IMG/VR virus record: IMGVR_UViG_3300042359_000853
Coordinates: 1-64,000 of that record
Direction: 5' to 3' (one strand)
Length of the DNA stretch: 64,000 nucleotides
The notes beneath the pieces were generated by a model, which was given only the letters and a program-made list of their open reading frames with translations, was not told the DNA's origin and did not search any database. The translations under genes were made by a program, and so were the position numbers. Positions 1 through 64,000 of the stretch are shown one piece after another. Each line of letters begins with the position of its first letter. Within the stretch, counting starts at the first letter, position 1.

Positions 1-224
1 ACAAACTTTACAAGGCTGTTTCAAGATAGAATATAAGTTTCTACTATAAATCCACCATCATAATACCTCAATATTTCCCAGATAATGGATTTTCCATATA
101 TATGAAAATCTTCCCCTTCATCTGAGCCCCCAAGATAAATCATTACCATTTCCAAAAAAAATAACACCACTCATATCTCTTGACCCTACAGGATAACTCA
201 TTATTTAGCTGATCCAAAGTAGTG

Positions 225-322
225 AAATTTCTTAAAAAGATATAAAGGGATAAAATCTTTCCTAGGTAAAACAGGTGTTGATATAAAAATAATAACATTT
301 ATTTCCATATATACTCTATATG
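225..322 (+). repeat. Direct repeat copy A (upstream/promoter region of ORF 320)
   Basis: aaatttcttaaaaa-gat..aagggataaaatc..ggtgt..atatata..tatatg aligns with 1781..1880; aagggataaaatc is exact at 245..257 and 1802..1814. Confidence 0.75.
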
Positions 323-1699
323 AAATACTTGAAAACATACGAGAGTTTTAGAATCCTTAATGAGGAAATATTTGGTCTTTTCGGGTCTAATAATGGTCAG
401 AAGAGATATAAAAAATTAGAAGATAAAGATCTAATTAGTTTTATCCAAGACAACTCTAAGGAATTGGAGGGTAAATTTTCGGTCCCTTGGAAGACAAACT
501 TAATACAAAATATTTCTAATAAAGACGAAATTATAAAAATATTAAATGATATAAAAAATGAGAGTAGCTTAGATGGATTTATAAGTGACCTAGAGCTTAG
601 TAAAAACATCAAATTAAAATCAGTAGAAAAAGATCCATCACAGGAAAAAAAAGATGAACCTCAACCCTCTAAAGAAAAAGAAAATACTAATTTACAAGAT
701 ACAGAATTAAGAACTTTTTTAGAAAAATGGAAGGTAGAGTGGGAAAATATAATAGGGGAAGGAATTAATGAAAAATATATTAATGGGTTATATAATTTCT
801 TAAAATGGGAACCAGAGTTTCAAAATGGTTTACTTAAAGGTGAAAGTATGGGGCCGGATGAAACAGATAGATCAATAAATTTCTTAAAATTAATACAAAA
901 ATATAACCCACAATCATTAAAAGAAAAATTAGATATAATTAATAAAAAAAGGGAAGAACTTTTTAAAGAAATAAAAAAATATTTACCTAATTTTAATATC
1001 GATGATCCCAAAACTCACGAAAAATTTTTTAAAGCCAGCAATGATAAACCCTATATGAGATTAGAAGATTTTTTAGAAAATCTTAACCTTTTTACTAAAA
1101 ATGAATATTCCTCCCCAATAAATAAAAAATTAGAATTCATTTCAGAAAAATTAGAAAAATTTTCATTTGGCACGGATGTTAAAAAATTAGGGATTGATAT
1201 TTTAAGAGATAAAAAACTTATAGTTGATAGAAATGGTTTTGTTACCTATCACGGATCTGATAGGGATAACTATGGCGATGATAAATTTGCTTCTACAATT
1301 AACTTTAAAAAAAGAAAAGGATTAGGGTTATTTACATCAGATTTAAAAACAGCAATACAATATGCTATAGCTCAAACTAAAGGGGGGATGGCAGGATCTA
1401 AAGCTGAAGAAGGTGATAAAGTTACGATTTATCGTATTGTATTAAATAGTAAACCATTTCTATTGGGTAATGAAAATGAAGTCTCTTTCAGTGAGATGAA
1501 GGTATTATTAGATTTTGGTTTTGGTGGTTTAGATGGTATAGGTCAAACCGATAATGAAAGAGAAATTATTATAGTAACTCCTGATGCTATCGAAGGGGCC
1601 GAACTGATAAGTCAAGGTGATGACGAATTTGGTAAGATTCTCAAGATGGCCGAACAAAAAGGGGGAGGACATCGGGTTTCTGGGAAAAAAATGGACTAG
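320..1699 (+). CDS. Putative head-packaged protein with C-terminal ADP-ribosyltransferase-like domain
   Basis: N-terminus MKYLKTYESF..LNEE. C-terminal motifs VTYHGS, GLGLFTSDLKTAIQYA and NEREIIIVTP fit the H-Y-E pattern of ART folds. Confidence 0.5.
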   Translation: MKYLKTYESFRILNEEIFGLFGSNNGQKRYKKLEDKDLISFIQDNSKELEGKFSVPWKTNLIQNISNKDEIIKILNDIKNESSLDGFISDLELSKNIKLKSVEKDPSQEKKDEPQPSKEKENTNLQDTELRTFLEKWKVEWENIIGEGINEKYINGLYNFLKWEPEFQNGLLKGESMGPDETDRSINFLKLIQKYNPQSLKEKLDIINKKREELFKEIKKYLPNFNIDDPKTHEKFFKASNDKPYMRLEDFLENLNLFTKNEYSSPINKKLEFISEKLEKFSFGTDVKKLGIDILRDKKLIVDRNGFVTYHGSDRDNYGDDKFASTINFKKRKGLGLFTSDLKTAIQYAIAQTKGGMAGSKAEEGDKVTIYRIVLNSKPFLLGNENEVSFSEMKVLLDFGFGGLDGIGQTDNEREIIIVTPDAIEGAELISQGDDEFGKILKMAEQKGGGHRVSGKKMD

Positions 1700-1780
1700 T
1701 AGCGTAGGTAAAAAAATTTCCAAAAAGTTCTTACATGGAAGTCTTGGCCGGAAAATTTTCTAAAAAAAGGGGGTCAAAAA

Positions 1781-1880
1781 AAATTTCTTAAAAAAGATGC
1801 GAAGGGATAAAATCCTTTTTTGGGTAGGAAGTGGTGTAATGAAAAAATGATTTAATCTTTTTCAATATATATACTATATG
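1781..1880 (+). repeat. Direct repeat copy B (upstream/promoter region of ORF 1878)
   Basis: Same motif order and spacing to the ATG as 225..322. Confidence 0.75.
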
Positions 1881-2348
1881 AAAAAGATTAAATCATTTGT
1901 AGAGCACATCAAGGAAGATTTAGATGTATCTACTAGGCAAAGAGCTTTTCAAGAGCTCGAGAATAGAGTAAAAAGCTTAAAAAATTTCGAGCTCGATCGT
2001 AAGCTCCGGCAGCTTAGTAATATCTACCGTAGTCTTTCTGGCAGCTCAAATGCTCTTAAAGACGAGTTACAAAATTATATACGGGAAGTTTTAGGAGTTC
2101 CTAGAGCTGAAATACTCTCACGTAATCTTAGTATTAGAGGCGTAGGTAATCATACTGTTGAGTTTATTGTAAGGGATGGTGAAAGATCTATTCTATTACA
2201 CCTGATTGTAAAGCCTAACGGATATCGCGTAGGTGGTACATCTAGTAAAGATTTCTTAGATAGATGTGAGAATGATATACAATTTTGGGAGTTAGTAGAT
2301 AATCTAGCCCAGGGTATTCAGGAGAATGATATTTATTTGGAAAAATAA
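1878..2348 (+). CDS. Hypothetical protein with N-terminal MKKIKSFVEHIKE peptide
   Basis: 156 aa ORF; ATATATA box just upstream of the ATG. Confidence 0.75.
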   Translation: MKKIKSFVEHIKEDLDVSTRQRAFQELENRVKSLKNFELDRKLRQLSNIYRSLSGSSNALKDELQNYIREVLGVPRAEILSRNLSIRGVGNHTVEFIVRDGERSILLHLIVKPNGYRVGGTSSKDFLDRCENDIQFWELVDNLAQGIQENDIYLEK

Positions 2349-2431
2349 TTTCAAAAAAACCATATAAAACACTTAAAGACATTTAGGCAACTGGACAAAG
2401 AGACCTCTATTGAAGTAAATATTATCAGGTT

Positions 2432-2698
2432 TTATATGCCTAATATTTGATCGATTTTTTCATCTCTTACCTTTGAGAACTTCTTGAAGTTCTTCATTTC
2501 ACGGGTAATTACAAATAATGAAAGGGGAAATCTTCTACCGCTCTTGTTATATAACACTACCATACCAAATGCTATAGGATCATTTTGGTAGCCAGTATAT
2601 TCTTTGAATTGGACCAAATCACCCCTCTTCAATGGTCCGACCAGCATATCTCTTCCTTGGTAGATGAGAGTTTCACCGGGTATAAATTTATTTTCCAT
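2432..2698 (-). CDS. Small hypothetical protein, paralog array member 1 (C-term RDEKIDQIL)
   Basis: Shares GETLIYQG / LKRGDLVQF / RDxKIxxIL layout with neighbours. Confidence 0.75.
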   Translation of the reverse strand: MENKFIPGETLIYQGRDMLVGPLKRGDLVQFKEYTGYQNDPIAFGMVVLYNKSGRRFPLSLFVITREMKNFKKFSKVRDEKIDQILGI

Positions 2699-2936
2699 GT
2701 TCCAATATATCGTTTATTTTGCTATCTCTTACTTTCCAATCCCTTATGAAATAACAAACATCTTGACTAGGTATATAACTTACATTTTTACTCTGTGTAT
2801 ATCTTGATACATACATACCTCCACTTTGAAAGTATTGGATAAACTCTACACGTTCCCCTTTTTTAAGTGTAGTATAAGGTCCTAGTGTCTCTCCTATGAA
2901 AATGAGGATTTCTCCAGTTATGAACTGATGTGACAT
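2688..2936 (-). CDS. Small hypothetical protein, paralog array member 2 (C-term RDSKINDIL)
   Basis: GEILIFIG / LKKGERVEF; TATATTTG box 15 nt upstream. Confidence 0.75.
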   Translation of the reverse strand: MSHQFITGEILIFIGETLGPYTTLKKGERVEFIQYFQSGGMYVSRYTQSKNVSYIPSQDVCYFIRDWKVRDSKINDILEHGK

Positions 2937-2950
2937 ATCTAAATTTTTTA

Positions 2951-2958
2951 CAAATATA
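2951..2958 (-). promoter_or_regulatory. Bacteroidota-type -7 promoter element TATATTTG
   Basis: Matches TAnnTTTG consensus, upstream of ORF 2936(-). Confidence 0.65.
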
Positions 2959-2963
2959 GTTAT

Positions 2964-3218
2964 TTATTTTTGGATTTCTTCAGGGGGTAGTTCTAATATT
3001 TGCGAGATTTTTTCATCTCTTAACTCTTGAATAGTTTTCAAAAAGCAGTCGTCGATAGTGTATAGTTGGTTGGGTTCCCCAATGAGTTCAACCAAAAGCC
3101 TTTTTCCCCGACCGAGGGTATGAAAAAGAACTTCTCTTAATATCACTCGCCGACCTGGTGGAAACCCATTTAATCTTGCTGTTTTGTCTCTCAGTATCAA
3201 TATATCACCTGTTTTCAT
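2964..3218 (-). CDS. Small hypothetical protein, paralog array member 3 (RDEKISQIL)
   Basis: GDILILR / PPGRRVIL / RDEKISQIL. Confidence 0.75.
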   Translation of the reverse strand: MKTGDILILRDKTARLNGFPPGRRVILREVLFHTLGRGKRLLVELIGEPNQLYTIDDCFLKTIQELRDEKISQILELPPEEIQK

Positions 3219-3486
3219 TATCTAATAGAATATTTATTTTTTTTGATCTCCATTCAGATAAGCTGATAAACAATTCAGGTGTAAAAAACTCATCTAAAAG
3301 TTCAAATCCTTGAGGATGAACTTCCCGTCCTACCTGATACACCATTAAATATTGTTTTGCGCTGTGAGTTTTGAGCCTCATCCACTTTCCGAAAAAAATA
3401 ACCTTATCACCGTATTTAAGGTAGGGTGGCTCGTTGATATCTTGACCGATATAAACGATAACATCTCCTCTAAGGGGGGAGTTCAC
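3205..3486 (-). CDS. Small hypothetical protein, paralog array member 4 (RSKKINILL)
   Basis: GDVIVYIG / LKYGDKVIF; GTG start. Confidence 0.7.
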   Translation of the reverse strand: MNSPLRGDVIVYIGQDINEPPYLKYGDKVIFFGKWMRLKTHSAKQYLMVYQVGREVHPQGFELLDEFFTPELFISLSEWRSKKINILLDNENR

Positions 3487-3510
3487 TACTGCTAGTAGGA
3501 AGAATATAGC

Positions 3511-3876
3511 TCATAGTTCTTCCCTGTTTTGGTCGGTTTGGTTACCATCATCCCCTTCATCGGATAGAAGATCTCTTAGCTTACACTCTCTAATGGCTTG
3601 AGTTACTATTTCATCAGAAGCAAATTTAACGTCGTGACCACGGGAATCACAACTATAGACTAATTTACCATCACTAGAATAGTATTCTCTACTCCAAAAT
3701 CCATTAGAATCTCTGAGTAGGTAATTTCTTCCGAGATGATCCCAAAACCATCTAGTGCAAGTACCATCTTCTTCTTCTCTGTAAATAAGTTGGTGGTGCT
3801 CGTTTTGGATATCAAGATTACCATTCACCGAGAAATCCCAATCGAGTAGTTCAGATATTTTAGGCCACGGATTCAT
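3511..3876 (-). CDS. Hypothetical protein with short beta-hairpin-like repeats
   Basis: REEEDGTCTRWFWDHLG / RDSNGFWSREYYSSDG / SCDSRG periodicity; C-term RECKLRDLL. Confidence 0.6.
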   Translation of the reverse strand: MNPWPKISELLDWDFSVNGNLDIQNEHHQLIYREEEDGTCTRWFWDHLGRNYLLRDSNGFWSREYYSSDGKLVYSCDSRGHDVKFASDEIVTQAIRECKLRDLLSDEGDDGNQTDQNREEL

Positions 3877-4301
3877 TTTTGTGGAATTGTAATTATAGTG
3901 CCGCTTTTAAGGCCAAGCTCCCTAGCTAAGTGCCAACAAGAATCTGCCTGGGTCAGGTCACCTTGAACATGGTGGATACTTCCAAGCAGTAGCAAGGCCT
4001 CTGGTGTTGGATACCAAATAAGTGTTTGCTCGACAAGAGCTCTAGCTTCGGTGTATCTACGTTCATAAACCATTTTTTGAGCTCTTACTAAATTTTGAAT
4101 GATTAAATCTGTGGTGAAGTTAAATTTTTCATAAGTAAGTTGACGGGCCAGTGGAGGTATCGTATCCTTGGGTTTTTGTAGAGATGTTGAATCTTCACGT
4201 TTCTCGCGACCCCGCTCGGTATAGATACGAAATCTCGAACCTTGATAGCAAGAGACAAGTAGTAAAAATGAATAGAACAGAAGTGGTAAGAATTTTTTCA
4301 T
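3873..4301 (-). CDS. Putative lipoprotein with TPR-like helices
   Basis: MKKFLPLLFYSFLLLVSC signal and lipobox; YTEARALVEQTL..PEALLLLGSIHHVQGDLTQADSCW TPR pattern. Confidence 0.6.
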   Translation of the reverse strand: MKKFLPLLFYSFLLLVSCYQGSRFRIYTERGREKREDSTSLQKPKDTIPPLARQLTYEKFNFTTDLIIQNLVRAQKMVYERRYTEARALVEQTLIWYPTPEALLLLGSIHHVQGDLTQADSCWHLARELGLKSGTIITIPQK

Positions 4302-4957
4302 GATGGGTCTTGGGATAATATTCTATTTATTCTAGTTTCTCTTCTAAGTTGTAGAGGCATTACTTTTTCTATCATTCGCATAAAAGCTGCTCTTCTAGCC
4401 TCTTCATAACTTTGGAATCTAGGTATTCCATTGAAAAGTTCCGATTTTCTTTGATCCAGAAATTCACGGACTGAACTTTTCATATTCGTCACATGAAAAG
4501 TAAAAAGTTGAATATTAGGCATCCAATCAACTGAATATTTTAGGTAGTGAACTTCTCTGAACCACCAATCGGCAAGTGCGTAAGTGGGGTAATATTCAGA
4601 GTTACCCAAAAAACCAACTTCTTTGAGCTGTTCAAGTAGATCGCTCTCGATCATATCGACTGGTTTGAGTGGCATGTTGTAATTAGAGAGAGAGAGGAGA
4701 TGGTGAGTAAAATGAGATAAGAGGTAGTAAGAACTACCTAAACCTAATAGAGTTGCTAGATTGAAATTTTTCTGGGGATCCTCGTAGCAGGTTATTCCCA
4801 GCATGATGATGGTGATTAGAAGGCTCAAGAGGTCAAAAGCGGGGATATCCCTACCGAATCTTCCGAAAAAAAGATATTCCACGAGTCCAAAAACAAAAAC
4901 AAGTAGGTAAAGTGCTCGTAAATTGGTGAAATGCTCCCGTGATAGAAATCTTTTCAT
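4298..4957 (-). CDS. Membrane protein (N-terminal TM helices; C-term RETRINRIL)
   Basis: Three hydrophobic segments in the first 90 aa. Confidence 0.65.
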   Translation of the reverse strand: MKRFLSREHFTNLRALYLLVFVFGLVEYLFFGRFGRDIPAFDLLSLLITIIMLGITCYEDPQKNFNLATLLGLGSSYYLLSHFTHHLLSLSNYNMPLKPVDMIESDLLEQLKEVGFLGNSEYYPTYALADWWFREVHYLKYSVDWMPNIQLFTFHVTNMKSSVREFLDQRKSELFNGIPRFQSYEEARRAAFMRMIEKVMPLQLRRETRINRILSQDPS

Positions 4958-4970
4958 AGATATTTTTTTA

Positions 4971-5029
4971 CAAAGATAATAAGATTTTCCGGTTTTAGAT
5001 AGTCTTTAGGTAATTTTTTTGTATATTTG
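4971..5029. promoter_or_regulatory. Divergent TAnnTTTG promoter pair
   Basis: TATCTTTG on - at 4971..4978 (13 nt before ATG 4957) and TATATTTG on + at 5022..5029 (11 nt before ATG 5041). Confidence 0.7.
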
Positions 5030-5040
5030 AAAAAAAACTT

Positions 5041-5271
5041 ATGACATTTGTAGAAATAATTGGCTGGCTCTCAACTCTGGTGGTTTTCATTTCATTTTCT
5101 CAAAAATCCATGAAACGACTTAGAGTAGTTTCGATTGCTGCTTGCCTGTTATGGTCTTGGTATGGATATTTAAAATCTGATATGCCCGTTATAGTTACGA
5201 ATATTTCAATTATTTTCATACATATCTCGGCTCTTTATCGTGAAAAAGGTTCAGACGTAACGAGTTCCTGA
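5041..5271 (+). CDS. Small inner-membrane protein (YgjV / PQ-loop-like)
   Basis: EIIGWLSTLVVFISF..MKRLRVVSIAACLLWSWYGYL..PVIVTN; three TM helices. Confidence 0.6.
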   Translation: MTFVEIIGWLSTLVVFISFSQKSMKRLRVVSIAACLLWSWYGYLKSDMPVIVTNISIIFIHISALYREKGSDVTSS

Positions 5272-5652
5272 AATAACTCTAGGTGAAGGTCTTTTTTCTA
5301 TAGCTAAAAAATCTTCATATTGGTGTATGAAACCGGTTTGATTTATGAAATCTAAAAGTTTATCTCTTTGTGTGAGAGTTGTATAATCAAGTAGGGGATC
5401 TAAGTTCTTTATAAAAGGTATATAAAGACCCAAGGCAGAAACATTCCAGAAATTTTCTGTAAATCCTTGAAAATCTAGAGTAATATTTGGTCTTACACCA
5501 GATTCAGACCTAAAAATTATCCGAGTATCTCTACCTAGAAAATCTGAAATATCGCCTGGAAGCTCGTGTGAGTAATCTCCTGATATTAGAACAGTAGCGG
5601 ATGTTCCAATGAAGGGCTCAAGATGATGTCTGTAAATTTCAAAGTTTTTCAT
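5251..5652 (-). CDS. Hypothetical protein
   Basis: 133 aa ORF converging on the previous gene; natural composition. Confidence 0.65.
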   Translation of the reverse strand: MKNFEIYRHHLEPFIGTSATVLISGDYSHELPGDISDFLGRDTRIIFRSESGVRPNITLDFQGFTENFWNVSALGLYIPFIKNLDPLLDYTTLTQRDKLLDFINQTGFIHQYEDFLAIEKRPSPRVISGTRYV

Positions 5653-5717
5653 ATCTAAATATATTAAATATTTCCTGTTTTGTTCGAGTAGTAATCAAAC
5701 TTCTTTTTCTGAGCGTC

Positions 5718-5725
5718 TATAAATA
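5718..5725 (+). promoter_or_regulatory. TATAAATA box (exact T4 late-promoter consensus)
   Basis: 14 nt upstream of ATG 5740. Confidence 0.45.
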
Positions 5726-5739
5726 AGAAAAAAACATTT

Positions 5740-7314
5740 ATGAAACAAAAATTATTACTACTTCTCTTTCTACTAGTAAGTAGTCTGTCGGAAGCTCAAA
5801 ATCTAGTAGATACCGTAAGAACGAATATCACTACCAACACAACCTGGAGACGGGATAGAATTTATCTTATCGAAGGCTATCGGTTTGTAAAAGATGGAGC
5901 TACTCTAACAATCGAGCCAGGCACTACTATTAGAGGTGATAAAGCTTCGAAAGGCACACTTATTATTACAAAGACCGGAAAGATCCTAGCCAACGGAAAT
6001 GATACAATGCCTATTGTATTTACCTCGAATCAACCACAAGGAACTAGAACTTATGGTGACTGGGGAGGTATCGTAATCCTGGGAAACGCACCTATCAATG
6101 TTCCTGGTGGCATAGGTATTATCGAAGGTGGTCTTCTTGGGCAAGATGCTACTTATGGGGGAAATAACCAAGATGATAGTTCAGGAGTTTTTAGGTATGT
6201 TCGTATTGAATACCCAGGCATCGCCTATCAGCCAAACTCTGAAATAAACGGATTAACTCTCGGTGGTGTAGGTCGTAAAACACAAATCGATCACATACAA
6301 GTTAGCTATTCTGGTGATGATGCCTTTGAGTGGTTCGGTGGAAATGTAAATTGTAAATACCTAGTAGCACACAGAGGTTGGGATGACGATTTTGATACTG
6401 ATTTTGGATATTCTGGAAAGGTTCAATTCGCCTTATCAATGAGAGACCCAAATATTTCAGACCAATCCCAATCCAATGGACTTGAGTCTGATAACGATGG
6501 AACCGGAACTTTTAATACACCCTTTACTTCACCTCTATTTTCTAATGTAACTATTATTGGACCTAGAGAGGGTGGTAACCCGGCTTCACTCTACCGTAGA
6601 GCTATGCATCTTCGTAGAAATACCAGAACTTCTATCTATAACTCTCTTTTTACTGGTTATACAACTGGTCTTCATATTGATGGACAAGCATCTCAAGCAG
6701 CAGCTACTCTCGATAGCCTTCAGCTAGAACGTGTTATACTCTGTAATATGCTAAATAACTTCGAGCAAACATCTGGTCAAAATACCTGGCAAGGTATGAA
6801 CTCCTATTTTTTAGATTCAACTCGTCAGAACCAAATTATTGATAGCACATTTCGATTGGGTCTTCGCCCGGGTTACGCAAACTTGGGTAGTCCAGACCTC
6901 GTGCCAGATTCAGGAAGTTTATTGTTGAGTGGTGCTAATTTTACAAATCCCCGATTGAGTGATGGATTTTTTGATACCGTGAGTTTCATTGGCGCTTTTG
7001 GCCTAGTAGATTGGACTAGGGGCTGGTCAAATTTCAATCCAGATACCGTTCATACCTCTGTAGAAGTCGTAAATCGAACCGTAACAAGGGTTTATCCGAA
7101 CCCAGTTACACAAGGTCTATTTACTATTCAGTTAGATGAACTTCCACAAGATGTGCGTGTATTCGATATTCGTGGTAGGGAGGTTCAATCTTCATGGAGT
7201 CAGATCTCTGAAGATGCCATCCGAGTATCTCTGGATACAAATAAAGTTGGTCTAATGACCGTTCTTATTCAAGATAAACTTTCCTTAAAGATATCCAGAA
7301 TAGTAGTTCGGTAA
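5740..7314 (+). CDS. Secreted beta-helix-like protein with T9SS type A C-terminal sorting domain
   Basis: Signal peptide MKQKLLLLLFLLVSSLSEA. Core DDSSGVFRYVRIEYPG..EINGLTLGGVG..DDAFEWFGG resembles a Bacteroidota surface-protein family. C-term VYPNP..VRVFDIRGREV..KISRIVVR. Confidence 0.75.
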   Translation: MKQKLLLLLFLLVSSLSEAQNLVDTVRTNITTNTTWRRDRIYLIEGYRFVKDGATLTIEPGTTIRGDKASKGTLIITKTGKILANGNDTMPIVFTSNQPQGTRTYGDWGGIVILGNAPINVPGGIGIIEGGLLGQDATYGGNNQDDSSGVFRYVRIEYPGIAYQPNSEINGLTLGGVGRKTQIDHIQVSYSGDDAFEWFGGNVNCKYLVAHRGWDDDFDTDFGYSGKVQFALSMRDPNISDQSQSNGLESDNDGTGTFNTPFTSPLFSNVTIIGPREGGNPASLYRRAMHLRRNTRTSIYNSLFTGYTTGLHIDGQASQAAATLDSLQLERVILCNMLNNFEQTSGQNTWQGMNSYFLDSTRQNQIIDSTFRLGLRPGYANLGSPDLVPDSGSLLLSGANFTNPRLSDGFFDTVSFIGAFGLVDWTRGWSNFNPDTVHTSVEVVNRTVTRVYPNPVTQGLFTIQLDELPQDVRVFDIRGREVQSSWSQISEDAIRVSLDTNKVGLMTVLIQDKLSLKISRIVVR

Positions 7315-7334
7315 TTTTTTATCCGGTTTTTTCT

Positions 7335-7371
7335 AGAGGCGTAGGAAATATTTCCTATGCCTCTTTTTTTT
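7335..7371 (+). terminator. Intrinsic terminator
   Basis: agaggcgtaggaa-ata-tttcctatgcctct hairpin followed by T run. Confidence 0.85.
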
Positions 7372-7423
7372 GTTCTAGAGAGTAAACTTCTAAATATATA
7401 AATTTATAATCCTGTCATCTTCG

Positions 7424-7606
7424 GTGAAAGAAAAAATCTTCTCAACTATTGTTTTTACACTAATCTGGTTACTTGTAATCTGGGTATTAAGATTTTATAC
7501 AAATTTAGTTTTTGGAAATCCAGGATTTATAACTAGCTCAATAATAATATTCGTAGGATTTTTACTTGCTCACCTTTTTACGCCTTTACTTACAAAAAAC
7601 GAATAA
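7424..7606 (+). CDS. Small two-TM membrane protein
   Basis: 60 aa, two hydrophobic helices, GTG start. Confidence 0.55.
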   Translation: MKEKIFSTIVFTLIWLLVIWVLRFYTNLVFGNPGFITSSIIIFVGFLLAHLFTPLLTKNE

Positions 7607-7613
7607 CCAAAAA

Positions 7614-8147
7614 ATGCTACTTCGCTCTATTTTTCTTCTGATTTTACTACTTCTTTCTGCCAGAGGCCATTCTCAAATCTATCTTAATGGTGATACAATA
7701 AACGATCAAACTTGTAGAAGAGTTGGTCTTATTCAACTTGATTGGACAGAGACTATCGATACGTCATCTTCGAATGTTATACTCTATTATACGGTTCATA
7801 TTGATAAAATAATCGATGAGAAAAAACAAGAAGAGTTGGATAAGTTTTTAGATAAAAATTTAGTAGGGGGCAGAGGTGATACCCTTGTTTATTATTTTTA
7901 TTACTATAGATATGATCTAGAAACACTTTCATCACTTCTATCTCATTATAGTTTAAAAACTTCACTAGAGGTTAGAAAAATGATGTTTGTAAAAATTGGC
8001 GCTTGGGGTCTGGGCGCTGGAGTTGCCTTTATAAATCCCGTAGCAGGACTTTTAGTTATCTCAGCTGGAGAGATTTGGAGTTTGAAATGTCTAAGGAATA
8101 TTTCTAGAGATAGTATCGAGATGAGTGTCGATGTTCAAGGAAAATGA
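7614..8147 (+). CDS. Exported/membrane hypothetical protein
   Basis: Likely start MLLRSIFLLILLLLSARGHS (signal peptide) at 7614; C-terminal glycine-rich hydrophobic hairpin. Confidence 0.65.
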   Translation: MLLRSIFLLILLLLSARGHSQIYLNGDTINDQTCRRVGLIQLDWTETIDTSSSNVILYYTVHIDKIIDEKKQEELDKFLDKNLVGGRGDTLVYYFYYYRYDLETLSSLLSHYSLKTSLEVRKMMFVKIGAWGLGAGVAFINPVAGLLVISAGEIWSLKCLRNISRDSIEMSVDVQGK

Positions 8148-8148
8148 A

Positions 8149-8237
8149 AAAGGAGTCAAATCTAGTTAAAGGCCACTTAGTTTCAAGAAGTTTGGGACTA
8201 CTTACAAAACTCACCTCTACTGTTGATTGACTCCTTT
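8149..8237. ncRNA. Candidate structured intergenic RNA
   Basis: 11-bp terminal inverted repeat aaaggagtcaa/ttgactccttt plus internal hairpin 8178..8200 that pairs fully only with G-U wobbles on +. Confidence 0.3.
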
Positions 8238-8302
8238 GAATATATAGTAGAAAAAATATAAGTTGATATCAAAGATATAAAAATTTTGATATATAAATAT
8301 GT

Positions 8303-9310
8303 ATGGCTTTAATTACCATTTCAGCAATCACTAGTTCAACTATACCCAGAGATGGACTTAATTTTTGGTTTGATGCGCAAAATCATCCAAATCTACCAAA
8401 CAACAACACCGCCACAGATAGATCTGGTAATTATGGGGATTTTACCCTGGTGAATAACTCAACAAAAGTAAGTTATAGTGATGATTTTAGTGGTAGCTTT
8501 AATTTCAGTGGCGCAACCGATAATTACATAAAAACTCCTGTTAACAGAACTAGCACATCTAATACTGTTACCTGGATTGTATGGTTCAGAAGAAATGCAG
8601 AACAGGTCGAATACGCTGGTCTTTTCTATAACAGAACCAACGGAGCAACAGCTGGCTTACATTTTGGTAATTCCGGTAATACTTCTAAATTGAGGTATAC
8701 TTGGAATAATTCACATTTTGATGTTGAAACTAATCTTTTGACTTCTATCAATGTATGGACTTTCTGTTCTGTTGCAGTTAGATCGAATGGGGCAACTTTC
8801 ACAATGATAAGTGCGACAGGTTCAAAATCTGTTTACTCCCATACTTCTGTAACTAACGCAGCACTTAGTCTAACATCTTCTTTTCTTGGTTGGGATGGGT
8901 TTTCTACAAGATATTTTAATGGTAGAATATCACAAGCCTTTTTTTATACCAGAGATCTTTCAGATAGTGAAGTTCAGGCTATTTATAATCACACACTTTA
9001 TAGGAATTATCCGTTAGGATATTCCCTACCTCCAGCCACAACAACTACCTCTACTACTACTGCGTTCTCTGGATATTATGTATATACAGATCTCAACCAA
9101 GGTGATTGTTCGAGTGGTGGTGGAATTGAAGCTTATGGAATTAGGTCGACATTTGCAGGACTACAGGACGGAGATTATCTTTATACTGACTTAGGTATAA
9201 ATCCCCTTCAAGGTTACTCAGTAATAGGTGATACATTTTTGTATTTTACAATAGATCCAGAAACGGGCAGAATATCAGGTTCTGGAACTCTATGTGAACA
9301 GCCCCAATAA
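8303..9310 (+). CDS. LamG / concanavalin-A-like lectin domain protein (probable virion fibre or decoration)
   Basis: GLNFWFDAQN..DRSGN..FNFSG..TWIVWF..FNGRISQAFFYTRDLSDSEVQAIYN; Thr-rich linker, then C-terminal domain. Confidence 0.75.
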   Translation: MALITISAITSSTIPRDGLNFWFDAQNHPNLPNNNTATDRSGNYGDFTLVNNSTKVSYSDDFSGSFNFSGATDNYIKTPVNRTSTSNTVTWIVWFRRNAEQVEYAGLFYNRTNGATAGLHFGNSGNTSKLRYTWNNSHFDVETNLLTSINVWTFCSVAVRSNGATFTMISATGSKSVYSHTSVTNAALSLTSSFLGWDGFSTRYFNGRISQAFFYTRDLSDSEVQAIYNHTLYRNYPLGYSLPPATTTTSTTTAFSGYYVYTDLNQGDCSSGGGIEAYGIRSTFAGLQDGDYLYTDLGINPLQGYSVIGDTFLYFTIDPETGRISGSGTLCEQPQ

Positions 9311-9354
9311 AAATTATTAGGTATTCTTTTTAAAAAATAAAAAAAAATAAAAAT

Positions 9355-9615
9355 ATGTACGAAAACAGAAAATTTGTAATCTTCTCAGTTACTGAACTTG
9401 ATTTGGTGGATTTCTCTCAAGTTTTAGAAACTTCAGCCGAAACAGTAAGAAAATCAGTAGATGGTACTCTTACCTTTGTGAAATACGACGGTGATATGCC
9501 TCTATCGGTTCAATCCTTAACTACTAGATCAACTGAGCATGGATACACAGAAATGCTGAATATTCTTCAAGGTCCAGATTGGACAAATCCTATACAAGAC
9601 CAGACCATGGCTTAA
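9355..9615 (+). CDS. Small conserved phage protein linked to LamG genes
   Basis: ELDLVDFSQVLETSAETVRKSVDGTLTFVKY motif recalled from aquatic phages. Confidence 0.55.
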   Translation: MYENRKFVIFSVTELDLVDFSQVLETSAETVRKSVDGTLTFVKYDGDMPLSVQSLTTRSTEHGYTEMLNILQGPDWTNPIQDQTMA

Positions 9616-9626
9616 GAGTTTATTAT

Positions 9627-10247
9627 ATGAATATAGAAGAGCAAAGGTTATGGAATAATCCATTCATAGATGGTGGACATGAGTGGTCAAGAAATGGGTC
9701 GACTCAACTATTATGGGAGACCGAGATCGAGAGACATGCCAAAAAATGGTTTTTTGGCGAGGGTCTTGAAATAGCGCCAGGTGAGGGTAGAATGACAGAA
9801 TACCTCTTAAACTTCTCTGAAAAGCTATACCTAGTAGATCTCAACGAGCACCCCCTTTCTGTTTGTATGAAAAAATTTGGAAATAAATGTTCTGGTTATT
9901 TTGTGAACGATGGTAAATCGCTACCGGAACATTTTCAAAATAACCTTGATTTTATTTTTTCTTGGGATTCATTTGTACATATTCACTGGGATATTTTCAA
10001 AATCTATCTGAAAGAGATATCAAGAGCTCTCAAGGTGGATGGTATTTTTTTTATACATCACGCTCACTTTTGGGGTGGTTCGGATTTTTCATTCAATAAC
10101 TATTGTGGAAGAGCAAATCTCGATTTGAGCGTATTAAACGATGAGCTTGATGTTTTAGGTTTTGAGGTATTGGAGCAGTATTGGGTGAAGATTTCTTGGC
10201 AAGATCCAAATTTTGTGGATTGTGTAACTCTAGCTAGAAAGAGGTAG
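9627..10247 (+). CDS. Class I SAM-dependent methyltransferase
   Basis: GLEIAPGEGR motif I, YLVDLN, DFIFSWDSFVH; start refined to MNIEEQ. Confidence 0.8.
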   Translation: MNIEEQRLWNNPFIDGGHEWSRNGSTQLLWETEIERHAKKWFFGEGLEIAPGEGRMTEYLLNFSEKLYLVDLNEHPLSVCMKKFGNKCSGYFVNDGKSLPEHFQNNLDFIFSWDSFVHIHWDIFKIYLKEISRALKVDGIFFIHHAHFWGGSDFSFNNYCGRANLDLSVLNDELDVLGFEVLEQYWVKISWQDPNFVDCVTLARKR

Positions 10248-10256
10248 CACACATTA

Positions 10257-11540
10257 CTACCAATCCTGAACTAGAGTCATCAGTGATTTACGAGAAGAAA
10301 TTTCCAGATAGGCTTGTGAAAGTTCATCATCAGGATTTTCTAAATATTCATCTATTAGAGAAAAAGAACAACTATCAAAAATCTTACCGATAATATTCCA
10401 AACAGAGGATGATTTCATCTTTTTGACCTGTTCAATACTTTTTGTAAGGCCTTTTTTTCTAAAATAATTGAAACTTCTAGGTGAAGCCGAAGTAATCTTA
10501 GAAATCCACTCGATCCACTCCTTCTGTGCTACTACAAGGTTATAATCCATATCAACCCAACCAGAAAAGGCAAGATATTCAAGATTTTGTAAAAAATCTT
10601 CATTTTTAAACACATCAAAGTGACCTCCGACCGCACGATAAAGATTTAAGACGTGAATGTAAGTTCTAAAGTATCGAATTTGCAACAACTCATCCACCTC
10701 GGTCTTCTCGGTCACCCCGGTGGGAACTACAAACTCTTTTACTTGCTCTAAAGACCAGAGCTTGAAATGTTTTTCACCAAGATAACTGTTACTTTTATGG
10801 AAAAGATAATCTTCAATATCTTCCCTGCGAACAAGTTTCAGAGATTGGAGTAGCTGTGAAGTTTTCGGATTTTTTTGTAGGTAGAGAAAATCTTCTGCTA
10901 GTTTATCAGAAAAAGTTTTTCTATGAAGACCCGGAAGTTCAGTGATGATATAATAAAGAAAATCGAAATCATTCTTGGAAAAAGTAAGATCAAGTTGAAT
11001 AGATTTTTTAAGAGCTCTAATAAGTGTTTTGTCGGGAGAATTGAGGTTTTGTAGAGAAAATTCTCGCTTTTGAGGTAGCTGGTCAAAAAACTTCTCAAAG
11101 GCCGGGGTATAGATAACTTCTCGAGTAGATAGATCGCACCCAATAGCACACAGATCGAGATCGAAGTTCTCAAGAATACTTCTATATCCAGATCCCGGTG
11201 AAACTTCAACAGAAATGTAGTTTACTAGACCTTCTCGTTTACAGGTAAGTATTTTATACCAATTCTCGAAAGAAAGCTTCATAATATAGTTATAACCCGA
11301 TTGAACGATTTCTGGGTTCCAACTAGTAAGTGAAGTTATCCAGGTGTTTTCAGTGGTTACGTTATCAATCGTAAAAACATCTAGATCATTGATAATAGGT
11401 GACGAGGTTCGTAATGTTCGGTGAATGATCCAGTTCGATAGAGCGCCACCTGCTAAAAAACCCGATGTAGGTAGTTTTTTAGAGATATCGGAATCTAGAA
11501 ACTCAAGAACCAAGGAGTTAATCTTTTCTTTTGTAGTCAT
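10257..11540 (-). CDS. Nucleotidyltransferase-fold protein (poly(A) polymerase / CCA-enzyme-head-like)
   Basis: FLAGGALS..INDLDVF (GG..DxD) and ENFDLDLCAIG; start refined to MTTKEK with TATCTTTG at 11561..11568. Confidence 0.5.
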   Translation of the reverse strand: MTTKEKINSLVLEFLDSDISKKLPTSGFLAGGALSNWIIHRTLRTSSPIINDLDVFTIDNVTTENTWITSLTSWNPEIVQSGYNYIMKLSFENWYKILTCKREGLVNYISVEVSPGSGYRSILENFDLDLCAIGCDLSTREVIYTPAFEKFFDQLPQKREFSLQNLNSPDKTLIRALKKSIQLDLTFSKNDFDFLYYIITELPGLHRKTFSDKLAEDFLYLQKNPKTSQLLQSLKLVRREDIEDYLFHKSNSYLGEKHFKLWSLEQVKEFVVPTGVTEKTEVDELLQIRYFRTYIHVLNLYRAVGGHFDVFKNEDFLQNLEYLAFSGWVDMDYNLVVAQKEWIEWISKITSASPRSFNYFRKKGLTKSIEQVKKMKSSSVWNIIGKIFDSCSFSLIDEYLENPDDELSQAYLEISSRKSLMTLVQDW

Positions 11541-11615
11541 ACAGATTTTTATTTCAACTACAAAGATAGAAAAAAAAATCAGTAGTTGCACATCTTTATG
11601 AAAAAAAATCTTTTA

Positions 11616-11652
11616 TGTCATTTTGTCATATAAGTTTCTTTGGCACAATATA
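11616..11652 (+). promoter_or_regulatory. Heat-shock-type upstream element: TGTCA repeat plus sigma54-like TTGGCAC
   Basis: tgtcattttgtca at 11616..11628 and ttggcac at 11640..11646 upstream of hsp20-dnaK; the -12 GC is not canonical. Confidence 0.35.
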
Positions 11653-11683
11653 TGTATGATAAAAAGAAAAAAAATATAAATCT

Positions 11684-12022
11684 ATGTTCTTACACTCAAG
11701 TAACCTAACCAGATCATTAGTAGATCACTACCACAAAACAAAGTTTTCTCACAAGTTCGTTCAAAAAGATGATGGGACTATTTCACTTCGTATGGAAGTT
11801 CCTGGCTTCACAAAGGATACTCTCTGGGTTCAACTCATGGATGGCGTTCTTAATGTATCAGGTAAATATAAAAGTGATGGGGTAACCTATAAGGTAAACA
11901 CTACTCTGGAAGTTCCAAAAAATGCCGATCAAGAAACAGCCACCGCTCAGGTTGAAAACGGTATCTTAACAGTCACTATGAACACTAAAACCACCAAGTG
12001 CTATAACTTACTCAAAAAATAA
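11684..12022 (+). CDS. hsp20: Small heat-shock protein (alpha-crystallin domain)
   Basis: LRMEVPGFTK..DGVLNVSG..ATAQVENGILTVT. Confidence 0.85.
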   Translation: MFLHSSNLTRSLVDHYHKTKFSHKFVQKDDGTISLRMEVPGFTKDTLWVQLMDGVLNVSGKYKSDGVTYKVNTTLEVPKNADQETATAQVENGILTVTMNTKTTKCYNLLKK

Positions 12023-12050
12023 AATATAAAAAAAATAAACCACTAAAACT

Positions 12051-13928
12051 ATGAAAAAAGACGTAATCATCGGTATTGACCTAGGAACAACTAACTCAGC
12101 GGTAGCTATTGTTGAGGCGGGAGATTCAGTGATCATTCCAAACTCTGAAGGCCGCAGAACAACACCATCGGTCGTTGCCTTCACCGATAAAGACCGAAGA
12201 ATCGGAGATCCTGCTAAAAGACAAGCAGTGACCAATCCCCAAAAAACCATCTACTCTATTAAGAGATTTATTGGTAAGAGCTGGGCAGCATCGAAAGACG
12301 AAGCTGGCAAAGTTCCCTACACGGTGAAATCAAGCTCAAACTCTACACCCGTCGTATCGATTGATGATAGAGATTATACCCCTCAAGAAATCTCAGCGAT
12401 GATCCTTCAGAAAATGAAAAAAACCGCCGAAGATTATCTAGGTTACGAAGTTACACGAGCTGTTATTACCGTTCCTGCTTACTTCGGAGATGCCGAAAGA
12501 GGCGCAACGATGGAAGCCGGTCAAATCGCTGGGCTTAAAGTCGAGAGGATTATCAACGAACCTACAGCAGCTGCCCTGGCCTATGGTTTAGATAAAAAAG
12601 GTCAAGACTCAAAAATCTTGGTTTTCGACTGCGGAGGTGGAACCCACGACGTATCAGTTCTTGAAATTGGTGATGGTGTATTCGAGGTAAAATCAACCGA
12701 TGGTGATACCCATCTAGGTGGTGATGACTTTGATAATGCGATCATTGCCTGGATGACCGGTGAGTTCAAAAGTGACACTGGTATCGATCTAACGAAAGAT
12801 CCAATGGCATTACAACGACTGAAAGACGCAGCTGAAAAAGCAAAGATCGAACTTTCTTCTTCACTTTCAACCGAGGTCAATCTTCCCTATATTACGGTGA
12901 AGGATAACGTTCCTCAACACTTTGTGAAATCTCTTACCCGTGCTAAGTTCGATCAACTTACCAAATCACTCGTTGATAGAGCAGTGGCCTGTGCGAAAAG
13001 TGCTCTAAAATCTGCTGGTCTTAAGCCAAGTGAGATTGATGAAGTAGTTTTAGTAGGTGGTTCTACTCGCATTCCAGCTATTCAAGATGCTGTCGAGAGT
13101 TTTATTGGTAAAAAAGCCAATAAATCTGTAAATCCAGATGAAGTCGTAGCAATGGGAGCAGCTATTCAAGGTGCTGTTCTTACCGGTGATGTTAATGATG
13201 TTCTTCTACTAGACGTTATTCCACTCTCGTTCGGTATTGAAACCATGGGTGGTGTAATGACCAAACTTATCGAGGCCAACACAACTATTCCAGTAAGAAA
13301 GCAGCAAACTTTCTCAACAGCTGCTGATAATCAAAACTCAGTTGAAATCCACGTTCTTCAAGGTGAAAGGCCGATGGCATCAGATAACCGTTCGATAGGC
13401 AGGTTCCATCTTGATGGTATTATGCCAGCTCCGAGGGGTGTTCCACAAATCGAGGTTAGTATTGATATCGACGCTAATGGTATCCTAAGTGTTAAAGCTC
13501 AAGATAAAGCTACTGGTAAAGAAAACAAAATTCGTATCGAAGGTGGTTCTTCTCTAACACCAGAGGAAATCCAACGTATGAAAGACGAGGCTATTCAGAA
13601 CGAGGCTGAGGATAAACGTAAGATGGAAACTGCCGAGCTTGTCAATAAGTGTGATACTCAAGTATTCACTACTAAAAAATCACTCGAAGAGTGGAAGGAC
13701 AAGTTTACACCCGAGCAGCTAGAAGAGCTTCAAAAACTGGTCGGCCAGCTCGAAGAGGCTCTCTCTCAACGAGACGAGACTAGGATGAAAGAAGCTTCGT
13801 CTTCTCTTGAGTCGACTTTCTCCAAAATTTCTACCGAGATTTATTCTAAAATCAGTAGTGAAGAAGGTTCTAGTTCAAGTGGTGTAGAAGATGTAGAATA
13901 TACAACGGTTGAAGATCAAGACAAGTAA
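12051..13928 (+). CDS. dnaK: Chaperone DnaK (Hsp70)
   Basis: [61 protein letters not shown]. Confidence 0.98.
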
Positions 13929-13948
13929 AACCATTAGTTCGTCTATCA

Positions 13949-13985
13949 AATAGTAGTAGGTCCTAAGATCTACTACTATTTTTTT
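13949..13985 (+). terminator. Intrinsic terminator after dnaK
   Basis: aatagtagtaggtc-ctaa-gatctactactatt plus T run. Confidence 0.85.
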
Positions 13986-14014
13986 ACTAAACTAGAAAAA
14001 TAATATATAATACC

Positions 14015-14278
14015 ATGTCAATATCCTTAAAAGAATCCGCAATCAATAACTACATTGGTAACCTCAACCTTCGCGAAGAAGATCTCAACTTAAACCAAAT
14101 CGAACAAGATCTCATCAAACTTCTTGGTGAAAGGCCTTCGGTTCAACCTAAATGGGTTAAAGATGCTATGCTCTTAGAAGATAGAAAATCAGCTCGTGAA
14201 GTGAAGCGACTTGATAGTATTTCTATTATCTTTACCGATCTAGACGATAAAATAAAAAAAATAGAAATCAAAATATGA
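14015..14278 (+). CDS. Hypothetical phage protein
   Basis: 87 aa; ATATATA 5 nt before ATG. Confidence 0.7.
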   Translation: MSISLKESAINNYIGNLNLREEDLNLNQIEQDLIKLLGERPSVQPKWVKDAMLLEDRKSAREVKRLDSISIIFTDLDDKIKKIEIKI

Positions 14279-14496
14279 CACTCGAAAAAGAAACTTGGAC
14301 ACTTGACTGGGATAAACTCCTAGCAACCAAAAATGAAGAGCACATCGAAATTATTTCTAAAATGTGGAGAGAATATCTTTCTTACTCTTCGATGTCTACC
14401 AGCTTCTCTGGAAACCTAGCACTTAATCAATCGATGAGAGATACCCTTCTTGAAAATCTAAAATCCAAGGGTCATCTTAAAAAAGTATCCTTGTAA
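14275..14496 (+). CDS. Hypothetical phage protein
   Basis: 73 aa, ATGA-coupled to previous ORF. Confidence 0.65.
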   Translation: MTLEKETWTLDWDKLLATKNEEHIEIISKMWREYLSYSSMSTSFSGNLALNQSMRDTLLENLKSKGHLKKVSL

Positions 14497-14497
14497 A

Positions 14498-14851
14498 ATG
14501 AAAGAAGTTATACCTTCTGTATTGGATTATCTTGGTAGTGTTGAGTCGGATGTTCTTTGCCTACTAACCTTGATGATTGAAGGTGAGTATTTTGAAGCTT
14601 GTTATTTCTACGGACCTATCGATGGGTTGGTAATACTCTCAAACGAACTAGAAAGTAAGATAGAAGAACTTTCTTGGCAAATTGATATGGAGATACTAGA
14701 GAAAAAAATAAGTTCACTGGTCGTTCCCTATGAGCAAATAATCAATATGGTTAGTGAGTATGTGCCACCTACCGAAGAAGAAATCTTAAAAGCTATCGAG
14801 ATTAAACCAGCAAGTGAAATCGATCGAAAAGATGTTCAGGAGTTAGATTGA
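14498..14851 (+). CDS. Hypothetical acidic protein
   Basis: 117 aa, adjacent in operon. Confidence 0.65.
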   Translation: MKEVIPSVLDYLGSVESDVLCLLTLMIEGEYFEACYFYGPIDGLVILSNELESKIEELSWQIDMEILEKKISSLVVPYEQIINMVSEYVPPTEEEILKAIEIKPASEIDRKDVQELD

Positions 14852-16218
14852 TCTTTTAGGCTAAATAATCTAAGTAACTTTCTTTCCATATCTCTACCAG
14901 CCTGGTTTATTCTTCTCTCGAATAACTTCATTAGTGATGGAACATCTTGAATAGTTTCAATATCTTTGTAAAGTTTAGTATTGGTTTCTTTTGTTTCGAG
15001 TTGTTTATAATCTTTTACAAACCAATTTTTAAGTCTAGTTAGTATAGAATCTTTGAGGTGTGGTGAAACTTCATCAATAGCGTCTAGGATTGTTCTATAA
15101 TGTGCTTCCCAAGAAAAGTTTTTCATTTTCTGTGTGCCTTCCCAAATAGTAGTTCTCTTGAACTCGTCCAAGCTCATAGATTTCACATATTCGTATGCTT
15201 CTTGAACTACCGCGTTTTGTTCGTAAGGTTCAGATATATAGACTAAGTAATGAAATCTATACCAAAATTTCCAGATAGTTTTTGGAATATTATAGTTTTT
15301 TGCTCCTGCCCAAGATAGACTGAAGGTTTGGCCACCACGACCTTTGATATGTCTTTGATAAAACTCGTGAAGATGAGCAAGTTCATGAGATATAGTAGCT
15401 CGAAGTTCTCTGTATAGATTATCTACAACGGGTCCTTCGAATACATTAGAAACTCTAATAGAAAACTCAAGTCTTCCAGTAATAGTTTTTTCAATCTCTC
15501 CTGGTAAATCTCGAACAGCATCGGGATTAGCTAGAGCTAAGAAACTTTCATCAGGTGAATCTTCTTTCTGGGAAATGTTTTGAGCTAATCCAGTTACAGT
15601 GTATTTACCCCTGAAATCCAACTTTTTTACACGCCTAAGTGTAACCTTCATATCTACTTTTTCAAGAGGAAATTTGATGAAATCTTCCGCTTTACCCTGA
15701 AAGGCGATCTTGAAACTAGCCCACGGTATAGAGATTTTAACTAAATCACTTGATAGATTACTCTCTAAAAATCTAGAAGTTATTGGTAGAAGAGCCTTAT
15801 AGATAGTCTCAACAGCTGGTTCTATTTGTGTTGCTACACCTAACTTTTCATCGATCTTTTGAGGTGATGAGAATACATCAGAAAAAGCTCTATAATCAAA
15901 TAGTTTTTGTTTTTTCCGGGCAAGTATCGATTGTACCTCTCGAATAACACTTTCCCAATCAGTGAAAAGTTGATAGGTGTTTTCGGATACTGAAGAAAAA
16001 TCTGCATAGGTAACGATCCATTCATTGGTAAATTTTTCTATAGTAAGTAGATAGGAGTAGGCCAAAAAACAATATACAGCTGTCTCATCGTGATTTTTCT
16101 TAACGTAGTTCGATGGGGTGCTGAAGATCTTTTTCAATCTTTGAATCTCGTTCTCATTGAAAACCTGAGAACGATTTTCTAGTAAATATTTTTCGTATTG
16201 AAGTTCATCTAAAATCAT
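14836..16218 (-). CDS. Putative zinc metallopeptidase-domain protein (HExxH)
   Basis: ISHELAHLHE and downstream YEQNAVVQE; start refined to MILDELQYEKYLLEN, 5 nt after an ATATATA box. Confidence 0.55.
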   Translation of the reverse strand: MILDELQYEKYLLENRSQVFNENEIQRLKKIFSTPSNYVKKNHDETAVYCFLAYSYLLTIEKFTNEWIVTYADFSSVSENTYQLFTDWESVIREVQSILARKKQKLFDYRAFSDVFSSPQKIDEKLGVATQIEPAVETIYKALLPITSRFLESNLSSDLVKISIPWASFKIAFQGKAEDFIKFPLEKVDMKVTLRRVKKLDFRGKYTVTGLAQNISQKEDSPDESFLALANPDAVRDLPGEIEKTITGRLEFSIRVSNVFEGPVVDNLYRELRATISHELAHLHEFYQRHIKGRGGQTFSLSWAGAKNYNIPKTIWKFWYRFHYLVYISEPYEQNAVVQEAYEYVKSMSLDEFKRTTIWEGTQKMKNFSWEAHYRTILDAIDEVSPHLKDSILTRLKNWFVKDYKQLETKETNTKLYKDIETIQDVPSLMKLFERRINQAGRDMERKLLRLFSLKDQSNS

Positions 16219-16321
16219 ATTTGTATATATAAAATCTATACTATGGAACTTCACTCAAAACTTCATCTTATTAAGTTCCTAAGAAAAGTGAAAAGTTTCT
16301 TAAAAACTAAATAGAGTTCAA

Positions 16322-17611
16322 TTAGTCATCGACTTCATACCAATCACCAGAAGTAGAAACAAGTTGTCTTTCAGATGAGTCGATAGCTATGTTAGTAAGA
16401 CATTTCTCAGTGAGACTCAAATATTTCATACTATCAACATAAGGATATCTATCAAAATATACTTTTTTAAGATTACATATATAAGTATCTTCTGTTTTTC
16501 TGGTTTTACCGTCCGTCATCATAAGATTAGAACTTGAATCTTGATGGGTTTTGTAAAACCAACCTTTAGATTGAGCAAATTGCTTGAAAAGTTCAATATC
16601 TGAATCGTTGTTTGTGTAAATCCTATCTACAAAGATAGTTCCGTCATTAAGTGTCCAAACAATAGCTCTACCACGAATCTTATTGGATAGATATTTACCA
16701 TCGGATATTCTTCCATTGTTATCATAAAGTATAACCATTTGGCAAACTTCTGGATTTTCGGTGTATATCTTGAAATACTCAGGCCCCTTTTCTTTCATAC
16801 AAGAGTTTCCGAGCTGGCCTAGTTGAGATTCATAATTCTGACTTTTATACCAAAATGCTATTTGATCACCTTTGACAACATCAAATTTAGCGAAAGCTTG
16901 GTTGAAAATATCCCAGGCTGCTTTATACCGGTTGGTAAAAACTTCGATTTCTTGTTCAGTGTGATTGATATTAAGAACTTTGAGAACAGATTTAGCAAAT
17001 TTTCCTACTTTAAAAGTAGCTCTTTGCTCAGTCCAAAGCCTGTCGTATCGATTATCAAAAGGAATAAGACTGTTAATGTTGATAACTTTCTGAACACCAT
17101 TCGAAACAAACTCTTTACCTTGAACTTCACCAATATCAATCAAGGCATATTCTTTTTTACTTGGATTAATACATCGAGCCTTTATTTGGCATTTCATTCC
17201 AGATGAAATTGATGTTGAAACATCACCATCGGTAGGTGTGTAGTTCAATCTTCTGAAAGTAGAAATGTTTTTGTATTCACCATTCTCGTCTTTATTAAAA
17301 GTTAGTAATCCAGACGTGTTGTTGATTATCCAGATCTCTTTTGTTTCAGATAAAATTCTTTCAGCTTTGTTTTGTGGAATATACTCAACATAATCTTTTC
17401 TATCTTTTGTAAGATCAATGTAGTTAGCTGCGTATTCAGCGTCTTTTCCTGATTGAAAAGCTGATAGTATTTCTCTAGCTACTCTATCATCATCTTTGAG
17501 AGAGTTCAAGAGAGAAGTAAAATTTGGTGAAAAATTGAGAGTAGATTCCATGATAAGGTTTTCTAGGAGAATTTCTTCGTTTAAGAACTGGTTGAACTTT
17601 TTGTGTATCAT
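16322..17611 (-). CDS. Conserved phage protein with N-terminal MIHKKFNQFLNEE peptide
   Basis: C-terminal LGNSCM..GRAIVW..FVDRIY motif block; function unknown. Confidence 0.6.
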   Translation of the reverse strand: MIHKKFNQFLNEEILLENLIMESTLNFSPNFTSLLNSLKDDDRVAREILSAFQSGKDAEYAANYIDLTKDRKDYVEYIPQNKAERILSETKEIWIINNTSGLLTFNKDENGEYKNISTFRRLNYTPTDGDVSTSISSGMKCQIKARCINPSKKEYALIDIGEVQGKEFVSNGVQKVININSLIPFDNRYDRLWTEQRATFKVGKFAKSVLKVLNINHTEQEIEVFTNRYKAAWDIFNQAFAKFDVVKGDQIAFWYKSQNYESQLGQLGNSCMKEKGPEYFKIYTENPEVCQMVILYDNNGRISDGKYLSNKIRGRAIVWTLNDGTIFVDRIYTNNDSDIELFKQFAQSKGWFYKTHQDSSSNLMMTDGKTRKTEDTYICNLKKVYFDRYPYVDSMKYLSLTEKCLTNIAIDSSERQLVSTSGDWYEVDD

Positions 17612-17690
17612 ATTTGTATATATATTATTTGAGGAATGTTTTTTTATATATAAACTTTATCAAAAAAAAAATAATCAAAAGAGAAAGAGA

Positions 17691-17903
17691 ATGTTTTCAA
17701 TAGAAGATCTAAATATTTGTATTATTTCTCATAACATATTTATTAAAGACATAAATCTCGGACATAACTTCGATCAAATACACCGGATATCTGTAAAAAG
17801 GGGCAAACCTTCGAAGGAAATCCTAGATGAAATTTGGAAAAAAAAGTTAGCTAAATCAGTTCAACTAAAAAGGGATAGAAGGTTGAAAAAAATACTGAAT
17901 TAA
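17691..17903 (+). CDS. Small basic hypothetical protein (C-term KRDRRLKKILN)
   Basis: Start refined to MFSIED to avoid overlap with 17611(-). Confidence 0.55.
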   Translation: MFSIEDLNICIISHNIFIKDINLGHNFDQIHRISVKRGKPSKEILDEIWKKKLAKSVQLKRDRRLKKILN

Positions 17904-18418
17904 ATCTTCTGCCTTTTCGTGGTTAGATATTCTTTCAAATCTTCGTATCGAACTTGACCAGGATTGGTGAAAAGTTTAGATCTATCACCTTTATTTTTGA
18001 CTGGATTTGGAATATCTGTAGATAACTCACTCGATACATCATTTAGCTGTTCAATCTTAGTATCAACTTCTTTCATCATTTTGCCTATCCAGGCATCGGT
18101 TCCAAATTCTCTAACATATTGATTATCATAATTTAACTCAAATTCCTCAAAATCTTTATAGATGAGTATTTTGTTTGGGGATATTGTATGATCAGTGTAG
18201 AAATGCATATTTCCAACTTCGCCGGCACTTAGACAAATTGAACCTTTATATTTTCTATAAGCAAAGGCAAATCTATCTTTATCATTATCTAATCTATCTT
18301 CTCCTTTTGTATCTTCAAGAGTTAGTGAAACACCTAAATTAACTCTGAAGTATTTGGAACTTGATTTAATAGAACTTATAATAGCATGTGATGTTACTAC
18401 AAAATACTTACCATCCAT
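17900..18418 (-). CDS. Hypothetical phage protein
   Basis: 172 aa ORF. Confidence 0.7.
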   Translation of the reverse strand: MDGKYFVVTSHAIISSIKSSSKYFRVNLGVSLTLEDTKGEDRLDNDKDRFAFAYRKYKGSICLSAGEVGNMHFYTDHTISPNKILIYKDFEEFELNYDNQYVREFGTDAWIGKMMKEVDTKIEQLNDVSSELSTDIPNPVKNKGDRSKLFTNPGQVRYEDLKEYLTTKRQKI

Positions 18419-18426
18419 ACTAACTT

Positions 18427-18969
18427 TTACTGAGTTTCTATAGAAAAGTTTTCTTCCGAAGAATCTTTACTACCACCATCAAGCTCTAACTTGAGTTCTA
18501 TTAGAAGATCTTCATCGATATCTTCTATCTTGATATTTTTAGATATTTCGCCTAAAAGATCGAAGCTGTCGATGTTGTATTTCTTAAACTTTACAAAACA
18601 ATCTTTAATATCATCTGCCGAGAAATCTTTAGATCCATCAGCCGGAACAGCATCCTTCAAATCGAGTATAACAGTAAAATCATAAAGGTTTTCATCATCC
18701 GAGAATCTACACTTGATACTATCTTGAACTTTCGAGTATTTTGATTTTTGTATAGAATCTAGCTGAATACCAAGTTCGTTGAACCTCATTTTACCACCAC
18801 CTTTAAGATCTTTTTGTTCTTTTGCCGAAAAAGTATCTACTTCTTCACCAGATTCTTCAAAAAGAGATTTTATAGTTCTCTCTATAGTATCAAGCCTAGT
18901 AGAAATATACCCCTCTGGAGTATCGTAAAGCCTCTCAAGAATAAACTCGTCAAAATATCTAACCCTCAT
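18427..18969 (-). CDS. Hypothetical protein with N-terminal MRVRYFDEFILE peptide
   Basis: 180 aa acidic protein; ATATATA upstream. Confidence 0.7.
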   Translation of the reverse strand: MRVRYFDEFILERLYDTPEGYISTRLDTIERTIKSLFEESGEEVDTFSAKEQKDLKGGGKMRFNELGIQLDSIQKSKYSKVQDSIKCRFSDDENLYDFTVILDLKDAVPADGSKDFSADDIKDCFVKFKKYNIDSFDLLGEISKNIKIEDIDEDLLIELKLELDGGSKDSSEENFSIETQ

Positions 18970-19000
18970 ATAAAATTTTATTTAAGGGTATATATTATTT

Positions 19001-19921
19001 TCAAGAGGCCATAAACTCACTTCTGAACTTTAGAAGTGCTAAATCTTTTGCTTTACATTCTAGCTCAACATCGATATCGTAACCATAATCATCAAAGTTC
19101 TCAAAAAGATAGTCGGCGTGTGCTTCGAGTTTAGATGATTGATCTTCATGAATTTTTCTAGAAGATGAATGATGACATAGTTGCTTTTCTTGCCAGGTCT
19201 GACGAGCCAACTCGAAAGCTGACCTCTGATCGAGATCATCAGAAAAACAAGCGTGATGAAAAAAATCAAATACAATAGGCGTTCCTATCTTATCCCAAAT
19301 CATGGACTTTAGCATTTGGGTTGAGAACTGATTTTTTGAGTCGTCGTTTTCTACTGTTAGTCGTTTTTTGGTAGTTGCTGATAACCTCTCAAAATTTTGA
19401 CAAAATCTCTCGGCTGCTTCTTCTCTGCTGGGTTTGGTTACACCAACATGAACATTGATTGAATAGTAGGTCGATGCCTCGAGACCCATGAGATCCATTA
19501 GCTGTGAATGTTTATCGAGTTCGTCGATTGTTTTTTCTACTACATCTGGATTTTGACTAGCTAATACACAAAACGGTGGTGCGTGAAACGATAATCTCAT
19601 ACCGTGTAGCTTGGCAAAATCACCAGCAGATTTTAGAAGAGCTTTTATCCTATCAAATCTAGGTAATGTCGTTACATCGTAATGTGTAAGCCAAGGGAAC
19701 ATCTCTGAGGACATTCTATATACAAAGATGTTGTTTTGTAAATTATACTCAAGGATTTTGATTAAATCTTCTAAATTTTTGGTAGCTAGTTCGCTAACAC
19801 CTTCAAGACCTTTCGTGTCAAAAGTTTTTTTGACCATACCACGATTCACTGATACTTGATCTACTTTTTTGACACCTTCGTTGATACCAAGGCAGATACA
19901 GCAATATCCTATTTTTGACAT
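19001..19921 (-). CDS. uvsE: UV-damage endonuclease
   Basis: IGYCCI, YRMSSEMFP, RLSFHAPPFCVLAS, NVHVG, LTVENDD, PIVFDFFHH, HSSS, AHADY, ELECKAKD. Confidence 0.92.
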   Translation of the reverse strand: MSKIGYCCICLGINEGVKKVDQVSVNRGMVKKTFDTKGLEGVSELATKNLEDLIKILEYNLQNNIFVYRMSSEMFPWLTHYDVTTLPRFDRIKALLKSAGDFAKLHGMRLSFHAPPFCVLASQNPDVVEKTIDELDKHSQLMDLMGLEASTYYSINVHVGVTKPSREEAAERFCQNFERLSATTKKRLTVENDDSKNQFSTQMLKSMIWDKIGTPIVFDFFHHACFSDDLDQRSAFELARQTWQEKQLCHHSSSRKIHEDQSSKLEAHADYLFENFDDYGYDIDVELECKAKDLALLKFRSEFMAS

Positions 19922-19935
19922 TCTTTATTTTTTTA

Positions 19936-19943
19936 CAAAGATA
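19936..19943 (-). promoter_or_regulatory. TATCTTTG promoter element
   Basis: TAnnTTTG 14 nt upstream of uvsE. Confidence 0.65.
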
Positions 19944-19954
19944 TGAAAAAATAT

Positions 19955-20536
19955 TTAATTATTTACTCTTTCGACATCATCAAGTGGTATTTCTATAAAG
20001 TTTTCTCTACCAAAAATTTTCACAGAAACTTTAACTGAATTCTTTTGTCGGTTCATTTCTTTCACATCACCTTCAAATCCAGAAAATGGACCACCTAAAA
20101 TACGAACTCTTTCACCTGATGAGTATTCCAAAGCCGTAGCTGTATCTGTTTCGTCAATTTTAGCTCTCATTTTCTCAAGTTCATACTGCTTAACCCAGAT
20201 AGGGTTTCCAGCGGCATCTTTAAGAAGACCAGCAGCTCCGGGCGTAGATTTTACCCAGTATTCAAGCTCACCTACATATTTAGTTTCTACGAAGATATAG
20301 CCAGGAAAAAGAACTTTTTCTCTCATGATTCTTTGGCCATTTCTATTGGTGATTGTTTTTTCTGTAGGATAAAAAGCTTCTATAATCGGTAGATCACCTC
20401 TGTCTTTATCTCGGTTCATTCTTTCGAGTAGGGTTCTTTCTCTGCCAGATTGAACTCTGAGCGTATACCAATTGGTTTTTTTCGGATCAATTTCTGATGT
20501 ATCTACACCGTCTATTCTGGATTTTGTATTTGACAT
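19955..20536 (-). CDS. nusG: Transcription elongation factor NusG
   Basis: WYTLRVQSGRE, KVLFPGYIFVE, KOW motif GERVRILGGPFSGFEG..VKVSVKIFGRE. Confidence 0.92.
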   Translation of the reverse strand: MSNTKSRIDGVDTSEIDPKKTNWYTLRVQSGRERTLLERMNRDKDRGDLPIIEAFYPTEKTITNRNGQRIMREKVLFPGYIFVETKYVGELEYWVKSTPGAAGLLKDAAGNPIWVKQYELEKMRAKIDETDTATALEYSSGERVRILGGPFSGFEGDVKEMNRQKNSVKVSVKIFGRENFIEIPLDDVERVNN

Positions 20537-20560
20537 ATATTTTTTGTTTTTATTTTTTTT

Positions 20561-21370
20561 TTAATTTGAATATCTTTCACGATAAAAACTGTAGATTGGA
20601 TCAATTTCTTTCGGGTAGTTATATGGTTCACTAAAGAGTATATTCGTTACGCCCCAAGCTTGGTTGAAACAACCATCATCTTTGAAATAATGTAATCTAG
20701 ATGGTAGTTGTCTAAGAGTTATCTTAAACTGCATCAGGTGTGTTTTTAGTATATTCTCGGGTGGAAACATGTAGGCACCTTCTTTAAGGTATCTAGAAAG
20801 ATAAATGAATAAAGAGCTATAATAATTCATATTTTTCTGAGAGCCATAAGCAAACTGATCTGGGGGACCGCCATTATTTAACCATTTATCGTTGAATGTA
20901 CAACCCCAAACTAGATTCAAATAACCATTGATTTCCAGATCAGGGAATGGCTCGAAGTAAATATCAGTTCTTGTTCTAATTACTATATCATAGTTTTTGT
21001 CTTGACACAATGAATTACATTTCATAACTTTATACCAAAGATAAAAAAATCGACATTCTCTGGTCGACTCTAGTAAATCAGGAGTCAAAGGCCACATATC
21101 ATTTATGCTAAATTTTTCTATGATTTCTTCACGAAATACACTTACAACCGAACTTTCAAAATTATGTGGATTTTCCCATTCACATTTTATTGGATTTAAT
21201 TTGTAGAATAGTTCTTCTTGTGTGATATCTTCTGAAAGTTTTTCCTCTTCGGTTCTCTCCCAAAAACTACCATAAACATCCAAATTGTATTCTTCGGTAA
21301 TTTTTTTCCAGTAATCAAAACTTTTGTGCATTTCTCTGATTTGACCAGAAAAACAAATAGCAATTTTCAT
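20561..21370 (-). CDS. Putative glycosyltransferase-like protein
   Basis: MKIAICFSGQIR..YDIVIRTRTDI..DQFAYGS..PPENILKTHL. Confidence 0.6.
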   Translation of the reverse strand: MKIAICFSGQIREMHKSFDYWKKITEEYNLDVYGSFWERTEEEKLSEDITQEELFYKLNPIKCEWENPHNFESSVVSVFREEIIEKFSINDMWPLTPDLLESTRECRFFYLWYKVMKCNSLCQDKNYDIVIRTRTDIYFEPFPDLEINGYLNLVWGCTFNDKWLNNGGPPDQFAYGSQKNMNYYSSLFIYLSRYLKEGAYMFPPENILKTHLMQFKITLRQLPSRLHYFKDDGCFNQAWGVTNILFSEPYNYPKEIDPIYSFYRERYSN

Positions 21371-21774
21371 AATAATTTTTCCATTTCTGTTTTTTTTACT
21401 CTTTTGAACTCCTTAATTATAATATCAAAACTTTCTGGATAAAGTTGCTTAATACAATCCAATTCTGATTTCGTTAAATCATGTTTTAACATAATTTCAT
21501 CATCAAATTGCTCAGTTTTTTTATGTGAAGAATTTGGATTTTTTTTCCAAAACCAGGCCTCGTAACCACGACCTCTAACTAAGTGATGCCAAGTATCCAT
21601 AGCTGAAGATTTATCTACGTTGTCTTGGGACAAAATTGAAGACCACTCTGGATATTTCTTTGCGAACATTCTATTTATTATAAAATAGTGAGCTTCTTTG
21701 TCTTCACGTGTTATATTACTCCACATCTGTGAGCTCCCAAAAAGCGCTTTTGTGAAATCTAAAAGGTTAGTCAT
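21367..21774 (-). CDS. T4 gp62-like clamp-loader small subunit (tentative)
   Basis: YFIINRMFAK resembles the FxINRxLS motif; near replication genes. Confidence 0.4.
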   Translation of the reverse strand: MTNLLDFTKALFGSSQMWSNITREDKEAHYFIINRMFAKKYPEWSSILSQDNVDKSSAMDTWHHLVRGRGYEAWFWKKNPNSSHKKTEQFDDEIMLKHDLTKSELDCIKQLYPESFDIIIKEFKRVKKTEMEKLL

Positions 21775-22141
21775 TTTCTAAAATTTTTTCTATTAAAACA
21801 TCTCTTAAAAGACGGGGATTATTTATTCTTAGATAAATCTTTCCGAGTGGAGTCCCAAAAAAACTTTTATTACTCCCGAAAACACCATCACCAACTTGGT
21901 GAACTACATCTGAAAATTCATTCATAGATTTTTCGATTGATTTAATATTTGCTATAGTAAAATCAGACCAAAGTTCCCAAAAATAAACACAATCTTGAAC
22001 ATCGTTGTATCTATCTGGATGTTTGGATTCAGGCCACTGATTTAAGGTCTGTGACCAAACAAAAATAGAATAATAATTTTTAATACGCGCTTTATTTTGG
22101 GTGTAATGGTAAAAAAGTTGGCATCTTTCTGATGTAATCAT
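21767..22141 (-). CDS. Hypothetical protein (C-term RDVLIEKIL)
   Basis: 124 aa ORF. Confidence 0.65.
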   Translation of the reverse strand: MITSERCQLFYHYTQNKARIKNYYSIFVWSQTLNQWPESKHPDRYNDVQDCVYFWELWSDFTIANIKSIEKSMNEFSDVVHQVGDGVFGSNKSFFGTPLGKIYLRINNPRLLRDVLIEKILEND

Positions 22142-22639
22142 CTAGTTTAATATTTTATTGATTTGTTCTTCTCTAAATAAATCTGGATTCACAATTCGGT
22201 GGAAGATAGATGAAAAAGTGGTATCAACTAGATCAGGTGCTAAAAAGTTACCGGAGGATTTTTTATCTGAAATGATTAAATTTCCATCTTCTAGTTCATA
22301 TTCGAATGTTCCTGTTTCGTAGTTGAACCATTCATTTACGACTTTAGAACGAGATTGGTTTTGATTGGTGATATTTTTATTCAGATTTTCTAAAATAGTT
22401 GTGATATTTGGGACATTTTTTTTCTCAGCTTTTGAAAGTGTATCTATCCATCTTTCATAAAATTCAACAAAAACACAGAGGTATTGGTAGTTACTCATTT
22501 TTTTCTTGTTCATGTTTGGCACTCTATCTGAGATAAAACCATACCATTTGAAGAGTGATTCTTTAACTATTTTATCTCCTATGAAGGAGGTAAGGTTTTG
22601 CAACTTTAACCAATTGATAAATCTCTCATCTATAATCAT
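22142..22639 (-). CDS. Hypothetical protein (C-term REEQINKILN)
   Basis: 165 aa ORF. Confidence 0.65.
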   Translation of the reverse strand: MIIDERFINWLKLQNLTSFIGDKIVKESLFKWYGFISDRVPNMNKKKMSNYQYLCVFVEFYERWIDTLSKAEKKNVPNITTILENLNKNITNQNQSRSKVVNEWFNYETGTFEYELEDGNLIISDKKSSGNFLAPDLVDTTFSSIFHRIVNPDLFREEQINKILN

Positions 22640-23597
22640 GGACTTGGTTCATTTTTTCTACGATTTGTCTTGGAAGTGTATCTAGATCGAGATGAATCAG
22701 TTTCCAGTTCTCCCGTATATTATGTGAAATCTGAGGTATAGTTGATTTTGATAATCTTTTTTTCTCACAAATAATATCGGCTAAGTTCTCGAATAAATCA
22801 GGATCACTAATAGAAATTTGACCAAAAGATTGCTCGTATCTTTTGTAGATATCTTTTGCGCCTTTTGGTCCAATACCACGGATCTTACCGAACTTCTCGA
22901 CTTGCCAAACCGATTTAATGTTATCAGAGTTATCACCGGATAGTATTTTTGTGATCAGAGATTCAACTGGATCAGCTACTGACGTTTGGTATTTGTCGGT
23001 AAAGTTTTTGAGTAGTTTTATAAAATCTTCAGAATAATCCTGATCGAAGATAGTTTGCTCTTCGGCTTTTTGTGTAACACGATTCAAGAATACTTGAAAG
23101 TTTTTTGGTAGGAATATTTTTTGTTTATTGATAATCTCGTTACTCATTACGTTGATGTAAGGTGGATCAAGACCATACCTGATAAGCTGCTTTATATCGT
23201 GATCGTTCGAGATAATAACATTCGAGATATTTTTCTCGTTTGATTTGTTGATAATATAGCAGATCCAATCATCACCCTCTATTGAAGGATACTCGAGAAC
23301 GTGCACACCTTGTAGGTTTTCCTTGAAGTTTTTGTAAGTTTCATGAACAAAACTCCAGTCTATATCATTATTCTTTTTTCTGGTTGCTTTGTATTCTTGG
23401 TTTAATTTCTTTCTCCAAGATTTTTCTTTTGAATCTGATACAAGATAAATCTTAGTGAAAGGATACCATCTTTTGTAAGATTGGAGTGATTTCTCAAGAG
23501 CTCTTTGAAGCTCACCGAAAAGAAGATTATTTTTATGAAGTGTAAAAACACATTTGTTTAAAAGGTAGTTCCCATCAATCAATAAATTGACTAGCAT
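22626..23597 (-). CDS. rnh: 5'-3' exonuclease / T4 RNase H-like
   Basis: LLIDGN, DSKEKSWRK..YKATR, EGDDWI, ISNDHDIKQL, GDNSDNI acidic clusters. Confidence 0.85.
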   Translation of the reverse strand: MLVNLLIDGNYLLNKCVFTLHKNNLLFGELQRALEKSLQSYKRWYPFTKIYLVSDSKEKSWRKKLNQEYKATRKKNNDIDWSFVHETYKNFKENLQGVHVLEYPSIEGDDWICYIINKSNEKNISNVIISNDHDIKQLIRYGLDPPYINVMSNEIINKQKIFLPKNFQVFLNRVTQKAEEQTIFDQDYSEDFIKLLKNFTDKYQTSVADPVESLITKILSGDNSDNIKSVWQVEKFGKIRGIGPKGAKDIYKRYEQSFGQISISDPDLFENLADIICEKKRLSKSTIPQISHNIRENWKLIHLDLDTLPRQIVEKMNQVHDYR

Positions 23598-23647
23598 AGT
23601 CTTTTGATTATTTTTTTTAGACTAGCTATTTTCCAAACCTTGAACGA

Positions 23648-23776
23648 TTATACTCGTCTCAAGTAGTCACTACCTCTTATTACCCAACAAGGAGTATTAT
23701 TTATTGAACCGAGAATGTAAAGTTGCACTTGACCAAAAAGATAGGATATTGATTTCTTACTTCGTGGATTTGGCAT
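23648..23776 (-). CDS. Uncalled 42-aa small ORF
   Basis: MPNPRSKKSISYLFGQVQLYILGSINNTPCWVIRGSDYLRRV fills an otherwise empty gap in a leftward operon. Confidence 0.35.
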   Translation of the reverse strand: MPNPRSKKSISYLFGQVQLYILGSINNTPCWVIRGSDYLRRV

Positions 23777-23800
23777 AATAACTAATTTGATATTATATAC

Positions 23801-24169
23801 CTAAATATGAACTTTGTTTTTATCCGATAATATCTGCTCAATCTTTTTATCTCTGTTTACAATCCTTTTCATATCTTTAAGATAATCAGAAAAACTTCTA
23901 TCTAGGAACTCTAAATAAATTGGATTCTCTTCTATGAATTCTAACATCCTCTCTAAGCCATATTTTTTTATAAACCAAACGCACATGTTGTTTTGCCAAT
24001 CGTCATTCACTAAAATATCCGTTCCTGGTATCGTAATTTTTGATCCGAAGACAGGAGATCCTAAAGATATATTATTGTTGGATACACCTCCAGTAGTAAT
24101 AGTAGTTGAAATACCAGGATATGTAACTGTGTAAGTGTTGTTGGAAGACGATGAGATTATGTTGAACAT
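23801..24169 (-). CDS. Hypothetical protein (C-term RDKKIEQIL)
   Basis: Ser/Thr-rich N-terminus. Confidence 0.65.
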   Translation of the reverse strand: MFNIISSSSNNTYTVTYPGISTTITTGGVSNNNISLGSPVFGSKITIPGTDILVNDDWQNNMCVWFIKKYGLERMLEFIEENPIYLEFLDRSFSDYLKDMKRIVNRDKKIEQILSDKNKVHI

Positions 24170-24175
24170 AGTTTT

Positions 24176-24370
24176 TTATGAAATTTTCGGAAGGTTATTA
24201 TCTAGGCTTAAGGAGTTTTGTGAAGATTTCAGTTCTTCTATAATTTCGTTACCTATTTTGATATTCTCTTCTAACATCCAATAGGGCCAGTTATCCATTG
24301 ATACTTCTTGAGTGCCGTATTGTTTTTGTAGAAGTAGTTTATTTTTTAATATACCGGTCAAAGGCATCAC
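24176..24370 (-). CDS. gp51-like baseplate/tail assembly small protein
   Basis: MDNWPYWMLEENIK resembles the MxPWExE motif of small assembly proteins; overlaps end of gp26-like gene. Confidence 0.45.
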   Translation of the reverse strand: MMPLTGILKNKLLLQKQYGTQEVSMDNWPYWMLEENIKIGNEIIEELKSSQNSLSLDNNLPKIS

Positions 24371-25307
24371 GAATAACGAAAAGAGATGATGCTCCTCGAG
24401 GAAAGATACTCTCGCTGCGGACCTCCTGACCGCAGCTACAAGTTGATTTTACACATTTGATGCCAAACTTCATAAGATCCACCGTGTTATTAAGGAATTG
24501 AAAAGATATATCGTCCATTTTTTCTTCGTCCGAGAAATCTTTCTCAAGTTCTAACAATCTTTGGCTATCCAGACTATTCTGACCGTTGGCAAGAAAAGGC
24601 ATAATTTTCAAGAATGAAGGATTAACTTTCTTACCTTCTGCGTTTCTCTGTTGAATCCACTCATACAAGCTTTTCTGAACACCAACCGTGGGCGGAGATA
24701 GATTGAAAACATAATCGTTGACGGTTTCGAAGCTAAAGCAACTTAGGTTTTGATTGTAAAAAGGCTTGATTTTATCACCTGGTGTATGAAACTCGAAGTT
24801 AGCTCTTTTAAGCTCTATATTACATTCAGTGTTATCTACCGGACAAATAGCCTTTGTGGTCAGGTAGTTACCTTTTTGGAAAGTAAGTTCTCTTATTAAA
24901 AATATCACAAAAAATTTGTCAGGATCTTTAAGATCAAGATAGGTCTTTGTTTCACCAGTTGGATATTTCAATTTTAAGCAACTAGATAAGATATAGTTTA
25001 TTTTTTCTAGTATATCATAGATATTGTTATCATCAACCATCGAGAAATATTGAATCTCAATTACTTTAGCAGCTCTTATTTGTATGTAGGAACCTTTTGG
25101 ATAAAATACTCCACAAGGTAGTTCTCTAGTATCTATACTGAAGTATTGAAGTTCACCAACTCTAGCTGAATCCGGTGCCATACCAAAACTTTGATCTACC
25201 TCAGGTACGACCGCCTCTTTTTGTGAGGTGAATTGTTTTTCTCGTTCTACACTTTCAATATGTCTTCTTAAATATTCTTCTTCTGATAATTGTTCTTCTT
25301 GACTCAT
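24339..25307 (-). CDS. gp26-like baseplate hub / tail assembly chaperone
   Basis: LPCGVFYP..IRAAKVIE..DKFFVIFLIRELTF..CPVDN..CSCGQE. Confidence 0.55.
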   Translation of the reverse strand: MSQEEQLSEEEYLRRHIESVEREKQFTSQKEAVVPEVDQSFGMAPDSARVGELQYFSIDTRELPCGVFYPKGSYIQIRAAKVIEIQYFSMVDDNNIYDILEKINYILSSCLKLKYPTGETKTYLDLKDPDKFFVIFLIRELTFQKGNYLTTKAICPVDNTECNIELKRANFEFHTPGDKIKPFYNQNLSCFSFETVNDYVFNLSPPTVGVQKSLYEWIQQRNAEGKKVNPSFLKIMPFLANGQNSLDSQRLLELEKDFSDEEKMDDISFQFLNNTVDLMKFGIKCVKSTCSCGQEVRSESIFPRGASSLFVIRDAFDRYIKK

Positions 25308-25367
25308 GTTTGGGTTATTTTTATATAATTTCGCCTGGTTTATATTGTGGTCGTAAGAAAAAGTTGA

Positions 25368-27173
25368 TTACTTGAACGATAGATTAGTATCTTCGTCTAA
25401 GTAACTAAGTTTTGTTGAGATTTCTCTAACTACTGATGTAAGAGCGGCTATTTGAGATGATAAACCACCGAGCATTTGGTTACCCAAATTTTGCTCTTGA
25501 TCTTTATTTTCAGATAAAATTGGAACCGGTGGCTGTTCGGTATTTATTGGTAATCCCACCGATGACACCGTAGTTGGTGATTCTGTTCTAGTGACGGGCT
25601 GATCGACTTCAAAATTTGTTTTGGATATTGGTGTGACCATCGATTCTGATATCAGTTGAGGTGTCTGTTTCACAAAATTAGTTTGTAAAGTTGCCATGGG
25701 TATTATGTCAGAACGATTTGTTCTAATTTCATTTTCGGAATTTGAATAGGTGTTCATCTTTGGTATATTATTCATTCCAATAAATCTATTGTTTTCTGGC
25801 CTCACCATTTCAGAGTTATTCATCGAAGCTATCTGCATAGAGATAGGTGTTATGAATCTATTTTCTCCTGTTGATCTCGAAGAACCTCTATCGAGTGTAT
25901 TTACCGGGAGATTATTTTCAGAAAATTGTGTTGACCTATTGTAAAAATTATTCGTGAAGTTATCTGAATTGAAAACCGAATCTAATCCTCGATTTATTAA
26001 ATTATTTGAATAGAGATCAGAATAGTTCAATAAATTATTAATCGTTCTTGTCGATAAGAAGTTATCCGATCTGTTGGGATTTGATATTTTATTAAAAATA
26101 GGATTTGAGATGTTGGAATTGTTATTTGGTGCTAGAGATGATGATATATTACCAGAATTTAAAAAATTGGATAAGTTGTTTGTAATAATACCTTTTTCAG
26201 TTGAGAAATTCTCCAGATTCATAAACGATGAAATCATCATAGGCAAGTAATTTGATTCAAATAAATTAGTTGCTGAGTTTCTAGATCTAGTATCATATAT
26301 TTGTCTTGAATTATTCAAAATAGAGCTGATGTTATTCAAATTTTGATCTGTAAAATTGTTTTTGCCAAAAGATAAATTTGTAATATCTCTATAGGATAAA
26401 AATCTGGAATTAGTTGAAAAATTATTATTATTTTGATCTAAGTTAGTAGAAGACGATATATCTTGAATATTGGTAAATAACTTTGTTAAATTATTTATCA
26501 GTGGTTGTGTAGATGTCTGAAAATCAATAATAGGTCTAGTTTCGGTTGAATCATTCGACTTTATTTGAAAATAAAAATTTTTATTATTCACAACATTATC
26601 ACCCATGTTTGTAATAGTGTTTGTGATATTTTTAATCTCATTACCTACCTCTTGATTTGTATTTGTGAATGTCAAATTCTCTCGAGTAATAGGTCTGTTT
26701 TCATTTAATTTTATAATTTCTAATCCTGTTAAATCATTTGTGAGTCTTGATCCTGTTAAATCATTTGTGAGTCTTGTTCCTGTTAAATCATTTGTGAGTC
26801 TCGATCCTGTTAAATCATTTGTGATCCCAGGTCTTGTAAAATCATTTTCAATTTGTTTTCCTTGTTCCTTTTTTGAAAAATTACTTACAAATTCTTCTAC
26901 CGGTGTTAAAAAAACATTCAGTAAAGGAGGTGTAACACCAATCATTCCTAGATTAGATAATCTATTTTCACTTTGTTGTTCTGTATTTCCTACTACTAAA
27001 TTAGAAAAATCATTTATTTTTTGTGGAATTTCTAATTTTTTTCCAGTAATAGACTTTGTAACTCGATCTAGTGAAAAATCATTTATATTTTCGAAGGCGA
27101 ATTGATCGGATACATTTCTTACATTCTGAAAATCACCAGAGAGTAACATTTCATATGTATTCAGTAGATTCAT
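25368..27173 (-). CDS. Asn/Ser/Thr-rich low-complexity protein (possible baseplate/tape-related)
   Basis: Start refined to MNLLNTYE; internal 9-aa repeats; C-terminal amphipathic helix; upstream of gp26-like gene. Confidence 0.55.
   Translation of the reverse strand: MNLLNTYEMLLSGDFQNVRNVSDQFAFENINDFSLDRVTKSITGKKLEIPQKINDFSNLVVGNTEQQSENRLSNLGMIGVTPPLLNVFLTPVEEFVSNFSKKEQGKQIENDFTRPGITNDLTGSRLTNDLTGTRLTNDLTGSRLTNDLTGLEIIKLNENRPITRENLTFTNTNQEVGNEIKNITNTITNMGDNVVNNKNFYFQIKSNDSTETRPIIDFQTSTQPLINNLTKLFTNIQDISSSTNLDQNNNNFSTNSRFLSYRDITNLSFGKNNFTDQNLNNISSILNNSRQIYDTRSRNSATNLFESNYLPMMISSFMNLENFSTEKGIITNNLSNFLNSGNISSSLAPNNNSNISNPIFNKISNPNRSDNFLSTRTINNLLNYSDLYSNNLINRGLDSVFNSDNFTNNFYNRSTQFSENNLPVNTLDRGSSRSTGENRFITPISMQIASMNNSEMVRPENNRFIGMNNIPKMNTYSNSENEIRTNRSDIIPMATLQTNFVKQTPQLISESMVTPISKTNFEVDQPVTRTESPTTVSSVGLPINTEQPPVPILSENKDQEQNLGNQMLGGLSSQIAALTSVVREISTKLSYLDEDTNLSFK
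26724..26824. repeat. 27-bp tandem repeat, about 3.7 copies
   Basis: tcctgttaaatcatttgtgagtcttga unit; encodes (S/T)RLTNDLTG on the minus strand. Confidence 0.95.
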
Positions 27174-27175
27174 AT

Positions 27176-27189
27176 TTTTATATATAAAA
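27176..27189. promoter_or_regulatory. Palindromic bidirectional promoter TTTTATATATAAAA
   Basis: Occupies most of the 20-nt gap between divergent ATGs at 27173 and 27194. Confidence 0.65.
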
Positions 27190-27193
27190 GGGT

Positions 27194-27487
27194 ATGAACT
27201 ACAGATCAAAGATCAAAAACTTCACTCAGTTCGTTAAAGAGGCAATATCTGGAACTTATGATATATCACCACTTGGACCGAATATGCCAAGACAAGAGTT
27301 GAAACTTCCAGCAGGAACTCTCAAAGATGAAATAGTTTGGCTAGATGGATATGATAAATTTTATACTAGAGATGATTTTGAAGAAATCTATAACGAGTAT
27401 TTGAAAGCTGGTGGAAGTCCTCTTTTTGAATTCACAAAACAAAATTTGCAAATTATTCTTCAGTTTTTAGAAGAAAAAAATAGTTAA
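27194..27487 (+). CDS. Hypothetical protein with N-terminal KIKNFTQFVKE peptide
   Basis: 97 aa ORF. Confidence 0.7.
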   Translation: MNYRSKIKNFTQFVKEAISGTYDISPLGPNMPRQELKLPAGTLKDEIVWLDGYDKFYTRDDFEEIYNEYLKAGGSPLFEFTKQNLQIILQFLEEKNS

Positions 27488-28041
27488 ATGCCTCGTAGCC
27501 ATTTATCTGAAAACCCTTTATTTCCAGTGCAGTATCGAGCATATTCATTTACGGTTGGAGTTCCAGTATTATAAAAACCAAGTGCTAAAGACCAAGTTCC
27601 AAACTCATCGTGTAAATATTTAAGATATTTAAGCGATATATTCACGTTCATATCTATATTTGTTAGAAGCTCTTTACGAGAAATTCTTCTTCTTTCAACA
27701 AAATTTGCAGTTTTTGGCATTACTTGCATTGGACCAACTGCTCCTTGACCAGAAACTTGTCTAGGTGAGTAGGCAAAATGTAGAGGGCCTCGGTATCCAG
27801 TTTCTAAATAAGCTACATTGAAAGCGATATGTTCAGGTATTTCGTATTTTTGAGCGTATTTTCTAATGGATTCATACATATGAATTGAGGCAATCATAGA
27901 AGTTTCTGAATATTCTCGATCCTCTTGAGATACAACCTCTTTAGCTGAAAAAAGTTTCCAAGAAAGAAAAAAAGTTAATAATATTGAACAAACGTAGAAT
28001 AATATTAGTTTATTTCCTAGTTTTATAAATTGATTACTCAT
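27484..28041 (-). CDS. Lytic transglycosylase (SLT domain) with N-terminal TM
   Basis: VAYLETGY (catalytic E), GAVGPMQVMP, NIDMN, ALGFYNTG. Confidence 0.85.
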   Translation of the reverse strand: MSNQFIKLGNKLILFYVCSILLTFFLSWKLFSAKEVVSQEDREYSETSMIASIHMYESIRKYAQKYEIPEHIAFNVAYLETGYRGPLHFAYSPRQVSGQGAVGPMQVMPKTANFVERRRISRKELLTNIDMNVNISLKYLKYLHDEFGTWSLALGFYNTGTPTVNEYARYCTGNKGFSDKWLRGI

Positions 28042-28351
28042 GTCTTACCATATTTTTAGCGTATATATGAAAAATACCATATCCTATTGAGTCCTCATAA
28101 AACTTGATCTCACCGGTTTCTTTATCGATAAGAAGAAGATTATCATACTGATCTATTGCTAGATTTACTCTATCTTTTAGTATTATCGAGTGTTTTGGCT
28201 TGGTTTTTTGGTTGTAAAGAAGATCGAAGTTCATACCGGCTAGAAATCCAGCACCTAGTGAGAAAACGACTAATACATAGTAAAAAAACTTATTTAAGAA
28301 AGTTTTTACTTTTTGAATGTTTATAAAATCAAGATTAAATTTTTTGTTCAT
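28034..28351 (-). CDS. Single-TM membrane protein upstream of SLT
   Basis: FFYYVLVVFSLGAGFLAGM helix. Confidence 0.6.
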   Translation of the reverse strand: MNKKFNLDFINIQKVKTFLNKFFYYVLVVFSLGAGFLAGMNFDLLYNQKTKPKHSIILKDRVNLAIDQYDNLLLIDKETGEIKFYEDSIGYGIFHIYAKNMVRHE

Positions 28352-29274
28352 AATTTATTTTGTTTAAGAAATTCGAGTGCTATTTGAGATTCGTTTTGAT
28401 TTTTGAATCCATGATAGAATAATACTTCACTTGAGTTTCGACAATACGTATATCCATCTTCTTCAAGGTAGGTATCTAAAATATTCGGATCCATTTCAAC
28501 TTTTTTAAGTATTTCACTTTTATGAGTATTTACAAAAATTGTTTCATAATTTTTTTCAACACTTCTTCTCCAAAGAATGATATTTATTGCTGTTTCCTCG
28601 TGAAAAGGTAGATATTCTTTACCTCTTCTTCGTATCCAGGGATTTTCTATGAGTGATTTCCATTCTAAAATAAAATCTTCACACTTTTCACCAAAACTAA
28701 TTACACAGGTTCCAACATATCTCATCGATCTTTTTTTAACACCGAAAAGACACATAAGTGCTGCTTCGTTGTAGATAATTGTCCCAGGTGTTCCGGTAAC
28801 CCTACCATCAATATCGACTTCAACAGCTAGTCTTTCTTGACCATCAGATCCAATGTATTTCAATGTAGGATTCCATATTTTAGCTTTGGAGTAATGTGGT
28901 CCAAAAATTATTGGAAAAGAATGGGATATTGTCGTGAGGAGAGGATAGTCCTCATCATTTTCAAAATAGTCGATATTAAATCTTTTACCGACAAGAATAT
29001 CACAATCCATGAACAAAAAATCACCACCAAAATGATTTAATGCGTGAAATAAAATAGCTGGTTTATAAAAATAAAAATCAGTGCCGTATTCTTTTACTGG
29101 TTCAAAATATTGACATATAAGATTTGGATAGTCAAGTTGTGATTCAAATCCAATTGTATAATATATTATAGGTATAGTATAATTGGTTCTTATTATTATA
29201 GACTCAACGAGATTTTTAGCTTGAAATTCATAATTTTTATCGGAAAGAATAATAATTTTTCTTGAATTTTTCAT
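28348..29274 (-). CDS. GT-A-fold glycosyltransferase-like protein
   Basis: YFYKPAIL..FLFMDCDI (DxD)..HEETAIN..LFYHG. Confidence 0.6.
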   Translation of the reverse strand: MKNSRKIIILSDKNYEFQAKNLVESIIIRTNYTIPIIYYTIGFESQLDYPNLICQYFEPVKEYGTDFYFYKPAILFHALNHFGGDFLFMDCDILVGKRFNIDYFENDEDYPLLTTISHSFPIIFGPHYSKAKIWNPTLKYIGSDGQERLAVEVDIDGRVTGTPGTIIYNEAALMCLFGVKKRSMRYVGTCVISFGEKCEDFILEWKSLIENPWIRRRGKEYLPFHEETAINIILWRRSVEKNYETIFVNTHKSEILKKVEMDPNILDTYLEEDGYTYCRNSSEVLFYHGFKNQNESQIALEFLKQNKL

Positions 29275-31589
29275 ATCAATCCATTTTGTTTTAGTTTTTC
29301 AAAAATAAATTCTGGTTCAATTGTTCTAGTACATTCAAACCATTTTGTTGAACCTTTATGTTCCGGACACCAAGTCCAGTCACCTGGATCGAATTTCCAG
29401 TCAGTTGTTTTAGTGAAACAAGAATTACATACTTGTTGGTTTTGTATTCTTATAATGTCTTGTGTAAATTCGTTGTCAGCAGAGGTAACTCCTGATATCA
29501 TAACTACTTCTTTCCCAAGTGCGTGAGCAACCCAAGAAAGACCAGAAGAAACTCCAATAAAAAATGCAGAATGTTGTATAATATTCACTACTTCATCGAA
29601 ACTTAGTCCTGTTTTACGAACCGAGGAATGAGGTAAAGAATTCCACCAACCTTCAATTCCAAAAACTTCGTGAAGATCCACCGCAACTGGTATTAAATCG
29701 ATTTTTCTCAACATTTTTGATAAAATTTCCCATCCGTTGGGATAGTTCCAATATTTACACTGGGAGGTAGATTGAACCCCTAGGCAAACATATTTGTCCC
29801 TAATAGGTCTTGGTAATTTAGATCTTTTGATGAGTGGTCTGAGTTCTTTATATTCAAGTTCAAGTTGATCTGAAAAACCTTTCATGACCGGTCTATCAAA
29901 TTTGTAATCAAGATAAATTATATTAGTAAAGTTTTCATCAAAATGTTCTTTTTTCTCTAATAAATTCAGGTTTGGAAAATCCGAAGGATCGAAAATATCT
30001 ACACCTTTCACGTAAAGATCACACACTATATTTTTCATCAGTGCGAATTCTTGAGCATACCTTACTGAAACTATTTTATCACCAAGAGCATCACTATTAG
30101 AGACAATAATAGTTTTTTGAGAAATTTTTTCTTTTTGATTAAAATAATCTAGAAGTTGTCGTTCGTTCAAGGAGTAATAAAACCCGTTTTCGTCGGCTTG
30201 AGAATCAATTTGAACACCATCAATGTAGTAATTTTTTCTAGTTTTTATGGTAAGATAACATCTAGTTTTTTCAACAAAAGATTTTACAGTATCTGGTTCT
30301 AGATCGAAACTCTCGATAACAAGCAAAATACGCTTATTTTCAAGAGAAAGTTCTTCTTTATGTAAAATTTTGGATCCCTCTTTTACCTCAACAACCCATT
30401 CTATAAATTCTCCATCTCTAAATGCTGAAGACCATATGTTTGTTGATTTTTTCGTAAGACTATGGTATATGACTCTTCCTGTTTTCTTATCACTAAAAAC
30501 AACAGTCCCATCAAAAGAAAAACCTACTTTACAAAAAGCTCTTCTAGATGAAAAATTTATAATGATTCCCTTGGTGTCGGGAGTAGACCTAGATGTCTTT
30601 TTAATTTTGTTGTAATTATATAAAAGTTGATCTCTTTCACTCACTTGGTAGAATTTTTTATAATTTTGGATCATTCTACCAACTACCAAATCCCAAGAAA
30701 AACTTAGACGATTATCAATAATTTGGTTGGTCAAGCTATCGTATTTCTTGAAAGCATTCCCAATCGCCTTCTCTAAAGAATCTATCTCTGGGGAGCAATT
30801 TATTAGTCCAGGTAAAGATTCATTGCAAACCCCAACAACTGGCATACCCACAGATAAAGCTTCTAGAATTGTTAAATTTGGATGACCAGCTTCTAAATTA
30901 GAAGGATGCAAAAATAACTGGTAATTTTTCATTCTATCAATAGATTCTTTGTAATCTAAATCATATAGAATAGTTAAATTTTTGTAATCTGGTTTCCAGA
31001 AATCAAAGAAAGTTTGATTACTGGATGGGCACATGATATGAATTTCGAAGCCGAACTTTTTAGCACATTCGATACCTAACAAAAAACCCTTTCTATCTAT
31101 GGTTCTGTCGCCACCCATACCATTATTTGCCATCATCAATAATTTTGGGTTATCTATACGAACTTTCTCGGATCTATCAATTAAGGGATAGTCTTCTAAA
31201 TTTACACCGTGTGGGAGATATACTATTTGTTCGAGTTCGTCGAAATATTTTATCAAATGTTTTGAGTGCACAAATGTAAGCTTCGAATTTTTAATAGCCC
31301 TGTAATTTTCTTTATAAACCGCTGAATCTTTTCCGAAATACTCTACGTGATGATCATGTAGGGAAAAAACATAAGGGATCCCCTTTTGATATAAAATATT
31401 TGCCAAATTGGCCATGTGAACATGTATAATTTGACCATGCCTATATTGTATATCATCAAGATAAAGAATTTCTACCTCATACCCGAGTTTCTCTAGTGAG
31501 AGTTTATATTCCCAGATTATTTTTTCAACCGCACCCCATCCATTTGGTGGTATGGGTATATTACCAGGTGTTACTTGAATTATCTTCAT
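29271..31589 (-). CDS. GT4 glycosyltransferase fused to autotransporter-heptosyltransferase-like (TibC/Aah-type) domain
   Basis: N-term GWGAVEKIIW..EAGHPNLTILEALSVG (GT4); C-term SDALGD, QSTSQCKYWN..GW, GVSSGLSW, CNSC..WCP..FEC. Confidence 0.75.
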   Translation of the reverse strand: MKIIQVTPGNIPIPPNGWGAVEKIIWEYKLSLEKLGYEVEILYLDDIQYRHGQIIHVHMANLANILYQKGIPYVFSLHDHHVEYFGKDSAVYKENYRAIKNSKLTFVHSKHLIKYFDELEQIVYLPHGVNLEDYPLIDRSEKVRIDNPKLLMMANNGMGGDRTIDRKGFLLGIECAKKFGFEIHIMCPSSNQTFFDFWKPDYKNLTILYDLDYKESIDRMKNYQLFLHPSNLEAGHPNLTILEALSVGMPVVGVCNESLPGLINCSPEIDSLEKAIGNAFKKYDSLTNQIIDNRLSFSWDLVVGRMIQNYKKFYQVSERDQLLYNYNKIKKTSRSTPDTKGIIINFSSRRAFCKVGFSFDGTVVFSDKKTGRVIYHSLTKKSTNIWSSAFRDGEFIEWVVEVKEGSKILHKEELSLENKRILLVIESFDLEPDTVKSFVEKTRCYLTIKTRKNYYIDGVQIDSQADENGFYYSLNERQLLDYFNQKEKISQKTIIVSNSDALGDKIVSVRYAQEFALMKNIVCDLYVKGVDIFDPSDFPNLNLLEKKEHFDENFTNIIYLDYKFDRPVMKGFSDQLELEYKELRPLIKRSKLPRPIRDKYVCLGVQSTSQCKYWNYPNGWEILSKMLRKIDLIPVAVDLHEVFGIEGWWNSLPHSSVRKTGLSFDEVVNIIQHSAFFIGVSSGLSWVAHALGKEVVMISGVTSADNEFTQDIIRIQNQQVCNSCFTKTTDWKFDPGDWTWCPEHKGSTKWFECTRTIEPEFIFEKLKQNGLI

Positions 31590-31597
31590 AAAGGAAA

Positions 31598-34500
31598 TTA
31601 TTTATTCGGAATCTGAACAGTATCTCGTAAATCTTTGGATTTTCCGCTAAAAACTACTCTGTTTTGATATACAACTTCCCACGACAATAGAGAACCATCT
31701 ACTATATTCCAGGACCAAGAGGATTCATAATTTGCTAATTCTTGTTCTAAAATTTCTTCTCGACCATCATCATATACTAATATAAATTTTATTCCAATAT
31801 TATTGTTCGTAAGATTTCTAGAGAAGAACATAAAGTTATCTGAATTTTCAACTCTGTAAACACCCGTGAAGAAATCCTTGAAATTATTAGAAAAATTAGA
31901 GATAGAGGCCTCTGTATTCCAAATAGTATCTGTTAAAATACTATCCATAATTCTACCATTATGTATTTTCAATTCTTTCGGGTTTGTTTTTTCAAGAAGT
32001 CTTCTAAATAACACTTCTACAGTTACAAAATCTCTACTATGCCACTTTTTTTGTATAAAATCTAAGTAATCACTCTCTTTACTAAATTTTGGTATTGTAT
32101 CTAAAAAATAATCAATATTCCAGAACTGAAGATGAAAAGATATGTTATTTTCTTCAGTTTCTGTGGATTCATCGTAGTCGTTAAAAAATAACACCGCTTT
32201 TTGGTCATTACTCTCCATTTCAAGTGCGATATCATAGATTTTATCTAGTGAACGATTACCATATAGATCGTCACATTCAATTCTCACCACATTTGTGTAT
32301 CCGAGTGATTTTGCTAAGCTCATTGCGTTATGAAAATTTACCATTACAGATAAACCGTGTTTTTGAACACCTTTTGTAAAATTTTTCAGAGTGAAAATCC
32401 ATTTACTTTCAAGAGAGACATAATCATTTATAATTATTTCTTTAACATTTGAATATTCTTCACGAAATAATTGATTTCTACGATCATAGTAAAAAAAATC
32501 AACCATTTGTTGTATTTCTCTATCAATTGTTGTATTAGATACTAACATCAAATCAAATCCTCTAATTTTGAACCTTTCGATCTGCTGAATTAGTCTTTCT
32601 TTCACTCTTCTACTTGATACATAACTATCTAAAATTACTAGAGTTTTTTCTAGACCTTTTATTTGGATATCAGTTTTTGTTAATTCTTTATCCCCATGAA
32701 TATTTTTTGATATGAAAACCACACCTTTTTCCTGTGAAGTGCCGTTTATCAGAGTTTTACAATCTTCTTCAAAAATTTGATACTGGTATCCAAGCTTAAT
32801 GATTCTCAAAATTATTTGATTTCTAAGTATATCTTCAAAGTTATCGTGGAACTCTAATATAATATTCTCTATCTTGAGTAAATTCTGATCAGAAAGACCC
32901 TCGAAGGCTTTATATTCACTACCTTCGATGTCCATTTTCATGAGAGAGACTTTCTCAATACCAGAATCAGCAAAAAAGCTATCTAAGTCTATTGATGAAA
33001 TTTCGAAATGTTTATCGGTGATATTGATGGCAGAGCTAATAATTGAATTGTTTTGATCTTCATAGATTTTTATCTTTTCTTTTTTATCCCAAACAGCGTT
33101 TTTTACAAGACTAACTCGTGAATCCTCACCGTGTAAATTATTAAATACCTTGACTGCTTTATCAGAAACCTCAAAAGCTATTACTTTTTTTGCTCCTTTA
33201 TCTTTTGCTAATTCCGTGAATAGTCCAATAGAACTACCAACATCTAAAATCAGATCAAGTGAGTTTATACTAGAAAGAAATTGATCATAAATTCTATCTG
33301 TAAAAAATTGTTCGAAATTTACAAAAATAGGTTCATAAGTATCGATTCTAAACTTTTTTTTCTGAACATTAATCATCTTTATCTGATATGATTGAGAATA
33401 TAGTAAATTTCCACCATGATCGTAGAAATCAATAAGAAATCCTGAGAAATTTGGATTTTCTGAAAAATCATAATAGGATTTTGGTAGTGGTATTGCCCAA
33501 TAATTATTTTTATTTTCGAATTTTGCATCAAATGAAAAAATAGGAATTTGAGTATCCATATCTCTAATACAAACCATCATATCGAAAGGAAGGTCATGTA
33601 AATAATTTAGAGTCAATTTATTATCTGAACTATCAAAGTCAATATCAAATAATTTTTGGTTGAAAAATTCTGGTTTGATTAGTGTGTAGTTGTTTAATAA
33701 GTCTAGCATAGAGTATAATATTTTTGAATTTTCTTCTAAATCTTGGACCATCCATTTCAATTTCGAAGATTCTGTGTAGGTGTTCATATAGACGGGTATA
33801 TTTCTGAGAAAAAGTGGTATTTCCCAAGCGATGGCTTCTTTTATAGCAAGTGGGTTCGTTTCAGTATCACCATATCTACCTTCTGATGGGAAAATTACGG
33901 CATCCATACAAGAGTAAAAAGTATGAACATCGCTTCTTTCCCTCCAAATTTGACAATTTGGTGGTTTATTATCAATCAAATCTTGCCAATGACCCCTATA
34001 ATTATCAGGAAGAGCTCCAACAAAATGAAACTGAACATCAGGCATTATTTTTGCTAGGGAGAAGGTAAATCGTTGATTTTTTCTATTAGAGAAAAGTCCT
34101 ACTTGAAGAACATGCCTTTTTGTAGGATCGAGTCCTAATGTTTTCATACCTAATTCCCTATTTCTCTCACCGGTCGTAATTTCATGCTCGATAATTTCGA
34201 TGGGAATCCCAAGAGGTAGGAAATTTTTGACTTGCCACAGACTCACAACAAGCATCTTATCTGGTAGATACTTTTTCTCACGATGATCGATCGACGAGTC
34301 ATGAAGTGTTTCAAATATTTTCCAAGTTCTTGATGGTGAATATATTTTATCTAGTAATGGATGTGGCAGAAAATGGTCTGAAGTTTCTTCGAAATGAACC
34401 ACATCAGGTGAAATTTTCTGTAATAAGGTAAAAAGTTTTTTATAATTTTGATCGAGTGAAACCAATCTCGAACCAATCATCCCCTCTATTTTTTCTCGAA

Positions 34501-34636
34501 TCGTCGTATATTGTTTTTCATATACTAATTCGAAAACCCATACTTCGTTGTCTGTGTGTAATAGTTCTACTTTTTTTCTTAAATACTCTGGCATTCCACC
34601 AGTAGAAAGATGTGGTGTAATATAAACTATTTTCAT
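31598..34636 (-). CDS. Multidomain GT4 glycosyltransferase + FkbM methyltransferase + C-terminal domain
   Basis: HLSTGGMPEY, ETNPLAIKEA (GT4); LDVGSSIG..AFEV..LMKMDIEGSE (FkbM); start at MKIVY. Confidence 0.8.
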   Translation of the reverse strand: MKIVYITPHLSTGGMPEYLRKKVELLHTDNEVWVFELVYEKQYTTIREKIEGMIGSRLVSLDQNYKKLFTLLQKISPDVVHFEETSDHFLPHPLLDKIYSPSRTWKIFETLHDSSIDHREKKYLPDKMLVVSLWQVKNFLPLGIPIEIIEHEITTGERNRELGMKTLGLDPTKRHVLQVGLFSNRKNQRFTFSLAKIMPDVQFHFVGALPDNYRGHWQDLIDNKPPNCQIWRERSDVHTFYSCMDAVIFPSEGRYGDTETNPLAIKEAIAWEIPLFLRNIPVYMNTYTESSKLKWMVQDLEENSKILYSMLDLLNNYTLIKPEFFNQKLFDIDFDSSDNKLTLNYLHDLPFDMMVCIRDMDTQIPIFSFDAKFENKNNYWAIPLPKSYYDFSENPNFSGFLIDFYDHGGNLLYSQSYQIKMINVQKKKFRIDTYEPIFVNFEQFFTDRIYDQFLSSINSLDLILDVGSSIGLFTELAKDKGAKKVIAFEVSDKAVKVFNNLHGEDSRVSLVKNAVWDKKEKIKIYEDQNNSIISSAINITDKHFEISSIDLDSFFADSGIEKVSLMKMDIEGSEYKAFEGLSDQNLLKIENIILEFHDNFEDILRNQIILRIIKLGYQYQIFEEDCKTLINGTSQEKGVVFISKNIHGDKELTKTDIQIKGLEKTLVILDSYVSSRRVKERLIQQIERFKIRGFDLMLVSNTTIDREIQQMVDFFYYDRRNQLFREEYSNVKEIIINDYVSLESKWIFTLKNFTKGVQKHGLSVMVNFHNAMSLAKSLGYTNVVRIECDDLYGNRSLDKIYDIALEMESNDQKAVLFFNDYDESTETEENNISFHLQFWNIDYFLDTIPKFSKESDYLDFIQKKWHSRDFVTVEVLFRRLLEKTNPKELKIHNGRIMDSILTDTIWNTEASISNFSNNFKDFFTGVYRVENSDNFMFFSRNLTNNNIGIKFILVYDDGREEILEQELANYESSWSWNIVDGSLLSWEVVYQNRVVFSGKSKDLRDTVQIPNK

Positions 34637-34703
34637 GTTATTTTTATATCCCATATCCTGTAATAGTTTTTGTAAACAAATAACAAATTAAATATATACT
34701 ATA

Positions 34704-35045
34704 GTGTATATGGAAAAAGTATTCAATTTTTTTAGTAGTTTCTTAACTAGTAATTTTTTTAATTTTCCCCAACTGAATTTCTATACACTCGAATGCATCG
34801 TATGGACTTTTATGATCTCTTGGCTTATTTCAAGATTCGAACCACTTCAGTGGTTTATTAAAATATTCCCGAATAACAAGCTAAGATTTCTGATAGAAAC
34901 ACTCACAACTTGTATAAAATGTGTATCTTTGTATATGGGTTTAATTATTTCAGGAAATATATTTCTTCCTGCCTTTAGTTCTTTTATCGCTATGATTTAC
35001 GATAAAACTGTTGGTCAGTGGGAAACAAAAATAAAATTTAAATAA
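34704..35045 (+). CDS. Small multi-TM protein with CxxC
   Basis: LTTCIKCVSLYMG; hydrophobic segments. Confidence 0.6.
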   Translation: MYMEKVFNFFSSFLTSNFFNFPQLNFYTLECIVWTFMISWLISRFEPLQWFIKIFPNNKLRFLIETLTTCIKCVSLYMGLIISGNIFLPAFSSFIAMIYDKTVGQWETKIKFK

Positions 35046-35046
35046 A

Positions 35047-35265
35047 ATGTTTACTATAGAAGATAGAAATGAACTAAATCGCCTTCAAGCGACCGAAACT
35101 CCAAATCAACAAGATATGGATAAAATCTTTGAGCTTTACAAAAAGTATATCAATCCTGATGTTCAGGGATATACTACAGGTTGTAGCTGCGGTAACTCAA
35201 TCACCAAACTTTATCAAGGATTGATGGGTTGGTTTTTGATGAACGAGAATCAATTCGTTAATTAA
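35047..35265 (+). CDS. Small hypothetical protein (GCSCG)
   Basis: 72 aa, adjacent to previous gene. Confidence 0.65.
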   Translation: MFTIEDRNELNRLQATETPNQQDMDKIFELYKKYINPDVQGYTTGCSCGNSITKLYQGLMGWFLMNENQFVN

Positions 35266-35269
35266 TTTT

Positions 35270-35515
35270 TCAATATTGTATCAATTCGAAAATCAATACT
35301 TGACTTCCACTTACCCAACACGGAAGATCTTCTCTTTGGCAAAAATCTTCATACCATTGCCAAAGATAGCTCTTGCCCTGAAGTTTATCAACATCTTCTT
35401 CTCTAACCTTGATGGGTTTAAGAAGTTCAATCGGTATATCTTGAACCAAGTCAGTTATATTTTCAAGTATAACTTGCTTGTTATTTGTTATTTTAACAAA
35501 AATACCACTTTCCAT
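35270..35515 (-). CDS. Small hypothetical protein
   Basis: 81 aa; ATATATA box 6 nt upstream. Confidence 0.6.
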   Translation of the reverse strand: MESGIFVKITNNKQVILENITDLVQDIPIELLKPIKVREEDVDKLQGKSYLWQWYEDFCQREDLPCWVSGSQVLIFELIQY

Positions 35516-35553
35516 AATCGGTATATATAGTTTTTTTTTCTAAAAAATATGAA

Positions 35554-35910
35554 ATGGTGAATATAAACAACTTTTTATCGAAAATCTCTTTCAAAACTAT
35601 TAAATGGGACTATTCTTTTAGTCTTTTCAATATTTATATAAGAGATAAAAACACTTTTTGGGGATTCAGTATTCTTTCCTTTACTGGTTCTAGACAAAAA
35701 TATTCGTTTTTAGAACTTATTGTTGTCTTACCCAATTTCACAAACTACAAAACATTGGTTTGGTGGTCATTTGATCTTTTTTTCTTGAAAAACTACCTTA
35801 GTGATCAATGGGAAAAAGAAAGAGAAAGACTTATTTGGTCAGAAGAGTATAGAGACAAGACCATTTTTGCCAGGTTTGCTCAAAAATTAAATGATTTTAT
35901 AAAAAAATGA
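35554..35910 (+). CDS. Hypothetical aromatic-rich protein
   Basis: 118 aa, coupled to infC. Confidence 0.55.
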   Translation: MVNINNFLSKISFKTIKWDYSFSLFNIYIRDKNTFWGFSILSFTGSRQKYSFLELIVVLPNFTNYKTLVWWSFDLFFLKNYLSDQWEKERERLIWSEEYRDKTIFARFAQKLNDFIKK

Positions 35911-36437
35911 TAAAAAGAACAATTAAAGAAAGAAAACACCGCCTCAACTCAGAAGTTAGATATGATAAAGTTCGACTTATCGAAGAGAGTGGTAGTAGAA
36001 TCATGAGTTCACTTGAAGCTTCGATTCTAGCAAAAAACGCTGGTTTGGATCTTATCTTAATTAACGATAAATCCGATCCACCCATAGTAAGAATAGAAGA
36101 ATATTCTAAGTTTCTTTACAACATAGAAAAACAAGAAAAGTTAAATAAGAAAAAACAAAAAGCTTCCGAATTAAAAGAAATACAACTATCACCTGATATT
36201 GCCGACAATGATTTATCAACAAAGTCTGCGAAAGCCAGGGAGTTTTTAGAGAAGGGAAATAAAGTTAAAGTTTTAGTTATTCTCAAAGGTCGCCAAAAGG
36301 CACACCCACAACGAGGAGAATTAACTCTACTTAAGTTTATTAATAGTTTGGAGGAGTTCGGAGATGCCGAGACATTTCCCAAATATGAGAATTTTAGATA
36401 CAATGTTATCTTAAAACCTCGTAAAAAAATAAACTAA
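35907..36437 (+). CDS. infC: Translation initiation factor IF-3
   Basis: RLNSEVR..VRLI, GLDLILI..PPIVRIEEYSKFLY, ELKEIQL, AREFLEKGNKVKV..GRQ. Confidence 0.93.
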   Translation: MIKRTIKERKHRLNSEVRYDKVRLIEESGSRIMSSLEASILAKNAGLDLILINDKSDPPIVRIEEYSKFLYNIEKQEKLNKKKQKASELKEIQLSPDIADNDLSTKSAKAREFLEKGNKVKVLVILKGRQKAHPQRGELTLLKFINSLEEFGDAETFPKYENFRYNVILKPRKKIN

Positions 36438-36464
36438 GAAAAAAAATAGATTATAAATTAAGTT

Positions 36465-36953
36465 ATGAGAATATTGGTTAAACCGTCGGATTTAGTAAAA
36501 AGATGTATCTGGGATTATTATGTGTATTATATTTTGGGAAGTGAAAAAGAAGCACAAAGACTTCTTGAACTAGATGAAGAGTTTGAGATCTCAGAAAGAG
36601 ATGCTCTTATATCTGGACTTCTTAAAGTAGTAGAAACTGACAATCTCATCCATCGTTTTAATGATTATATGGTTCATTTCTTAACAACTAAAAGTGTTAA
36701 AGAAAGAGATGTTCTTTTTATAAAAAAGAAAAATCTAGATATGTATATCAATAAATTTTTAGATAAATTTCCTGATTACTGGCAAGCGCCGATTAACTAT
36801 CTTAACGCGTTGTCAGATCTAGTATCCTATATCAATACACTCAGAGCAGATATCGAAGAACTGGATCTGCATAAAGTTGTTGTTCAAAACACGACTCACG
36901 AAGTTTATGCATCAAATAGTGTAAAAAAACTTCTTTCATTTAACTATTATTAG
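36465..36953 (+). CDS. Conserved hypothetical phage protein
   Basis: 162 aa ORF. Confidence 0.7.
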   Translation: MRILVKPSDLVKRCIWDYYVYYILGSEKEAQRLLELDEEFEISERDALISGLLKVVETDNLIHRFNDYMVHFLTTKSVKERDVLFIKKKNLDMYINKFLDKFPDYWQAPINYLNALSDLVSYINTLRADIEELDLHKVVVQNTTHEVYASNSVKKLLSFNYY

Positions 36954-36955
36954 TA

Positions 36956-37120
36956 GTGAATAATCTCGGATATCTTCAAGATTTAGTATCAACCTATCCG
37001 AATGATGAGGATTTAGGTAGAAACTTGAGAAAACATATTTGGAACATTTTCGAGTTGAGGAGCAAAAGAATTCACAAAGTAGAAAAACTTTTGAAACTTT
37101 TATCTAAAAAAACTAAATAA
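36956..37120 (+). CDS. Uncalled 54-aa ORF with YPND.DLG motif
   Basis: GTG start; MNNLGYLQDLVSTYPNDEDLGRNLRKHIW...; fills operon gap. Confidence 0.5.
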   Translation: MNNLGYLQDLVSTYPNDEDLGRNLRKHIWNIFELRSKRIHKVEKLLKLLSKKTK

Positions 37121-37140
37121 TCTATCTAAAAAATATTTTT

Positions 37141-39084
<1,944 letters not shown>

Positions 39085-39085
<1 letters not shown>

Positions 39086-39122
39086 AACAAAAAAAGATCC
39101 CGATTGGGATCTTTTTTTGTTT
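39085..39122. terminator. Bidirectional intrinsic terminator
   Basis: Perfect 17-bp inverted repeat aaacaaaaaaagatccc-gatt-gggatctttttttgttt. Confidence 0.9.
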
Positions 39123-39137
39123 AAGAGTGGGTAAAAA

Positions 39138-39218
39138 TTACTTCTTTTTGCCAGGCTTAGTTGGCTGAGCTTGAGCTGGTTTAGCTGGTTTAGCTGGTTG
39201 TGCTGCTGGTTTTGCCAT
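39138..39218 (-). CDS. Uncalled 26-aa Pro/Lys/Ala-rich micro-ORF
   Basis: MAKPAAQPAKPAKPAQAQPTKPGKKK; A-rich leader, (TA)n box upstream, terminator downstream. Confidence 0.7.
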   Translation of the reverse strand: MAKPAAQPAKPAKPAQAQPTKPGKKK

Positions 39219-39318
39219 AGTTTTTTTTTATTTTTTTATAGAAAAAGTTTTTTTACTTTTTCTTGAGTTGATGGGTATTTTTTTTATTATATATATATTT
39301 TTTTTGTTCCATTTTTTA

Positions 39319-39789
39319 TCAATAAATTGACCACTTATCAATGCTTATAGTCGGATTTTTTATTCTATTCCGTTTGATTGTAGGTTTATTTTCTAACTCA
39401 CCAAACTTTAAGATTCTATCATCTTCATCTGTTTTTATAATCTCATCATCAAAATTTTGGATACTCTCTAGCATTTGACGGGAAAGTTCAATCCAATTCT
39501 CAATAATAAAATCTTGGATCTCTTCTTGCCAAGATTCTGTGTAAAAATTACATTCAAGTATATTTTTGGTCTTGCTCGTATCTGGATCTATTGTAAATAC
39601 ACTGACTACATACTCATAAGATCCTGGTCTTCTTCTTACATTCGAAATAGACGGTAATCTTTCACCTGGTTCGAAATTTTCATCCCACTCTATTTGATAA
39701 AATTCAAAAAAATCTTTTTGTAGGTTATCTGTGAATGTAAGTGATGAGGTATTATTCTCATCATTTTCATAAATTGCATATTTTTTCAT
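39319..39789 (-). CDS. Hypothetical acidic protein
   Basis: 156 aa ORF. Confidence 0.7.
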   Translation of the reverse strand: MKKYAIYENDENNTSSLTFTDNLQKDFFEFYQIEWDENFEPGERLPSISNVRRRPGSYEYVVSVFTIDPDTSKTKNILECNFYTESWQEEIQDFIIENWIELSRQMLESIQNFDDEIIKTDEDDRILKFGELENKPTIKRNRIKNPTISIDKWSIY

Positions 39790-40526
39790 ACTATACTAAG
39801 TAATATTTTTTCAACAAAATCTTTCATATCTTGAGTAGATATTTTATCTAAACTATCTTCCATCTGGTGACAATTGAATAACATCTTGAAATCAAGATAT
39901 TTACCGTCCTTTGTTTGTATTTGAGACGTTCCAGTTTCAAGAACCGGAAGAGGATTTATTACACAAGAATCAATACCATTTCTTCTAAATATAACACTAT
40001 CATTAAAAGGTGTTCTAACAACTGGTGGATCGAAAGTCTCTATTATTTTTGAGCTAAGACCACCTGGATATTCACCAATAAAGAAGTTGGTTCCACCACG
40101 ACCGGTAAGCTCGAGATTGAGTATCCAATCACATGGTCCTAAATCGCCATCTTGTATTTTCTGAGAAAGTCTTTGAGCTCCGAGTCCGCCGATTTCTTCT
40201 GCGTCGGTAAAACAAATGTTCAGATCGGGTCTATGAAGTTTTAGTGCTATAAGATTTATAACTGAACAAGAGTTATCGTTAGCATTGTGACTATTCGGAT
40301 TAACGATATCGTGATGAGCCACACACCAATGAGAACTCGAACCAGGTAGAATGATATTGAAGAGTGGAATATTTCTGTCCTTAAACTTGTCAACTTTATA
40401 GGTTATACCTAAACTTTTGAGTAGATCCAATATAAAAGAAACTCTTGGAGATCCTTCATCGGTATTACTTAAACAATTCCCTAAGTTCTTAACTGAGCAG
40501 AATTGGTATATTTTTTGATAGATCAC
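39786..40526 (-). CDS. M28-family zinc peptidase
   Basis: AHHD, ANDNSCSV, DAEEIG, LNLELTG, C-terminal His. Confidence 0.8.
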   Translation of the reverse strand: MIYQKIYQFCSVKNLGNCLSNTDEGSPRVSFILDLLKSLGITYKVDKFKDRNIPLFNIILPGSSSHWCVAHHDIVNPNSHNANDNSCSVINLIALKLHRPDLNICFTDAEEIGGLGAQRLSQKIQDGDLGPCDWILNLELTGRGGTNFFIGEYPGGLSSKIIETFDPPVVRTPFNDSVIFRRNGIDSCVINPLPVLETGTSQIQTKDGKYLDFKMLFNCHQMEDSLDKISTQDMKDFVEKILLSIV

Positions 40527-40562
40527 TTTGTAAAATATTTTAACTTATATATTAAATAATTT

Positions 40563-41585
40563 ATGTCTAAAGATTACTATGGAATACTAGGTGTTGATAG
40601 AGGAGCATCGAGTGAAGAAATAAAAAAAGCATACCGTAAAAAAGCACTCGAGCACCATCCAGACAAAGGAGGAGATGAAAATAAGTTCAAAGAGGCCTCT
40701 GAAGCCTATGAAGTTCTCTCTGATAGTGATAAAAGAAGTAGATACGATAGGTTTGGAACCGCAGAACCAGGTCATGGTGGGGGTTTTAATCCAAATGATT
40801 TCTTCTCTGGTTTTGGTGATATATTTGGTGATATGTTCGGAAGAAGACCCGGCGCACAAAGAAGAGGTCAAGATATCCGTGTTCAAATTCAACTTAATAT
40901 TTTAGACATTTTGACAGGTGTAAGAAAAAAAATCCGATACAATCGAAACGCCAAGTGTGAACCGTGTCAAGGTCAAGGTGGTCAAAATTTTCAGGCTTGT
41001 TCTTTCTGTGGAGGAAGTGGTCAAAAAATAACTATCGCGAATACCCCGTTTGGGAGAGTTCAACAATCAGTTACTTGCCCGACATGCAGTGGGAGAGGCC
41101 AACAAATAAAAGATAAATGTCGAAGTTGCTCCGGATCAGGAGTAAAATCAGTCGAAGAGGTTGTAGAAGTTGATATTCCACCAGGAGCAGTGGGTGGTAT
41201 GCAAATGGCAGTTCCCGGTAAAGGACACGCAGTTCAAGCTGGAGTAGAAGGAGATCTTCATGTTTTAATCCAAGAGTTAGAGCATGAAACCTATAAAAGA
41301 GACGGACATAATATCAATATTGATTATTGGTTAGATATTCACCAAGCAGTTTTGGGTTCTCGAATTCAAGTGGAAACCCCACAAAAAAATATAGAACTTT
41401 ACATTCCATCAGGAACCGAATGGGGTAAAGTATTTACCTATCAATCTCTCGGGGTTCCCGTGATTGACGGTCACGGACATCAGAGAGGCCGAGGGGATCT
41501 TAAGATTATTATTAAAATAAAAATACCAAAAATTTTATCAGGGGAGCAGCGAGAAATATTTGAGAAATTGAAAGAAGTTTCTTAA
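40563..41585 (+). CDS. dnaJ: Chaperone DnaJ (class A)
   Basis: J-domain with HPD, G/F region, four CxxCxGxG motifs, C-terminal GDL domains. Confidence 0.97.
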
Positions 41586-41629
41586 CTTAGCGATCTAAAA
41601 AAAAACCAAAACTATATAAAAAAAACTTT

Positions 41630-41935
41630 ATGAAATACGAACTCAAACTGAGCTATGATAGTCAAGAACTTCTTATCGAGTCTATCCAAAAAACCTATTT
41701 CGAATTCGGTGATAGAGGAAAAATGCTCAAAAGAAAGGTAAAGCTTCCAATTGAAAAGGATTCAGCCAATTGGATAGTTCTCAAAGGTCTAAATAATATG
41801 ACCTGTAAAATTGAAAATCAAGAACTTATCGACGGCACATTACGGTGTTCTATCGAAGAGATTGATGAAGAAATTAATCTAATACCTTGCTCTATCTACT
41901 GCATTCGTGAAGGTGAAAGGTATTCATTCTATTAA
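41630..41935 (+). CDS. Hypothetical protein
   Basis: 101 aa ORF. Confidence 0.65.
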   Translation: MKYELKLSYDSQELLIESIQKTYFEFGDRGKMLKRKVKLPIEKDSANWIVLKGLNNMTCKIENQELIDGTLRCSIEEIDEEINLIPCSIYCIREGERYSFY

Positions 41936-41948
41936 AAAAACAAAAACC

Positions 41949-42161
41949 ATGACAATTCTAACATTTAACACCAAAGAACACACCCTAAAAGTTACTTCTG
42001 AATTTCCAGAAATTTCAGGAAGTTACACCGATATAACTACTATTAGTTTACCATCAGGTCATCATTTTTACGAAGTTTATCAAGAAAATGACATGGCAAG
42101 AAGAGTTCCTATCTTTAGATTTCCGATAAAAGACACGATTATCAAGTATATTCACTCTTGA
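41949..42161 (+). CDS. Small hypothetical protein
   Basis: Start refined to MTILTF. Confidence 0.6.
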   Translation: MTILTFNTKEHTLKVTSEFPEISGSYTDITTISLPSGHHFYEVYQENDMARRVPIFRFPIKDTIIKYIHS

Positions 42162-42167
42162 TTAGGG

Positions 42168-42929
42168 TTATCTTTTTACCATAAAGAAGAAGGCACCTTG
42201 TGACATACCTTTAATGTCTTCTTCTACTTCCTTCATTTCTTCTTTACCTTGTTGAACAAGATCTGCGTTATTTATAGTTACACCACCAGGTAACTGCATA
42301 CTATATCTACCGGTAAGATTACCCATTTGCCATTTAGACCAAGCTGTAACATACTTAATAAAGTAAGGATCAGTAAAAAGATCTTCATCTGGGATATTTA
42401 CATAACACTCTAAGATAAGATGGTATTTAACATTTGTTAAAACATTAAACCGATGTGTTCTATAGTTGAAGTGAAACTTCGTTGTATAAAGGTTAAGCTG
42501 GTTCATCATATCTGAAAGATTATCAATCAGCGTTTTATAAACACCAAGCTCTCCAATAGTTGTGACATACGAAGAGAGATAAGGTTGATTGGTAACGCCT
42601 AGATTTACACTCAAGTTAGGAGTATTGATACCTAATTGTAGAAGTGAATCACCACGCATTTGATAAACATACGAAATAGATTGAATCTCACAAGGTAGTT
42701 CGATGTGTCTGTATTTAGTGTATTCGTCTGTGGTAAAAGCTGTTTTATCTACGAAATAATATTGTTTAGACACAGCGTATTGATAATTTTGATAGAACCA
42801 CTCTTTTGCTCTTGTTTCTATGAATCTTCTGATCTCAGTATCAGGTAAAACTTTCGGTAGTGAACAACCGATCGTTATATCATTCTGCACGAAATCTATG
42901 AGTTCTTCTATGCTGTATCCTACGGCCAT
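42168..42929 (-). CDS. T4 gp13-like neck (head completion) protein
   Basis: KWQMGNL..MQLPGGVTIN..QGKEEM..VEEDI..FFM. Confidence 0.7.
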   Translation of the reverse strand: MAVGYSIEELIDFVQNDITIGCSLPKVLPDTEIRRFIETRAKEWFYQNYQYAVSKQYYFVDKTAFTTDEYTKYRHIELPCEIQSISYVYQMRGDSLLQLGINTPNLSVNLGVTNQPYLSSYVTTIGELGVYKTLIDNLSDMMNQLNLYTTKFHFNYRTHRFNVLTNVKYHLILECYVNIPDEDLFTDPYFIKYVTAWSKWQMGNLTGRYSMQLPGGVTINNADLVQQGKEEMKEVEEDIKGMSQGAFFFMVKR

Positions 42930-43080
42930 GTTAGTTTTTTTTGGATATATATTAAAAATTTAACTACTTAAATATGAACTACACAGAAGTCCTTATTTTC
43001 TTTTTTCAATTTGACAAAAAAGAATCCAAAAAGTTGAAAAATGAAAAAAAAAATTTAATATATAAAAAAAAATATAAATA

Positions 43081-43641
43081 ATGAAACACTTAAAAAAATT
43101 TAATAATCTAATCAAAGAAGATTTAGCTAAATTCAATCCTAACATTGAGGAAACTTACGAAGGTTTTTTTTCTAAATGTATGGAATTAAATACTATCATT
43201 CAACAACACGGAGGAGTAATTAATAGATATTTTGAATTAATAGAAAAGATCCAAGATTGGGATAGTATGTATTCTCCGAACATTTCTATTTCAGAGGTCA
43301 ATAACCCTAGCATGGGCCATGTCTACATGGGAAAAATGCGGATTCCGGTATACTTTGCAAAAAGTTTAGGAGGAAATCGTAAGGTGAAAGATGTTAATGT
43401 AATAACTTTCGTAGTATGCAAGTATAAAGACTATCCTGGCCCAGAATACAAAAATGAAAGAAGAAAATTAGGAGTACAAAAAGCACTAGAACAACTAAAA
43501 AAGGTATATCCTGATAGATTTCCTGATAGTTTACCAGGACGCATTTCAGTAGGTGGTGTAACTGTTGAGGATCCAGTAGAGACACTTGCTAATTTAGTAG
43601 AAAAAATAAAAGTTTTTCAAGAAAACCTAGGCAACCTGTAA
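43081..43641 (+). CDS. Hypothetical protein with N-terminal MKHLKKFNNLIKE peptide
   Basis: 186 aa; ATATATA and TATAAATA upstream. Confidence 0.75.
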   Translation: MKHLKKFNNLIKEDLAKFNPNIEETYEGFFSKCMELNTIIQQHGGVINRYFELIEKIQDWDSMYSPNISISEVNNPSMGHVYMGKMRIPVYFAKSLGGNRKVKDVNVITFVVCKYKDYPGPEYKNERRKLGVQKALEQLKKVYPDRFPDSLPGRISVGGVTVEDPVETLANLVEKIKVFQENLGNL

Positions 43642-43746
43642 AATCCTACTTAAGAAAATATTGAACTATTTTTTGGCAAATAACTTTTTGATCCTAAAAA
43701 GTCTAACTATTTGAATTTTTTATGAAGATATTAAAAATTAAACTAG

Positions 43747-44859
43747 TTAAATATAGATAGTATAGAATGATTCTCCTGACATGTGGTTAAATGTAAAAAA
43801 AAGTGACAAACTATAAATGGTCTTCTCAGCCTCTTGTGCATCTAAATTTTTATGCAAAACATATAAATTGATAGAAAAATTAGAATGTTGAGATTTTATT
43901 TTAGTAATAAGATTTGGTAATTCTGTTAGGATATCCTGACTGATATTAATTACTATATCGTTATAAGTTAAATTTGTGTCGTAATCAAAAAATAAATTAT
44001 GAAACCAAAAAAGTTCTTTCAATAACATTCTTTTATATGGTGTCAATTCACTAGATATAAAAAGAATATTATTTCTACTCTTCGACAGATTGGATCCACA
44101 AAGATAAAAACACCTTGTTAAATCATAAATTGGAAAATAATTGGGAAGTAATGAACATTTATTTGGATTTTTTAGATCTGGAAATTTATTTTCGATTCTT
44201 AGTCTTTCTTCTTCATTTTTAACCAATTGTTCATTTGTTATTGTTTGTTTGGACCAACTATCTTGGCTTATGTAATAATCACCAAGTGTTAGTGGTAGAA
44301 GAAACCACTTACCCACGAACTCAATATGTCTAACTACATTAGTATCAATGTAGAAACTATCCATTGAACCATCATCGAATTCAGGTAATATATTTCTAAA
44401 AGCCCTGAAGTCAGGTCTTGTATCGAATGTTGGTGAACTAGAGCAATTACAATTTATATAAAGATATGGGTAAGGTGATAAAAATGTGTTTTCATTGTTT
44501 AATTCTCTTGTGTAACATGAAATCCCAGTCACTTGGGGGTATTTTCCAAAAAAATGCGCGTAAGTTTCCAATAATGATGGATATGCATAATCATCACTAT
44601 CAAAAGTCACACATATGTCACCACTACTACCTCTTTGTGGATTATAAAGACACTCTTTTTTCCTAGATTGTCTGAAGTATTTTACTCTAGGATCTTTTAT
44701 TGATAATTCTATCAATTTATCCTCTGCACTATCAAATTCTGAAAAATCATCAGTCACTATCCATTCCCAATTTTTGTAAGTTTGATCTAATATTTGCTCA
44801 TATATTTTTTCAACTCTATGACCACGGTTATAGAATTGTGTATTAATAGAAAACTTCAT
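43747..44859 (-). CDS. GT2-family glycosyltransferase
   Basis: FSINTQFYN..NWEWIVTDDFS..FDSDD. Confidence 0.8.
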   Translation of the reverse strand: MKFSINTQFYNRGHRVEKIYEQILDQTYKNWEWIVTDDFSEFDSAEDKLIELSIKDPRVKYFRQSRKKECLYNPQRGSSGDICVTFDSDDYAYPSLLETYAHFFGKYPQVTGISCYTRELNNENTFLSPYPYLYINCNCSSSPTFDTRPDFRAFRNILPEFDDGSMDSFYIDTNVVRHIEFVGKWFLLPLTLGDYYISQDSWSKQTITNEQLVKNEEERLRIENKFPDLKNPNKCSLLPNYFPIYDLTRCFYLCGSNLSKSRNNILFISSELTPYKRMLLKELFWFHNLFFDYDTNLTYNDIVINISQDILTELPNLITKIKSQHSNFSINLYVLHKNLDAQEAEKTIYSLSLFFTFNHMSGESFYTIYI

Positions 44860-46622
44860 AATATTATTTTATGTTTTTTTTTAAAGTAAGTTTTTACAAA
44901 CTTCATTTGTCCAAGATCCCATATTCTAAGAGCTCCAAACTCCCCGAAAACTATCTGATGTTCAGATAAATCTCTATTGTATCCCATTTTTACTAATTTT
45001 TGTTTGGTAAATTTTTGTTTATTTTGTCTTCTACCATCAAGTAGGTAACTAAAATTTGGACCGGTTATAGAATCCAAATTGAATCCCAGTCTGTAATATA
45101 GTGTTCCTAGTGACCATGATCTATCACTAAAAGATACCAAAAGTTTAGGACTATATTCTCTCTCGAAATGGGTAAGTAGTTTAGATGCTGCTCCTGGTAT
45201 GGTTGTATCTAAAATATTACAAAACCTAGAAAGATTCCATTCATCATCTTTCATCCTTTTTCTGCCAGAAAAATGATCAAAAGTCATTAAGCTAACTAGT
45301 TGATCCCCGTAATAAAGACCAAGTCTTAAACTAGAAGATGTGTATCCTTGAATGTGATTTTTATCTAAAAAATCTCTGTATTCACTTACAGAATCTACTT
45401 TTTTTACCCTACATTTTCTAGCACTTATGCGAGTAGTAGAAACTCGAATCCAGTTTTTGATTTGACTTTTGATGATATCTTTTTTTAGTGACCAATCATC
45501 TTCCCAAATCTGGATTATTCTGATTCTCTTTTTAGAAAAAAACTCAAGTTTATCTAAATGATAAGATTTATTTTTGTAAATCTCTGAGTGCCAGTAAAGA
45601 CCGTTATATTCGAATCCAATAGATAGTGAAGGAAGATACATATCAATTTCAAGACCATCACGGTAGTTTAAGATAACTTCGCCACTATAAATAGATTTTA
45701 TGTAGTTGAAAATTTCTATTTGACTAGTAGATGAAATATTATTTAAGGGGTTACAAATAAGACATTTTGGTGAATTTATTCTCGTTCTAGCGCCATACAG
45801 ATGTGTATGTATTTGGTAGTTGTGATCTTTACCAAGATCACATTTTAAGAAGTATGTTCTATTTCCTAGATATTCAATAAAATTTGGATCCTGACCAATA
45901 GTTGAATTTATTTCTCCCTTTCGCCATTTTTCTAAAATACCATCTTTGTATTTTTGTGATTGAGTGTAGTTTTCAACACCCCAATTTCTTTTAGTAGTTT
46001 CTATGGCTTTTCTATTCAACACTTCGGATTTTCTTGGACTATCTACTCCGAATTTCTGGATAAGTGTCTCTTTAATCTTTTTCTTTACCTCTTCAGATCT
46101 AAATGGATTATCAACACCTAAGTTTTTTTGTAAAGTTTCTACTTTTTTTTTCTTGACCTCGTCTATTTGTGATACGTTTTCAACTCCGTATTTATCTAGA
46201 AGAGTTTCTCTAATTTTCTTAGAGATTTGATCTTTATCTAAAGATCTTAAAGAATCCATCAATTTTAGACGAACATCTGGATGCAACGAAGGATTTTTAT
46301 ATCCCCATTTTTCTAAACTATTTCGTCTAAAAATTTCTAACTTTTGGTCTATTAAATCTTTGTTTCCATTCGAGCAAAGTTTCGAGCAGAAATCCCGGTA
46401 TCCTCTTTTTAGAGATAAGAATTCAGTTCTACTATCACAGGTTTTACAAAAACCTCTTGGTCTTTTCAACAAATAAATCTTTTCTGAAAGTGTATCACCT
46501 TCAACTTTTTCGAGATATTCATATAAAGATGGATAATTTTTCTTGACCCAAGAAGATTTTACACTACCAAGTAATAGTTTGTTTTCTATAGTCTCTAGAT
46601 CTTTTTCGATATTATTTTCCAT
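44856..46622 (-). CDS. Free-standing homing-endonuclease-like protein with Zn fingers, repeats, nuclease and GNAT-like C-terminus
   Basis: CKTC..FCSKLC; five (Y/W/L/F)GVxN-type repeats; EIDMYLP..FEYNGLYWH..IWEDDW; FLDKNHIQG..LSRFC..GAASKLL. Confidence 0.7.
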   Translation of the reverse strand: MENNIEKDLETIENKLLLGSVKSSWVKKNYPSLYEYLEKVEGDTLSEKIYLLKRPRGFCKTCDSRTEFLSLKRGYRDFCSKLCSNGNKDLIDQKLEIFRRNSLEKWGYKNPSLHPDVRLKLMDSLRSLDKDQISKKIRETLLDKYGVENVSQIDEVKKKKVETLQKNLGVDNPFRSEEVKKKIKETLIQKFGVDSPRKSEVLNRKAIETTKRNWGVENYTQSQKYKDGILEKWRKGEINSTIGQDPNFIEYLGNRTYFLKCDLGKDHNYQIHTHLYGARTRINSPKCLICNPLNNISSTSQIEIFNYIKSIYSGEVILNYRDGLEIDMYLPSLSIGFEYNGLYWHSEIYKNKSYHLDKLEFFSKKRIRIIQIWEDDWSLKKDIIKSQIKNWIRVSTTRISARKCRVKKVDSVSEYRDFLDKNHIQGYTSSSLRLGLYYGDQLVSLMTFDHFSGRKRMKDDEWNLSRFCNILDTTIPGAASKLLTHFEREYSPKLLVSFSDRSWSLGTLYYRLGFNLDSITGPNFSYLLDGRRQNKQKFTKQKLVKMGYNRDLSEHQIVFGEFGALRIWDLGQMKFVKTYFKKKHKIIL

Positions 46623-46742
46623 AATCTATATATAATCTTTATTATCACAACCTACAAAAAAGTTCAGAAAAAAAACTCTCAAAACTTCGCTTTGTGAACC
46701 AACCATTCCGAGAAAAATCATATATAGATAAAAATAAAATTT

Positions 46743-47708
46743 ATGGAACAAGAACATATATTACAGGAAAACTCGGATAGATTCGTGCTTTTTCCAGTTA
46801 AATATCACGACATTTGGGAAATGTATAAAAAAGCAGAACATTCTTTTTGGACAGCCGAAGAGATTGATCTAGCACAAGACTTGACAGATTGGAATGAAAG
46901 GTTGAATAGTGATGAAAGATTTTACATAAAGAATGTGTTGGCTTTTTTTGCTGCTAGTGATGGGATAGTGAACGAGAACCTCGCAGAGAACTTCCTAAAA
47001 GAAGTCCAATACCCAGAAGCTCGTTGTTTTTATGGATTTCAAATAGCAATTGAGAATGTTCATGCTGAGACCTATTCTCTTCTTATTGATACCTACATCA
47101 AAGATCTTGCAGAAAGAGAAAAACTATTCAAGGCTATGGACAATATTCCTTCAGTAAAAAAGAAAGCCGATTGGGCACTTAAATGGATTCAGTCCGATTC
47201 ATTTGCTGAAAGATTGATAGCCTTCGCGGCAGTTGAAGGTATTTTCTTTTCTGGATCTTTTTGTTCTATTTTCTGGCTCAAGAAAAGAGGTTTGATGCCA
47301 GGTTTGTCATTCTCAAATGAACTTATTTCAAGAGATGAGGGCCTACACTGCAGTTTTGCTACTCTTCTTTATACGAAATATGTAAAGAACAAACTTTCTC
47401 CAGACAGGATCAGAGAGATTATCTGTGACGCGGTTGAGATAGAAAAAGAATTTGTAGAAGATTCTCTACCGGTCTCTCTTATCGGTATGAACTCAAAACT
47501 AATGAAGCAGTATATCGAGTTTGTAGCAGATTATTGGTTAGTTGAACTAGGATGTCCCAAAGCCTATGGTTCAGAGAATCCATTTGATTTCATGGATATG
47601 TTATCACTTCAAGGTAAGACTAATTTCTTTGAGGCCAGAGTTTCAGAATACAAAAAACCCTCTGATAGAAATATCGACTATGAAAATCTAGATGTAGTAG
47701 ATTTCTAA
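46743..47708 (+). CDS. nrdB: Ribonucleotide reductase class Ia beta subunit
   Basis: [52 protein letters not shown]. Confidence 0.97.
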
Positions 47709-47712
47709 AAAG

Positions 47713-47742
47713 AAAAAACCGAGATTTATTCTCGGTTTTTTT
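47713..47742 (+). terminator. Intrinsic terminator after nrdB
   Basis: aaaaaaccgaga-tttat-tctcggtttttt. Confidence 0.85.
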
Positions 47743-47831
47743 GTATAAATATTTGTGGTCGTGTTGAGGTTTTATCAAATTTTTTGTCTATATTTGTACA
47801 AACAAGTTACCAACAACATCATAAAAAAACT

Positions 47832-48620
47832 ATGAAAAGAATTCATAAAGCTCAACTTGATAAATTTTACACTAAATCCGAGGTAGTAGATAAAATTCTA
47901 ACCCATTTGAATTTAGATGAATTTGATTTGGTAATCGAACCATCAGCGGGCGCCGGAGCTTTTTCAGAAAAGTTGGAAAGATATCCACATCTTTTTATGG
48001 ATATATTACCAGAAGGTGAAGGTATTATACAACAAGATTGGCTTGAATGGAAACCAGTTGAAACTTATGAAAATATCTTAGTAGTCGGAAACCCACCTTT
48101 CGGTAGACAATCGTCTCTGGCAAAAAAATTCATTAAAAAAGCAGCTCTTCTTGGCGCAGGTAAAATTGCTTTTATTCTACCCAAATCATTCAAAAAAGAC
48201 TCAACACAACGATCAATACCTAAAAACTACCATTTAGAGCTCTCTATCGATCTAGAGAAAGATAGTTTTTTAGTAGACGGCAATTCATATGATGTTCCGT
48301 CGGTTTTTCAGATATGGACCTTAAGACAAGAAGAAAGACTTTCACCAATAGAAACTAGAACTTCATCTCTATTTACCTTTACTAAAAAAGAAGATAGTCC
48401 AGATTTTGCGGTAAGGCGCGTTGGTTTCTACGCTGGTAGGCCTAATTGGAACTTCTCTGAACTATCTAAAGAAAGTCACTATTTCTTGAAGTGCTCTGAT
48501 CGGATAAATGCTCAGGATCTATTTACAAAAATATCTGATATAAAGTGGGAACACGATAATACTTCTGGACCACGAAGTATCTCAAAAGTAGAACTTATTG
48601 AGAAAATTAATTCTTTGTAG
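47832..48620 (+). CDS. Amino (N6-adenine-type) DNA methyltransferase
   Basis: IEPSAGAGAF (motif I) then GNPPFG (motif IV); start refined to MKRIHK; TATATTTG at 47789..47796. Confidence 0.85.
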   Translation: MKRIHKAQLDKFYTKSEVVDKILTHLNLDEFDLVIEPSAGAGAFSEKLERYPHLFMDILPEGEGIIQQDWLEWKPVETYENILVVGNPPFGRQSSLAKKFIKKAALLGAGKIAFILPKSFKKDSTQRSIPKNYHLELSIDLEKDSFLVDGNSYDVPSVFQIWTLRQEERLSPIETRTSSLFTFTKKEDSPDFAVRRVGFYAGRPNWNFSELSKESHYFLKCSDRINAQDLFTKISDIKWEHDNTSGPRSISKVELIEKINSL

Positions 48621-48623
48621 ATT

Positions 48624-49256
48624 TCAAGAAACTTTTCTACGATTGGATTCGTAAATAGGATTGAAACTTTGTCCTCTGAAAAAAGCAGTTGAATAACGAC
48701 TGACTAAACAATTCGGGAAAAATTCAATAAGTTTATCAATATCAGGTATCGAACATTGAACCCTTCTCTGGTCTTTCGAATCAACTTTAGGATTGATTAT
48801 AATACCCATATCTTTTGTTTTTTGTAGATTTTTTTTCATGGATTTGTAGAGATCCGAAGTTGATTTTGAACATCTACCTTTAGGGATAGATTTAATCAAC
48901 TCTACGTATTGGATTAGTTCTTCTCTGGTGAGACTTCCGAAAAAATAATCTCTTAGTTGAGGGGTGAAATTGATTTCAATAACTTCTTCTACTCTTTTGT
49001 ATCCAGAGAATTGTTTGTATCTTACTATAACGAGTGTTTGTTTTTTATTAGTATCCAAATCCCAGATACGAAGAATATCACCCATACCGACGGATTTACC
49101 ACCAGTCGTTTTAACTGAGATATCTTCTTGAACAAGGGAAATATCATGCTTTGAGGTGTCATTACCAGAGGGTCCTAATCCAAAAATAGAACGAATCTGA
49201 TCCTCCCAGAAGTAACCGTGACCCTGACTTTGAGTATATACCGAGTTTGAAACCAT
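48624..49256 (-). CDS. Putative PD-(D/E)xK nuclease (restriction-endonuclease-like)
   Basis: HGYFWEDQI..KHDI..ISVKTTG; converges on the MTase with a 3-nt gap. Confidence 0.5.
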   Translation of the reverse strand: MVSNSVYTQSQGHGYFWEDQIRSIFGLGPSGNDTSKHDISLVQEDISVKTTGGKSVGMGDILRIWDLDTNKKQTLVIVRYKQFSGYKRVEEVIEINFTPQLRDYFFGSLTREELIQYVELIKSIPKGRCSKSTSDLYKSMKKNLQKTKDMGIIINPKVDSKDQRRVQCSIPDIDKLIEFFPNCLVSRYSTAFFRGQSFNPIYESNRRKVS

Positions 49257-49388
49257 ACAGTAAAGATAAGGAAAAAAATTCAATTTTCAACCATTCATTC
49301 CAAATTAATTATCCACTTTTTGTGGGTGTAATTACCAACTCATGGTTAGAAGGCTACAAATAATCTTTTCAATATAATATATAGAATT

Positions 49389-50000
49389 ATGAGATATATA
49401 CGAAATTATAAATTATTTGAGAATAGTAGTTCACTAACACAAGATCAAATAGATTTTTTAACAAGAAGCGCCAGTGGTCCTTGGTCAGTAGATCCAGAAA
49501 CAGGATTTATTGATGTTACGGGAGGTTTTAATTGTGATGATCAGAATCTTGACAATTTTTTGGGACTTAAATTCGGTAAGATTGGTGGACATTTCACTTG
49601 TAAAGGGAATAATCTTAGAACACTCGAGGGTTCTCCAGAAATAGTGTATTTGAGTTTTTGGTGTGAAGAAAATCCTTTAGTGTCTTTCGAAGGTGCCCCC
49701 AAAAGAATAGACGGTAATTTCATATTTGGAAATTATCACGATGTATATAACTTAAGTGGATTTTTAAGGTGGATCAAAAGAGAAAAACCAGGAGATGCCG
49801 AACTAATTCTAACCCATCACTTTTTCACACCAGAGGTTATTAAAAAACAAATAGACAAAGATTCCAACTTCTGCTATTATGTAAGTAAAGCCTGGAATAC
49901 ACCACCCTTTAAGAAAAAACAAGAAAAACTAGGGGAGATTTTACCCGAGAATATACTTCTCAAGATAGACGATCTATGGTCTATCGGTGGATATTTATAA
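49389..50000 (+). CDS. LRR-like repeat protein with N-terminal MRYIRNYKLFE peptide
   Basis: GGHFTCKGNNLRTLEGSPEIVYLSFWCEENPLVSFEGAP repeats. Confidence 0.7.
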   Translation: MRYIRNYKLFENSSSLTQDQIDFLTRSASGPWSVDPETGFIDVTGGFNCDDQNLDNFLGLKFGKIGGHFTCKGNNLRTLEGSPEIVYLSFWCEENPLVSFEGAPKRIDGNFIFGNYHDVYNLSGFLRWIKREKPGDAELILTHHFFTPEVIKKQIDKDSNFCYYVSKAWNTPPFKKKQEKLGEILPENILLKIDDLWSIGGYL

Positions 50001-50011
50001 TATATAAGATA

Positions 50012-50269
50012 ATGAAACATATAAAACTTTTCGAGTCTCTACCACAACAATCAACAGTTGATCAACTAAAAAAACTTAGAAAAATTATGAATGGAACCGA
50101 TGTGGGTGATAAAATATCAGATATGAACAAAGAAGGATCAAACATCATGTGGATTAGAAACCCAGTGGATACTGGTATTGAAAGCTATCAAGACTACCAG
50201 AAGAAAAGTAAAAAATTTAATCAAAACTGGAATTTAAAGCATATCAAACCTTTTTCTAGCGAAGATTAA
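50012..50269 (+). CDS. Small protein with N-terminal MKHIKLFES peptide
   Basis: Start refined; ATATATA 5 nt upstream. Confidence 0.7.
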   Translation: MKHIKLFESLPQQSTVDQLKKLRKIMNGTDVGDKISDMNKEGSNIMWIRNPVDTGIESYQDYQKKSKKFNQNWNLKHIKPFSSED

Positions 50270-50342
50270 ACTTTTTTTAGGTATAAAATATAACTCTTAA
50301 TCAATCAAAAAAGATTGATAAATAAAAAAAATAAAGGCAATT

Positions 50343-51302
50343 ATGGCAGAATTAGATGATTTATTCGGTGGGTTAGACAACACCCTAGATTTTCTCAACG
50401 AGAAAAAAACAGTTTCCTCAGATGGTATCTATAGGATCGATTTGAGTAAGGCAAAAGACAAAAAAAGAGGTTACAAATCTGTAATCCGACTTTTGCCAAA
50501 CCTTACAAAAGAAGGTAAAGTAGGAATGAGTGCTCTAGAAAAGATTACTCACTACGTAAACATTAAGAATCCAAAAGAATTGGCGGGTTGGTTTGACTCC
50601 CCGAAGAACTTTGGTGAAAAATGTCCACTAACAGATCTTTACTACAACATGGTGAACTCAAAAAACGCCATCTTAGTAGAAAAGGCTAAACAACTCAATT
50701 ACTCGAAAAAGTATTACTCATACGCTCTTATAATTGAGGATGAGCAGCAACCCGAATTGGTTGGTAAGATTATGATCTTCCAATACGGTAAAATTATCAG
50801 AGATAAAATCTTAGCTGAAAAGAACGGTGAAATCTCTGGAGTATCTTGTAACGTTTTCGATCTAGCTAACGGAAAGGATTTTGTTCTTCTCGTTAAAGAA
50901 ATCCAAACAGGAGATGAAACCTATCCTGATTACAAGAACTCGATGTTCAGACCTGAGACCTCGGCTATTACTCTTTACAACGAAGAGAAGCGTGAGTTCA
51001 AGCAGGTTCCTGTTCAAGACGGTAAAGTTGATCCACGAGCTCAAAAAGCAGTAAGAGATTTTCTTCTAAAGAGAGATCACGACCTAGAAGAGTTCGCGGC
51101 TAAACCACTAACCGAAGAGCAACAAGTTAAGATCTCTGAAATTAGCAACTTCCTTACAGGTAAGTCCTCTGCTAGTTTCGCTGGAGCTTCAGCACCAACT
51201 TCAAATGATTTTGATTTTGATGAAGTAGCAACAAAAGTTGAATCAGGATCTTCAATGGCAAGCTCATCAGCAGATGATGATGATTTCTTCAAAGATTTCT
51301 AA
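50343..51302 (+). CDS. T4 gp32-like single-stranded DNA-binding protein
   Basis: VIRLLP, HY..CP, YYSYALIIED..PELVGKIMIFQYG, FDLANGKDF, acidic C-terminus DDDDFFKDF. Confidence 0.8.
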   Translation: MAELDDLFGGLDNTLDFLNEKKTVSSDGIYRIDLSKAKDKKRGYKSVIRLLPNLTKEGKVGMSALEKITHYVNIKNPKELAGWFDSPKNFGEKCPLTDLYYNMVNSKNAILVEKAKQLNYSKKYYSYALIIEDEQQPELVGKIMIFQYGKIIRDKILAEKNGEISGVSCNVFDLANGKDFVLLVKEIQTGDETYPDYKNSMFRPETSAITLYNEEKREFKQVPVQDGKVDPRAQKAVRDFLLKRDHDLEEFAAKPLTEEQQVKISEISNFLTGKSSASFAGASAPTSNDFDFDEVATKVESGSSMASSSADDDDFFKDF

Positions 51303-51322
51303 TCAACAAACTCTGATACTCT

Positions 51323-51348
51323 AAACCCACCTAAAAGGTGGGTTTTTT
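51323..51348 (+). terminator. Intrinsic terminator after SSB gene
   Basis: aaacccacct-aaa-aggtgggtttttt. Confidence 0.85.
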
Positions 51349-51386
51349 GTTTTAAACAAAGTTCATATTCTAGATATAAAAGGATT

Positions 51387-52217
51387 ATGATAGGAAAACA
51401 ATTTCAAAGCTTAAAAACTCAAGAAGTCGTTAAAATAGATCAGATGTTTGAGAACATTGCTATTTTAGATAATGGGGATAGAGTGTCTGTTCAGAGACTT
51501 CTCGATAAAAATTATTTTGAAGAGTTTATCGATCCCAAATCGTTTCTTTCACAAAGTGCTGTGGATATTATAGCAAATAAAATAAAATCAATCCCAGATG
51601 AAGTTTTGAATAAACTACCCGACGAAAGAGGGTCCGAAGTCAGAATTTCAGGACTAGACGGGTTTGGAAATGTGCCTAATGAATCGGCTGTTGTTTTATC
51701 TGATCCAGAAGAAGAAAAAAGATTATTACTTCAGAAATACGCCAATACTTCTTCTAGGCCTTCACCACCTGCTCCGAACAGAACTCTCCAGGATTTTTTA
51801 GATGACGAACCTTTTGATACTCCTCGTCTTCAGACACCCCGTCAGATTTCAGTTCAAGAAAGTGTGCCGGAACCCCCAAAGGAATCACCTCAAATGTTGA
51901 TGTTCAAAGGTGTAAAAAGAACACATCCTATCATTTTCAATGTGAAGCTCGATACACATATACCACGTTTAGATTTCATCGATATGATGGAAGACTCTTA
52001 TGAATATTCAATAATAGATTGGCTTAGTGAAGAGATTACCGAACAAATATTTCAGGATAGAGAAAGAATAAAATCAGAGATCAAGGATCAAATAAATAAC
52101 GCACTTAGGTTCAAATCGAAGGGTGATTTACCACCGGTAAGCTCCACAACACCAGCTAAAAAAACACGGAGGGTTTCAACACCAAAAAACGTAAAACCGA
52201 TGAAAAATGATAGATAA
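51387..52217 (+). CDS. Hypothetical phage protein with Pro-rich linker and basic tail
   Basis: 276 aa ORF. Confidence 0.7.
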   Translation: MIGKQFQSLKTQEVVKIDQMFENIAILDNGDRVSVQRLLDKNYFEEFIDPKSFLSQSAVDIIANKIKSIPDEVLNKLPDERGSEVRISGLDGFGNVPNESAVVLSDPEEEKRLLLQKYANTSSRPSPPAPNRTLQDFLDDEPFDTPRLQTPRQISVQESVPEPPKESPQMLMFKGVKRTHPIIFNVKLDTHIPRLDFIDMMEDSYEYSIIDWLSEEITEQIFQDRERIKSEIKDQINNALRFKSKGDLPPVSSTTPAKKTRRVSTPKNVKPMKNDR

Positions 52218-52593
52218 ACATTTCATAGATTCTGCAGTTGAAATAAGAAAGGAATGGGTTCGATTGATACGAAGTCTCGATGGTTATCAACTACAAGTAG
52301 ATAAAGCACAGAGAGCCATCGGTGAAAAAAAACAAGAAGTAGAGGCTTTTAGTAAAAAAGATTTGAGCCTAAAAGATCCCCAAGTTAAAGAGTTTGTAGA
52401 AAAAGTTTTCAACGAAATAGAATACCAAGCAAATATCATAGAATCTAAAATAAAACCACTGAACGATGATATTGAAAACTTAAAAAAAGAAGAGTTGAGA
52501 TTATACCGTAACATCAAACAAATATATCCGGATATCCCTGATGAAAGTATTAAATCACAAATCTGGGAACATATCAAAGATATCAATCCTTAA
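52207..52593 (+). CDS. Coiled-coil hypothetical protein
   Basis: 128 aa, heptad-rich. Confidence 0.7.
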   Translation: MIDKHFIDSAVEIRKEWVRLIRSLDGYQLQVDKAQRAIGEKKQEVEAFSKKDLSLKDPQVKEFVEKVFNEIEYQANIIESKIKPLNDDIENLKKEELRLYRNIKQIYPDIPDESIKSQIWEHIKDINP

Positions 52594-52667
52594 TACTAGT
52601 CAGAAGAGTTTCTTTTAATATATAACTTTACTATCACCAAAGTGAATAAAGTTAAACTCTTCTCCTA

Positions 52668-55508
52668 ATGAAGACCTCAAAATATATTAAAGTAGATAAA
52701 GATGTAATTATAGAATATATTTACGATAACCAGGGATTTTTACTGGAAGGATATAATATTCTAACTAATCTGAAAGACGATTACAATCAATTCTACTCAC
52801 AAGACGGAACATCGACTAGAAACGGCGAAACAAACCAATTGTTTAGAACAGATCCAGTAAAAAATATCTGGACAAAAATAAACTACGACAAATACGGATT
52901 TTTAGGAAAAAGAGAATATGGAGCTTCAGTTCCAATAAGATTTGATTCGATAAAAGTTCATCTACCAGTAAATTACACTTTTGGTGGTAATTATGGCTTC
53001 CACATTAAGGTGTATTCCATGGCTAGTAGAGGCACTCGGCAGTATCTACTTTCGAATTTTTATTACGATATAACAGATCAATCTCAGACTGATTATTTAC
53101 AATTCAATTCTCCACCTTTGCTTATAGCAGAGAAACTCTGGCAAAAAAATGTGGAATTTTATATTCCTAGTCTATATTTTATTTCGGGTCAAAAAACCAC
53201 CGGTCTTCCAACCGAGTTCAGTCTCAATTATAATTTGACCGACGGAATAGGAATGAGTGAGACAAGTCCAATTTTTATTGAGTTCAGCTTTATAACTGGA
53301 AGACAAACCATTCTTAGTGAAGTTAGATATACCTTGGGTGGAACCAAACAGATATCAATTCCACAAACACCAGAGTTTGAAAATCTTTCTGTGATGATAG
53401 AACCCTCTAGGGAAGGTGATTTTTTTGAACTCTATGGAACCTACAATGGAACTCTTGCTGAGTTCAATACATTCATTGAGGATAGTCGTTATGCGAACAA
53501 AAAATATAATGTCGAATACACTATCACACTCTTCGAACAAAACGTCAGAACAAGATCTCAAAAAATATACTTAGATGAATTTTTCAATCAAAAAATTGAA
53601 TACCGTCCGATTATCAGATACTCAACAACAACAGCAGTAATTGAATGTGAAATGAAGCTAATAGATCTTGTTGACTCATCTATTATATCCAGAAGAGCTA
53701 GTTATGGTATGCTACCTGATCAAGTTACTAAATACAGTCTAAGATTGACTAAAATAAATTTAGATGGAGCAAATAAACCCAAAATATACAATATTAAAAA
53801 TCAACTTGGAGCAGGAATACTAGAACTAAATGATAAAAGAAACAGAGGAAGTCGCAAAGGTGAAATAGAAACCTTCGGTAACTCTCAAATAAAATTAGAA
53901 TTCTTGAAGGTTCCCTTTCCTCTTTTTATAGACAAATTTAATCTAGTAGCTAAGTCAGATTCTGTTGAAATAGGAAGAGAAATTTTCTATTCAGATGGCG
54001 CTCTAAGGCTCGTGATATATCCTTTTGATAATGTTATTATGTTTACAATAGCCGATAGAATATCTGATACACAAATAGAATATTTGAATCTTTCTAATAC
54101 ATCAGATGTAAGATTGGTGTTCAAATCAGATATTCAATCGGCTAGTTTTCCATTATGGGATGGGAATAATGGTCAAATCGATTTAGAAAGAGGCACGGTG
54201 TGTTTTATGATACCTTCATCTAGAATACCTGACATTCAAAGAATATTTGATACAGGTAAAAGAGTTTTTTATATCACCACAACCAATAATCAAATAACAA
54301 CACCAATATTTTCAGGAACATTTATTTTGTTTGATTCAGTAGATTATATAGAAGAGCTTATTTTAAGAAATAGAGCTGAAGAACCGGAGATTGATCTATC
54401 AGGTGAGGGTGAAGATATAGTTATCGCAGTTCCAGAAACCGGACTTACTTCTAGTTTTGTAAATACCGGAGCTCTAGATACCAACCAAGGAGAACTTGCA
54501 TCGGACTATCTATCACAATTCGGAAATCTTGATAAGATACTACAAGAAACAAACATACCACCAGATAGTATTCTAGGAAGTTTGATCAATCTAAATTACC
54601 GAAATAATTTAGCACAAGATACAACGAAAGTCGAGATATATTACAAAATAATATCCTCTCAACAAGAAGCTGAGGTTCTTTTGAATTTTTCAGTAGATGA
54701 ACTTTTATTCAATAGTAGTAAATACTCCAAGTTTGAGTTTTCAAGAAATAGATCTATAGGAAAAGCACTCATATTCCCAAGAGTTAATAACTTAACAAAT
54801 ACTCAATCTACTGATAACAATTTCAACCAAACGGTAGAATTTGCTATATTTATACCTTCAGGTGGTATTGGAAATACTTTAAATTTATTTCCAAAATCTA
54901 TTAAGCTCAATAACAATAATTTATTTGTAACCATCAATAATTGGTCTTTACTAAAACAATCAACTGACACAGAAGGAAAACTTTACAAGTTCTCACTAAT
55001 TTTGAAACCTACAGATAGACTTGATATCTACATCGACTTTGAACAAGGTGATTCATCCAATCTTAGTGGTTTTATAGGACTACCTACCGATAATATAATC
55101 TCAGTGGCTAAAGATGAAACTCTCACCTACCGTGACCGTGTTAAAAACTTGGCTAATGACTTGAAAAAAACAATTTTCACCCCAAATATTGTATCACAAC
55201 TAAGAAGCACTACAAATGTTCTTTCAGACGAAAATGAACAAACTCTTTTCAGTAAATTACTTCTGAGTATTATTAATGAAATGAAACAAAGAGGTTTATA
55301 TCTTTTAGATTACCCTTGTTCTGAGATCAAATTCCAAAAAATATTATTATTGCTGGAACTTGCCAAAAAAGAGTCGTTTGATATAGATCAAGAGATCAAA
55401 CTCTGCTCACAGAGTGATTCAGAATGTAAAAAGAAATTATCAAGAAGAAAACTTGCTTGGGCTGAAATAGTTGATCAAATTGAAAAATATCAACTACTCT
55501 GTTCGTAA
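52668..55508 (+). CDS. Large beta-rich probable virion structural protein
   Basis: 946 aa, beta-strand composition, ATATATA upstream, adjacent to tube-like gene; no catalytic motifs seen. Confidence 0.5.
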   Translation: MKTSKYIKVDKDVIIEYIYDNQGFLLEGYNILTNLKDDYNQFYSQDGTSTRNGETNQLFRTDPVKNIWTKINYDKYGFLGKREYGASVPIRFDSIKVHLPVNYTFGGNYGFHIKVYSMASRGTRQYLLSNFYYDITDQSQTDYLQFNSPPLLIAEKLWQKNVEFYIPSLYFISGQKTTGLPTEFSLNYNLTDGIGMSETSPIFIEFSFITGRQTILSEVRYTLGGTKQISIPQTPEFENLSVMIEPSREGDFFELYGTYNGTLAEFNTFIEDSRYANKKYNVEYTITLFEQNVRTRSQKIYLDEFFNQKIEYRPIIRYSTTTAVIECEMKLIDLVDSSIISRRASYGMLPDQVTKYSLRLTKINLDGANKPKIYNIKNQLGAGILELNDKRNRGSRKGEIETFGNSQIKLEFLKVPFPLFIDKFNLVAKSDSVEIGREIFYSDGALRLVIYPFDNVIMFTIADRISDTQIEYLNLSNTSDVRLVFKSDIQSASFPLWDGNNGQIDLERGTVCFMIPSSRIPDIQRIFDTGKRVFYITTTNNQITTPIFSGTFILFDSVDYIEELILRNRAEEPEIDLSGEGEDIVIAVPETGLTSSFVNTGALDTNQGELASDYLSQFGNLDKILQETNIPPDSILGSLINLNYRNNLAQDTTKVEIYYKIISSQQEAEVLLNFSVDELLFNSSKYSKFEFSRNRSIGKALIFPRVNNLTNTQSTDNNFNQTVEFAIFIPSGGIGNTLNLFPKSIKLNNNNLFVTINNWSLLKQSTDTEGKLYKFSLILKPTDRLDIYIDFEQGDSSNLSGFIGLPTDNIISVAKDETLTYRDRVKNLANDLKKTIFTPNIVSQLRSTTNVLSDENEQTLFSKLLLSIINEMKQRGLYLLDYPCSEIKFQKILLLLELAKKESFDIDQEIKLCSQSDSECKKKLSRRKLAWAEIVDQIEKYQLLCS

Positions 55509-55525
55509 AAAAAATTGTCTAAAAA

Positions 55526-56125
55526 ATGAGGTTATCTACACAAAACAGTGCTTTTATCTTTCAACTTCCTAGTGATTTTATACCACAAGAAATCATCAGA
55601 ACTTATCAACCAATTCTTGAAAAAAACTGGGTTCAATATGAGAATGTTCTTGATTACTTGAACTCTACTATTAAATCTGTGGATTTTCCGGGTATTTCAT
55701 TTAAGATAGAAGAGCAGATTATGATAAGAGGAAAGAAAAGAAATTTCAAACCATCAATTAACGTTCAAGATATACTTACACAACGAGAGCTTTCTATAGT
55801 ATTTCGTTCTGTAGACTCAGATCTCAATTATATGTTGCTCTATGATATTATATCTAAACATTACCTAGATGTAGAGAATCTACATGTTAATCCCTTCACT
55901 ATACAAACTCTCGATATACACAGAGATGTAATCTATACGGTAAAGTTTTATGAGATGATTGTTAAAACAATAACCAATAAAATTTTTGATTATTCCCAGC
56001 AAAAACTTTCAGATAAAGAATTTACCATGACAGTCAATTTCAACTTTATAGATGTTGAGTTCAACTTAAATCAATCGAAAGTGTTGGAGTTGGGTCAGGT
56101 ACCTACTATTGTTCAGGTTATTTGA
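55526..56125 (+). CDS. Tail tube / baseplate tube-initiator-like protein
   Basis: SVDFPGISF..ELSIVFRSVD..IQTLD..TVKFYE..EFTMTVNFNFID pattern of tube-fold proteins. Confidence 0.5.
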   Translation: MRLSTQNSAFIFQLPSDFIPQEIIRTYQPILEKNWVQYENVLDYLNSTIKSVDFPGISFKIEEQIMIRGKKRNFKPSINVQDILTQRELSIVFRSVDSDLNYMLLYDIISKHYLDVENLHVNPFTIQTLDIHRDVIYTVKFYEMIVKTITNKIFDYSQQKLSDKEFTMTVNFNFIDVEFNLNQSKVLELGQVPTIVQVI

Positions 56126-56158
56126 AGAACTTATTTTAGATATTTTCATATAAAAAAT

Positions 56159-56974
56159 ATGAAAAAAAAGGGTGTTTTTTGTATTTGGGGAGGAAGTTTC
56201 AGAAATTCATATAATAGCTATGAAAGTTTCACTAAAAATAATATTCTTGAAAAGCAATTTGTGGCATCACAATCTCAGATCAATTTTCTAAAATCACTTT
56301 TATCGGAAATTGATATATGTCTAATCATAATCACCTACAAAAATGAGTTTTCTGATTTTTTATTTAGCTGGTACAAAGATTTTAATCCACTAATAATCTT
56401 GATTGAAAAACCCATAGGATTTATTAAATTATCGAAAAAAGTTCCTCAATTAGTATCAAGATACGGTAGTGACTTTTATTTTTTTATAAGAATAGATTTG
56501 GTTTTGAAATCCAAATTGTTAGACATAATTCATTTTCCGGAGAAAAAAATCGTTTGTCCATTTATATGTTATATAGGGGGACATGAGCACATAGTTTCAC
56601 CATTTCCTTCACATCTACCCCAGTATAAAAAAAATATTATTCCTAGTGAAAAAACACGTTCAAGACCGAGTGACTTGATCATGTATGTTTGTTCTAAATT
56701 CAAAAGTGAACTAGCAAGCTCAAAAATATGGCTCAATCATGATTTTACTCTGCACATAAACTATGATATCTATAAACAAATTGATTATTACATCGACACC
56801 TTTCACGACAGCAATACATCAGGAGATAGAAATCCACTTTTCTACATTTGTAACAGAGATGAAGAATTGATGTGGAAATCAGAATTTTTTTGCCATACAG
56901 GTGATGGCCAACCAGAAATGAATTATGAAAAAAATTTCAACAAAATCTTCGTAAAAGATTACCCACTAATCTAG
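56159..56974 (+). CDS. Glycosyltransferase-like hypothetical protein
   Basis: FFIRIDL..RPSDLIMYV..DTFHDSN; borders glycosylation island. Confidence 0.45.
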   Translation: MKKKGVFCIWGGSFRNSYNSYESFTKNNILEKQFVASQSQINFLKSLLSEIDICLIIITYKNEFSDFLFSWYKDFNPLIILIEKPIGFIKLSKKVPQLVSRYGSDFYFFIRIDLVLKSKLLDIIHFPEKKIVCPFICYIGGHEHIVSPFPSHLPQYKKNIIPSEKTRSRPSDLIMYVCSKFKSELASSKIWLNHDFTLHINYDIYKQIDYYIDTFHDSNTSGDRNPLFYICNRDEELMWKSEFFCHTGDGQPEMNYEKNFNKIFVKDYPLI

Positions 56975-58545
56975 ATTATATTACAAAAATACTCACTCCA
57001 ATATTGATAAGTAAGTAGATCATCTGGTGTTCCCCAGCAAATATAATTTTTGGATTCAAAAACTTTTACACAAAGACCATTTTCAATATTTCTGTTAAGA
57101 ACATCATCGACATAATATTCTCCATTAGTTGTTATTCGAGAATCCATATTCTGATATAATCCCTCCAGAAAATATTTAGCTTTTCTAAAATACATAGTTC
57201 CGATGATTGCGTGTGTTGTTAGTGGATTTTCATAAATGAATTTTTTACAGGATACATATTGAATATTTCCATCATCATCCACATCTAACCAAGCATACAT
57301 ATCTGGATTATTTACACTTGTTGCGTTACCTCTAAAAGACCAAACGATAATATCGACATTCGGGTCCTCAACAAGTCTTTGATATTCTTGACTGTCATAC
57401 ACAACACCATTATCACAAGCAGAGATGAGAATTGGTTTTTCAGGATCGATATCGAATTCATCTAAACCAATTTTACAAGTTATTGCTTGACCCTGTGTGA
57501 TATAATCAATTACCGAAAATTGAGACTCTGGGTAATTCTGTGATATTATTTGATCTATTTCAAAATATTCTAGATGTTCTTTCTGACAGATAAATATTTT
57601 GTTGGATGTTCTAGGTAAGCACTCAACTGCGGATACAATCATTGGTTTTCCATCAACCGGTATCAAAGGCTTTGGTATATCATATCCGATTTTTGAAAAT
57701 CTAGAACCCCTCCCGGCCATAGGTAGAATAAGTGTAGTATCATCCGTATGTGTATAGTGTTGTGTGTATTTTTTGAGATTTTTGAAATAATTAGACCAAC
57801 CAAGATATATTTCCAAATCGTAGGGTGTTCCCCATTGAAGCATTTTTTCAATCGGATATACACCAACTCTGAGATTGTCTTCTATTAGTAAATTATAAAC
57901 TAAACTAACATAATATTCACCACCTAGATGAATATCTCTCTCAATAAGTTTTTCGAAATACTTCTTTAGGGTCTTTCCCGATCTAAAATAGTATGTGCCA
58001 TTAGAAGCCCATTCATTCATTTTGTTATCTGTGAAAGGTTCTTTTTCTTTTATCTTTTCAACAAGACCGGTTTCCAAATTTTCTTTACAAAAAGCGTAGT
58101 TATCACTACCAAGCATATGTGGGTGAAATCCAGTATAACAAGCTATAGAACCATCAAGGTTTCTTCTTTTACAATCTTCTAAGAAAGCGTAAAAATCCCA
58201 TCGAGTTCCATAATCACAATAGCTTACAATAATCTCTTTGTTATCATCGATATGATCTTTAATTTGGAAAACAGCATCGACTGGTCCCTTTCTATACAAA
58301 TCTTCAACCGAAAATATTTGTGCGGAGGGTCTAATTTTCAATAAAATTTCTCTCATGTTAGTTTGTTCCAAATGTTCTTTTCTACAAATGAAAGTGATAT
58401 CTTCAACTCCCGGAAACAAATCAACTACAAATTTAATAATTGGGTATCCATCAACTTCAATCAAAGGTTTTGGAGATGTATAACCTGCTGAAGAGAATCT
58501 CTTACCAAGTCCAGACATTGGTATTATTAATTTAATATTTTCCAT
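56971..58545 (-). CDS. Tandem double sugar-phosphate nucleotidyltransferase
   Basis: Two domains: IIPMSGLGKRF..PKPLI..WGTPYDL and ILPMAGRGSRF..PKPLI..WGTPDDL. Confidence 0.85.
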   Translation of the reverse strand: MENIKLIIPMSGLGKRFSSAGYTSPKPLIEVDGYPIIKFVVDLFPGVEDITFICRKEHLEQTNMREILLKIRPSAQIFSVEDLYRKGPVDAVFQIKDHIDDNKEIIVSYCDYGTRWDFYAFLEDCKRRNLDGSIACYTGFHPHMLGSDNYAFCKENLETGLVEKIKEKEPFTDNKMNEWASNGTYYFRSGKTLKKYFEKLIERDIHLGGEYYVSLVYNLLIEDNLRVGVYPIEKMLQWGTPYDLEIYLGWSNYFKNLKKYTQHYTHTDDTTLILPMAGRGSRFSKIGYDIPKPLIPVDGKPMIVSAVECLPRTSNKIFICQKEHLEYFEIDQIISQNYPESQFSVIDYITQGQAITCKIGLDEFDIDPEKPILISACDNGVVYDSQEYQRLVEDPNVDIIVWSFRGNATSVNNPDMYAWLDVDDDGNIQYVSCKKFIYENPLTTHAIIGTMYFRKAKYFLEGLYQNMDSRITTNGEYYVDDVLNRNIENGLCVKVFESKNYICWGTPDDLLTYQYWSEYFCNII

Positions 58546-58548
58546 AAA

Positions 58549-59466
58549 TTAGATTTGTGTGAATAATTTGAAATTTTTGAATTTTGGATATTGCATTTCC
58601 ACTAAAGGACAATCTTCATAAAGGTATATGAGATTTCCGCTTCCTATTAAAGAGCAAAATATAGAAAAATTAGAGTGCATCTGAGAAAGAATTATAGTTC
58701 TAGCGCTAGAGAGAAGAAACATATCAACATAAGTGTTGATAAAACCATAATTTTCGTCACTTTTTTTAATTAAATAGTTCTTGTATTTATTTTGAAAAAA
58801 GAGTTTCTCGTCACTATCGTCAGAAGAGAAATAAATCTTAGTTTCAGGCCCATTCTTTTTAATATACGCGTCTATAGCTTCTATTGTTGTTAAGTTGAGC
58901 GATTCTAGATTGTCTGTTGCAAAAATATCCGGGTTCACTACAACCTTATCAGTTCTTCGTAAATGTATTACAAGATCCGGTTTTTCAATCGTATTTGTAA
59001 TTTTTGAAAGATTTTCTGTAGGTCTGAATTCTTTGAGAACTTGATTATATTTTTCTATAAATATTTCTAGGTTACAGATATTTTGTGCATATTTTTTCCA
59101 AAAAGTTACTGCCGAATATATACCACCGAGATAGTCACTAAAAATATAGTCAAAATTCAAACTATGAACTCCACTTTGTTGAGTAAAAATTTCTATATCA
59201 GTAGGTAAGTAAAAATATTCTATGAAGTTTTCGTAAAGATAATCGTGATATCTATTGTCGTGATACTTTTTTATAATGATTTCATTTCCCGGTTGATTTG
59301 AGTGTAATCTGGTGACATATGTACCATTTCCATAATAATCAAAAATTTCCCATTTCAGGAATAGTTTTGCACCTAAGAGTCTCGAAAAAGTTGCCATCAA
59401 CGAAATATCCGTTAGTCTATCACACAAACCGGATCCAGGTGAATTAGACCAAAATATATTATTCAT
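58549..59466 (-). CDS. Fucosyltransferase-like (GT11/GT23/NodZ-type) protein
   Basis: GLCDRL, IHLRRTDK, IYFSSD, DMFLLSSA..SNFS. Confidence 0.6.
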   Translation of the reverse strand: MNNIFWSNSPGSGLCDRLTDISLMATFSRLLGAKLFLKWEIFDYYGNGTYVTRLHSNQPGNEIIIKKYHDNRYHDYLYENFIEYFYLPTDIEIFTQQSGVHSLNFDYIFSDYLGGIYSAVTFWKKYAQNICNLEIFIEKYNQVLKEFRPTENLSKITNTIEKPDLVIHLRRTDKVVVNPDIFATDNLESLNLTTIEAIDAYIKKNGPETKIYFSSDDSDEKLFFQNKYKNYLIKKSDENYGFINTYVDMFLLSSARTIILSQMHSNFSIFCSLIGSGNLIYLYEDCPLVEMQYPKFKNFKLFTQI

Positions 59467-60289
59467 AAATATTATACCAATTTTCAGGAGTGGGGTTTTT
59501 ATAGATATTATAATCCCTAGAATTTCTAGTATATAAATGTAAATATTTCGGTATATTCTTTATTTTCTCAGAATAAAACGATAAAAAATATATTAAAACA
59601 GAATAACTCGAGTCTATGAAATGAAGTTCACTAGCATTTTCTATAATTCCGATTTGGTCTAGAAATATTTTTGATTTGCTATCCAGATTATAAATATTCT
59701 CTGTTTTTATATATATCCGATCGATGATGATGTGTCTTTTGTGATCCTCATGAATTACAGAATACTCACTTCCATTAAGTTCGGTGTAGTTTTGAAATAT
59801 TTGTTCTTCCCTTAACTTATTTCTATTTATGGCAAATTTGTTAATTCTATTTTCTATATCAATTTTATTATAGGTGTAAAAAGAGTGTGAAAATGAGATG
59901 TTTTCTTCGTTTTTTCTAAAGTTTTCCCAGGAATTGTATTCATGAAAAGCTCCTACTTTTATAATCTCGTCATGTTGATATTTTGACCAGTTGACATAAC
60001 TACAATACTCATAACCTCTAGGACATTTTCCCATTTGATTTGATGTATGACACTTTAAACATGTTTCATCCAAATTTTTTTCAATAGAAATCTCAGGAAG
60101 TTCGCAGGAAACTTGAGGAAGATGGGAATACATATAATCTAAAATTTCTTTCTTATCGTGTGTGTCAACTAAAATTTTTATATTTTCTCTTGTTTCAGAG
60201 TAATAGTTCACTAAACCATTACAGGAAAACAGATCAGCATATCCTAGATGATGAAGTAAAATTGTATTATTCATCCTATTTATCTTCAT
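59459..60289 (-). CDS. Glycosyltransferase-like hypothetical protein
   Basis: HHLGYAD..IHED..ASELHFIDSS; within glycosylation island. Confidence 0.5.
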   Translation of the reverse strand: MKINRMNNTILLHHLGYADLFSCNGLVNYYSETRENIKILVDTHDKKEILDYMYSHLPQVSCELPEISIEKNLDETCLKCHTSNQMGKCPRGYEYCSYVNWSKYQHDEIIKVGAFHEYNSWENFRKNEENISFSHSFYTYNKIDIENRINKFAINRNKLREEQIFQNYTELNGSEYSVIHEDHKRHIIIDRIYIKTENIYNLDSKSKIFLDQIGIIENASELHFIDSSYSVLIYFLSFYSEKIKNIPKYLHLYTRNSRDYNIYKNPTPENWYNIYE

Positions 60290-60783
60290 TCTATTTTTGA
60301 ATTGTTTAATTTTGAAATATCAGCCACATAATCACTACAAATTCCAAAAACATTCGGATTGTAATATTTTCCTATCAATTCTAAATCAAGCAGTGGAATT
60401 ATACAACTCCTATCTAAATAATCATCGAATTTATCTAATGGGTTGTAGTGAACCCAGATATGACCAGAACTAACAAGTGTAAAATCATCTTCATTATGAC
60501 AGAAATATTTAAGCCCTGGTACATCTCTCGATAATATAAAAAGTTTTTGAGCTGATTCTAAATCTTTACAATGAATCCATAGAAAATCTTTTTTCTCAAA
60601 AATCCAACTCAAATCAACAAGGTAGTCAGGTCCATCATGACCAAGATAAAGTTTGCCATCGTGTGTCCTAAAATCTATCTCAACATCATATCCTTTAGAG
60701 ATCGCATTATCTATAAAAGACGGTTGATTTTCTCTTTCTGGTTCTCTGCCGGAAATATTCCCGCGATGTGATATGAGTTTCAT
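60286..60783 (-). CDS. GDPD/PLC-like phosphodiesterase-fold protein
   Basis: ISHRGN, GYDVEIDF, LYLGHD, WIHCK. Confidence 0.65.
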   Translation of the reverse strand: MKLISHRGNISGREPERENQPSFIDNAISKGYDVEIDFRTHDGKLYLGHDGPDYLVDLSWIFEKKDFLWIHCKDLESAQKLFILSRDVPGLKYFCHNEDDFTLVSSGHIWVHYNPLDKFDDYLDRSCIIPLLDLELIGKYYNPNVFGICSDYVADISKLNNSKIE

Positions 60784-60856
60784 ATATATTTGTATATTGT
60801 TTTAATCTTTTTGAATGGAGAAATTCTGCAAACTTGACGAATCTATTTTTTTTAAT

Positions 60857-60955
60857 TTAGTCTGATCGAATTTTCCCCTGTTGATGCTTTGCAAAATATC
60901 CGTGATAAAAATCTTCGTGAAGATTTATATCGTCCTCGTCTCTATGATCATACAT
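60857..60955 (-). CDS. Possible 32-aa micro-ORF
   Basis: MYDHRDEDDINLHEDFYHGYFAKHQQGKIRSD; overlaps the stop of the upstream gene. Confidence 0.3.
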   Translation of the reverse strand: MYDHRDEDDINLHEDFYHGYFAKHQQGKIRSD

Positions 60956-61502
60956 ACCATACTTTATTTTTTTTTATGCAATAAGTTGGGCATCCATCTT
61001 CAGAAATATAGTTGATAGTCAGTTTTTTTTCTAAACAAAATTCATCAACAGCTCTTACCACACCTTCGAATCTTGGAGCAACATAGTCATGACCACATAT
61101 ATGTCCTCCTATTTTTACTTTATTAAAAGACAATTCTAAATCCTCTCTAACACTTTTATAATCGTGATCCGCATCTATGTATATCAAATCCAACTTGTTA
61201 TCTTCAATCGAATTCAAAAAGTCTCGGCTTGTATTCTTTATGATGTATGTGTTTTTGTGATTTTCAAAATAAGACTTCAGAGATATCATTTCTTGTTCTA
61301 ACCAAGTGTATGTCATATTGTTTCCATCTTTATCTCCGGATCCGACATAACCCTCGAATAAATCGACCAAAAAAAGTTCTTTTGGTTCCAGATATTCGGA
61401 GATAAATTTCGAAAAATCTCCTTTGAATACTCCTATTTCGGCTACCGATAGACCTTTACCTAATGAGATGAGAAGATCTTCTCTTGTTTTGAATGTCTTC
61501 AT
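60948..61502 (-). CDS. Class I SAM methyltransferase
   Basis: AEIGVFKG, LVDLF, LIYIDADHDY..GGHICGHDY. Confidence 0.85.
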   Translation of the reverse strand: MKTFKTREDLLISLGKGLSVAEIGVFKGDFSKFISEYLEPKELFLVDLFEGYVGSGDKDGNNMTYTWLEQEMISLKSYFENHKNTYIIKNTSRDFLNSIEDNKLDLIYIDADHDYKSVREDLELSFNKVKIGGHICGHDYVAPRFEGVVRAVDEFCLEKKLTINYISEDGCPTYCIKKNKVWYV

Positions 61503-62128
61503 AAATTGAAAAATTCTTTAAATTTTTTAAAGTGGAACTTAGTAAGATCTACACGATGTTGATTTGAACTAATTTTGTAGGTGTAATGGATGTTTAATAC
61601 ATTCTCAGAAAATATCTCATCACCATAATACATAGAGTTTAACACCGAATCTACTACATTGATTTCCAAACTGTTATCATATATTTCATCATTAACATAG
61701 TATTGTTCATATGAAGGATATATAGCCGTAGAACCATATTTATAATAGATATTCTCAAAAAAAGATTCATATTTTTTTGGTATTCCTATCAATCCACAAT
61801 TGTACTTAAACTTACTATTGAAAGTAAAGTTTTCCTCGGTGAAACCTCTATCATAAGTCATATTTAAAAATTCTTTATTGAACATTTTTTCAAGATTGTA
61901 CAATTTAGTTGGAACTAAATCCAAATCCCAACATAGTATAAAGTCATCATTGACTAATCTATGACAAAACAACTTCAACCAAGACGGATGTAATCCGTAT
62001 ATGTTTTGAGAAATATTTTGTTCAAGAATAAATAAATTAATGTTGTTAAAATCACACAACTTTTCAATAAGAGGTAAAGTATATTTATCATATACTGTAT
62101 TTCCGACATTTATTAAAAAAATAGTCAT
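61499..62128 (-). CDS. GT-A-fold glycosyltransferase
   Basis: PSWLKL..WDLD..YNCGLI..EQYYVN..IHY. Confidence 0.6.
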   Translation of the reverse strand: MTIFLINVGNTVYDKYTLPLIEKLCDFNNINLFILEQNISQNIYGLHPSWLKLFCHRLVNDDFILCWDLDLVPTKLYNLEKMFNKEFLNMTYDRGFTEENFTFNSKFKYNCGLIGIPKKYESFFENIYYKYGSTAIYPSYEQYYVNDEIYDNSLEINVVDSVLNSMYYGDEIFSENVLNIHYTYKISSNQHRVDLTKFHFKKFKEFFNL

Positions 62129-62141
62129 ATTCTTGTTTTTT

Positions 62142-62447
62142 TTATTGAATCTCTTCGATTCTCAAATTTTTATCATCAATAAATATGTCGTAGTATGGTT
62201 TATCGACTCTCAAATCGTGGTGCTTAGCTCCCCACTCAACAAGTTGTTTCTTTGTTAGATCATACCAATCTATCCCAGATCTACTGCCTCTAGCAGTCCA
62301 ATATACAATCCTATTACCTTTATCATACAGATCGTTTATTTTATTTATGTTTTCTCTAATTGGAGTCGACTGTTCATAAACTCTTGGATTATCAGGGGTT
62401 ATACATATTGTTTCATCAATATCGACATAGATTACTTTTTTATTCAT
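62142..62447 (-). CDS. HAD-superfamily phosphatase (capsule-biosynthesis type)
   Basis: YVDIDETIC, VYWTARG, KPYYDIFIDDK. Confidence 0.85.
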   Translation of the reverse strand: MNKKVIYVDIDETICITPDNPRVYEQSTPIRENINKINDLYDKGNRIVYWTARGSRSGIDWYDLTKKQLVEWGAKHHDLRVDKPYYDIFIDDKNLRIEEIQ

Positions 62448-62450
62448 ATT

Positions 62451-63065
62451 TCAACTAATTAATTTTTTATTAGAGCACATAATATTACAATATCTCCAGT
62501 CATCACCAAAGTTTTCCAATTTTTCTTCACCATTTATATGAAAATCATCGAAACCATGATTTACTAGAATTGATGCCAATTCTTCAAGATTGCTTCCTGC
62601 TTCTCTCAGACCAATTCCATATTCAAATTGAACATACTTCGTTTTGGATAAAAAATCTCCAAAACCTCTTAAAACTTTGGTTTCAAATCCCTCAACATCT
62701 ATTTTTATAAAATCAATGTATTCAATACCTTTCTCGAGGCAGTAATTCAAACCCGTTCTAACTTCGGTTTCTGTTTGAGTTACAATATCTGACATATTTT
62801 CTCTTCTATAAAGAGAACCCTCTTTGTAGAGTTTGAGTATACATGGTTTATCGGATAGGGCAAAATTATTCAAGTAATATTCTTTGTTCTTGATATTTCT
62901 TCTCATACTGTTAGAATGAGAGATATAGTTAGGTTCAAAGTAGTGGCAAATTATATCTGGTTCTTCAAAGAAAATTGAATCATCTGCCACACCGATATCA
63001 AAAACAATTTTGCAATTATTTTTAATTTTTTGGAAATAAATTTTTTCGTAATCCTCTATTGTCAT
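62451..63065 (-). CDS. FkbM-family methyltransferase
   Basis: VFDIG, FEP, IDFIKIDVEGFE..VQFEYG. Confidence 0.85.
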   Translation of the reverse strand: MTIEDYEKIYFQKIKNNCKIVFDIGVADDSIFFEEPDIICHYFEPNYISHSNSMRRNIKNKEYYLNNFALSDKPCILKLYKEGSLYRRENMSDIVTQTETEVRTGLNYCLEKGIEYIDFIKIDVEGFETKVLRGFGDFLSKTKYVQFEYGIGLREAGSNLEELASILVNHGFDDFHINGEEKLENFGDDWRYCNIMCSNKKLIS

Positions 63066-63079
63066 AATTTTATCTAATT

Positions 63080-63754
63080 TTATTTTTGTAAGATTTGTCT
63101 GTATTTCTCTTTTTCATCATTTAAGATTTTCTTAACTTCATCTTTGCCTAAAAAACATATATTTTTGTGATCTTCTTTGAATATCATAGCTGATTTTTCA
63201 CAAATTTCTGTTTTCACTAAACATTCCTCAATTGTTTTACCCCAAGTTATTATGCCGTGATTCTTGAGTAAGATTATTTTGGGATCTGTATTATGTATCT
63301 CAACAAACTTATCAAATTCCTTTTCTATTGCTTGACATAATTCATCACCTGGGTGAAAATAATTAACCAAACATGATTTCATTCCATTGAAAACAACTTG
63401 ATCAGGAAAAAATCTATAGTTAGCAAAAGTAGAAGATAAGTTTCTACATAAAATTCGCATAGTATGTGATGGGTGTGTATGTGCCACAAAGTTACATCCT
63501 GTTTTTCTCAAAATTAGAGAATGAAAAGGTGCCTCCATACTAGCTCTTAATTCTGAGTTTCTTGGAATGCAATCCCAGGAGCATTCTACTAAATCTTTAT
63601 CTTTTAATGTCTCCATCCTTCTACCAGAAGCTTTAATCAAAAAAGTTTCATCAGAAAATCTTGCCGATACATTGCCCTCATATCCTACAACAAACGGGCT
63701 ATGACTCTTTGCTAATTTCAAAAGACTAGTTTTAATATTATTTTTATCTACCAT
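63080..63754 (-). CDS. Class II aldolase/adducin-family protein
   Basis: EGNVSAR, SMEAPFH, VAHTHP, ILLKNHGIITWG. Confidence 0.88.
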   Translation of the reverse strand: MVDKNNIKTSLLKLAKSHSPFVVGYEGNVSARFSDETFLIKASGRRMETLKDKDLVECSWDCIPRNSELRASMEAPFHSLILRKTGCNFVAHTHPSHTMRILCRNLSSTFANYRFFPDQVVFNGMKSCLVNYFHPGDELCQAIEKEFDKFVEIHNTDPKIILLKNHGIITWGKTIEECLVKTEICEKSAMIFKEDHKNICFLGKDEVKKILNDEKEKYRQILQK

Positions 63755-64000
63755 CTTGATAATCTGAAACTTCTATTTGAATTAAATTTAAAATTTTGAC
63801 AAATTCTTAAATATTCATCCTGTAAATAACCTTCTAGACCATTATTACTGAGTGGCAGAAGACCACCTCCGTGTGTTATATGTATAAACTGATAGAAAGG
63901 AAGACATTTGAAATATCCACATTCAACCGGAGTAGGGCAATACATTTTGTATATGGAGAATTTTTGTGAATATACTTGGGTCTCGAATTTTTCGATTGTT
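63748..64000 (-). CDS. C-terminal part of an ORF running off the window edge
   Basis: Frame of 63748..63945 stays open to the window end (TIEKFETQVYSQKF..). Confidence 0.6.
   Translation of the reverse strand, partial: TIEKFETQVYSQKFSIYKMYCPTPVECGYFKCLPFYQFIHITHGGGLLPLSNNGLEGYLQDEYLRICQNFKFNSNRSFRLSRW

What the first reader, a model, noticed from the sequence alone, without database searches (positions are those of the whole stretch)
5740..7314. Phage-encoded cargo for the host type IX secretion system
Seen: Sec signal peptide, a large Gly/Asp/Asn-rich parallel-beta-helix-like core, and a C-terminal YPNP-containing domain ending in a basic/hydrophobic strand; own TATAAATA box and terminator. 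Known: this C-terminal domain is the T9SS type A sorting signal of Bacteroidota. Inference: the phage exports a protein to the infected cell surface or medium through T9SS, for receptor masking, nutrient capture or adhesion, which is unusual for a virus.
Basis: partly seen in the sequence, partly recalled or inferred. Interest (0 to 1): 0.65.

Follow-up and report, generated by a model that had tools for sequence, protein, structure and literature searches.

The report
Phage-borne T9SS-exported beta-helix surface protein
A very large lake-water phage of Bacteroidota carries a gene for a beta-helix protein built to be exported by its host's type IX secretion system; in bacteria this protein family sits beside an outer-membrane nutrient importer, so the phage probably alters the infected cell's uptake surface. 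Phage-encoded T9SS cargo has been reported before.

Summary
ORF 5740-7314 (+) encodes 524 aa: a Sec signal peptide with an A|Q cleavage context, a right-handed parallel beta-helix (AF2 pLDDT 87.9; Z 20-23 to NosD, tailspikes and lyases), and a seven-strand C-terminal domain. That domain matches Por_Secre_tail at the curated cut-off (25.7 or 29.7 bits against 27) and the NucA CTD bound in the T9SS translocon (TM 0.72).

The record is a real tailed phage (terminase, sheath, prohead protease). It is not a chimera, because at least 15 contigs keep the same synteny. A second, canonical T9SS cargo lies elsewhere in the genome.

The core belongs to Pfam Beta_helix_4. In bacteria, 66 of 70 assessable loci have a TonB-dependent transporter (TBDT) next door. 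The family is common in phages (216 IMG/VR stretches, three clades). It is anchored either by a T9SS CTD or by a lipoprotein signal, and about half the phage copies also bring the transporter. The window's clade is phage-only and has no transporter. Both core and CTD are under purifying selection, and metatranscriptome contigs fall only inside the ORF.

Most likely it is displayed on the infected cell and works with, or blocks, the host's transporter. Phage T9SS cargo was already reported (Bellas 2020; de Jonge 2019), so this is a new member of a known kind.

The parts
5718..5725 (+). TATAAATA box 15 nt upstream of the start codon; a possible promoter element, not demonstrated
   Evidence: Sequence read. 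Weak enrichment only. It does not match the Bacteroidota TAnnTTTG consensus (my own reading).
5740..7314 (+). Whole gene, 524 codons plus stop: phage Beta_helix_4 protein with a T9SS type A C-terminal domain
   Evidence: RNA-library contigs at 99% identity or more lie only inside it, at 5754-7174.
5740..5796 (+). Sec / signal peptidase I signal peptide (aa 1-19), predicted cleavage SEA|Q exposing an N-terminal Gln (Bacteroidetes Q-rule)
   Evidence: Sequence; modelled as a helix at residues 2-14; rule from PMC5837995. The same A/G|Q context occurs in 59 of 62 non-lipoprotein viral homologs by a crude pattern. No SignalP-type predictor was available.
5797..7044 (+). Right-handed parallel beta-helix core (aa 20-435), Pfam PF28492 Beta_helix_4 (pectate-lyase-like). 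It keeps all family-invariant acidic and basic residues (GDWGG, SGDDxFEWFGG, DDDFDTDFG, ESDND, RxxHxRR).
   Evidence: Precomputed Pfam; Atlas clusters; model; VIA-align Z 20-23; invariant columns.
7045..7080 (+). Flexible linker (aa 436-447) between the core and the CTD
   Evidence: pLDDT below 50 at residues 444-447.
7081..7311 (+). T9SS type A C-terminal sorting domain (aa 448-524): seven-strand Ig-like sandwich, with YPNP at aa 452-455 and ending KISRIVVR
   Evidence: PF18962 at 25.7 and 29.7 bits; TIGR04183 at 19.9 bits; 8glk_D TMt 0.72; profile hits to 8glk_D, 8qb1 and 5jvk; HMM from bacterial homologs E 2.8e-6; dN/dS 0.24-0.43 with no indels.
7335..7374 (+). Intrinsic-terminator-like hairpin (13-bp stem, 6 GC pairs, 4-nt loop) followed by a T-rich tail

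Best explanation
The gene belongs to a huge tailed phage of freshwater Bacteroidota and is made in the infected cell. Its product crosses the inner membrane through Sec, and signal peptidase I cuts after Ala19 to expose Gln20. The folded beta-helix is then recognised through its type A C-terminal domain by the host's T9SS, passed across the outer membrane, and left on the cell surface or released once the CTD is removed.

The beta-helix comes from a bacterial family (Pfam Beta_helix_4) that is the near-obligate gene neighbour of one type of TonB-dependent transporter. That family is always routed to the surface, either by a T9SS CTD or by a lipoprotein signal. I therefore infer that the phage copy acts at the infected cell's surface on or with the host's cognate transporter. 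Most likely it works as an extra substrate-capturing (probably glycan-binding or glycan-cleaving) subunit that raises uptake during a long infection.

Shown: gene, domains, phage origin, conservation, neighbourhood statistics, and presence in RNA libraries. Inferred: export route, surface location, partnership with the transporter, and the benefit to the phage.
For: Phage identity:
- TerL, tail sheath and prohead protease lie on the same 227,583-bp record.

Not a chimera:
- The identical protein is on at least 15 contigs from several samples with the same neighbours, and it is internal in a 279,825-bp contig.
- Orthologs of 80-92% identity keep the same synteny.

Export signals:
- A signal peptide with A|Q is present (PMC5837995).
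- The CTD is detected by Pfam and TIGR models at or near the cut-offs, by fold against a translocon-bound CTD, and by an HMM built only from chromosomal homologs, which hits just this ORF and one other of 233.
- Phage orthologs score 29-42 bits, above the cut-off.
- The second cargo in the genome scores 48.7 bits on TIGR04183.

Constraint and expression:
- dN/dS is 0.07-0.12 in the core and 0.24-0.43 in the CTD.
- Nine contigs from four metatranscriptome runs of three studies all lie inside the ORF, and none lie in the 1.4 kb of flanks that were laid with it.

Link to the transporter:
- A TBDT is adjacent in 66 of 70 assessable bacterial loci and 33 of 64 viral loci.
- The 635-kb phage LR745206.1 carries a lipoprotein-type homolog followed directly by a TBDT.

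Surface site of action:
- CTD forms and lipoprotein forms alternate within single clades, in phages and in bacteria alike.
Against: - No experiment shows secretion.
- The host is unknown, so the presence of a T9SS and of a cognate transporter is assumed.
- Two of the three HMM scorings of the CTD fall just under the curated cut-offs.
- The usual G-x-Y motif reads G-L-M here.
- The window's phage (39% complete) and five related phage records hold no TBDT. The partnership must therefore be with a host protein, and I could not test this.
- The substrate of the family is unknown, and the fold match is generic for beta-helices.
- The RNA evidence rests on assembled contigs of read length, so DNA carry-over cannot be excluded.
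Confidence: 0.6

Rival explanations
1. Receptor masking or superinfection exclusion. The exported beta-helix docks on the host's cognate TonB-dependent transporter, which would be the receptor of this or of rival phages. It occludes the receptor, so infected cells and their debris stop adsorbing virions. This is how T5 Llp acts on FhuA.
For: The family is the dedicated neighbour of a TBDT. About half of the phage copies are orphans, against about 6% in bacteria, as expected if the phage needs only the part that covers the transporter. The window's clade lacks the TBDT in five further records. That TBDTs are common phage receptors is my own knowledge.
Against: Other phage clades carry the transporter together with the partner (33 of 64 loci; LR745206.1), which points to uptake rather than blocking. 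All family-invariant residues of the putative ligand groove are kept, and the core has dN/dS of about 0.1. A mere plug would not require that. Nothing indicates which receptor this phage uses.
Confidence: 0.2
2. Secreted polysaccharide depolymerase. The pectate-lyase-like beta-helix cleaves a capsular or extracellular (probably acidic) polysaccharide. The phage releases it through T9SS before lysis to strip neighbouring cells for its progeny, or to free oligosaccharides.
For: The fold is closest to tailspike depolymerases, alginate epimerases and lyases, and the pectate lyases PL9 and PL6, at Z 20-22.6. Pfam and the Atlas name the family 'pectate-lyase like'. Invariant Asp/Glu clusters plus Arg/His recall Ca-dependent lyases (my own reading). 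The partner TBDTs weakly resemble the carbohydrate-type TIGR01782 group (191 bits, below the cut-off of 310).
Against: No sequence match to any CAZy-type lyase or hydrolase family was found in Pfam or NCBIfam. The top structural match is NosD, which is not an enzyme. I could not map catalytic residues onto a known active site. This rival is also compatible with the main explanation, as an enzyme feeding a transporter.
Confidence: 0.15
3. Virion tailspike or receptor-binding protein. The beta-helix is a structural depolymerase spike, and the signal peptide and CTD are relics of its bacterial origin.
For: Beta-helix tailspikes are among the best fold matches. An Ig-like C-terminal domain is common on virion proteins.
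Against: A cleavable Sec signal would take the protein out of the cytoplasm where virions assemble. The CTD is under purifying selection. Sister phages replace the CTD with a lipoprotein signal, which is another export route. The gene lies about 185 kb from the sheath, protease and terminase block, among small non-structural genes. There is no N-terminal virion-attachment domain. The closest cellular kin are partners of transporters.
Confidence: 0.04
4. Artefact. The stretch is host DNA, either a mis-assembly or a provirus flank, and not a phage gene.
For: The gene lies 5.7 kb from the end of a linear, incomplete record. Its GC is 40.3% against a genome value of 33.5%. Its homologs are overwhelmingly bacterial.
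Against: The same gene in the same context is found on at least 15 contigs, including one where 4.3 kb or more of further phage-like genes lie beyond the window's left end. Fourteen lake metagenome runs hold the stretch whole. It falls in a clade with 100% support made only of viral or unplaced short contigs. Its GC is within the range of the phage's own long ORFs (maximum 43%).
Confidence: 0.01

Closest known systems
T9SS cargo genes of 'Cryophage' (Bellas et al. 2020, PMC7468147) and T9SS sorting-domain ORFs in crAss-like phage clusters (de Jonge et al. 2019, PMC6949934)
   Same: These are phage genomes of Bacteroidota that encode proteins with a type A sorting domain, read as hijacking the host T9SS to alter the cell surface.
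   Different: The passenger domains differ: an endoglucanase, a GH39, a PA14 protein and BACON repeats there, against a Beta_helix_4 core here. The cargo here is conserved across a phage clade under purifying selection rather than hypervariable. It is also tied to a transporter-partner family.
Bacterial TBDT + Beta_helix_4 gene pairs, for example Hymenobacter sp. BT18 CP050954 (P0084) and Sphingobacteriales CP064999 (P0056)
   Same: They have the same three-part architecture and length (about 530-540 aa), 46-49% identity, and all invariant residues shared.
   Different: The bacterial gene lies directly downstream of an approximately 920-aa TonB-dependent transporter. The window's copy has none within 227 kb. 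The function of the bacterial pair has not been characterised, as far as my searches show.
Surface accessory proteins of SusC-like transporters (SusD, SGBPs), BtuG, HmuY-type binders (my own knowledge)
   Same: It may work like them: a surface-exposed protein encoded next to a TBDT in Bacteroidota that captures or processes the substrate.
   Different: There is no sequence or fold relation. Those are helical (SusD), propeller (BtuG) or other folds, and are mostly lipoproteins. Physical association with the transporter is not shown here.
Phage T5 Llp lipoprotein, which blocks FhuA (my own knowledge)
   Same: It is a phage-made envelope protein aimed at a TonB-dependent transporter. This is the model for the masking rival.
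   Different: Llp is a small periplasmic-face lipoprotein with no homology. It is not a copy of a host partner of the transporter.
Outer-membrane proteins of huge phages, including a Lak-phage TonB-dependent receptor (bioRxiv 10.64898/2026.10.24.761521)
   Same: These are huge phages of Bacteroidota that encode and transcribe host-like envelope proteins.
   Different: That work does not mention T9SS, secretion or this beta-helix family (0 occurrences). The window's phage carries the partner but not the barrel.
NosD (7o0y_A), the closest solved fold
   Same: It is a right-handed parallel beta-helix of similar length: Z 23.2, 271 aligned residues, rmsd 3.1.
   Different: Identity is 12%. NosD is the periplasmic part of an ABC complex for maturation of N2O reductase. 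The Z score is tied with many carbohydrate-active beta-helices, so the match says nothing about function.

Membership tests
T9SS type A cargo (TIGR04183 / PF18962 Por_Secre_tail) | HMM match to the sorting-domain model at or above the curated cut-off | tested here: inconclusive
   PF18962 scores 25.7 bits on the whole protein (cut-off 27) and 29.7 bits when the stretch is scored alone. TIGR04183 scores 19.9 bits (cut-off 23). Phage orthologs score 29.2-41.6 and 34.1 bits, above the cut-off.
T9SS type A cargo (TIGR04183 / PF18962 Por_Secre_tail) | The domain lies at the extreme C-terminus and covers the full model | tested here: met
   Profile positions 1-75 align to residues 451-523 of 524.
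T9SS type A cargo (TIGR04183 / PF18962 Por_Secre_tail) | Compact seven-strand Ig-like beta-sandwich (PMC11285876) | tested here: met
   The model has seven strands between residues 450 and 523, with pLDDT 86-91. TMt is 0.72, with 27% identity, to the NucA CTD in the translocon complex 8glk_D.
T9SS type A cargo (TIGR04183 / PF18962 Por_Secre_tail) | N-terminal Sec signal peptide | tested here: met
   The n, h and c regions and the SEA|Q site are read from the sequence. No dedicated predictor was available.
T9SS type A cargo (TIGR04183 / PF18962 Por_Secre_tail) | The producing cell has a T9SS; secretion and CTD removal depend on it | not testable with these tools
   The host is unknown. A Bacteroidota host is inferred from homologs, the Q-rule context, and a second canonical CTD protein in the genome.
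Pfam PF28492 Beta_helix_4 (pectate-lyase-like beta-helix) | Match to the family model | tested here: met
   The precomputed Pfam 38 hit is listed for this protein. Atlas clusters are 100% PF28492, with TM 0.94-0.96. The model is absent from the local Pfam copy, so I could not rescore it.
Pfam PF28492 Beta_helix_4 (pectate-lyase-like beta-helix) | Family-invariant residues retained | tested here: met
   There are 79 invariant columns across 34 sequences, including the phage protein.
Operonic partner of a TonB-dependent transporter | A TBDT gene immediately adjacent on the same strand | tested here: not met
   There is no Plug or barrel domain, and no tblastn hit, in the 227,583-bp record or in five related phage records. 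It is met in 66 of 70 bacterial loci and 33 of 64 viral loci.
Phage tailspike depolymerase | Cytoplasmic protein with an N-terminal virion-attachment domain, encoded in the structural module | tested here: not met
   The protein has a signal peptide and an export CTD. There are no PHROG structural neighbours, and the structural genes lie at 190-215 kb.
Polysaccharide lyase (PL1, PL6, PL9) | Sequence membership and a Ca-site plus catalytic-base arrangement | tested here: inconclusive
   No Pfam or NCBIfam lyase hit was found. The fold match is Z 20-21.6 to Pel9A and PL6 lyases.

The most novel reading that the evidence does not exclude
Phages of freshwater Bacteroidota systematically remodel the host's TonB-dependent uptake machinery. 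They carry the surface beta-helix subunit of one transporter type, and sometimes the barrel as well. They route it to the surface through the host's T9SS or its lipoprotein pathway. Orphan copies such as this one plug into the host's own transporter, either to feed the infected cell or to shut a receptor to rival phages. That would make this family a widespread, previously unrecognised class of phage-encoded envelope effector, and the first T9SS cargo of a phage with a defined host target.
Probability: 0.35. Interest if true: 0.7.

Novelty: new member of a known kind. Interest (0 to 1): 0.45.

Why it matters
If the export route and the link to the transporter hold, three things follow.

- Large phages would be using a phylum-specific secretion system to place their own proteins on the surface of the infected cell.
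- They would be targeting nutrient import, which shapes carbon turnover by Bacteroidota in lakes.
- There would be a handle on an uncharacterised but very common bacterial gene pair (TBDT plus Beta_helix_4: at least 8000 homologs, and at least 596 stretches in species genomes). The phage copies mark which half of the pair is useful alone.

For annotation, 'T9SS sorting domain' genes in viral contigs are not a sign of host contamination.

Tried and rejected
- **Chimera or host flank:** rejected.
- **Tailspike reading:** rejected on the export signals, the gene's position, and the lipoprotein variants in sister phages.
- **TBDT elsewhere in the phage:** Plug, barrel and tblastn searches found none, but the record is only 39% complete.
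- **PF28492 in the local libraries:** not held, so I took family membership from precomputed hits and Atlas clusters.
- **Foldseek against PDB:** this gave only weak, generic beta-helix hits for the core. VIA-align gave high but tied Z scores, so function cannot be read from the fold.
- **TATAAATA as a phage promoter motif:** the enrichment is weak and uncontrolled, so I make no claim.
- **NCBIfam typing of the partner transporters:** only a sub-threshold resemblance to TIGR01782.
- **Literature:** I found no paper on this beta-helix family or on its pairing with a TBDT. The library is partial, so this is not proof of absence.
- **Not attempted, complex prediction:** a prediction of the beta-helix with a TBDT was not sent, because the pair has about 1450 residues and the limit is 1000.
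- **Not attempted, big representative search:** it was not needed, because the word search already returned the 8000-candidate maximum.
- **Limit of the word search:** it sees only proteins of 288-917 aa. Longer multidomain kin, up to 1839 aa, turned up through the search for related loci.
- **First try at laying the genome:** it failed and worked on the second try.
Full report
**1. What is at the coordinates**

ORF 5740..7314 (+) is open for 524 codons. The product has three parts.

- **Residues 1-19** form a signal peptide, MKQK followed by a Leu-rich stretch and SEA|Q. It has no Cys, so it is a signal peptidase I substrate. The Gln after the predicted cut fits the Bacteroidetes Q-rule (PMC5837995, found).
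- **Residues 20-435** fold, in an AlphaFold2 model built on 34 homologs (pLDDT 87.9, pTM 0.79), into a right-handed parallel beta-helix.
- **Residues 448-524** follow a short disordered linker and form a seven-strand sandwich.

A TATAAATA box lies 15 nt before the ATG. A strong hairpin with a T-run follows the stop codon at 7335-7374. Only the promoter role of the box is unproven.

**2. Is the C-terminal domain a T9SS signal?**

- Pfam Por_Secre_tail aligns end to end (profile 1-75 on residues 451-523). It scores 25.7 bits on the whole protein, just under the cut-off of 27. It scores 29.7 bits when the stretch is scored alone.
- TIGR04183 gives 19.9 bits against a cut-off of 23.
- A profile of the family hits the CTDs of solved T9SS cargo: 8glk_D NucA, 8qb1 mirolase and 5jvk.
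- Foldseek aligns the modelled domain to the NucA CTD held in the T9SS translocon, with TMt 0.72 and 27% identity.
- An HMM that I built only from the CTDs of 13 chromosomal homologs named by NCBI as type A sorting proteins finds residues 445-524 (E 2.8e-6). Among the phage's 233 ORFs it finds only one other.
- Orthologs in related phages pass the Pfam cut-off at 34.1 bits and 29.2-41.6 bits.

I therefore accept the domain as a somewhat divergent type A CTD. YPNP is kept, but the usual G-x-Y motif reads G-L-M.

**3. Is it a phage gene?**

The window is the first 64 kb of a 227,583-bp IMG/VR record that CheckV rates 39% complete. The same record encodes:

- a large terminase at 212,519-214,663,
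- a tail sheath at 193,777-197,496,
- a prohead protease at 189,772-191,901,
- a virion structural protein.

The window itself adds HSP20, HSP70, DnaJ, PurA, the small subunit of ribonucleotide reductase, and nucleases.

The identical protein is recorded on at least 15 contigs from several samples with the same neighbours. One of them is a 279,825-bp contig in which phage-like genes continue beyond the window's left end. Fourteen lake-water metagenome runs hold the stretch whole. Orthologs of 92%, 91% and 80% identity keep the same flanking genes. The chimera rival fails.

The gene's GC (40.3%) is above the genome mean (33.5%) but within the range of the phage's long ORFs.

**4. What the core is**

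The word search returned its maximum of 8000 hits. These are nearly all from Bacteroidota and Ignavibacteriota, many are named 'T9SS type A sorting domain-containing protein', and all carry PF28492 Beta_helix_4. The Atlas calls the clusters 'pectate-lyase like beta helix'.

The fold search gives Z 23.2 to NosD and Z 20-22.6 to tailspike depolymerases, alginate epimerases and lyases, and pectate lyase Pel9A. This is a tie among beta-helices and does not fix a function.

The alignment has 79 invariant columns. They are rich in Asp/Glu clusters and include an R-x-x-H-x-R-R row, and the phage protein keeps all of them.

**5. The informative context**

In Hymenobacter and in a Sphingobacteriales genome, the homolog lies directly downstream of an approximately 920-aa TonB-dependent transporter with CarboxypepD_reg, Plug and barrel domains. 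I checked 80 loci from species genomes and 80 from IMG/VR.

| Source | TBDT adjacent | Full flanks, no TBDT | Flanks too short | Adjacent / assessable |
|---|---|---|---|---|
| Bacterial loci (80) | 66 (63 upstream, 3 downstream) | 4 | 10 | 66 of 70 |
| Viral loci (80) | 33 | 31 | 16 | 33 of 64 |

- The 634,780-bp phage LR745206.1 has a lipoprotein-type homolog followed directly by a transporter.
- Four of five other viral records that I tested hold a terminase related to this phage's. Two of those four have a TBDT next to the beta-helix gene.
- In phages and bacteria alike, the protein comes in two forms: signal peptide plus CTD, or a lipobox Cys and no CTD. These are two routes to the same place, the cell surface.

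**6. Phylogeny**

I built a maximum-likelihood tree of the core alone (127 rows).

- **V1, the window's clade.** It has 100% support and 13 rows, all viral contigs or short unplaced contigs. It contains both CTD and lipoprotein forms, and none has a neighbouring transporter.
- **V2.** It has 21 viral rows plus two MAG rows, and many members have a transporter downstream.
- **V3.** It is made of lipoprotein forms with a transporter upstream, plus LR745206.1.

The tree is a quick search, and two long branches were flagged, so I rely only on the starred clade around the window's protein. Five records of that clade (41-84% complete) contain no Plug domain, and each has the CTD above the cut-off.

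**7. Constraint and expression**

Among four gap-free orthologs, dN/dS is 0.07-0.12 for the core and 0.24-0.43 for the CTD. YPNP, FD-x-x-GR and the basic C-terminal strand are all kept.

In four river or freshwater metatranscriptome runs from three studies, nine contigs of 99% identity or more fall at 5754-7174. None fall in 5200-5739 or 7315-8200. The ORF makes up 52% of the stretch, so this distribution is unlikely for random DNA carry-over. These are read-length contigs, however, so I call it suggestive only.

**8. Mechanism**

- **Shown:** the domains, the phage origin, the conservation, and the neighbourhood statistics.
- **Inferred:** Sec export, recognition of the CTD by the host T9SS, and surface display or release.
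- **Further inferred:** action on or with the host's cognate transporter.

Because whole cassettes also occur in phages, I favour enhanced substrate capture (about 0.4 within the model). Masking of the transporter as a phage receptor comes next (about 0.2), then a freely secreted depolymerase (about 0.15). These are not mutually exclusive.

**9. Comparison and novelty**

Phage-encoded T9SS cargo has already been described, for 'Cryophage' (PMC7468147) and for crAss-like clusters (PMC6949934). P. gingivalis phages encode proteins that follow the Q-rule (PMC10367356). A 2026 preprint reports outer-membrane proteins of huge phages, including a TonB-dependent receptor.

The present gene is therefore a new member of a known kind. 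As far as my searches show, what appears to be new is:

- the passenger family,
- its tie to a transporter,
- its breadth in phages (216 IMG/VR stretches).

**10. Other points**

A second, canonical T9SS cargo (633 aa, cohesin- and dockerin-like, TIGR04183 48.7 bits) lies at 204,299-206,200 of the same record.

Noticed in passing
outside the window: G000:C1:204299-206200 (-), locus L014:299-2200: A second T9SS cargo in the same phage: 633 aa, signal peptide ending AFG|Q, cohesin-like and dockerin-like domains, and a canonical type A CTD (PF18962 43.5-49 bits, TIGR04183 48.7 bits). A related phage record (G001) has a 640-aa ORF with a CTD of 53 bits.
   Followed up: partly
L025:5743-9583 (LR745206.1) and IMG/VR loci such as L040, L044, L081, L093, L100: Complete cassettes of a TonB-dependent transporter plus a Beta_helix_4 partner are encoded by large phages. 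They occur in 33 of 64 assessable viral loci, and four of five tested records hold a related terminase.
   Followed up: partly
window 11684-12022, 12051-13928, 40563-41585; G000:72471-74600: The phage has its own chaperone and protease set: HSP20, HSP70 (phrog_22485, 780 bits), a full DnaJ, and a Lon-like ATP-dependent protease (phrog_4871, 783 bits).
   Followed up: no
window 37757-39085; L023:6581-7582, L024:1357-2358: The window has a full-length adenylosuccinate synthetase (442 aa, 507 bits). In related phage contigs a short 333-aa Adenylsucc_synt gene lies one gene upstream of the beta-helix gene. I did not examine whether the short form is a PurZ-type enzyme.
   Followed up: no
window 3873-4301 (-), 4298-4957 (-), 5041-5271 (+), 7614-8147 (+), 8303-9310 (+): The gene sits among other envelope-directed or lectin-like genes: a TPR lipoprotein (lipobox LLVSC), small membrane proteins, a conserved 177-aa protein with a signal peptide and a C-terminal hydrophobic helix, and a Laminin_G_3 / ConA-like protein. 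The 177-aa and Laminin_G genes keep their place next to the beta-helix gene in the orthologous contigs.
   Followed up: partly
window 5754-7174: Metatranscriptome contigs from river and freshwater samples cover only the ORF and not its flanks. This suggests the gene is transcribed more strongly than its neighbours.
   Followed up: partly
window 29271-34654 (-): Two very large adjacent ORFs (772 aa and 1018 aa) have only a glycosyltransferase-like N-terminus and a methyltransferase-like segment recognisable. The rest is unassigned.
   Followed up: no
G000:151405-153216 (+): An ABC-transporter-like protein (phrog_2392, 378 bits) is encoded by the phage. This is another possible transport-related gene.
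   Followed up: no
L019:9978-10403, L022:2537-3019, L024:4080-4505: In several phages of the window's clade, an RpiB/LacAB-family sugar-phosphate isomerase gene lies within two genes downstream of the beta-helix gene, directly next to it in L022 and L024. This holds for both the CTD and the lipoprotein forms. No such neighbour occurs in the window.
   Followed up: no

What the first reader, a model, noticed from the sequence alone, without database searches (positions are those of the whole stretch)
29271..30110. Autotransporter-heptosyltransferase-like domain fused to GT4 in a phage: candidate protein heptosylation system
Seen: DALGD, QSTSQCKYWN..GW, GVSSGLSW and four Cys (CNSC, WCP, FEC). 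Known: TibC/Aah-type enzymes use ADP-heptose to O-heptosylate Ser residues on beta-helix adhesins and bind iron through four Cys. Inference: the phage hyper-glycosylates its own fibres or capsid, or surface cargo such as the beta-helix-like T9SS protein or the Ser/Thr-rich LamG protein, with GT4 and FkbM partners extending and methylating the glycan.
Basis: partly seen in the sequence, partly recalled or inferred. Interest (0 to 1): 0.65.

Follow-up and report, generated by a model that had tools for sequence, protein, structure and literature searches.

The report
Phage TibC-like heptosyltransferase fused to GT4
A huge phage, probably infecting Bacteroidota, encodes a two-enzyme fusion whose second half is a clear relative of the bacterial enzymes that put heptose sugars on adhesin proteins; it belongs to a widespread, undescribed viral branch of that family, and what it glycosylates is still unknown.

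Summary
Window 29271-31589 (-) is one 772-aa ORF: a retaining-type GT4 domain (residues 1-314), a linker, an eight-strand barrel (341-425), then a TibC/Aah-type (BAHT) catalytic domain (432-772). TIGR04414 matches at E 4e-56 (190.7 bits, cutoff 200). TibC is the best solved structure by sequence (E 1e-32) and by fold (E 2e-20). The catalytic Asp, Thr/Lys/Trp donor contacts and all four metal-binding Cys are kept; adenine-contacting Arg286 is Val. The gene is translationally coupled to a GT-FkbM protein and a newly recognised GT-A (DxD) enzyme. The same contig encodes HldD-like and HldE-kinase-like genes, and the closest relative's genome adds GmhA-like and adenylyltransferase-like genes, so a heptose donor is plausible but not shown. 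At least 569 viral contigs carry relatives, forming branches outside the bacterial autotransporter-linked clade. No autotransporter, AIDA repeat, Pfam beta-helix or conserved non-enzyme neighbour was found, so the acceptor is unknown. Rivals are host envelope glycans and phage DNA. Verdict: a real new viral variant of a known enzyme kind; the system-level claim is only partly supported.

The parts
29271..31589 (-). 772-aa ORF (P0001): GT4 - linker - beta-barrel - BAHT (TibC/Aah-like) glycosyltransferase fusion, with no TM segment.
30648..31589 (-). Residues 1-314: retaining-type GT4 (GT-B) domain with an E233...E243 motif invariant among full-length relatives.
   Evidence: VIA-align Z 28, rmsd 2.3 A over 290 residues to alpha-1,2-glucosyltransferase tll1591; also SPS, BshA, MshA, SdgB. 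Weak Pfam GT4 match. Invariant columns in A2.
30315..30569 (-). Residues 341-425: eight beta-strands, counterpart of TibC's N-terminal flattened barrel (two four-stranded sheets).
   Evidence: DSSP of the model. Foldseek aligns 447-460 columns to TibC chains of 380-389 residues. TibC barrel description in PMC4358343. Pfam PF21129 itself did not match.
29274..30296 (-). Residues 432-772: BAHT catalytic domain. Contains catalytic D504 (codon 30078-30080), donor contacts T608, K612 and W686, AAH-like S681, and V667 in place of TibC R286.
   Evidence: Residue roles from PMC4358343.
29331..29429 (-). Four-Cys metal finger (C721, C724, C741, C753), equivalent to TibC C339/342/358/370.
   Evidence: Aligned. 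Invariant in 88 viral and 120 metagenomic relatives.
29622..29678 (-). Thumb-length insertion (residues 638-656). The TibC tip pair F265/V266 aligns to G647/W648, and the model is low-confidence here.
31598..34654 (-). Upstream 1018-aa protein: GT1/GT4-like domain (about 78-316), FkbM methyltransferase (about 466-624), and an unassigned C-terminal 378 residues. Its stop lies 8 nt before the P0001 start.
   Evidence: Syntenic GT-FkbM gene upstream of the fusion in L013, L010 and L011.
28348..29274 (-). 308-aa soluble GT-A glycosyltransferase with a DxD motif (D90, D92), GT6/GT8-like fold. Its start overlaps the P0001 stop (ATGA).
   Evidence: No Pfam, NCBIfam or PHROG match. Model pLDDT 82. Foldseek BoGT6a, alpha-3-GalT, ABO GTA/GTB, WbbM, E about 1e-7. 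Invariant D90/D92. The domain is fused to GT, FkbM and BAHT domains in other viral loci.
28034..28351 (-). 105-aa protein with one TM-like segment, overlapping both neighbours by 4-8 nt.
27484..28041 (-). 185-aa SLT-domain lytic transglycosylase with an N-terminal hydrophobic segment; last gene of the coupled block.
   Evidence: Pfam SLT E 4e-16. Hydropathy.
43747..44859 (-). GT2 glycosyltransferase (370 aa), part of the phage's wider glycan repertoire.
56971..64000 (-). Start of a second glycan island: a double sugar-phosphate nucleotidyltransferase (56971-58545), a TylF-like MT (60948-61502), an FkbM MT (62451-63065) and a class II aldolase (63080-63754). Beyond the window it continues to about 72.5 kb with a PRK-family kinase, GT61, two GT2-like genes and a GT10 fucosyltransferase.

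Best explanation
The ORF encodes a soluble, cytoplasmic, bifunctional glycosyltransferase of a huge phage. Its C-terminal two-thirds is a catalytically intact member of the TibC/Aah (BAHT) superfamily. This part most likely transfers a heptose from ADP-heptose to a hydroxyl of a protein acceptor made in the infected cell. As in AAH, the Ser at the stereoselectivity site would tolerate both the L,D and D,D forms. The fused retaining GT4 domain, the GT-FkbM protein and the GT-A enzyme would then extend and O-methylate that sugar into a short heteroglycan.

Shown here: the homology, the fold, conservation of the catalytic and metal-site residues, the operon coupling, the recurrent fusion and synteny with GT and FkbM domains, and the presence of HldD-like and HldE-kinase-like genes in the same genome.

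Inferred: the donor identity, a protein as acceptor, and the order of steps.

The identity of the acceptor is open. Phage virion proteins are my leading guess, by analogy with mycobacteriophage virion glycosylation.
For: - Family: TIGR04414 E 3.7e-56, covering profile positions 51-372 of 374. TibC is the best solved relative by sequence and by fold.
- Active site: D504, T608, K612, W686 and the four Cys are kept, and they are 99-100% conserved in 208 relatives. S681 matches the AAH state.
- Localisation: no TM segment in any of the three enzymes.
- Coupling: gene junctions of 4-8 nt.
- Recurrence: the GT-FkbM plus GT4-BAHT pair is syntenic in the three closest viral relatives. GT, FkbM and GT-A domains are fused with BAHT in many viral loci.
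- Donor supply in the same contig: an SDR whose best family is HldD (164 bits, next best 44) with GxxGxxG and YxxxK, and a pfkB kinase whose best family is the HldE kinase domain (124 bits, next best 42) with GAGD.
- Donor supply in relatives: the 99%-complete genome of the closest full-length relative (G004) has GmhA-like (186 bits), HldE-kinase (314 bits) and adenylyltransferase-like (56 bits) genes. A canonical GT9 is the most recurrent neighbour in viral loci.
- Precedent: BAHTs O-heptosylate Ser in the cytoplasm (PMC4358343). Virion protein glycosylation is known in mycobacteriophages (Freeman 2023, as cited in PMC12619734).
Against: - The score is below the TIGR04414 equivalog cutoff (190.7 against 200).
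- Arg286, which contacts adenine N1 in TibC and whose Ala mutant abolished or largely diminished activity, is Val here. It is Arg in only about a third of the viral relatives.
- GmhA, GmhB and the adenylyltransferase were not found in the 227-kb fragment.
- Both heptose-pathway-like genes are shorter than the models and below their cutoffs.
- No autotransporter, AIDA repeat or Pfam beta-helix occurs in the contig.
- No conserved non-enzyme neighbour occurs in the 80 viral loci.
- The gene's neighbourhood is DNA-metabolism and lysis-like, not structural.
- Most viral relatives lack the barrel, and some lack the thumb, so TibC-style dodecamer-on-beta-helix recognition may not apply.
Confidence: 0.45

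Rival explanations
1. The module remodels host envelope glycoconjugates (LPS core or O-antigen-like chains, capsule, or the glycolipid anchor of T9SS cargo) rather than proteins. The purpose could be superinfection exclusion or receptor masking. The BAHT-like domain would act like its GT9 cousins on a sugar acceptor.
For: - BAHTs are GT9 relatives (weak Pfam GT9, TIGR02193 and TIGR02201 matches).
- The most recurrent neighbour in viral loci is a canonical GT9.
- The contig carries a large second island with GT10 fucosyltransferase, GT61, GT2, nucleotidyltransferases and sugar methyltransferases, typical of polysaccharide synthesis.
- The operon is coupled to a small membrane protein and a membrane-anchored SLT.
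- A weak Atlas lead points to WavE/GT25 for the upstream protein's C-terminus.
Against: - The BAHT-specific barrel and the universally conserved Cys4 finger serve oligomerisation and protein-substrate recognition in TibC.
- No flippase, polymerase, ligase or lipid-carrier GT was noticed among the ORFs scanned, though this was not searched exhaustively.
- All three enzymes lack membrane segments.
Confidence: 0.2
2. The module hypermodifies phage DNA by glycosylating hydroxymethylated or hydroxylated pyrimidines, protecting the genome from host nucleases.
For: - Phage GT clusters that place mono- to trisaccharides, including heptose, on 5hmC are documented (bioRxiv 10.1101/2023.12.21.572611; PMC13326640).
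- In P0016's phage (G003), the BAHT gene lies in an island with a C5 DNA methylase and a divergent thymidylate-synthase-family gene.
- ThyA-family genes lie a few kb from the BAHT gene in G001, G002 and G004.
- The window's neighbours include DNA-metabolism genes.
Against: - No thymidylate-synthase-family gene occurs in the 227-kb contig.
- No TET/JBP was found, but that search's controls were silent, so it carries no weight.
- The described DNA GTs are T4-beta-GT-like or GT-A, not BAHT-like.
- High-scoring ThyA genes are common in large phages, so proximity is weak evidence.
- FkbM-type sugar methylation and four or more GT domains suggest a larger glycan than those reported on DNA.
Confidence: 0.12
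3. One reading: the acceptors are the phage-encoded T9SS-tagged protein (5740-7314) and/or the S/T-rich LamG protein (8303-9310), heptosylated in the cytoplasm before export.
For: - Both ORFs exist. The first has a signal-peptide-like N-terminus and a near-threshold Por_Secre_tail match (25.7 bits against 27); the second is S/T-rich with a LamG domain.
- BAHT substrates in bacteria are likewise modified before Sec export (PMC4358343).
Against: - They lie more than 20 kb away on the opposite strand, with no co-occurrence evidence.
- No beta-helix or AIDA-type repeats were detected in the contig.
- The contig holds many other, larger S/T-rich proteins at 77-135 kb and 193-225 kb.
Confidence: 0.06
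4. The BAHT-like domain uses a different activated sugar (for example a GDP- or other NDP-heptose or hexose made by the phage's own nucleotidyltransferases), so the product is not ADP-heptose-derived.
For: - Arg286, which TibC's authors give as the basis of ADP specificity, is Val here and variable in the viral clade.
- The window encodes a 524-aa protein with two sugar-phosphate nucleotidyltransferase domains, and the same architecture lies in P0016's island.
- No HldE-type adenylyltransferase occurs in the fragment.
Against: - Heptose-contacting W305 and beta-phosphate-contacting T226 and K230 are conserved.
- HldD-like and HldE-kinase-like genes are specific to the ADP-heptose route.
- Relatives carry HldE-domain-II-like genes.
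Confidence: 0.15

Closest known systems
TibC / AAH (Aah): bacterial autotransporter heptosyltransferases (BAHT family, TIGR04414; PDB 4RAP, 4RB4)
   Same: - GT-B catalytic domain preceded by an eight-strand barrel.
- LGD catalytic Asp.
- Thr, Lys and Trp donor contacts.
- AAH-like Ser at the stereoselectivity site.
- Thumb-length insertion.
- Four-Cys finger.
- Soluble, cytoplasmic protein.
- Best match by profile, by sequence and by fold.
   Different: - Fused to an N-terminal GT4 domain.
- Score just under the equivalog cutoff.
- Arg286 is Val.
- The thumb tip is not Phe-Val.
- Pfam's TibC barrel model does not match.
- It lies outside the exclusive clade of barrel-bearing bacterial BAHTs (support 1.0).
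- No adjacent autotransporter or AIDA-type substrate.
- Encoded by a phage.
LPS heptosyltransferases WaaC/WaaF/WaaQ (GT9, PF01075)
   Same: GT-B fold, ADP-heptose-type C-lobe motif, weak profile matches over residues 662-706.
   Different: GT9 enzymes lack the barrel and the Cys4 finger, and they act on Kdo or heptose of lipid A-core. Scores here are marginal (17-21 bits) compared with 191 bits for BAHT.
Mycobacteriophage virion glycosylation (Freeman et al. 2023, cited in PMC12619734)
   Same: Phage-encoded glycosyltransferases that decorate the phage's own proteins in the cytoplasm; this is the functional analogy I favour.
   Different: The link is by analogy only: the present acceptor is unknown and no sequence comparison with those enzymes was made here.
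Phage DNA glycan hypermodification clusters (Pyle et al.; bioRxiv 10.1101/2023.12.21.572611)
   Same: Multi-enzyme phage clusters with GTs and sugar-nucleotide enzymes; heptose can be the sugar installed.
   Different: Those systems need a 5hmC-generating methyltransferase plus dioxygenase, or a hydroxymethylase, and they use T4-beta-GT-like or GT-A enzymes. Neither was found in this contig.

Membership tests
BAHT (TibC/Aah) equivalog, TIGR04414 | Whole-protein score at or above the curated cutoff (200 bits). | tested here: not met
   190.7 bits, E 3.7e-56, profile positions 51-372 of 374; 186.5 bits in the six-frame search.
BAHT superfamily | Catalytic base Asp110 (LGD motif). | tested here: met
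   D504; Asp in all 88 viral domains and in all 111 metagenomic domains that cover the column.
BAHT superfamily | Donor contacts Thr226, Lys230 and Trp305. | tested here: met
   T608, K612, W686.
BAHT superfamily | Adenine-contacting Arg286. | tested here: not met
   V667. Arg is kept in the bacterial barrel-bearing BAHTs, but in only 31 of 88 viral and 25 of 120 metagenomic relatives.
BAHT superfamily | Four-Cys iron finger (Cys339, 342, 358, 370). | tested here: met
   C721, C724, C741, C753, invariant in 208 relatives. The identity of the metal is not testable here.
BAHT superfamily | N-terminal flattened beta-barrel of two four-stranded sheets. | tested here: inconclusive
   Eight strands at 341-425 in the model, and Foldseek aligns nearly the whole TibC chain. 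However, Pfam PF21129 gave no match and no aligned ranges were obtained.
BAHT superfamily | Beta-hairpin thumb with a hydrophobic tip (Phe265-Val266) and dodecamer assembly. | tested here: inconclusive
   An insertion of equal length is present, but the tip aligns to G647-W648 and pLDDT is below 50 at 644-649. The oligomeric state was not tested.
BAHT superfamily | Paired with an autotransporter or beta-helix substrate carrying strand-loop-strand Ser motifs. | tested here: not met
   No AIDA (PF16168) or Beta_helix (PF13229) match in the 227-kb contig. No conserved non-enzyme neighbour in 80 viral loci. The contig is only about 39% of the genome.
BAHT superfamily | Transfers heptose from ADP-heptose to Ser. 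| not testable with these tools
   Indirect support only: HldD-like and HldE-kinase-like genes in the contig, and a fuller pathway in G004.
GT4 (retaining GT-B), N-terminal domain | GT-B fold with a C-lobe E...E motif. | tested here: met
   Z 28 to GT4 structures. E233 and E243 are invariant in A2. The Pfam GT4 match is below cutoff (19.8 against 28.5 bits).
GT-A DxD glycosyltransferase (GT6/GT8-like), downstream 308-aa ORF | GT-A fold with a DxD motif. | tested here: met
   Foldseek E about 1e-7 to BoGT6a, alpha-3-GalT, ABO transferases and a GT8. D90-x-D92 is invariant in 17 sequences. No family HMM matches.

The most novel reading that the evidence does not exclude
BAHT-like enzymes form a large viral lineage that has been uncoupled from autotransporters. 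In huge phages they nucleate an autonomous, cytoplasmic protein O-glycosylation pathway. This pathway would be partly self-supplied with ADP-heptose and would coat virion proteins with methylated, heptose-initiated glycans. That would be a heptose-based counterpart of mycobacteriophage and giant-virus virion glycosylation.
Probability: 0.3. Interest if true: 0.75.

Novelty: new variant of a known kind. Interest (0 to 1): 0.55.

Why it matters
BAHTs are known only as partners of bacterial autotransporter adhesins. Here the same catalytic machinery appears in at least 569 viral contigs, usually fused or adjacent to other glycosyltransferases and FkbM methyltransferases. In some genomes it is accompanied by ADP-heptose biosynthesis genes, but it has no autotransporter partner.

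If these enzymes glycosylate virion or other proteins, that would extend phage-encoded protein glycosylation well beyond mycobacteriophages. It would also give a sequence marker for finding glycosylated phages, which matters for host recognition, immune recognition of therapeutic phages and particle stability. If instead they act on DNA or on host envelope glycans, a protein-glycosylating scaffold has been repurposed, which is also of interest.

From my own knowledge, not tested here: phage-encoded ADP-heptose synthesis could matter in gut settings, because ADP-heptose is an innate-immune agonist.

A cultured carrier exists, Microcystis phage Mel-JY01, where the gene is annotated only as an FkbM methyltransferase, so the question can be tested directly.

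Tried and rejected
- **Alternative genetic code:** considered because a TAG lay inside the six-frame kinase match. Rejected: table 11 gives 92% coverage by ORFs of at least 100 aa with all three stops in use, and the kinase ORF simply starts after that stop.
- **Missing pathway genes:** GmhA, GmhB, SIS_2, CTP_transf_like and Histidinol-ppas searches of the contig found nothing. The rfaE_dom_II match in the contig is noise. No adenylyltransferase lies beside the short kinase.
- **Tet_JBP search:** no matches anywhere, controls included, so it is uninformative.
- **Downstream 308-aa ORF as substrate:** rejected; it is a GT-A enzyme domain that is fused to the other enzymes elsewhere.
- **Acceptor searches:** AIDA and Beta_helix searches were empty. 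Pfam on ten large S/T-rich proteins gave only LamG, DUF285 and a sub-threshold sheath match.
- **Promoter/terminator scan:** no better than shuffles (47 found, 43.6 expected), so the operon call rests on gene overlaps.
- **VIA second look:** filled by the GT4 domain, so it gave no TibC residue ranges.
- **PurZ / Z-genome idea:** prompted by a PHROG label. Rejected: the protein is an ordinary PurA.
- **Mel-JY01 'cytidylyltransferase like protein':** the record has no HldE-domain-II-like match.
- **Literature:** no paper on BAHT-like enzymes in viruses was found.
- **Not used:** Complex prediction (no binding claim is made), the large representative search (family scans and the word search sufficed), and the reads tools.


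Full report
**1. Observation**

Window 29271-31589 (minus strand) is a single 772-aa ORF, P0001. By residue number (verified) they are SDALGDK (D504), QSTSQCKYWNYPNGW (T608, K612), GVSSGLSW (S681, W686), CNSC (C721, C724), WCP (C741) and FEC (C753).

The match is not chance:
- NCBIfam TIGR04414 (autotransporter strand-loop-strand O-heptosyltransferase): E 3.7e-56, 190.7 bits, profile positions 51-372 of 374, just below the curated cutoff of 200.
- TibC (PDB 4RB4, 4RAP) are the only solved proteins found by sequence, at E 2.4e-32.
- TibC chains are the best fold matches, at E 1.7e-20.

**2. What the protein is**

An AlphaFold2 model built on 11 full-length relatives (mean pLDDT 81) shows four parts:
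- Residues 1-314: a GT-B domain.
- Residues 315-338: a disordered linker.
- Residues 341-425: eight beta-strands.
- Residues 432-772: a second GT-B-like domain.

The first domain superposes on retaining GT4 enzymes: Z 28, rmsd 2.3 A over 290 residues to an alpha-1,2-glucosyltransferase, and it also matches SPS, BshA, MshA and the protein Ser-O-GlcNAc transferase SdgB. It has invariant E233 and E243.

Foldseek aligns 447-460 columns of the model to TibC chains of 380-389 residues, which is almost the whole TibC chain. This fits the eight strands being the counterpart of TibC's N-terminal barrel of two four-stranded sheets (PMC4358343). However, Pfam's TibC barrel model did not match.

**3. Feature-by-feature test against TibC (PMC4358343)**

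| TibC residue | Role | P0001 | Conserved? |
|---|---|---|---|
| Asp110 | catalytic base | D504 | yes |
| Thr226, Lys230 | beta-phosphate contacts | T608, K612 | yes |
| Trp305 | heptose O4 contact | W686 | yes |
| Pro300 (Ser294 in AAH) | stereoselectivity | S681 | AAH state, which tolerates both ADP-L,D- and ADP-D,D-heptose |
| Cys339, 342, 358, 370 | iron finger | C721, C724, C741, C753 | yes |
| Phe368 | hydrophobic cluster | F751 | yes |
| Arg286 | adenine N1 contact | V667 | no |
| Phe265-Val266 | thumb tip | G647-W648 | no, and modelled with low confidence |

Across 88 viral and 120 metagenomic relatives, the Asp, the Trp and the four Cys are 100% conserved and Thr/Lys nearly so. Arg286 is Arg in only about a third of them. 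The protein is therefore a catalytically intact member of the BAHT superfamily. It is not an equivalog of TibC/Aah.

**4. Genome and host**

The window is the first 64 kb of a 227,583-bp IMG/VR viral contig that CheckV rates 39% complete. Table 11 fits it well. The window encodes DnaK, DnaJ, GrpE, IF3, PurA, an RNR small subunit, gp32 and a homing endonuclease. Outside the window there is a ClpB-like ATPase and a sheath-like protein.

The only phage-database relatives of the full fusion are 636-735 kb uncultured phages and a Microcystis phage.

Among about 185,000 species genomes, only three hold a full-length relative. All three are short contigs of Bacteroidota MAGs. Together with a T9SS-tagged ORF in the window, this suggests a Bacteroidota host.

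**5. The module**

P0001 is the second of five tightly coupled genes, with junctions of -8 to +8 nt.
- Upstream gene (31598-34654): a 1018-aa protein with a GT1/GT4-like domain, an FkbM methyltransferase and an unassigned C-terminal 378 residues.
- Downstream gene (28348-29274): a 308-aa ORF with no family match. I show it to be a GT-A glycosyltransferase. The model has pLDDT 82. The best folds are retaining GT6/GT8 enzymes at E about 1e-7. D90-x-D92 is invariant. Whole copies of the domain are fused to GT, FkbM and BAHT domains in other viral proteins, so it is an enzyme of the pathway, not a substrate.
- Last two genes: a small TM protein and an SLT lytic transglycosylase.

None of the three enzymes has a TM segment.

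The contig also carries a GT2 and a second island from 56.9 to 72.5 kb. That island holds a double sugar-phosphate nucleotidyltransferase, TylF-like and FkbM methyltransferases, a class II aldolase, a PRK-family kinase, GT61, two GT2-like genes and a GT10 fucosyltransferase.

**6. Donor supply**

- In this contig: gmhA, gmhB and the adenylyltransferase were not found.
- C1:165665-166471 encodes a 268-aa SDR. Its best family by far is ADP-glyceromanno-heptose 6-epimerase (164 bits; next family 44 bits; cutoff 274.6). It keeps GxxGxxG and YxxxK.
- C1:155937-156665 encodes a 242-aa pfkB kinase. Its best family is the HldE kinase domain (124 bits; next 42; cutoff 345). It keeps GAGD.
- In 27 other BAHT-carrying viral records: the 99%-complete genome of the closest full-length relative (G004, the record of L013) has GmhA-like (186 bits), HldE-kinase (314 bits) and adenylyltransferase-like (56 bits) genes.
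- The same short kinase recurs in G003, G022 and G026. In G003 it abuts an adenylyltransferase-like gene of 87 bits.
- HldD-like SDRs lie next to BAHT genes in four viral loci.
- A canonical GT9 is the most recurrent neighbour, in 16 loci.

All of this links the viral clade to heptose, but only circumstantially. Most complete records lack the pathway, and I had no background rate for phages without BAHT genes.

**7. Distribution and phylogeny**

The word search found 221 relatives, many of them stand-alone forms of about 280 aa without the barrel.

In the 80 loci fetched there are 101 BAHT-like ORFs. About half are fused to GT, FkbM or GT-A domains, in proteins of up to 1736 aa.

In a FastTree of 192 domains, the 13 bacterial-type BAHTs carrying the Pfam barrel form an exclusive clade (support 1.0). 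The window's domain lies outside that clade, in a clade (support 0.98) with the GT4-fused proteins of L013, L010 and L011. Those three share the GT-FkbM / GT4-BAHT gene pair in synteny.

**8. Acceptor**

This is the open point. The contig has no AIDA repeat and no Pfam beta-helix. The 80 viral loci share no conserved non-enzyme neighbour. The window's local neighbours are an exonuclease, UvdE, an antiterminator and the SLT, not virion genes.

The contig holds many larger S/T-rich proteins.

In the cultured Microcystis phage Mel-JY01, the BAHT domain ends a 1226-aa protein annotated only as FkbM methyltransferase. That gene lies next to a 'structural protein' and near the terminase.

**9. Rivals**

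- *Host envelope glycans.* Supported by the GT9 kinship, the large polysaccharide-like island and the coupling to membrane and SLT genes.
- *Phage DNA glycosylation.* This is documented, including with heptose, and some relatives' islands contain a C5 methylase and a divergent thymidylate-synthase-like gene. Against it, this contig has no such gene, and the described DNA GTs are not BAHT-like. The TET search was uninformative because its controls were silent.
- *A different nucleotide sugar.* Possible because Arg286 is lost and the phage has its own nucleotidyltransferases.

**10. Verdict**

The heptose link gains real but indirect support. The 'system' (donor, acceptor, glycan) remains inferred, and the named cargo candidates are unsupported.

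The finding is a new viral variant of a known enzyme kind. It is widespread in viral metagenomes and automatically labelled by pipelines, but I found no paper describing it.

Noticed in passing
window 12051-13928 (+), 37141-37764 (+), 40563-41585 (+); G000:C1:72471-74600 (-): The phage encodes a full DnaK/GrpE/DnaJ chaperone set (Hsp70 807 bits, GrpE, three-domain DnaJ) plus a ClpB-like double AAA+ ATPase just outside the window.
   Followed up: partly
window 35907-36437 (+): Phage-encoded translation initiation factor IF3 (both the N and C domains match).
   Followed up: no
window 37757-39085 (+): An adenylosuccinate synthetase that PHROGs labels with the PurZ-type family. By Pfam (507 bits) and solved structures (363 bits to bacterial PurA) it is an ordinary full-length PurA, so there is no sign of a 2-aminoadenine genome.
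   Followed up: yes
G000:C1:155937-156665 (-); also G003, G022, G026: A short (242-254 aa) HldE-kinase-like pfkB kinase, missing roughly model positions 70-95, recurs in four BAHT-carrying viral records. In G003 it directly abuts an HldE-domain-II-like gene. Similar short kinases occur on contigs of two Bacteroidota MAGs.
   Followed up: partly
G000:C1:165665-166471 (+) and 166468-167409 (-): The HldD-like short SDR (268 aa) is convergent with a second SLT-domain protein, and a calcineurin-like phosphoesterase lies just upstream.
   Followed up: partly
window 56971-64000 (-) and on to G000:C1:72474: A second, larger glycan island: double nucleotidyltransferase, TylF-like and FkbM methyltransferases, class II aldolase, PRK-family kinase, GT61, GT2-like x2 and GT10 fucosyltransferase. 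Several interleaved ORFs have no family.
   Followed up: partly
window 44856-46622 (-): A 588-aa HNH/homing-endonuclease-like ORF (phrog_3339, E 3e-107) lies directly upstream of the GT2 gene.
   Followed up: no
window 5740-7314 (+): A phage ORF with a signal-peptide-like N-terminus and a near-threshold T9SS C-terminal sorting domain (25.7 bits against 27). This suggests a Bacteroidota host and a phage protein exported through the host's T9SS.
   Followed up: partly
window 19001-19921 (-), 22626-23597 (-): A UvdE UV-damage endonuclease (174 bits) and a 5'-3' exonuclease lie in the same minus-strand block as the GT operon.
   Followed up: no
L007 6654-9439 (a 266-kb viral-like contig carrying P0033): A stand-alone BAHT-like gene sits beside a sulfotransferase and an APS kinase, hinting at sulfated glycans in that phage.
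   Followed up: no
L009 1-11191 (a 109-kb contig carrying P0091): A 10-kb island with GT9-FkbM fusions, GT2, a second GT9, FkbM, GT34, GT1, other methyltransferases and an epimerase, followed by a protein of more than 1864 aa.
   Followed up: no
L099 4750-8430 (Microcystis phage Mel-JY01, PP395634.1): The deposited annotation 'methyltransferase FkbM' hides a 1226-aa multi-domain protein whose C-terminus is a BAHT-like domain (31% identity over residues 475-768 of P0001).
   Followed up: partly
G000:C1:77557-135112: A run of very large S/T-rich proteins (up to 1579 aa; one 705-aa protein is 25% Thr), mostly without any Pfam match. One has four LamG domains and one has DUF285 repeats.
   Followed up: partly
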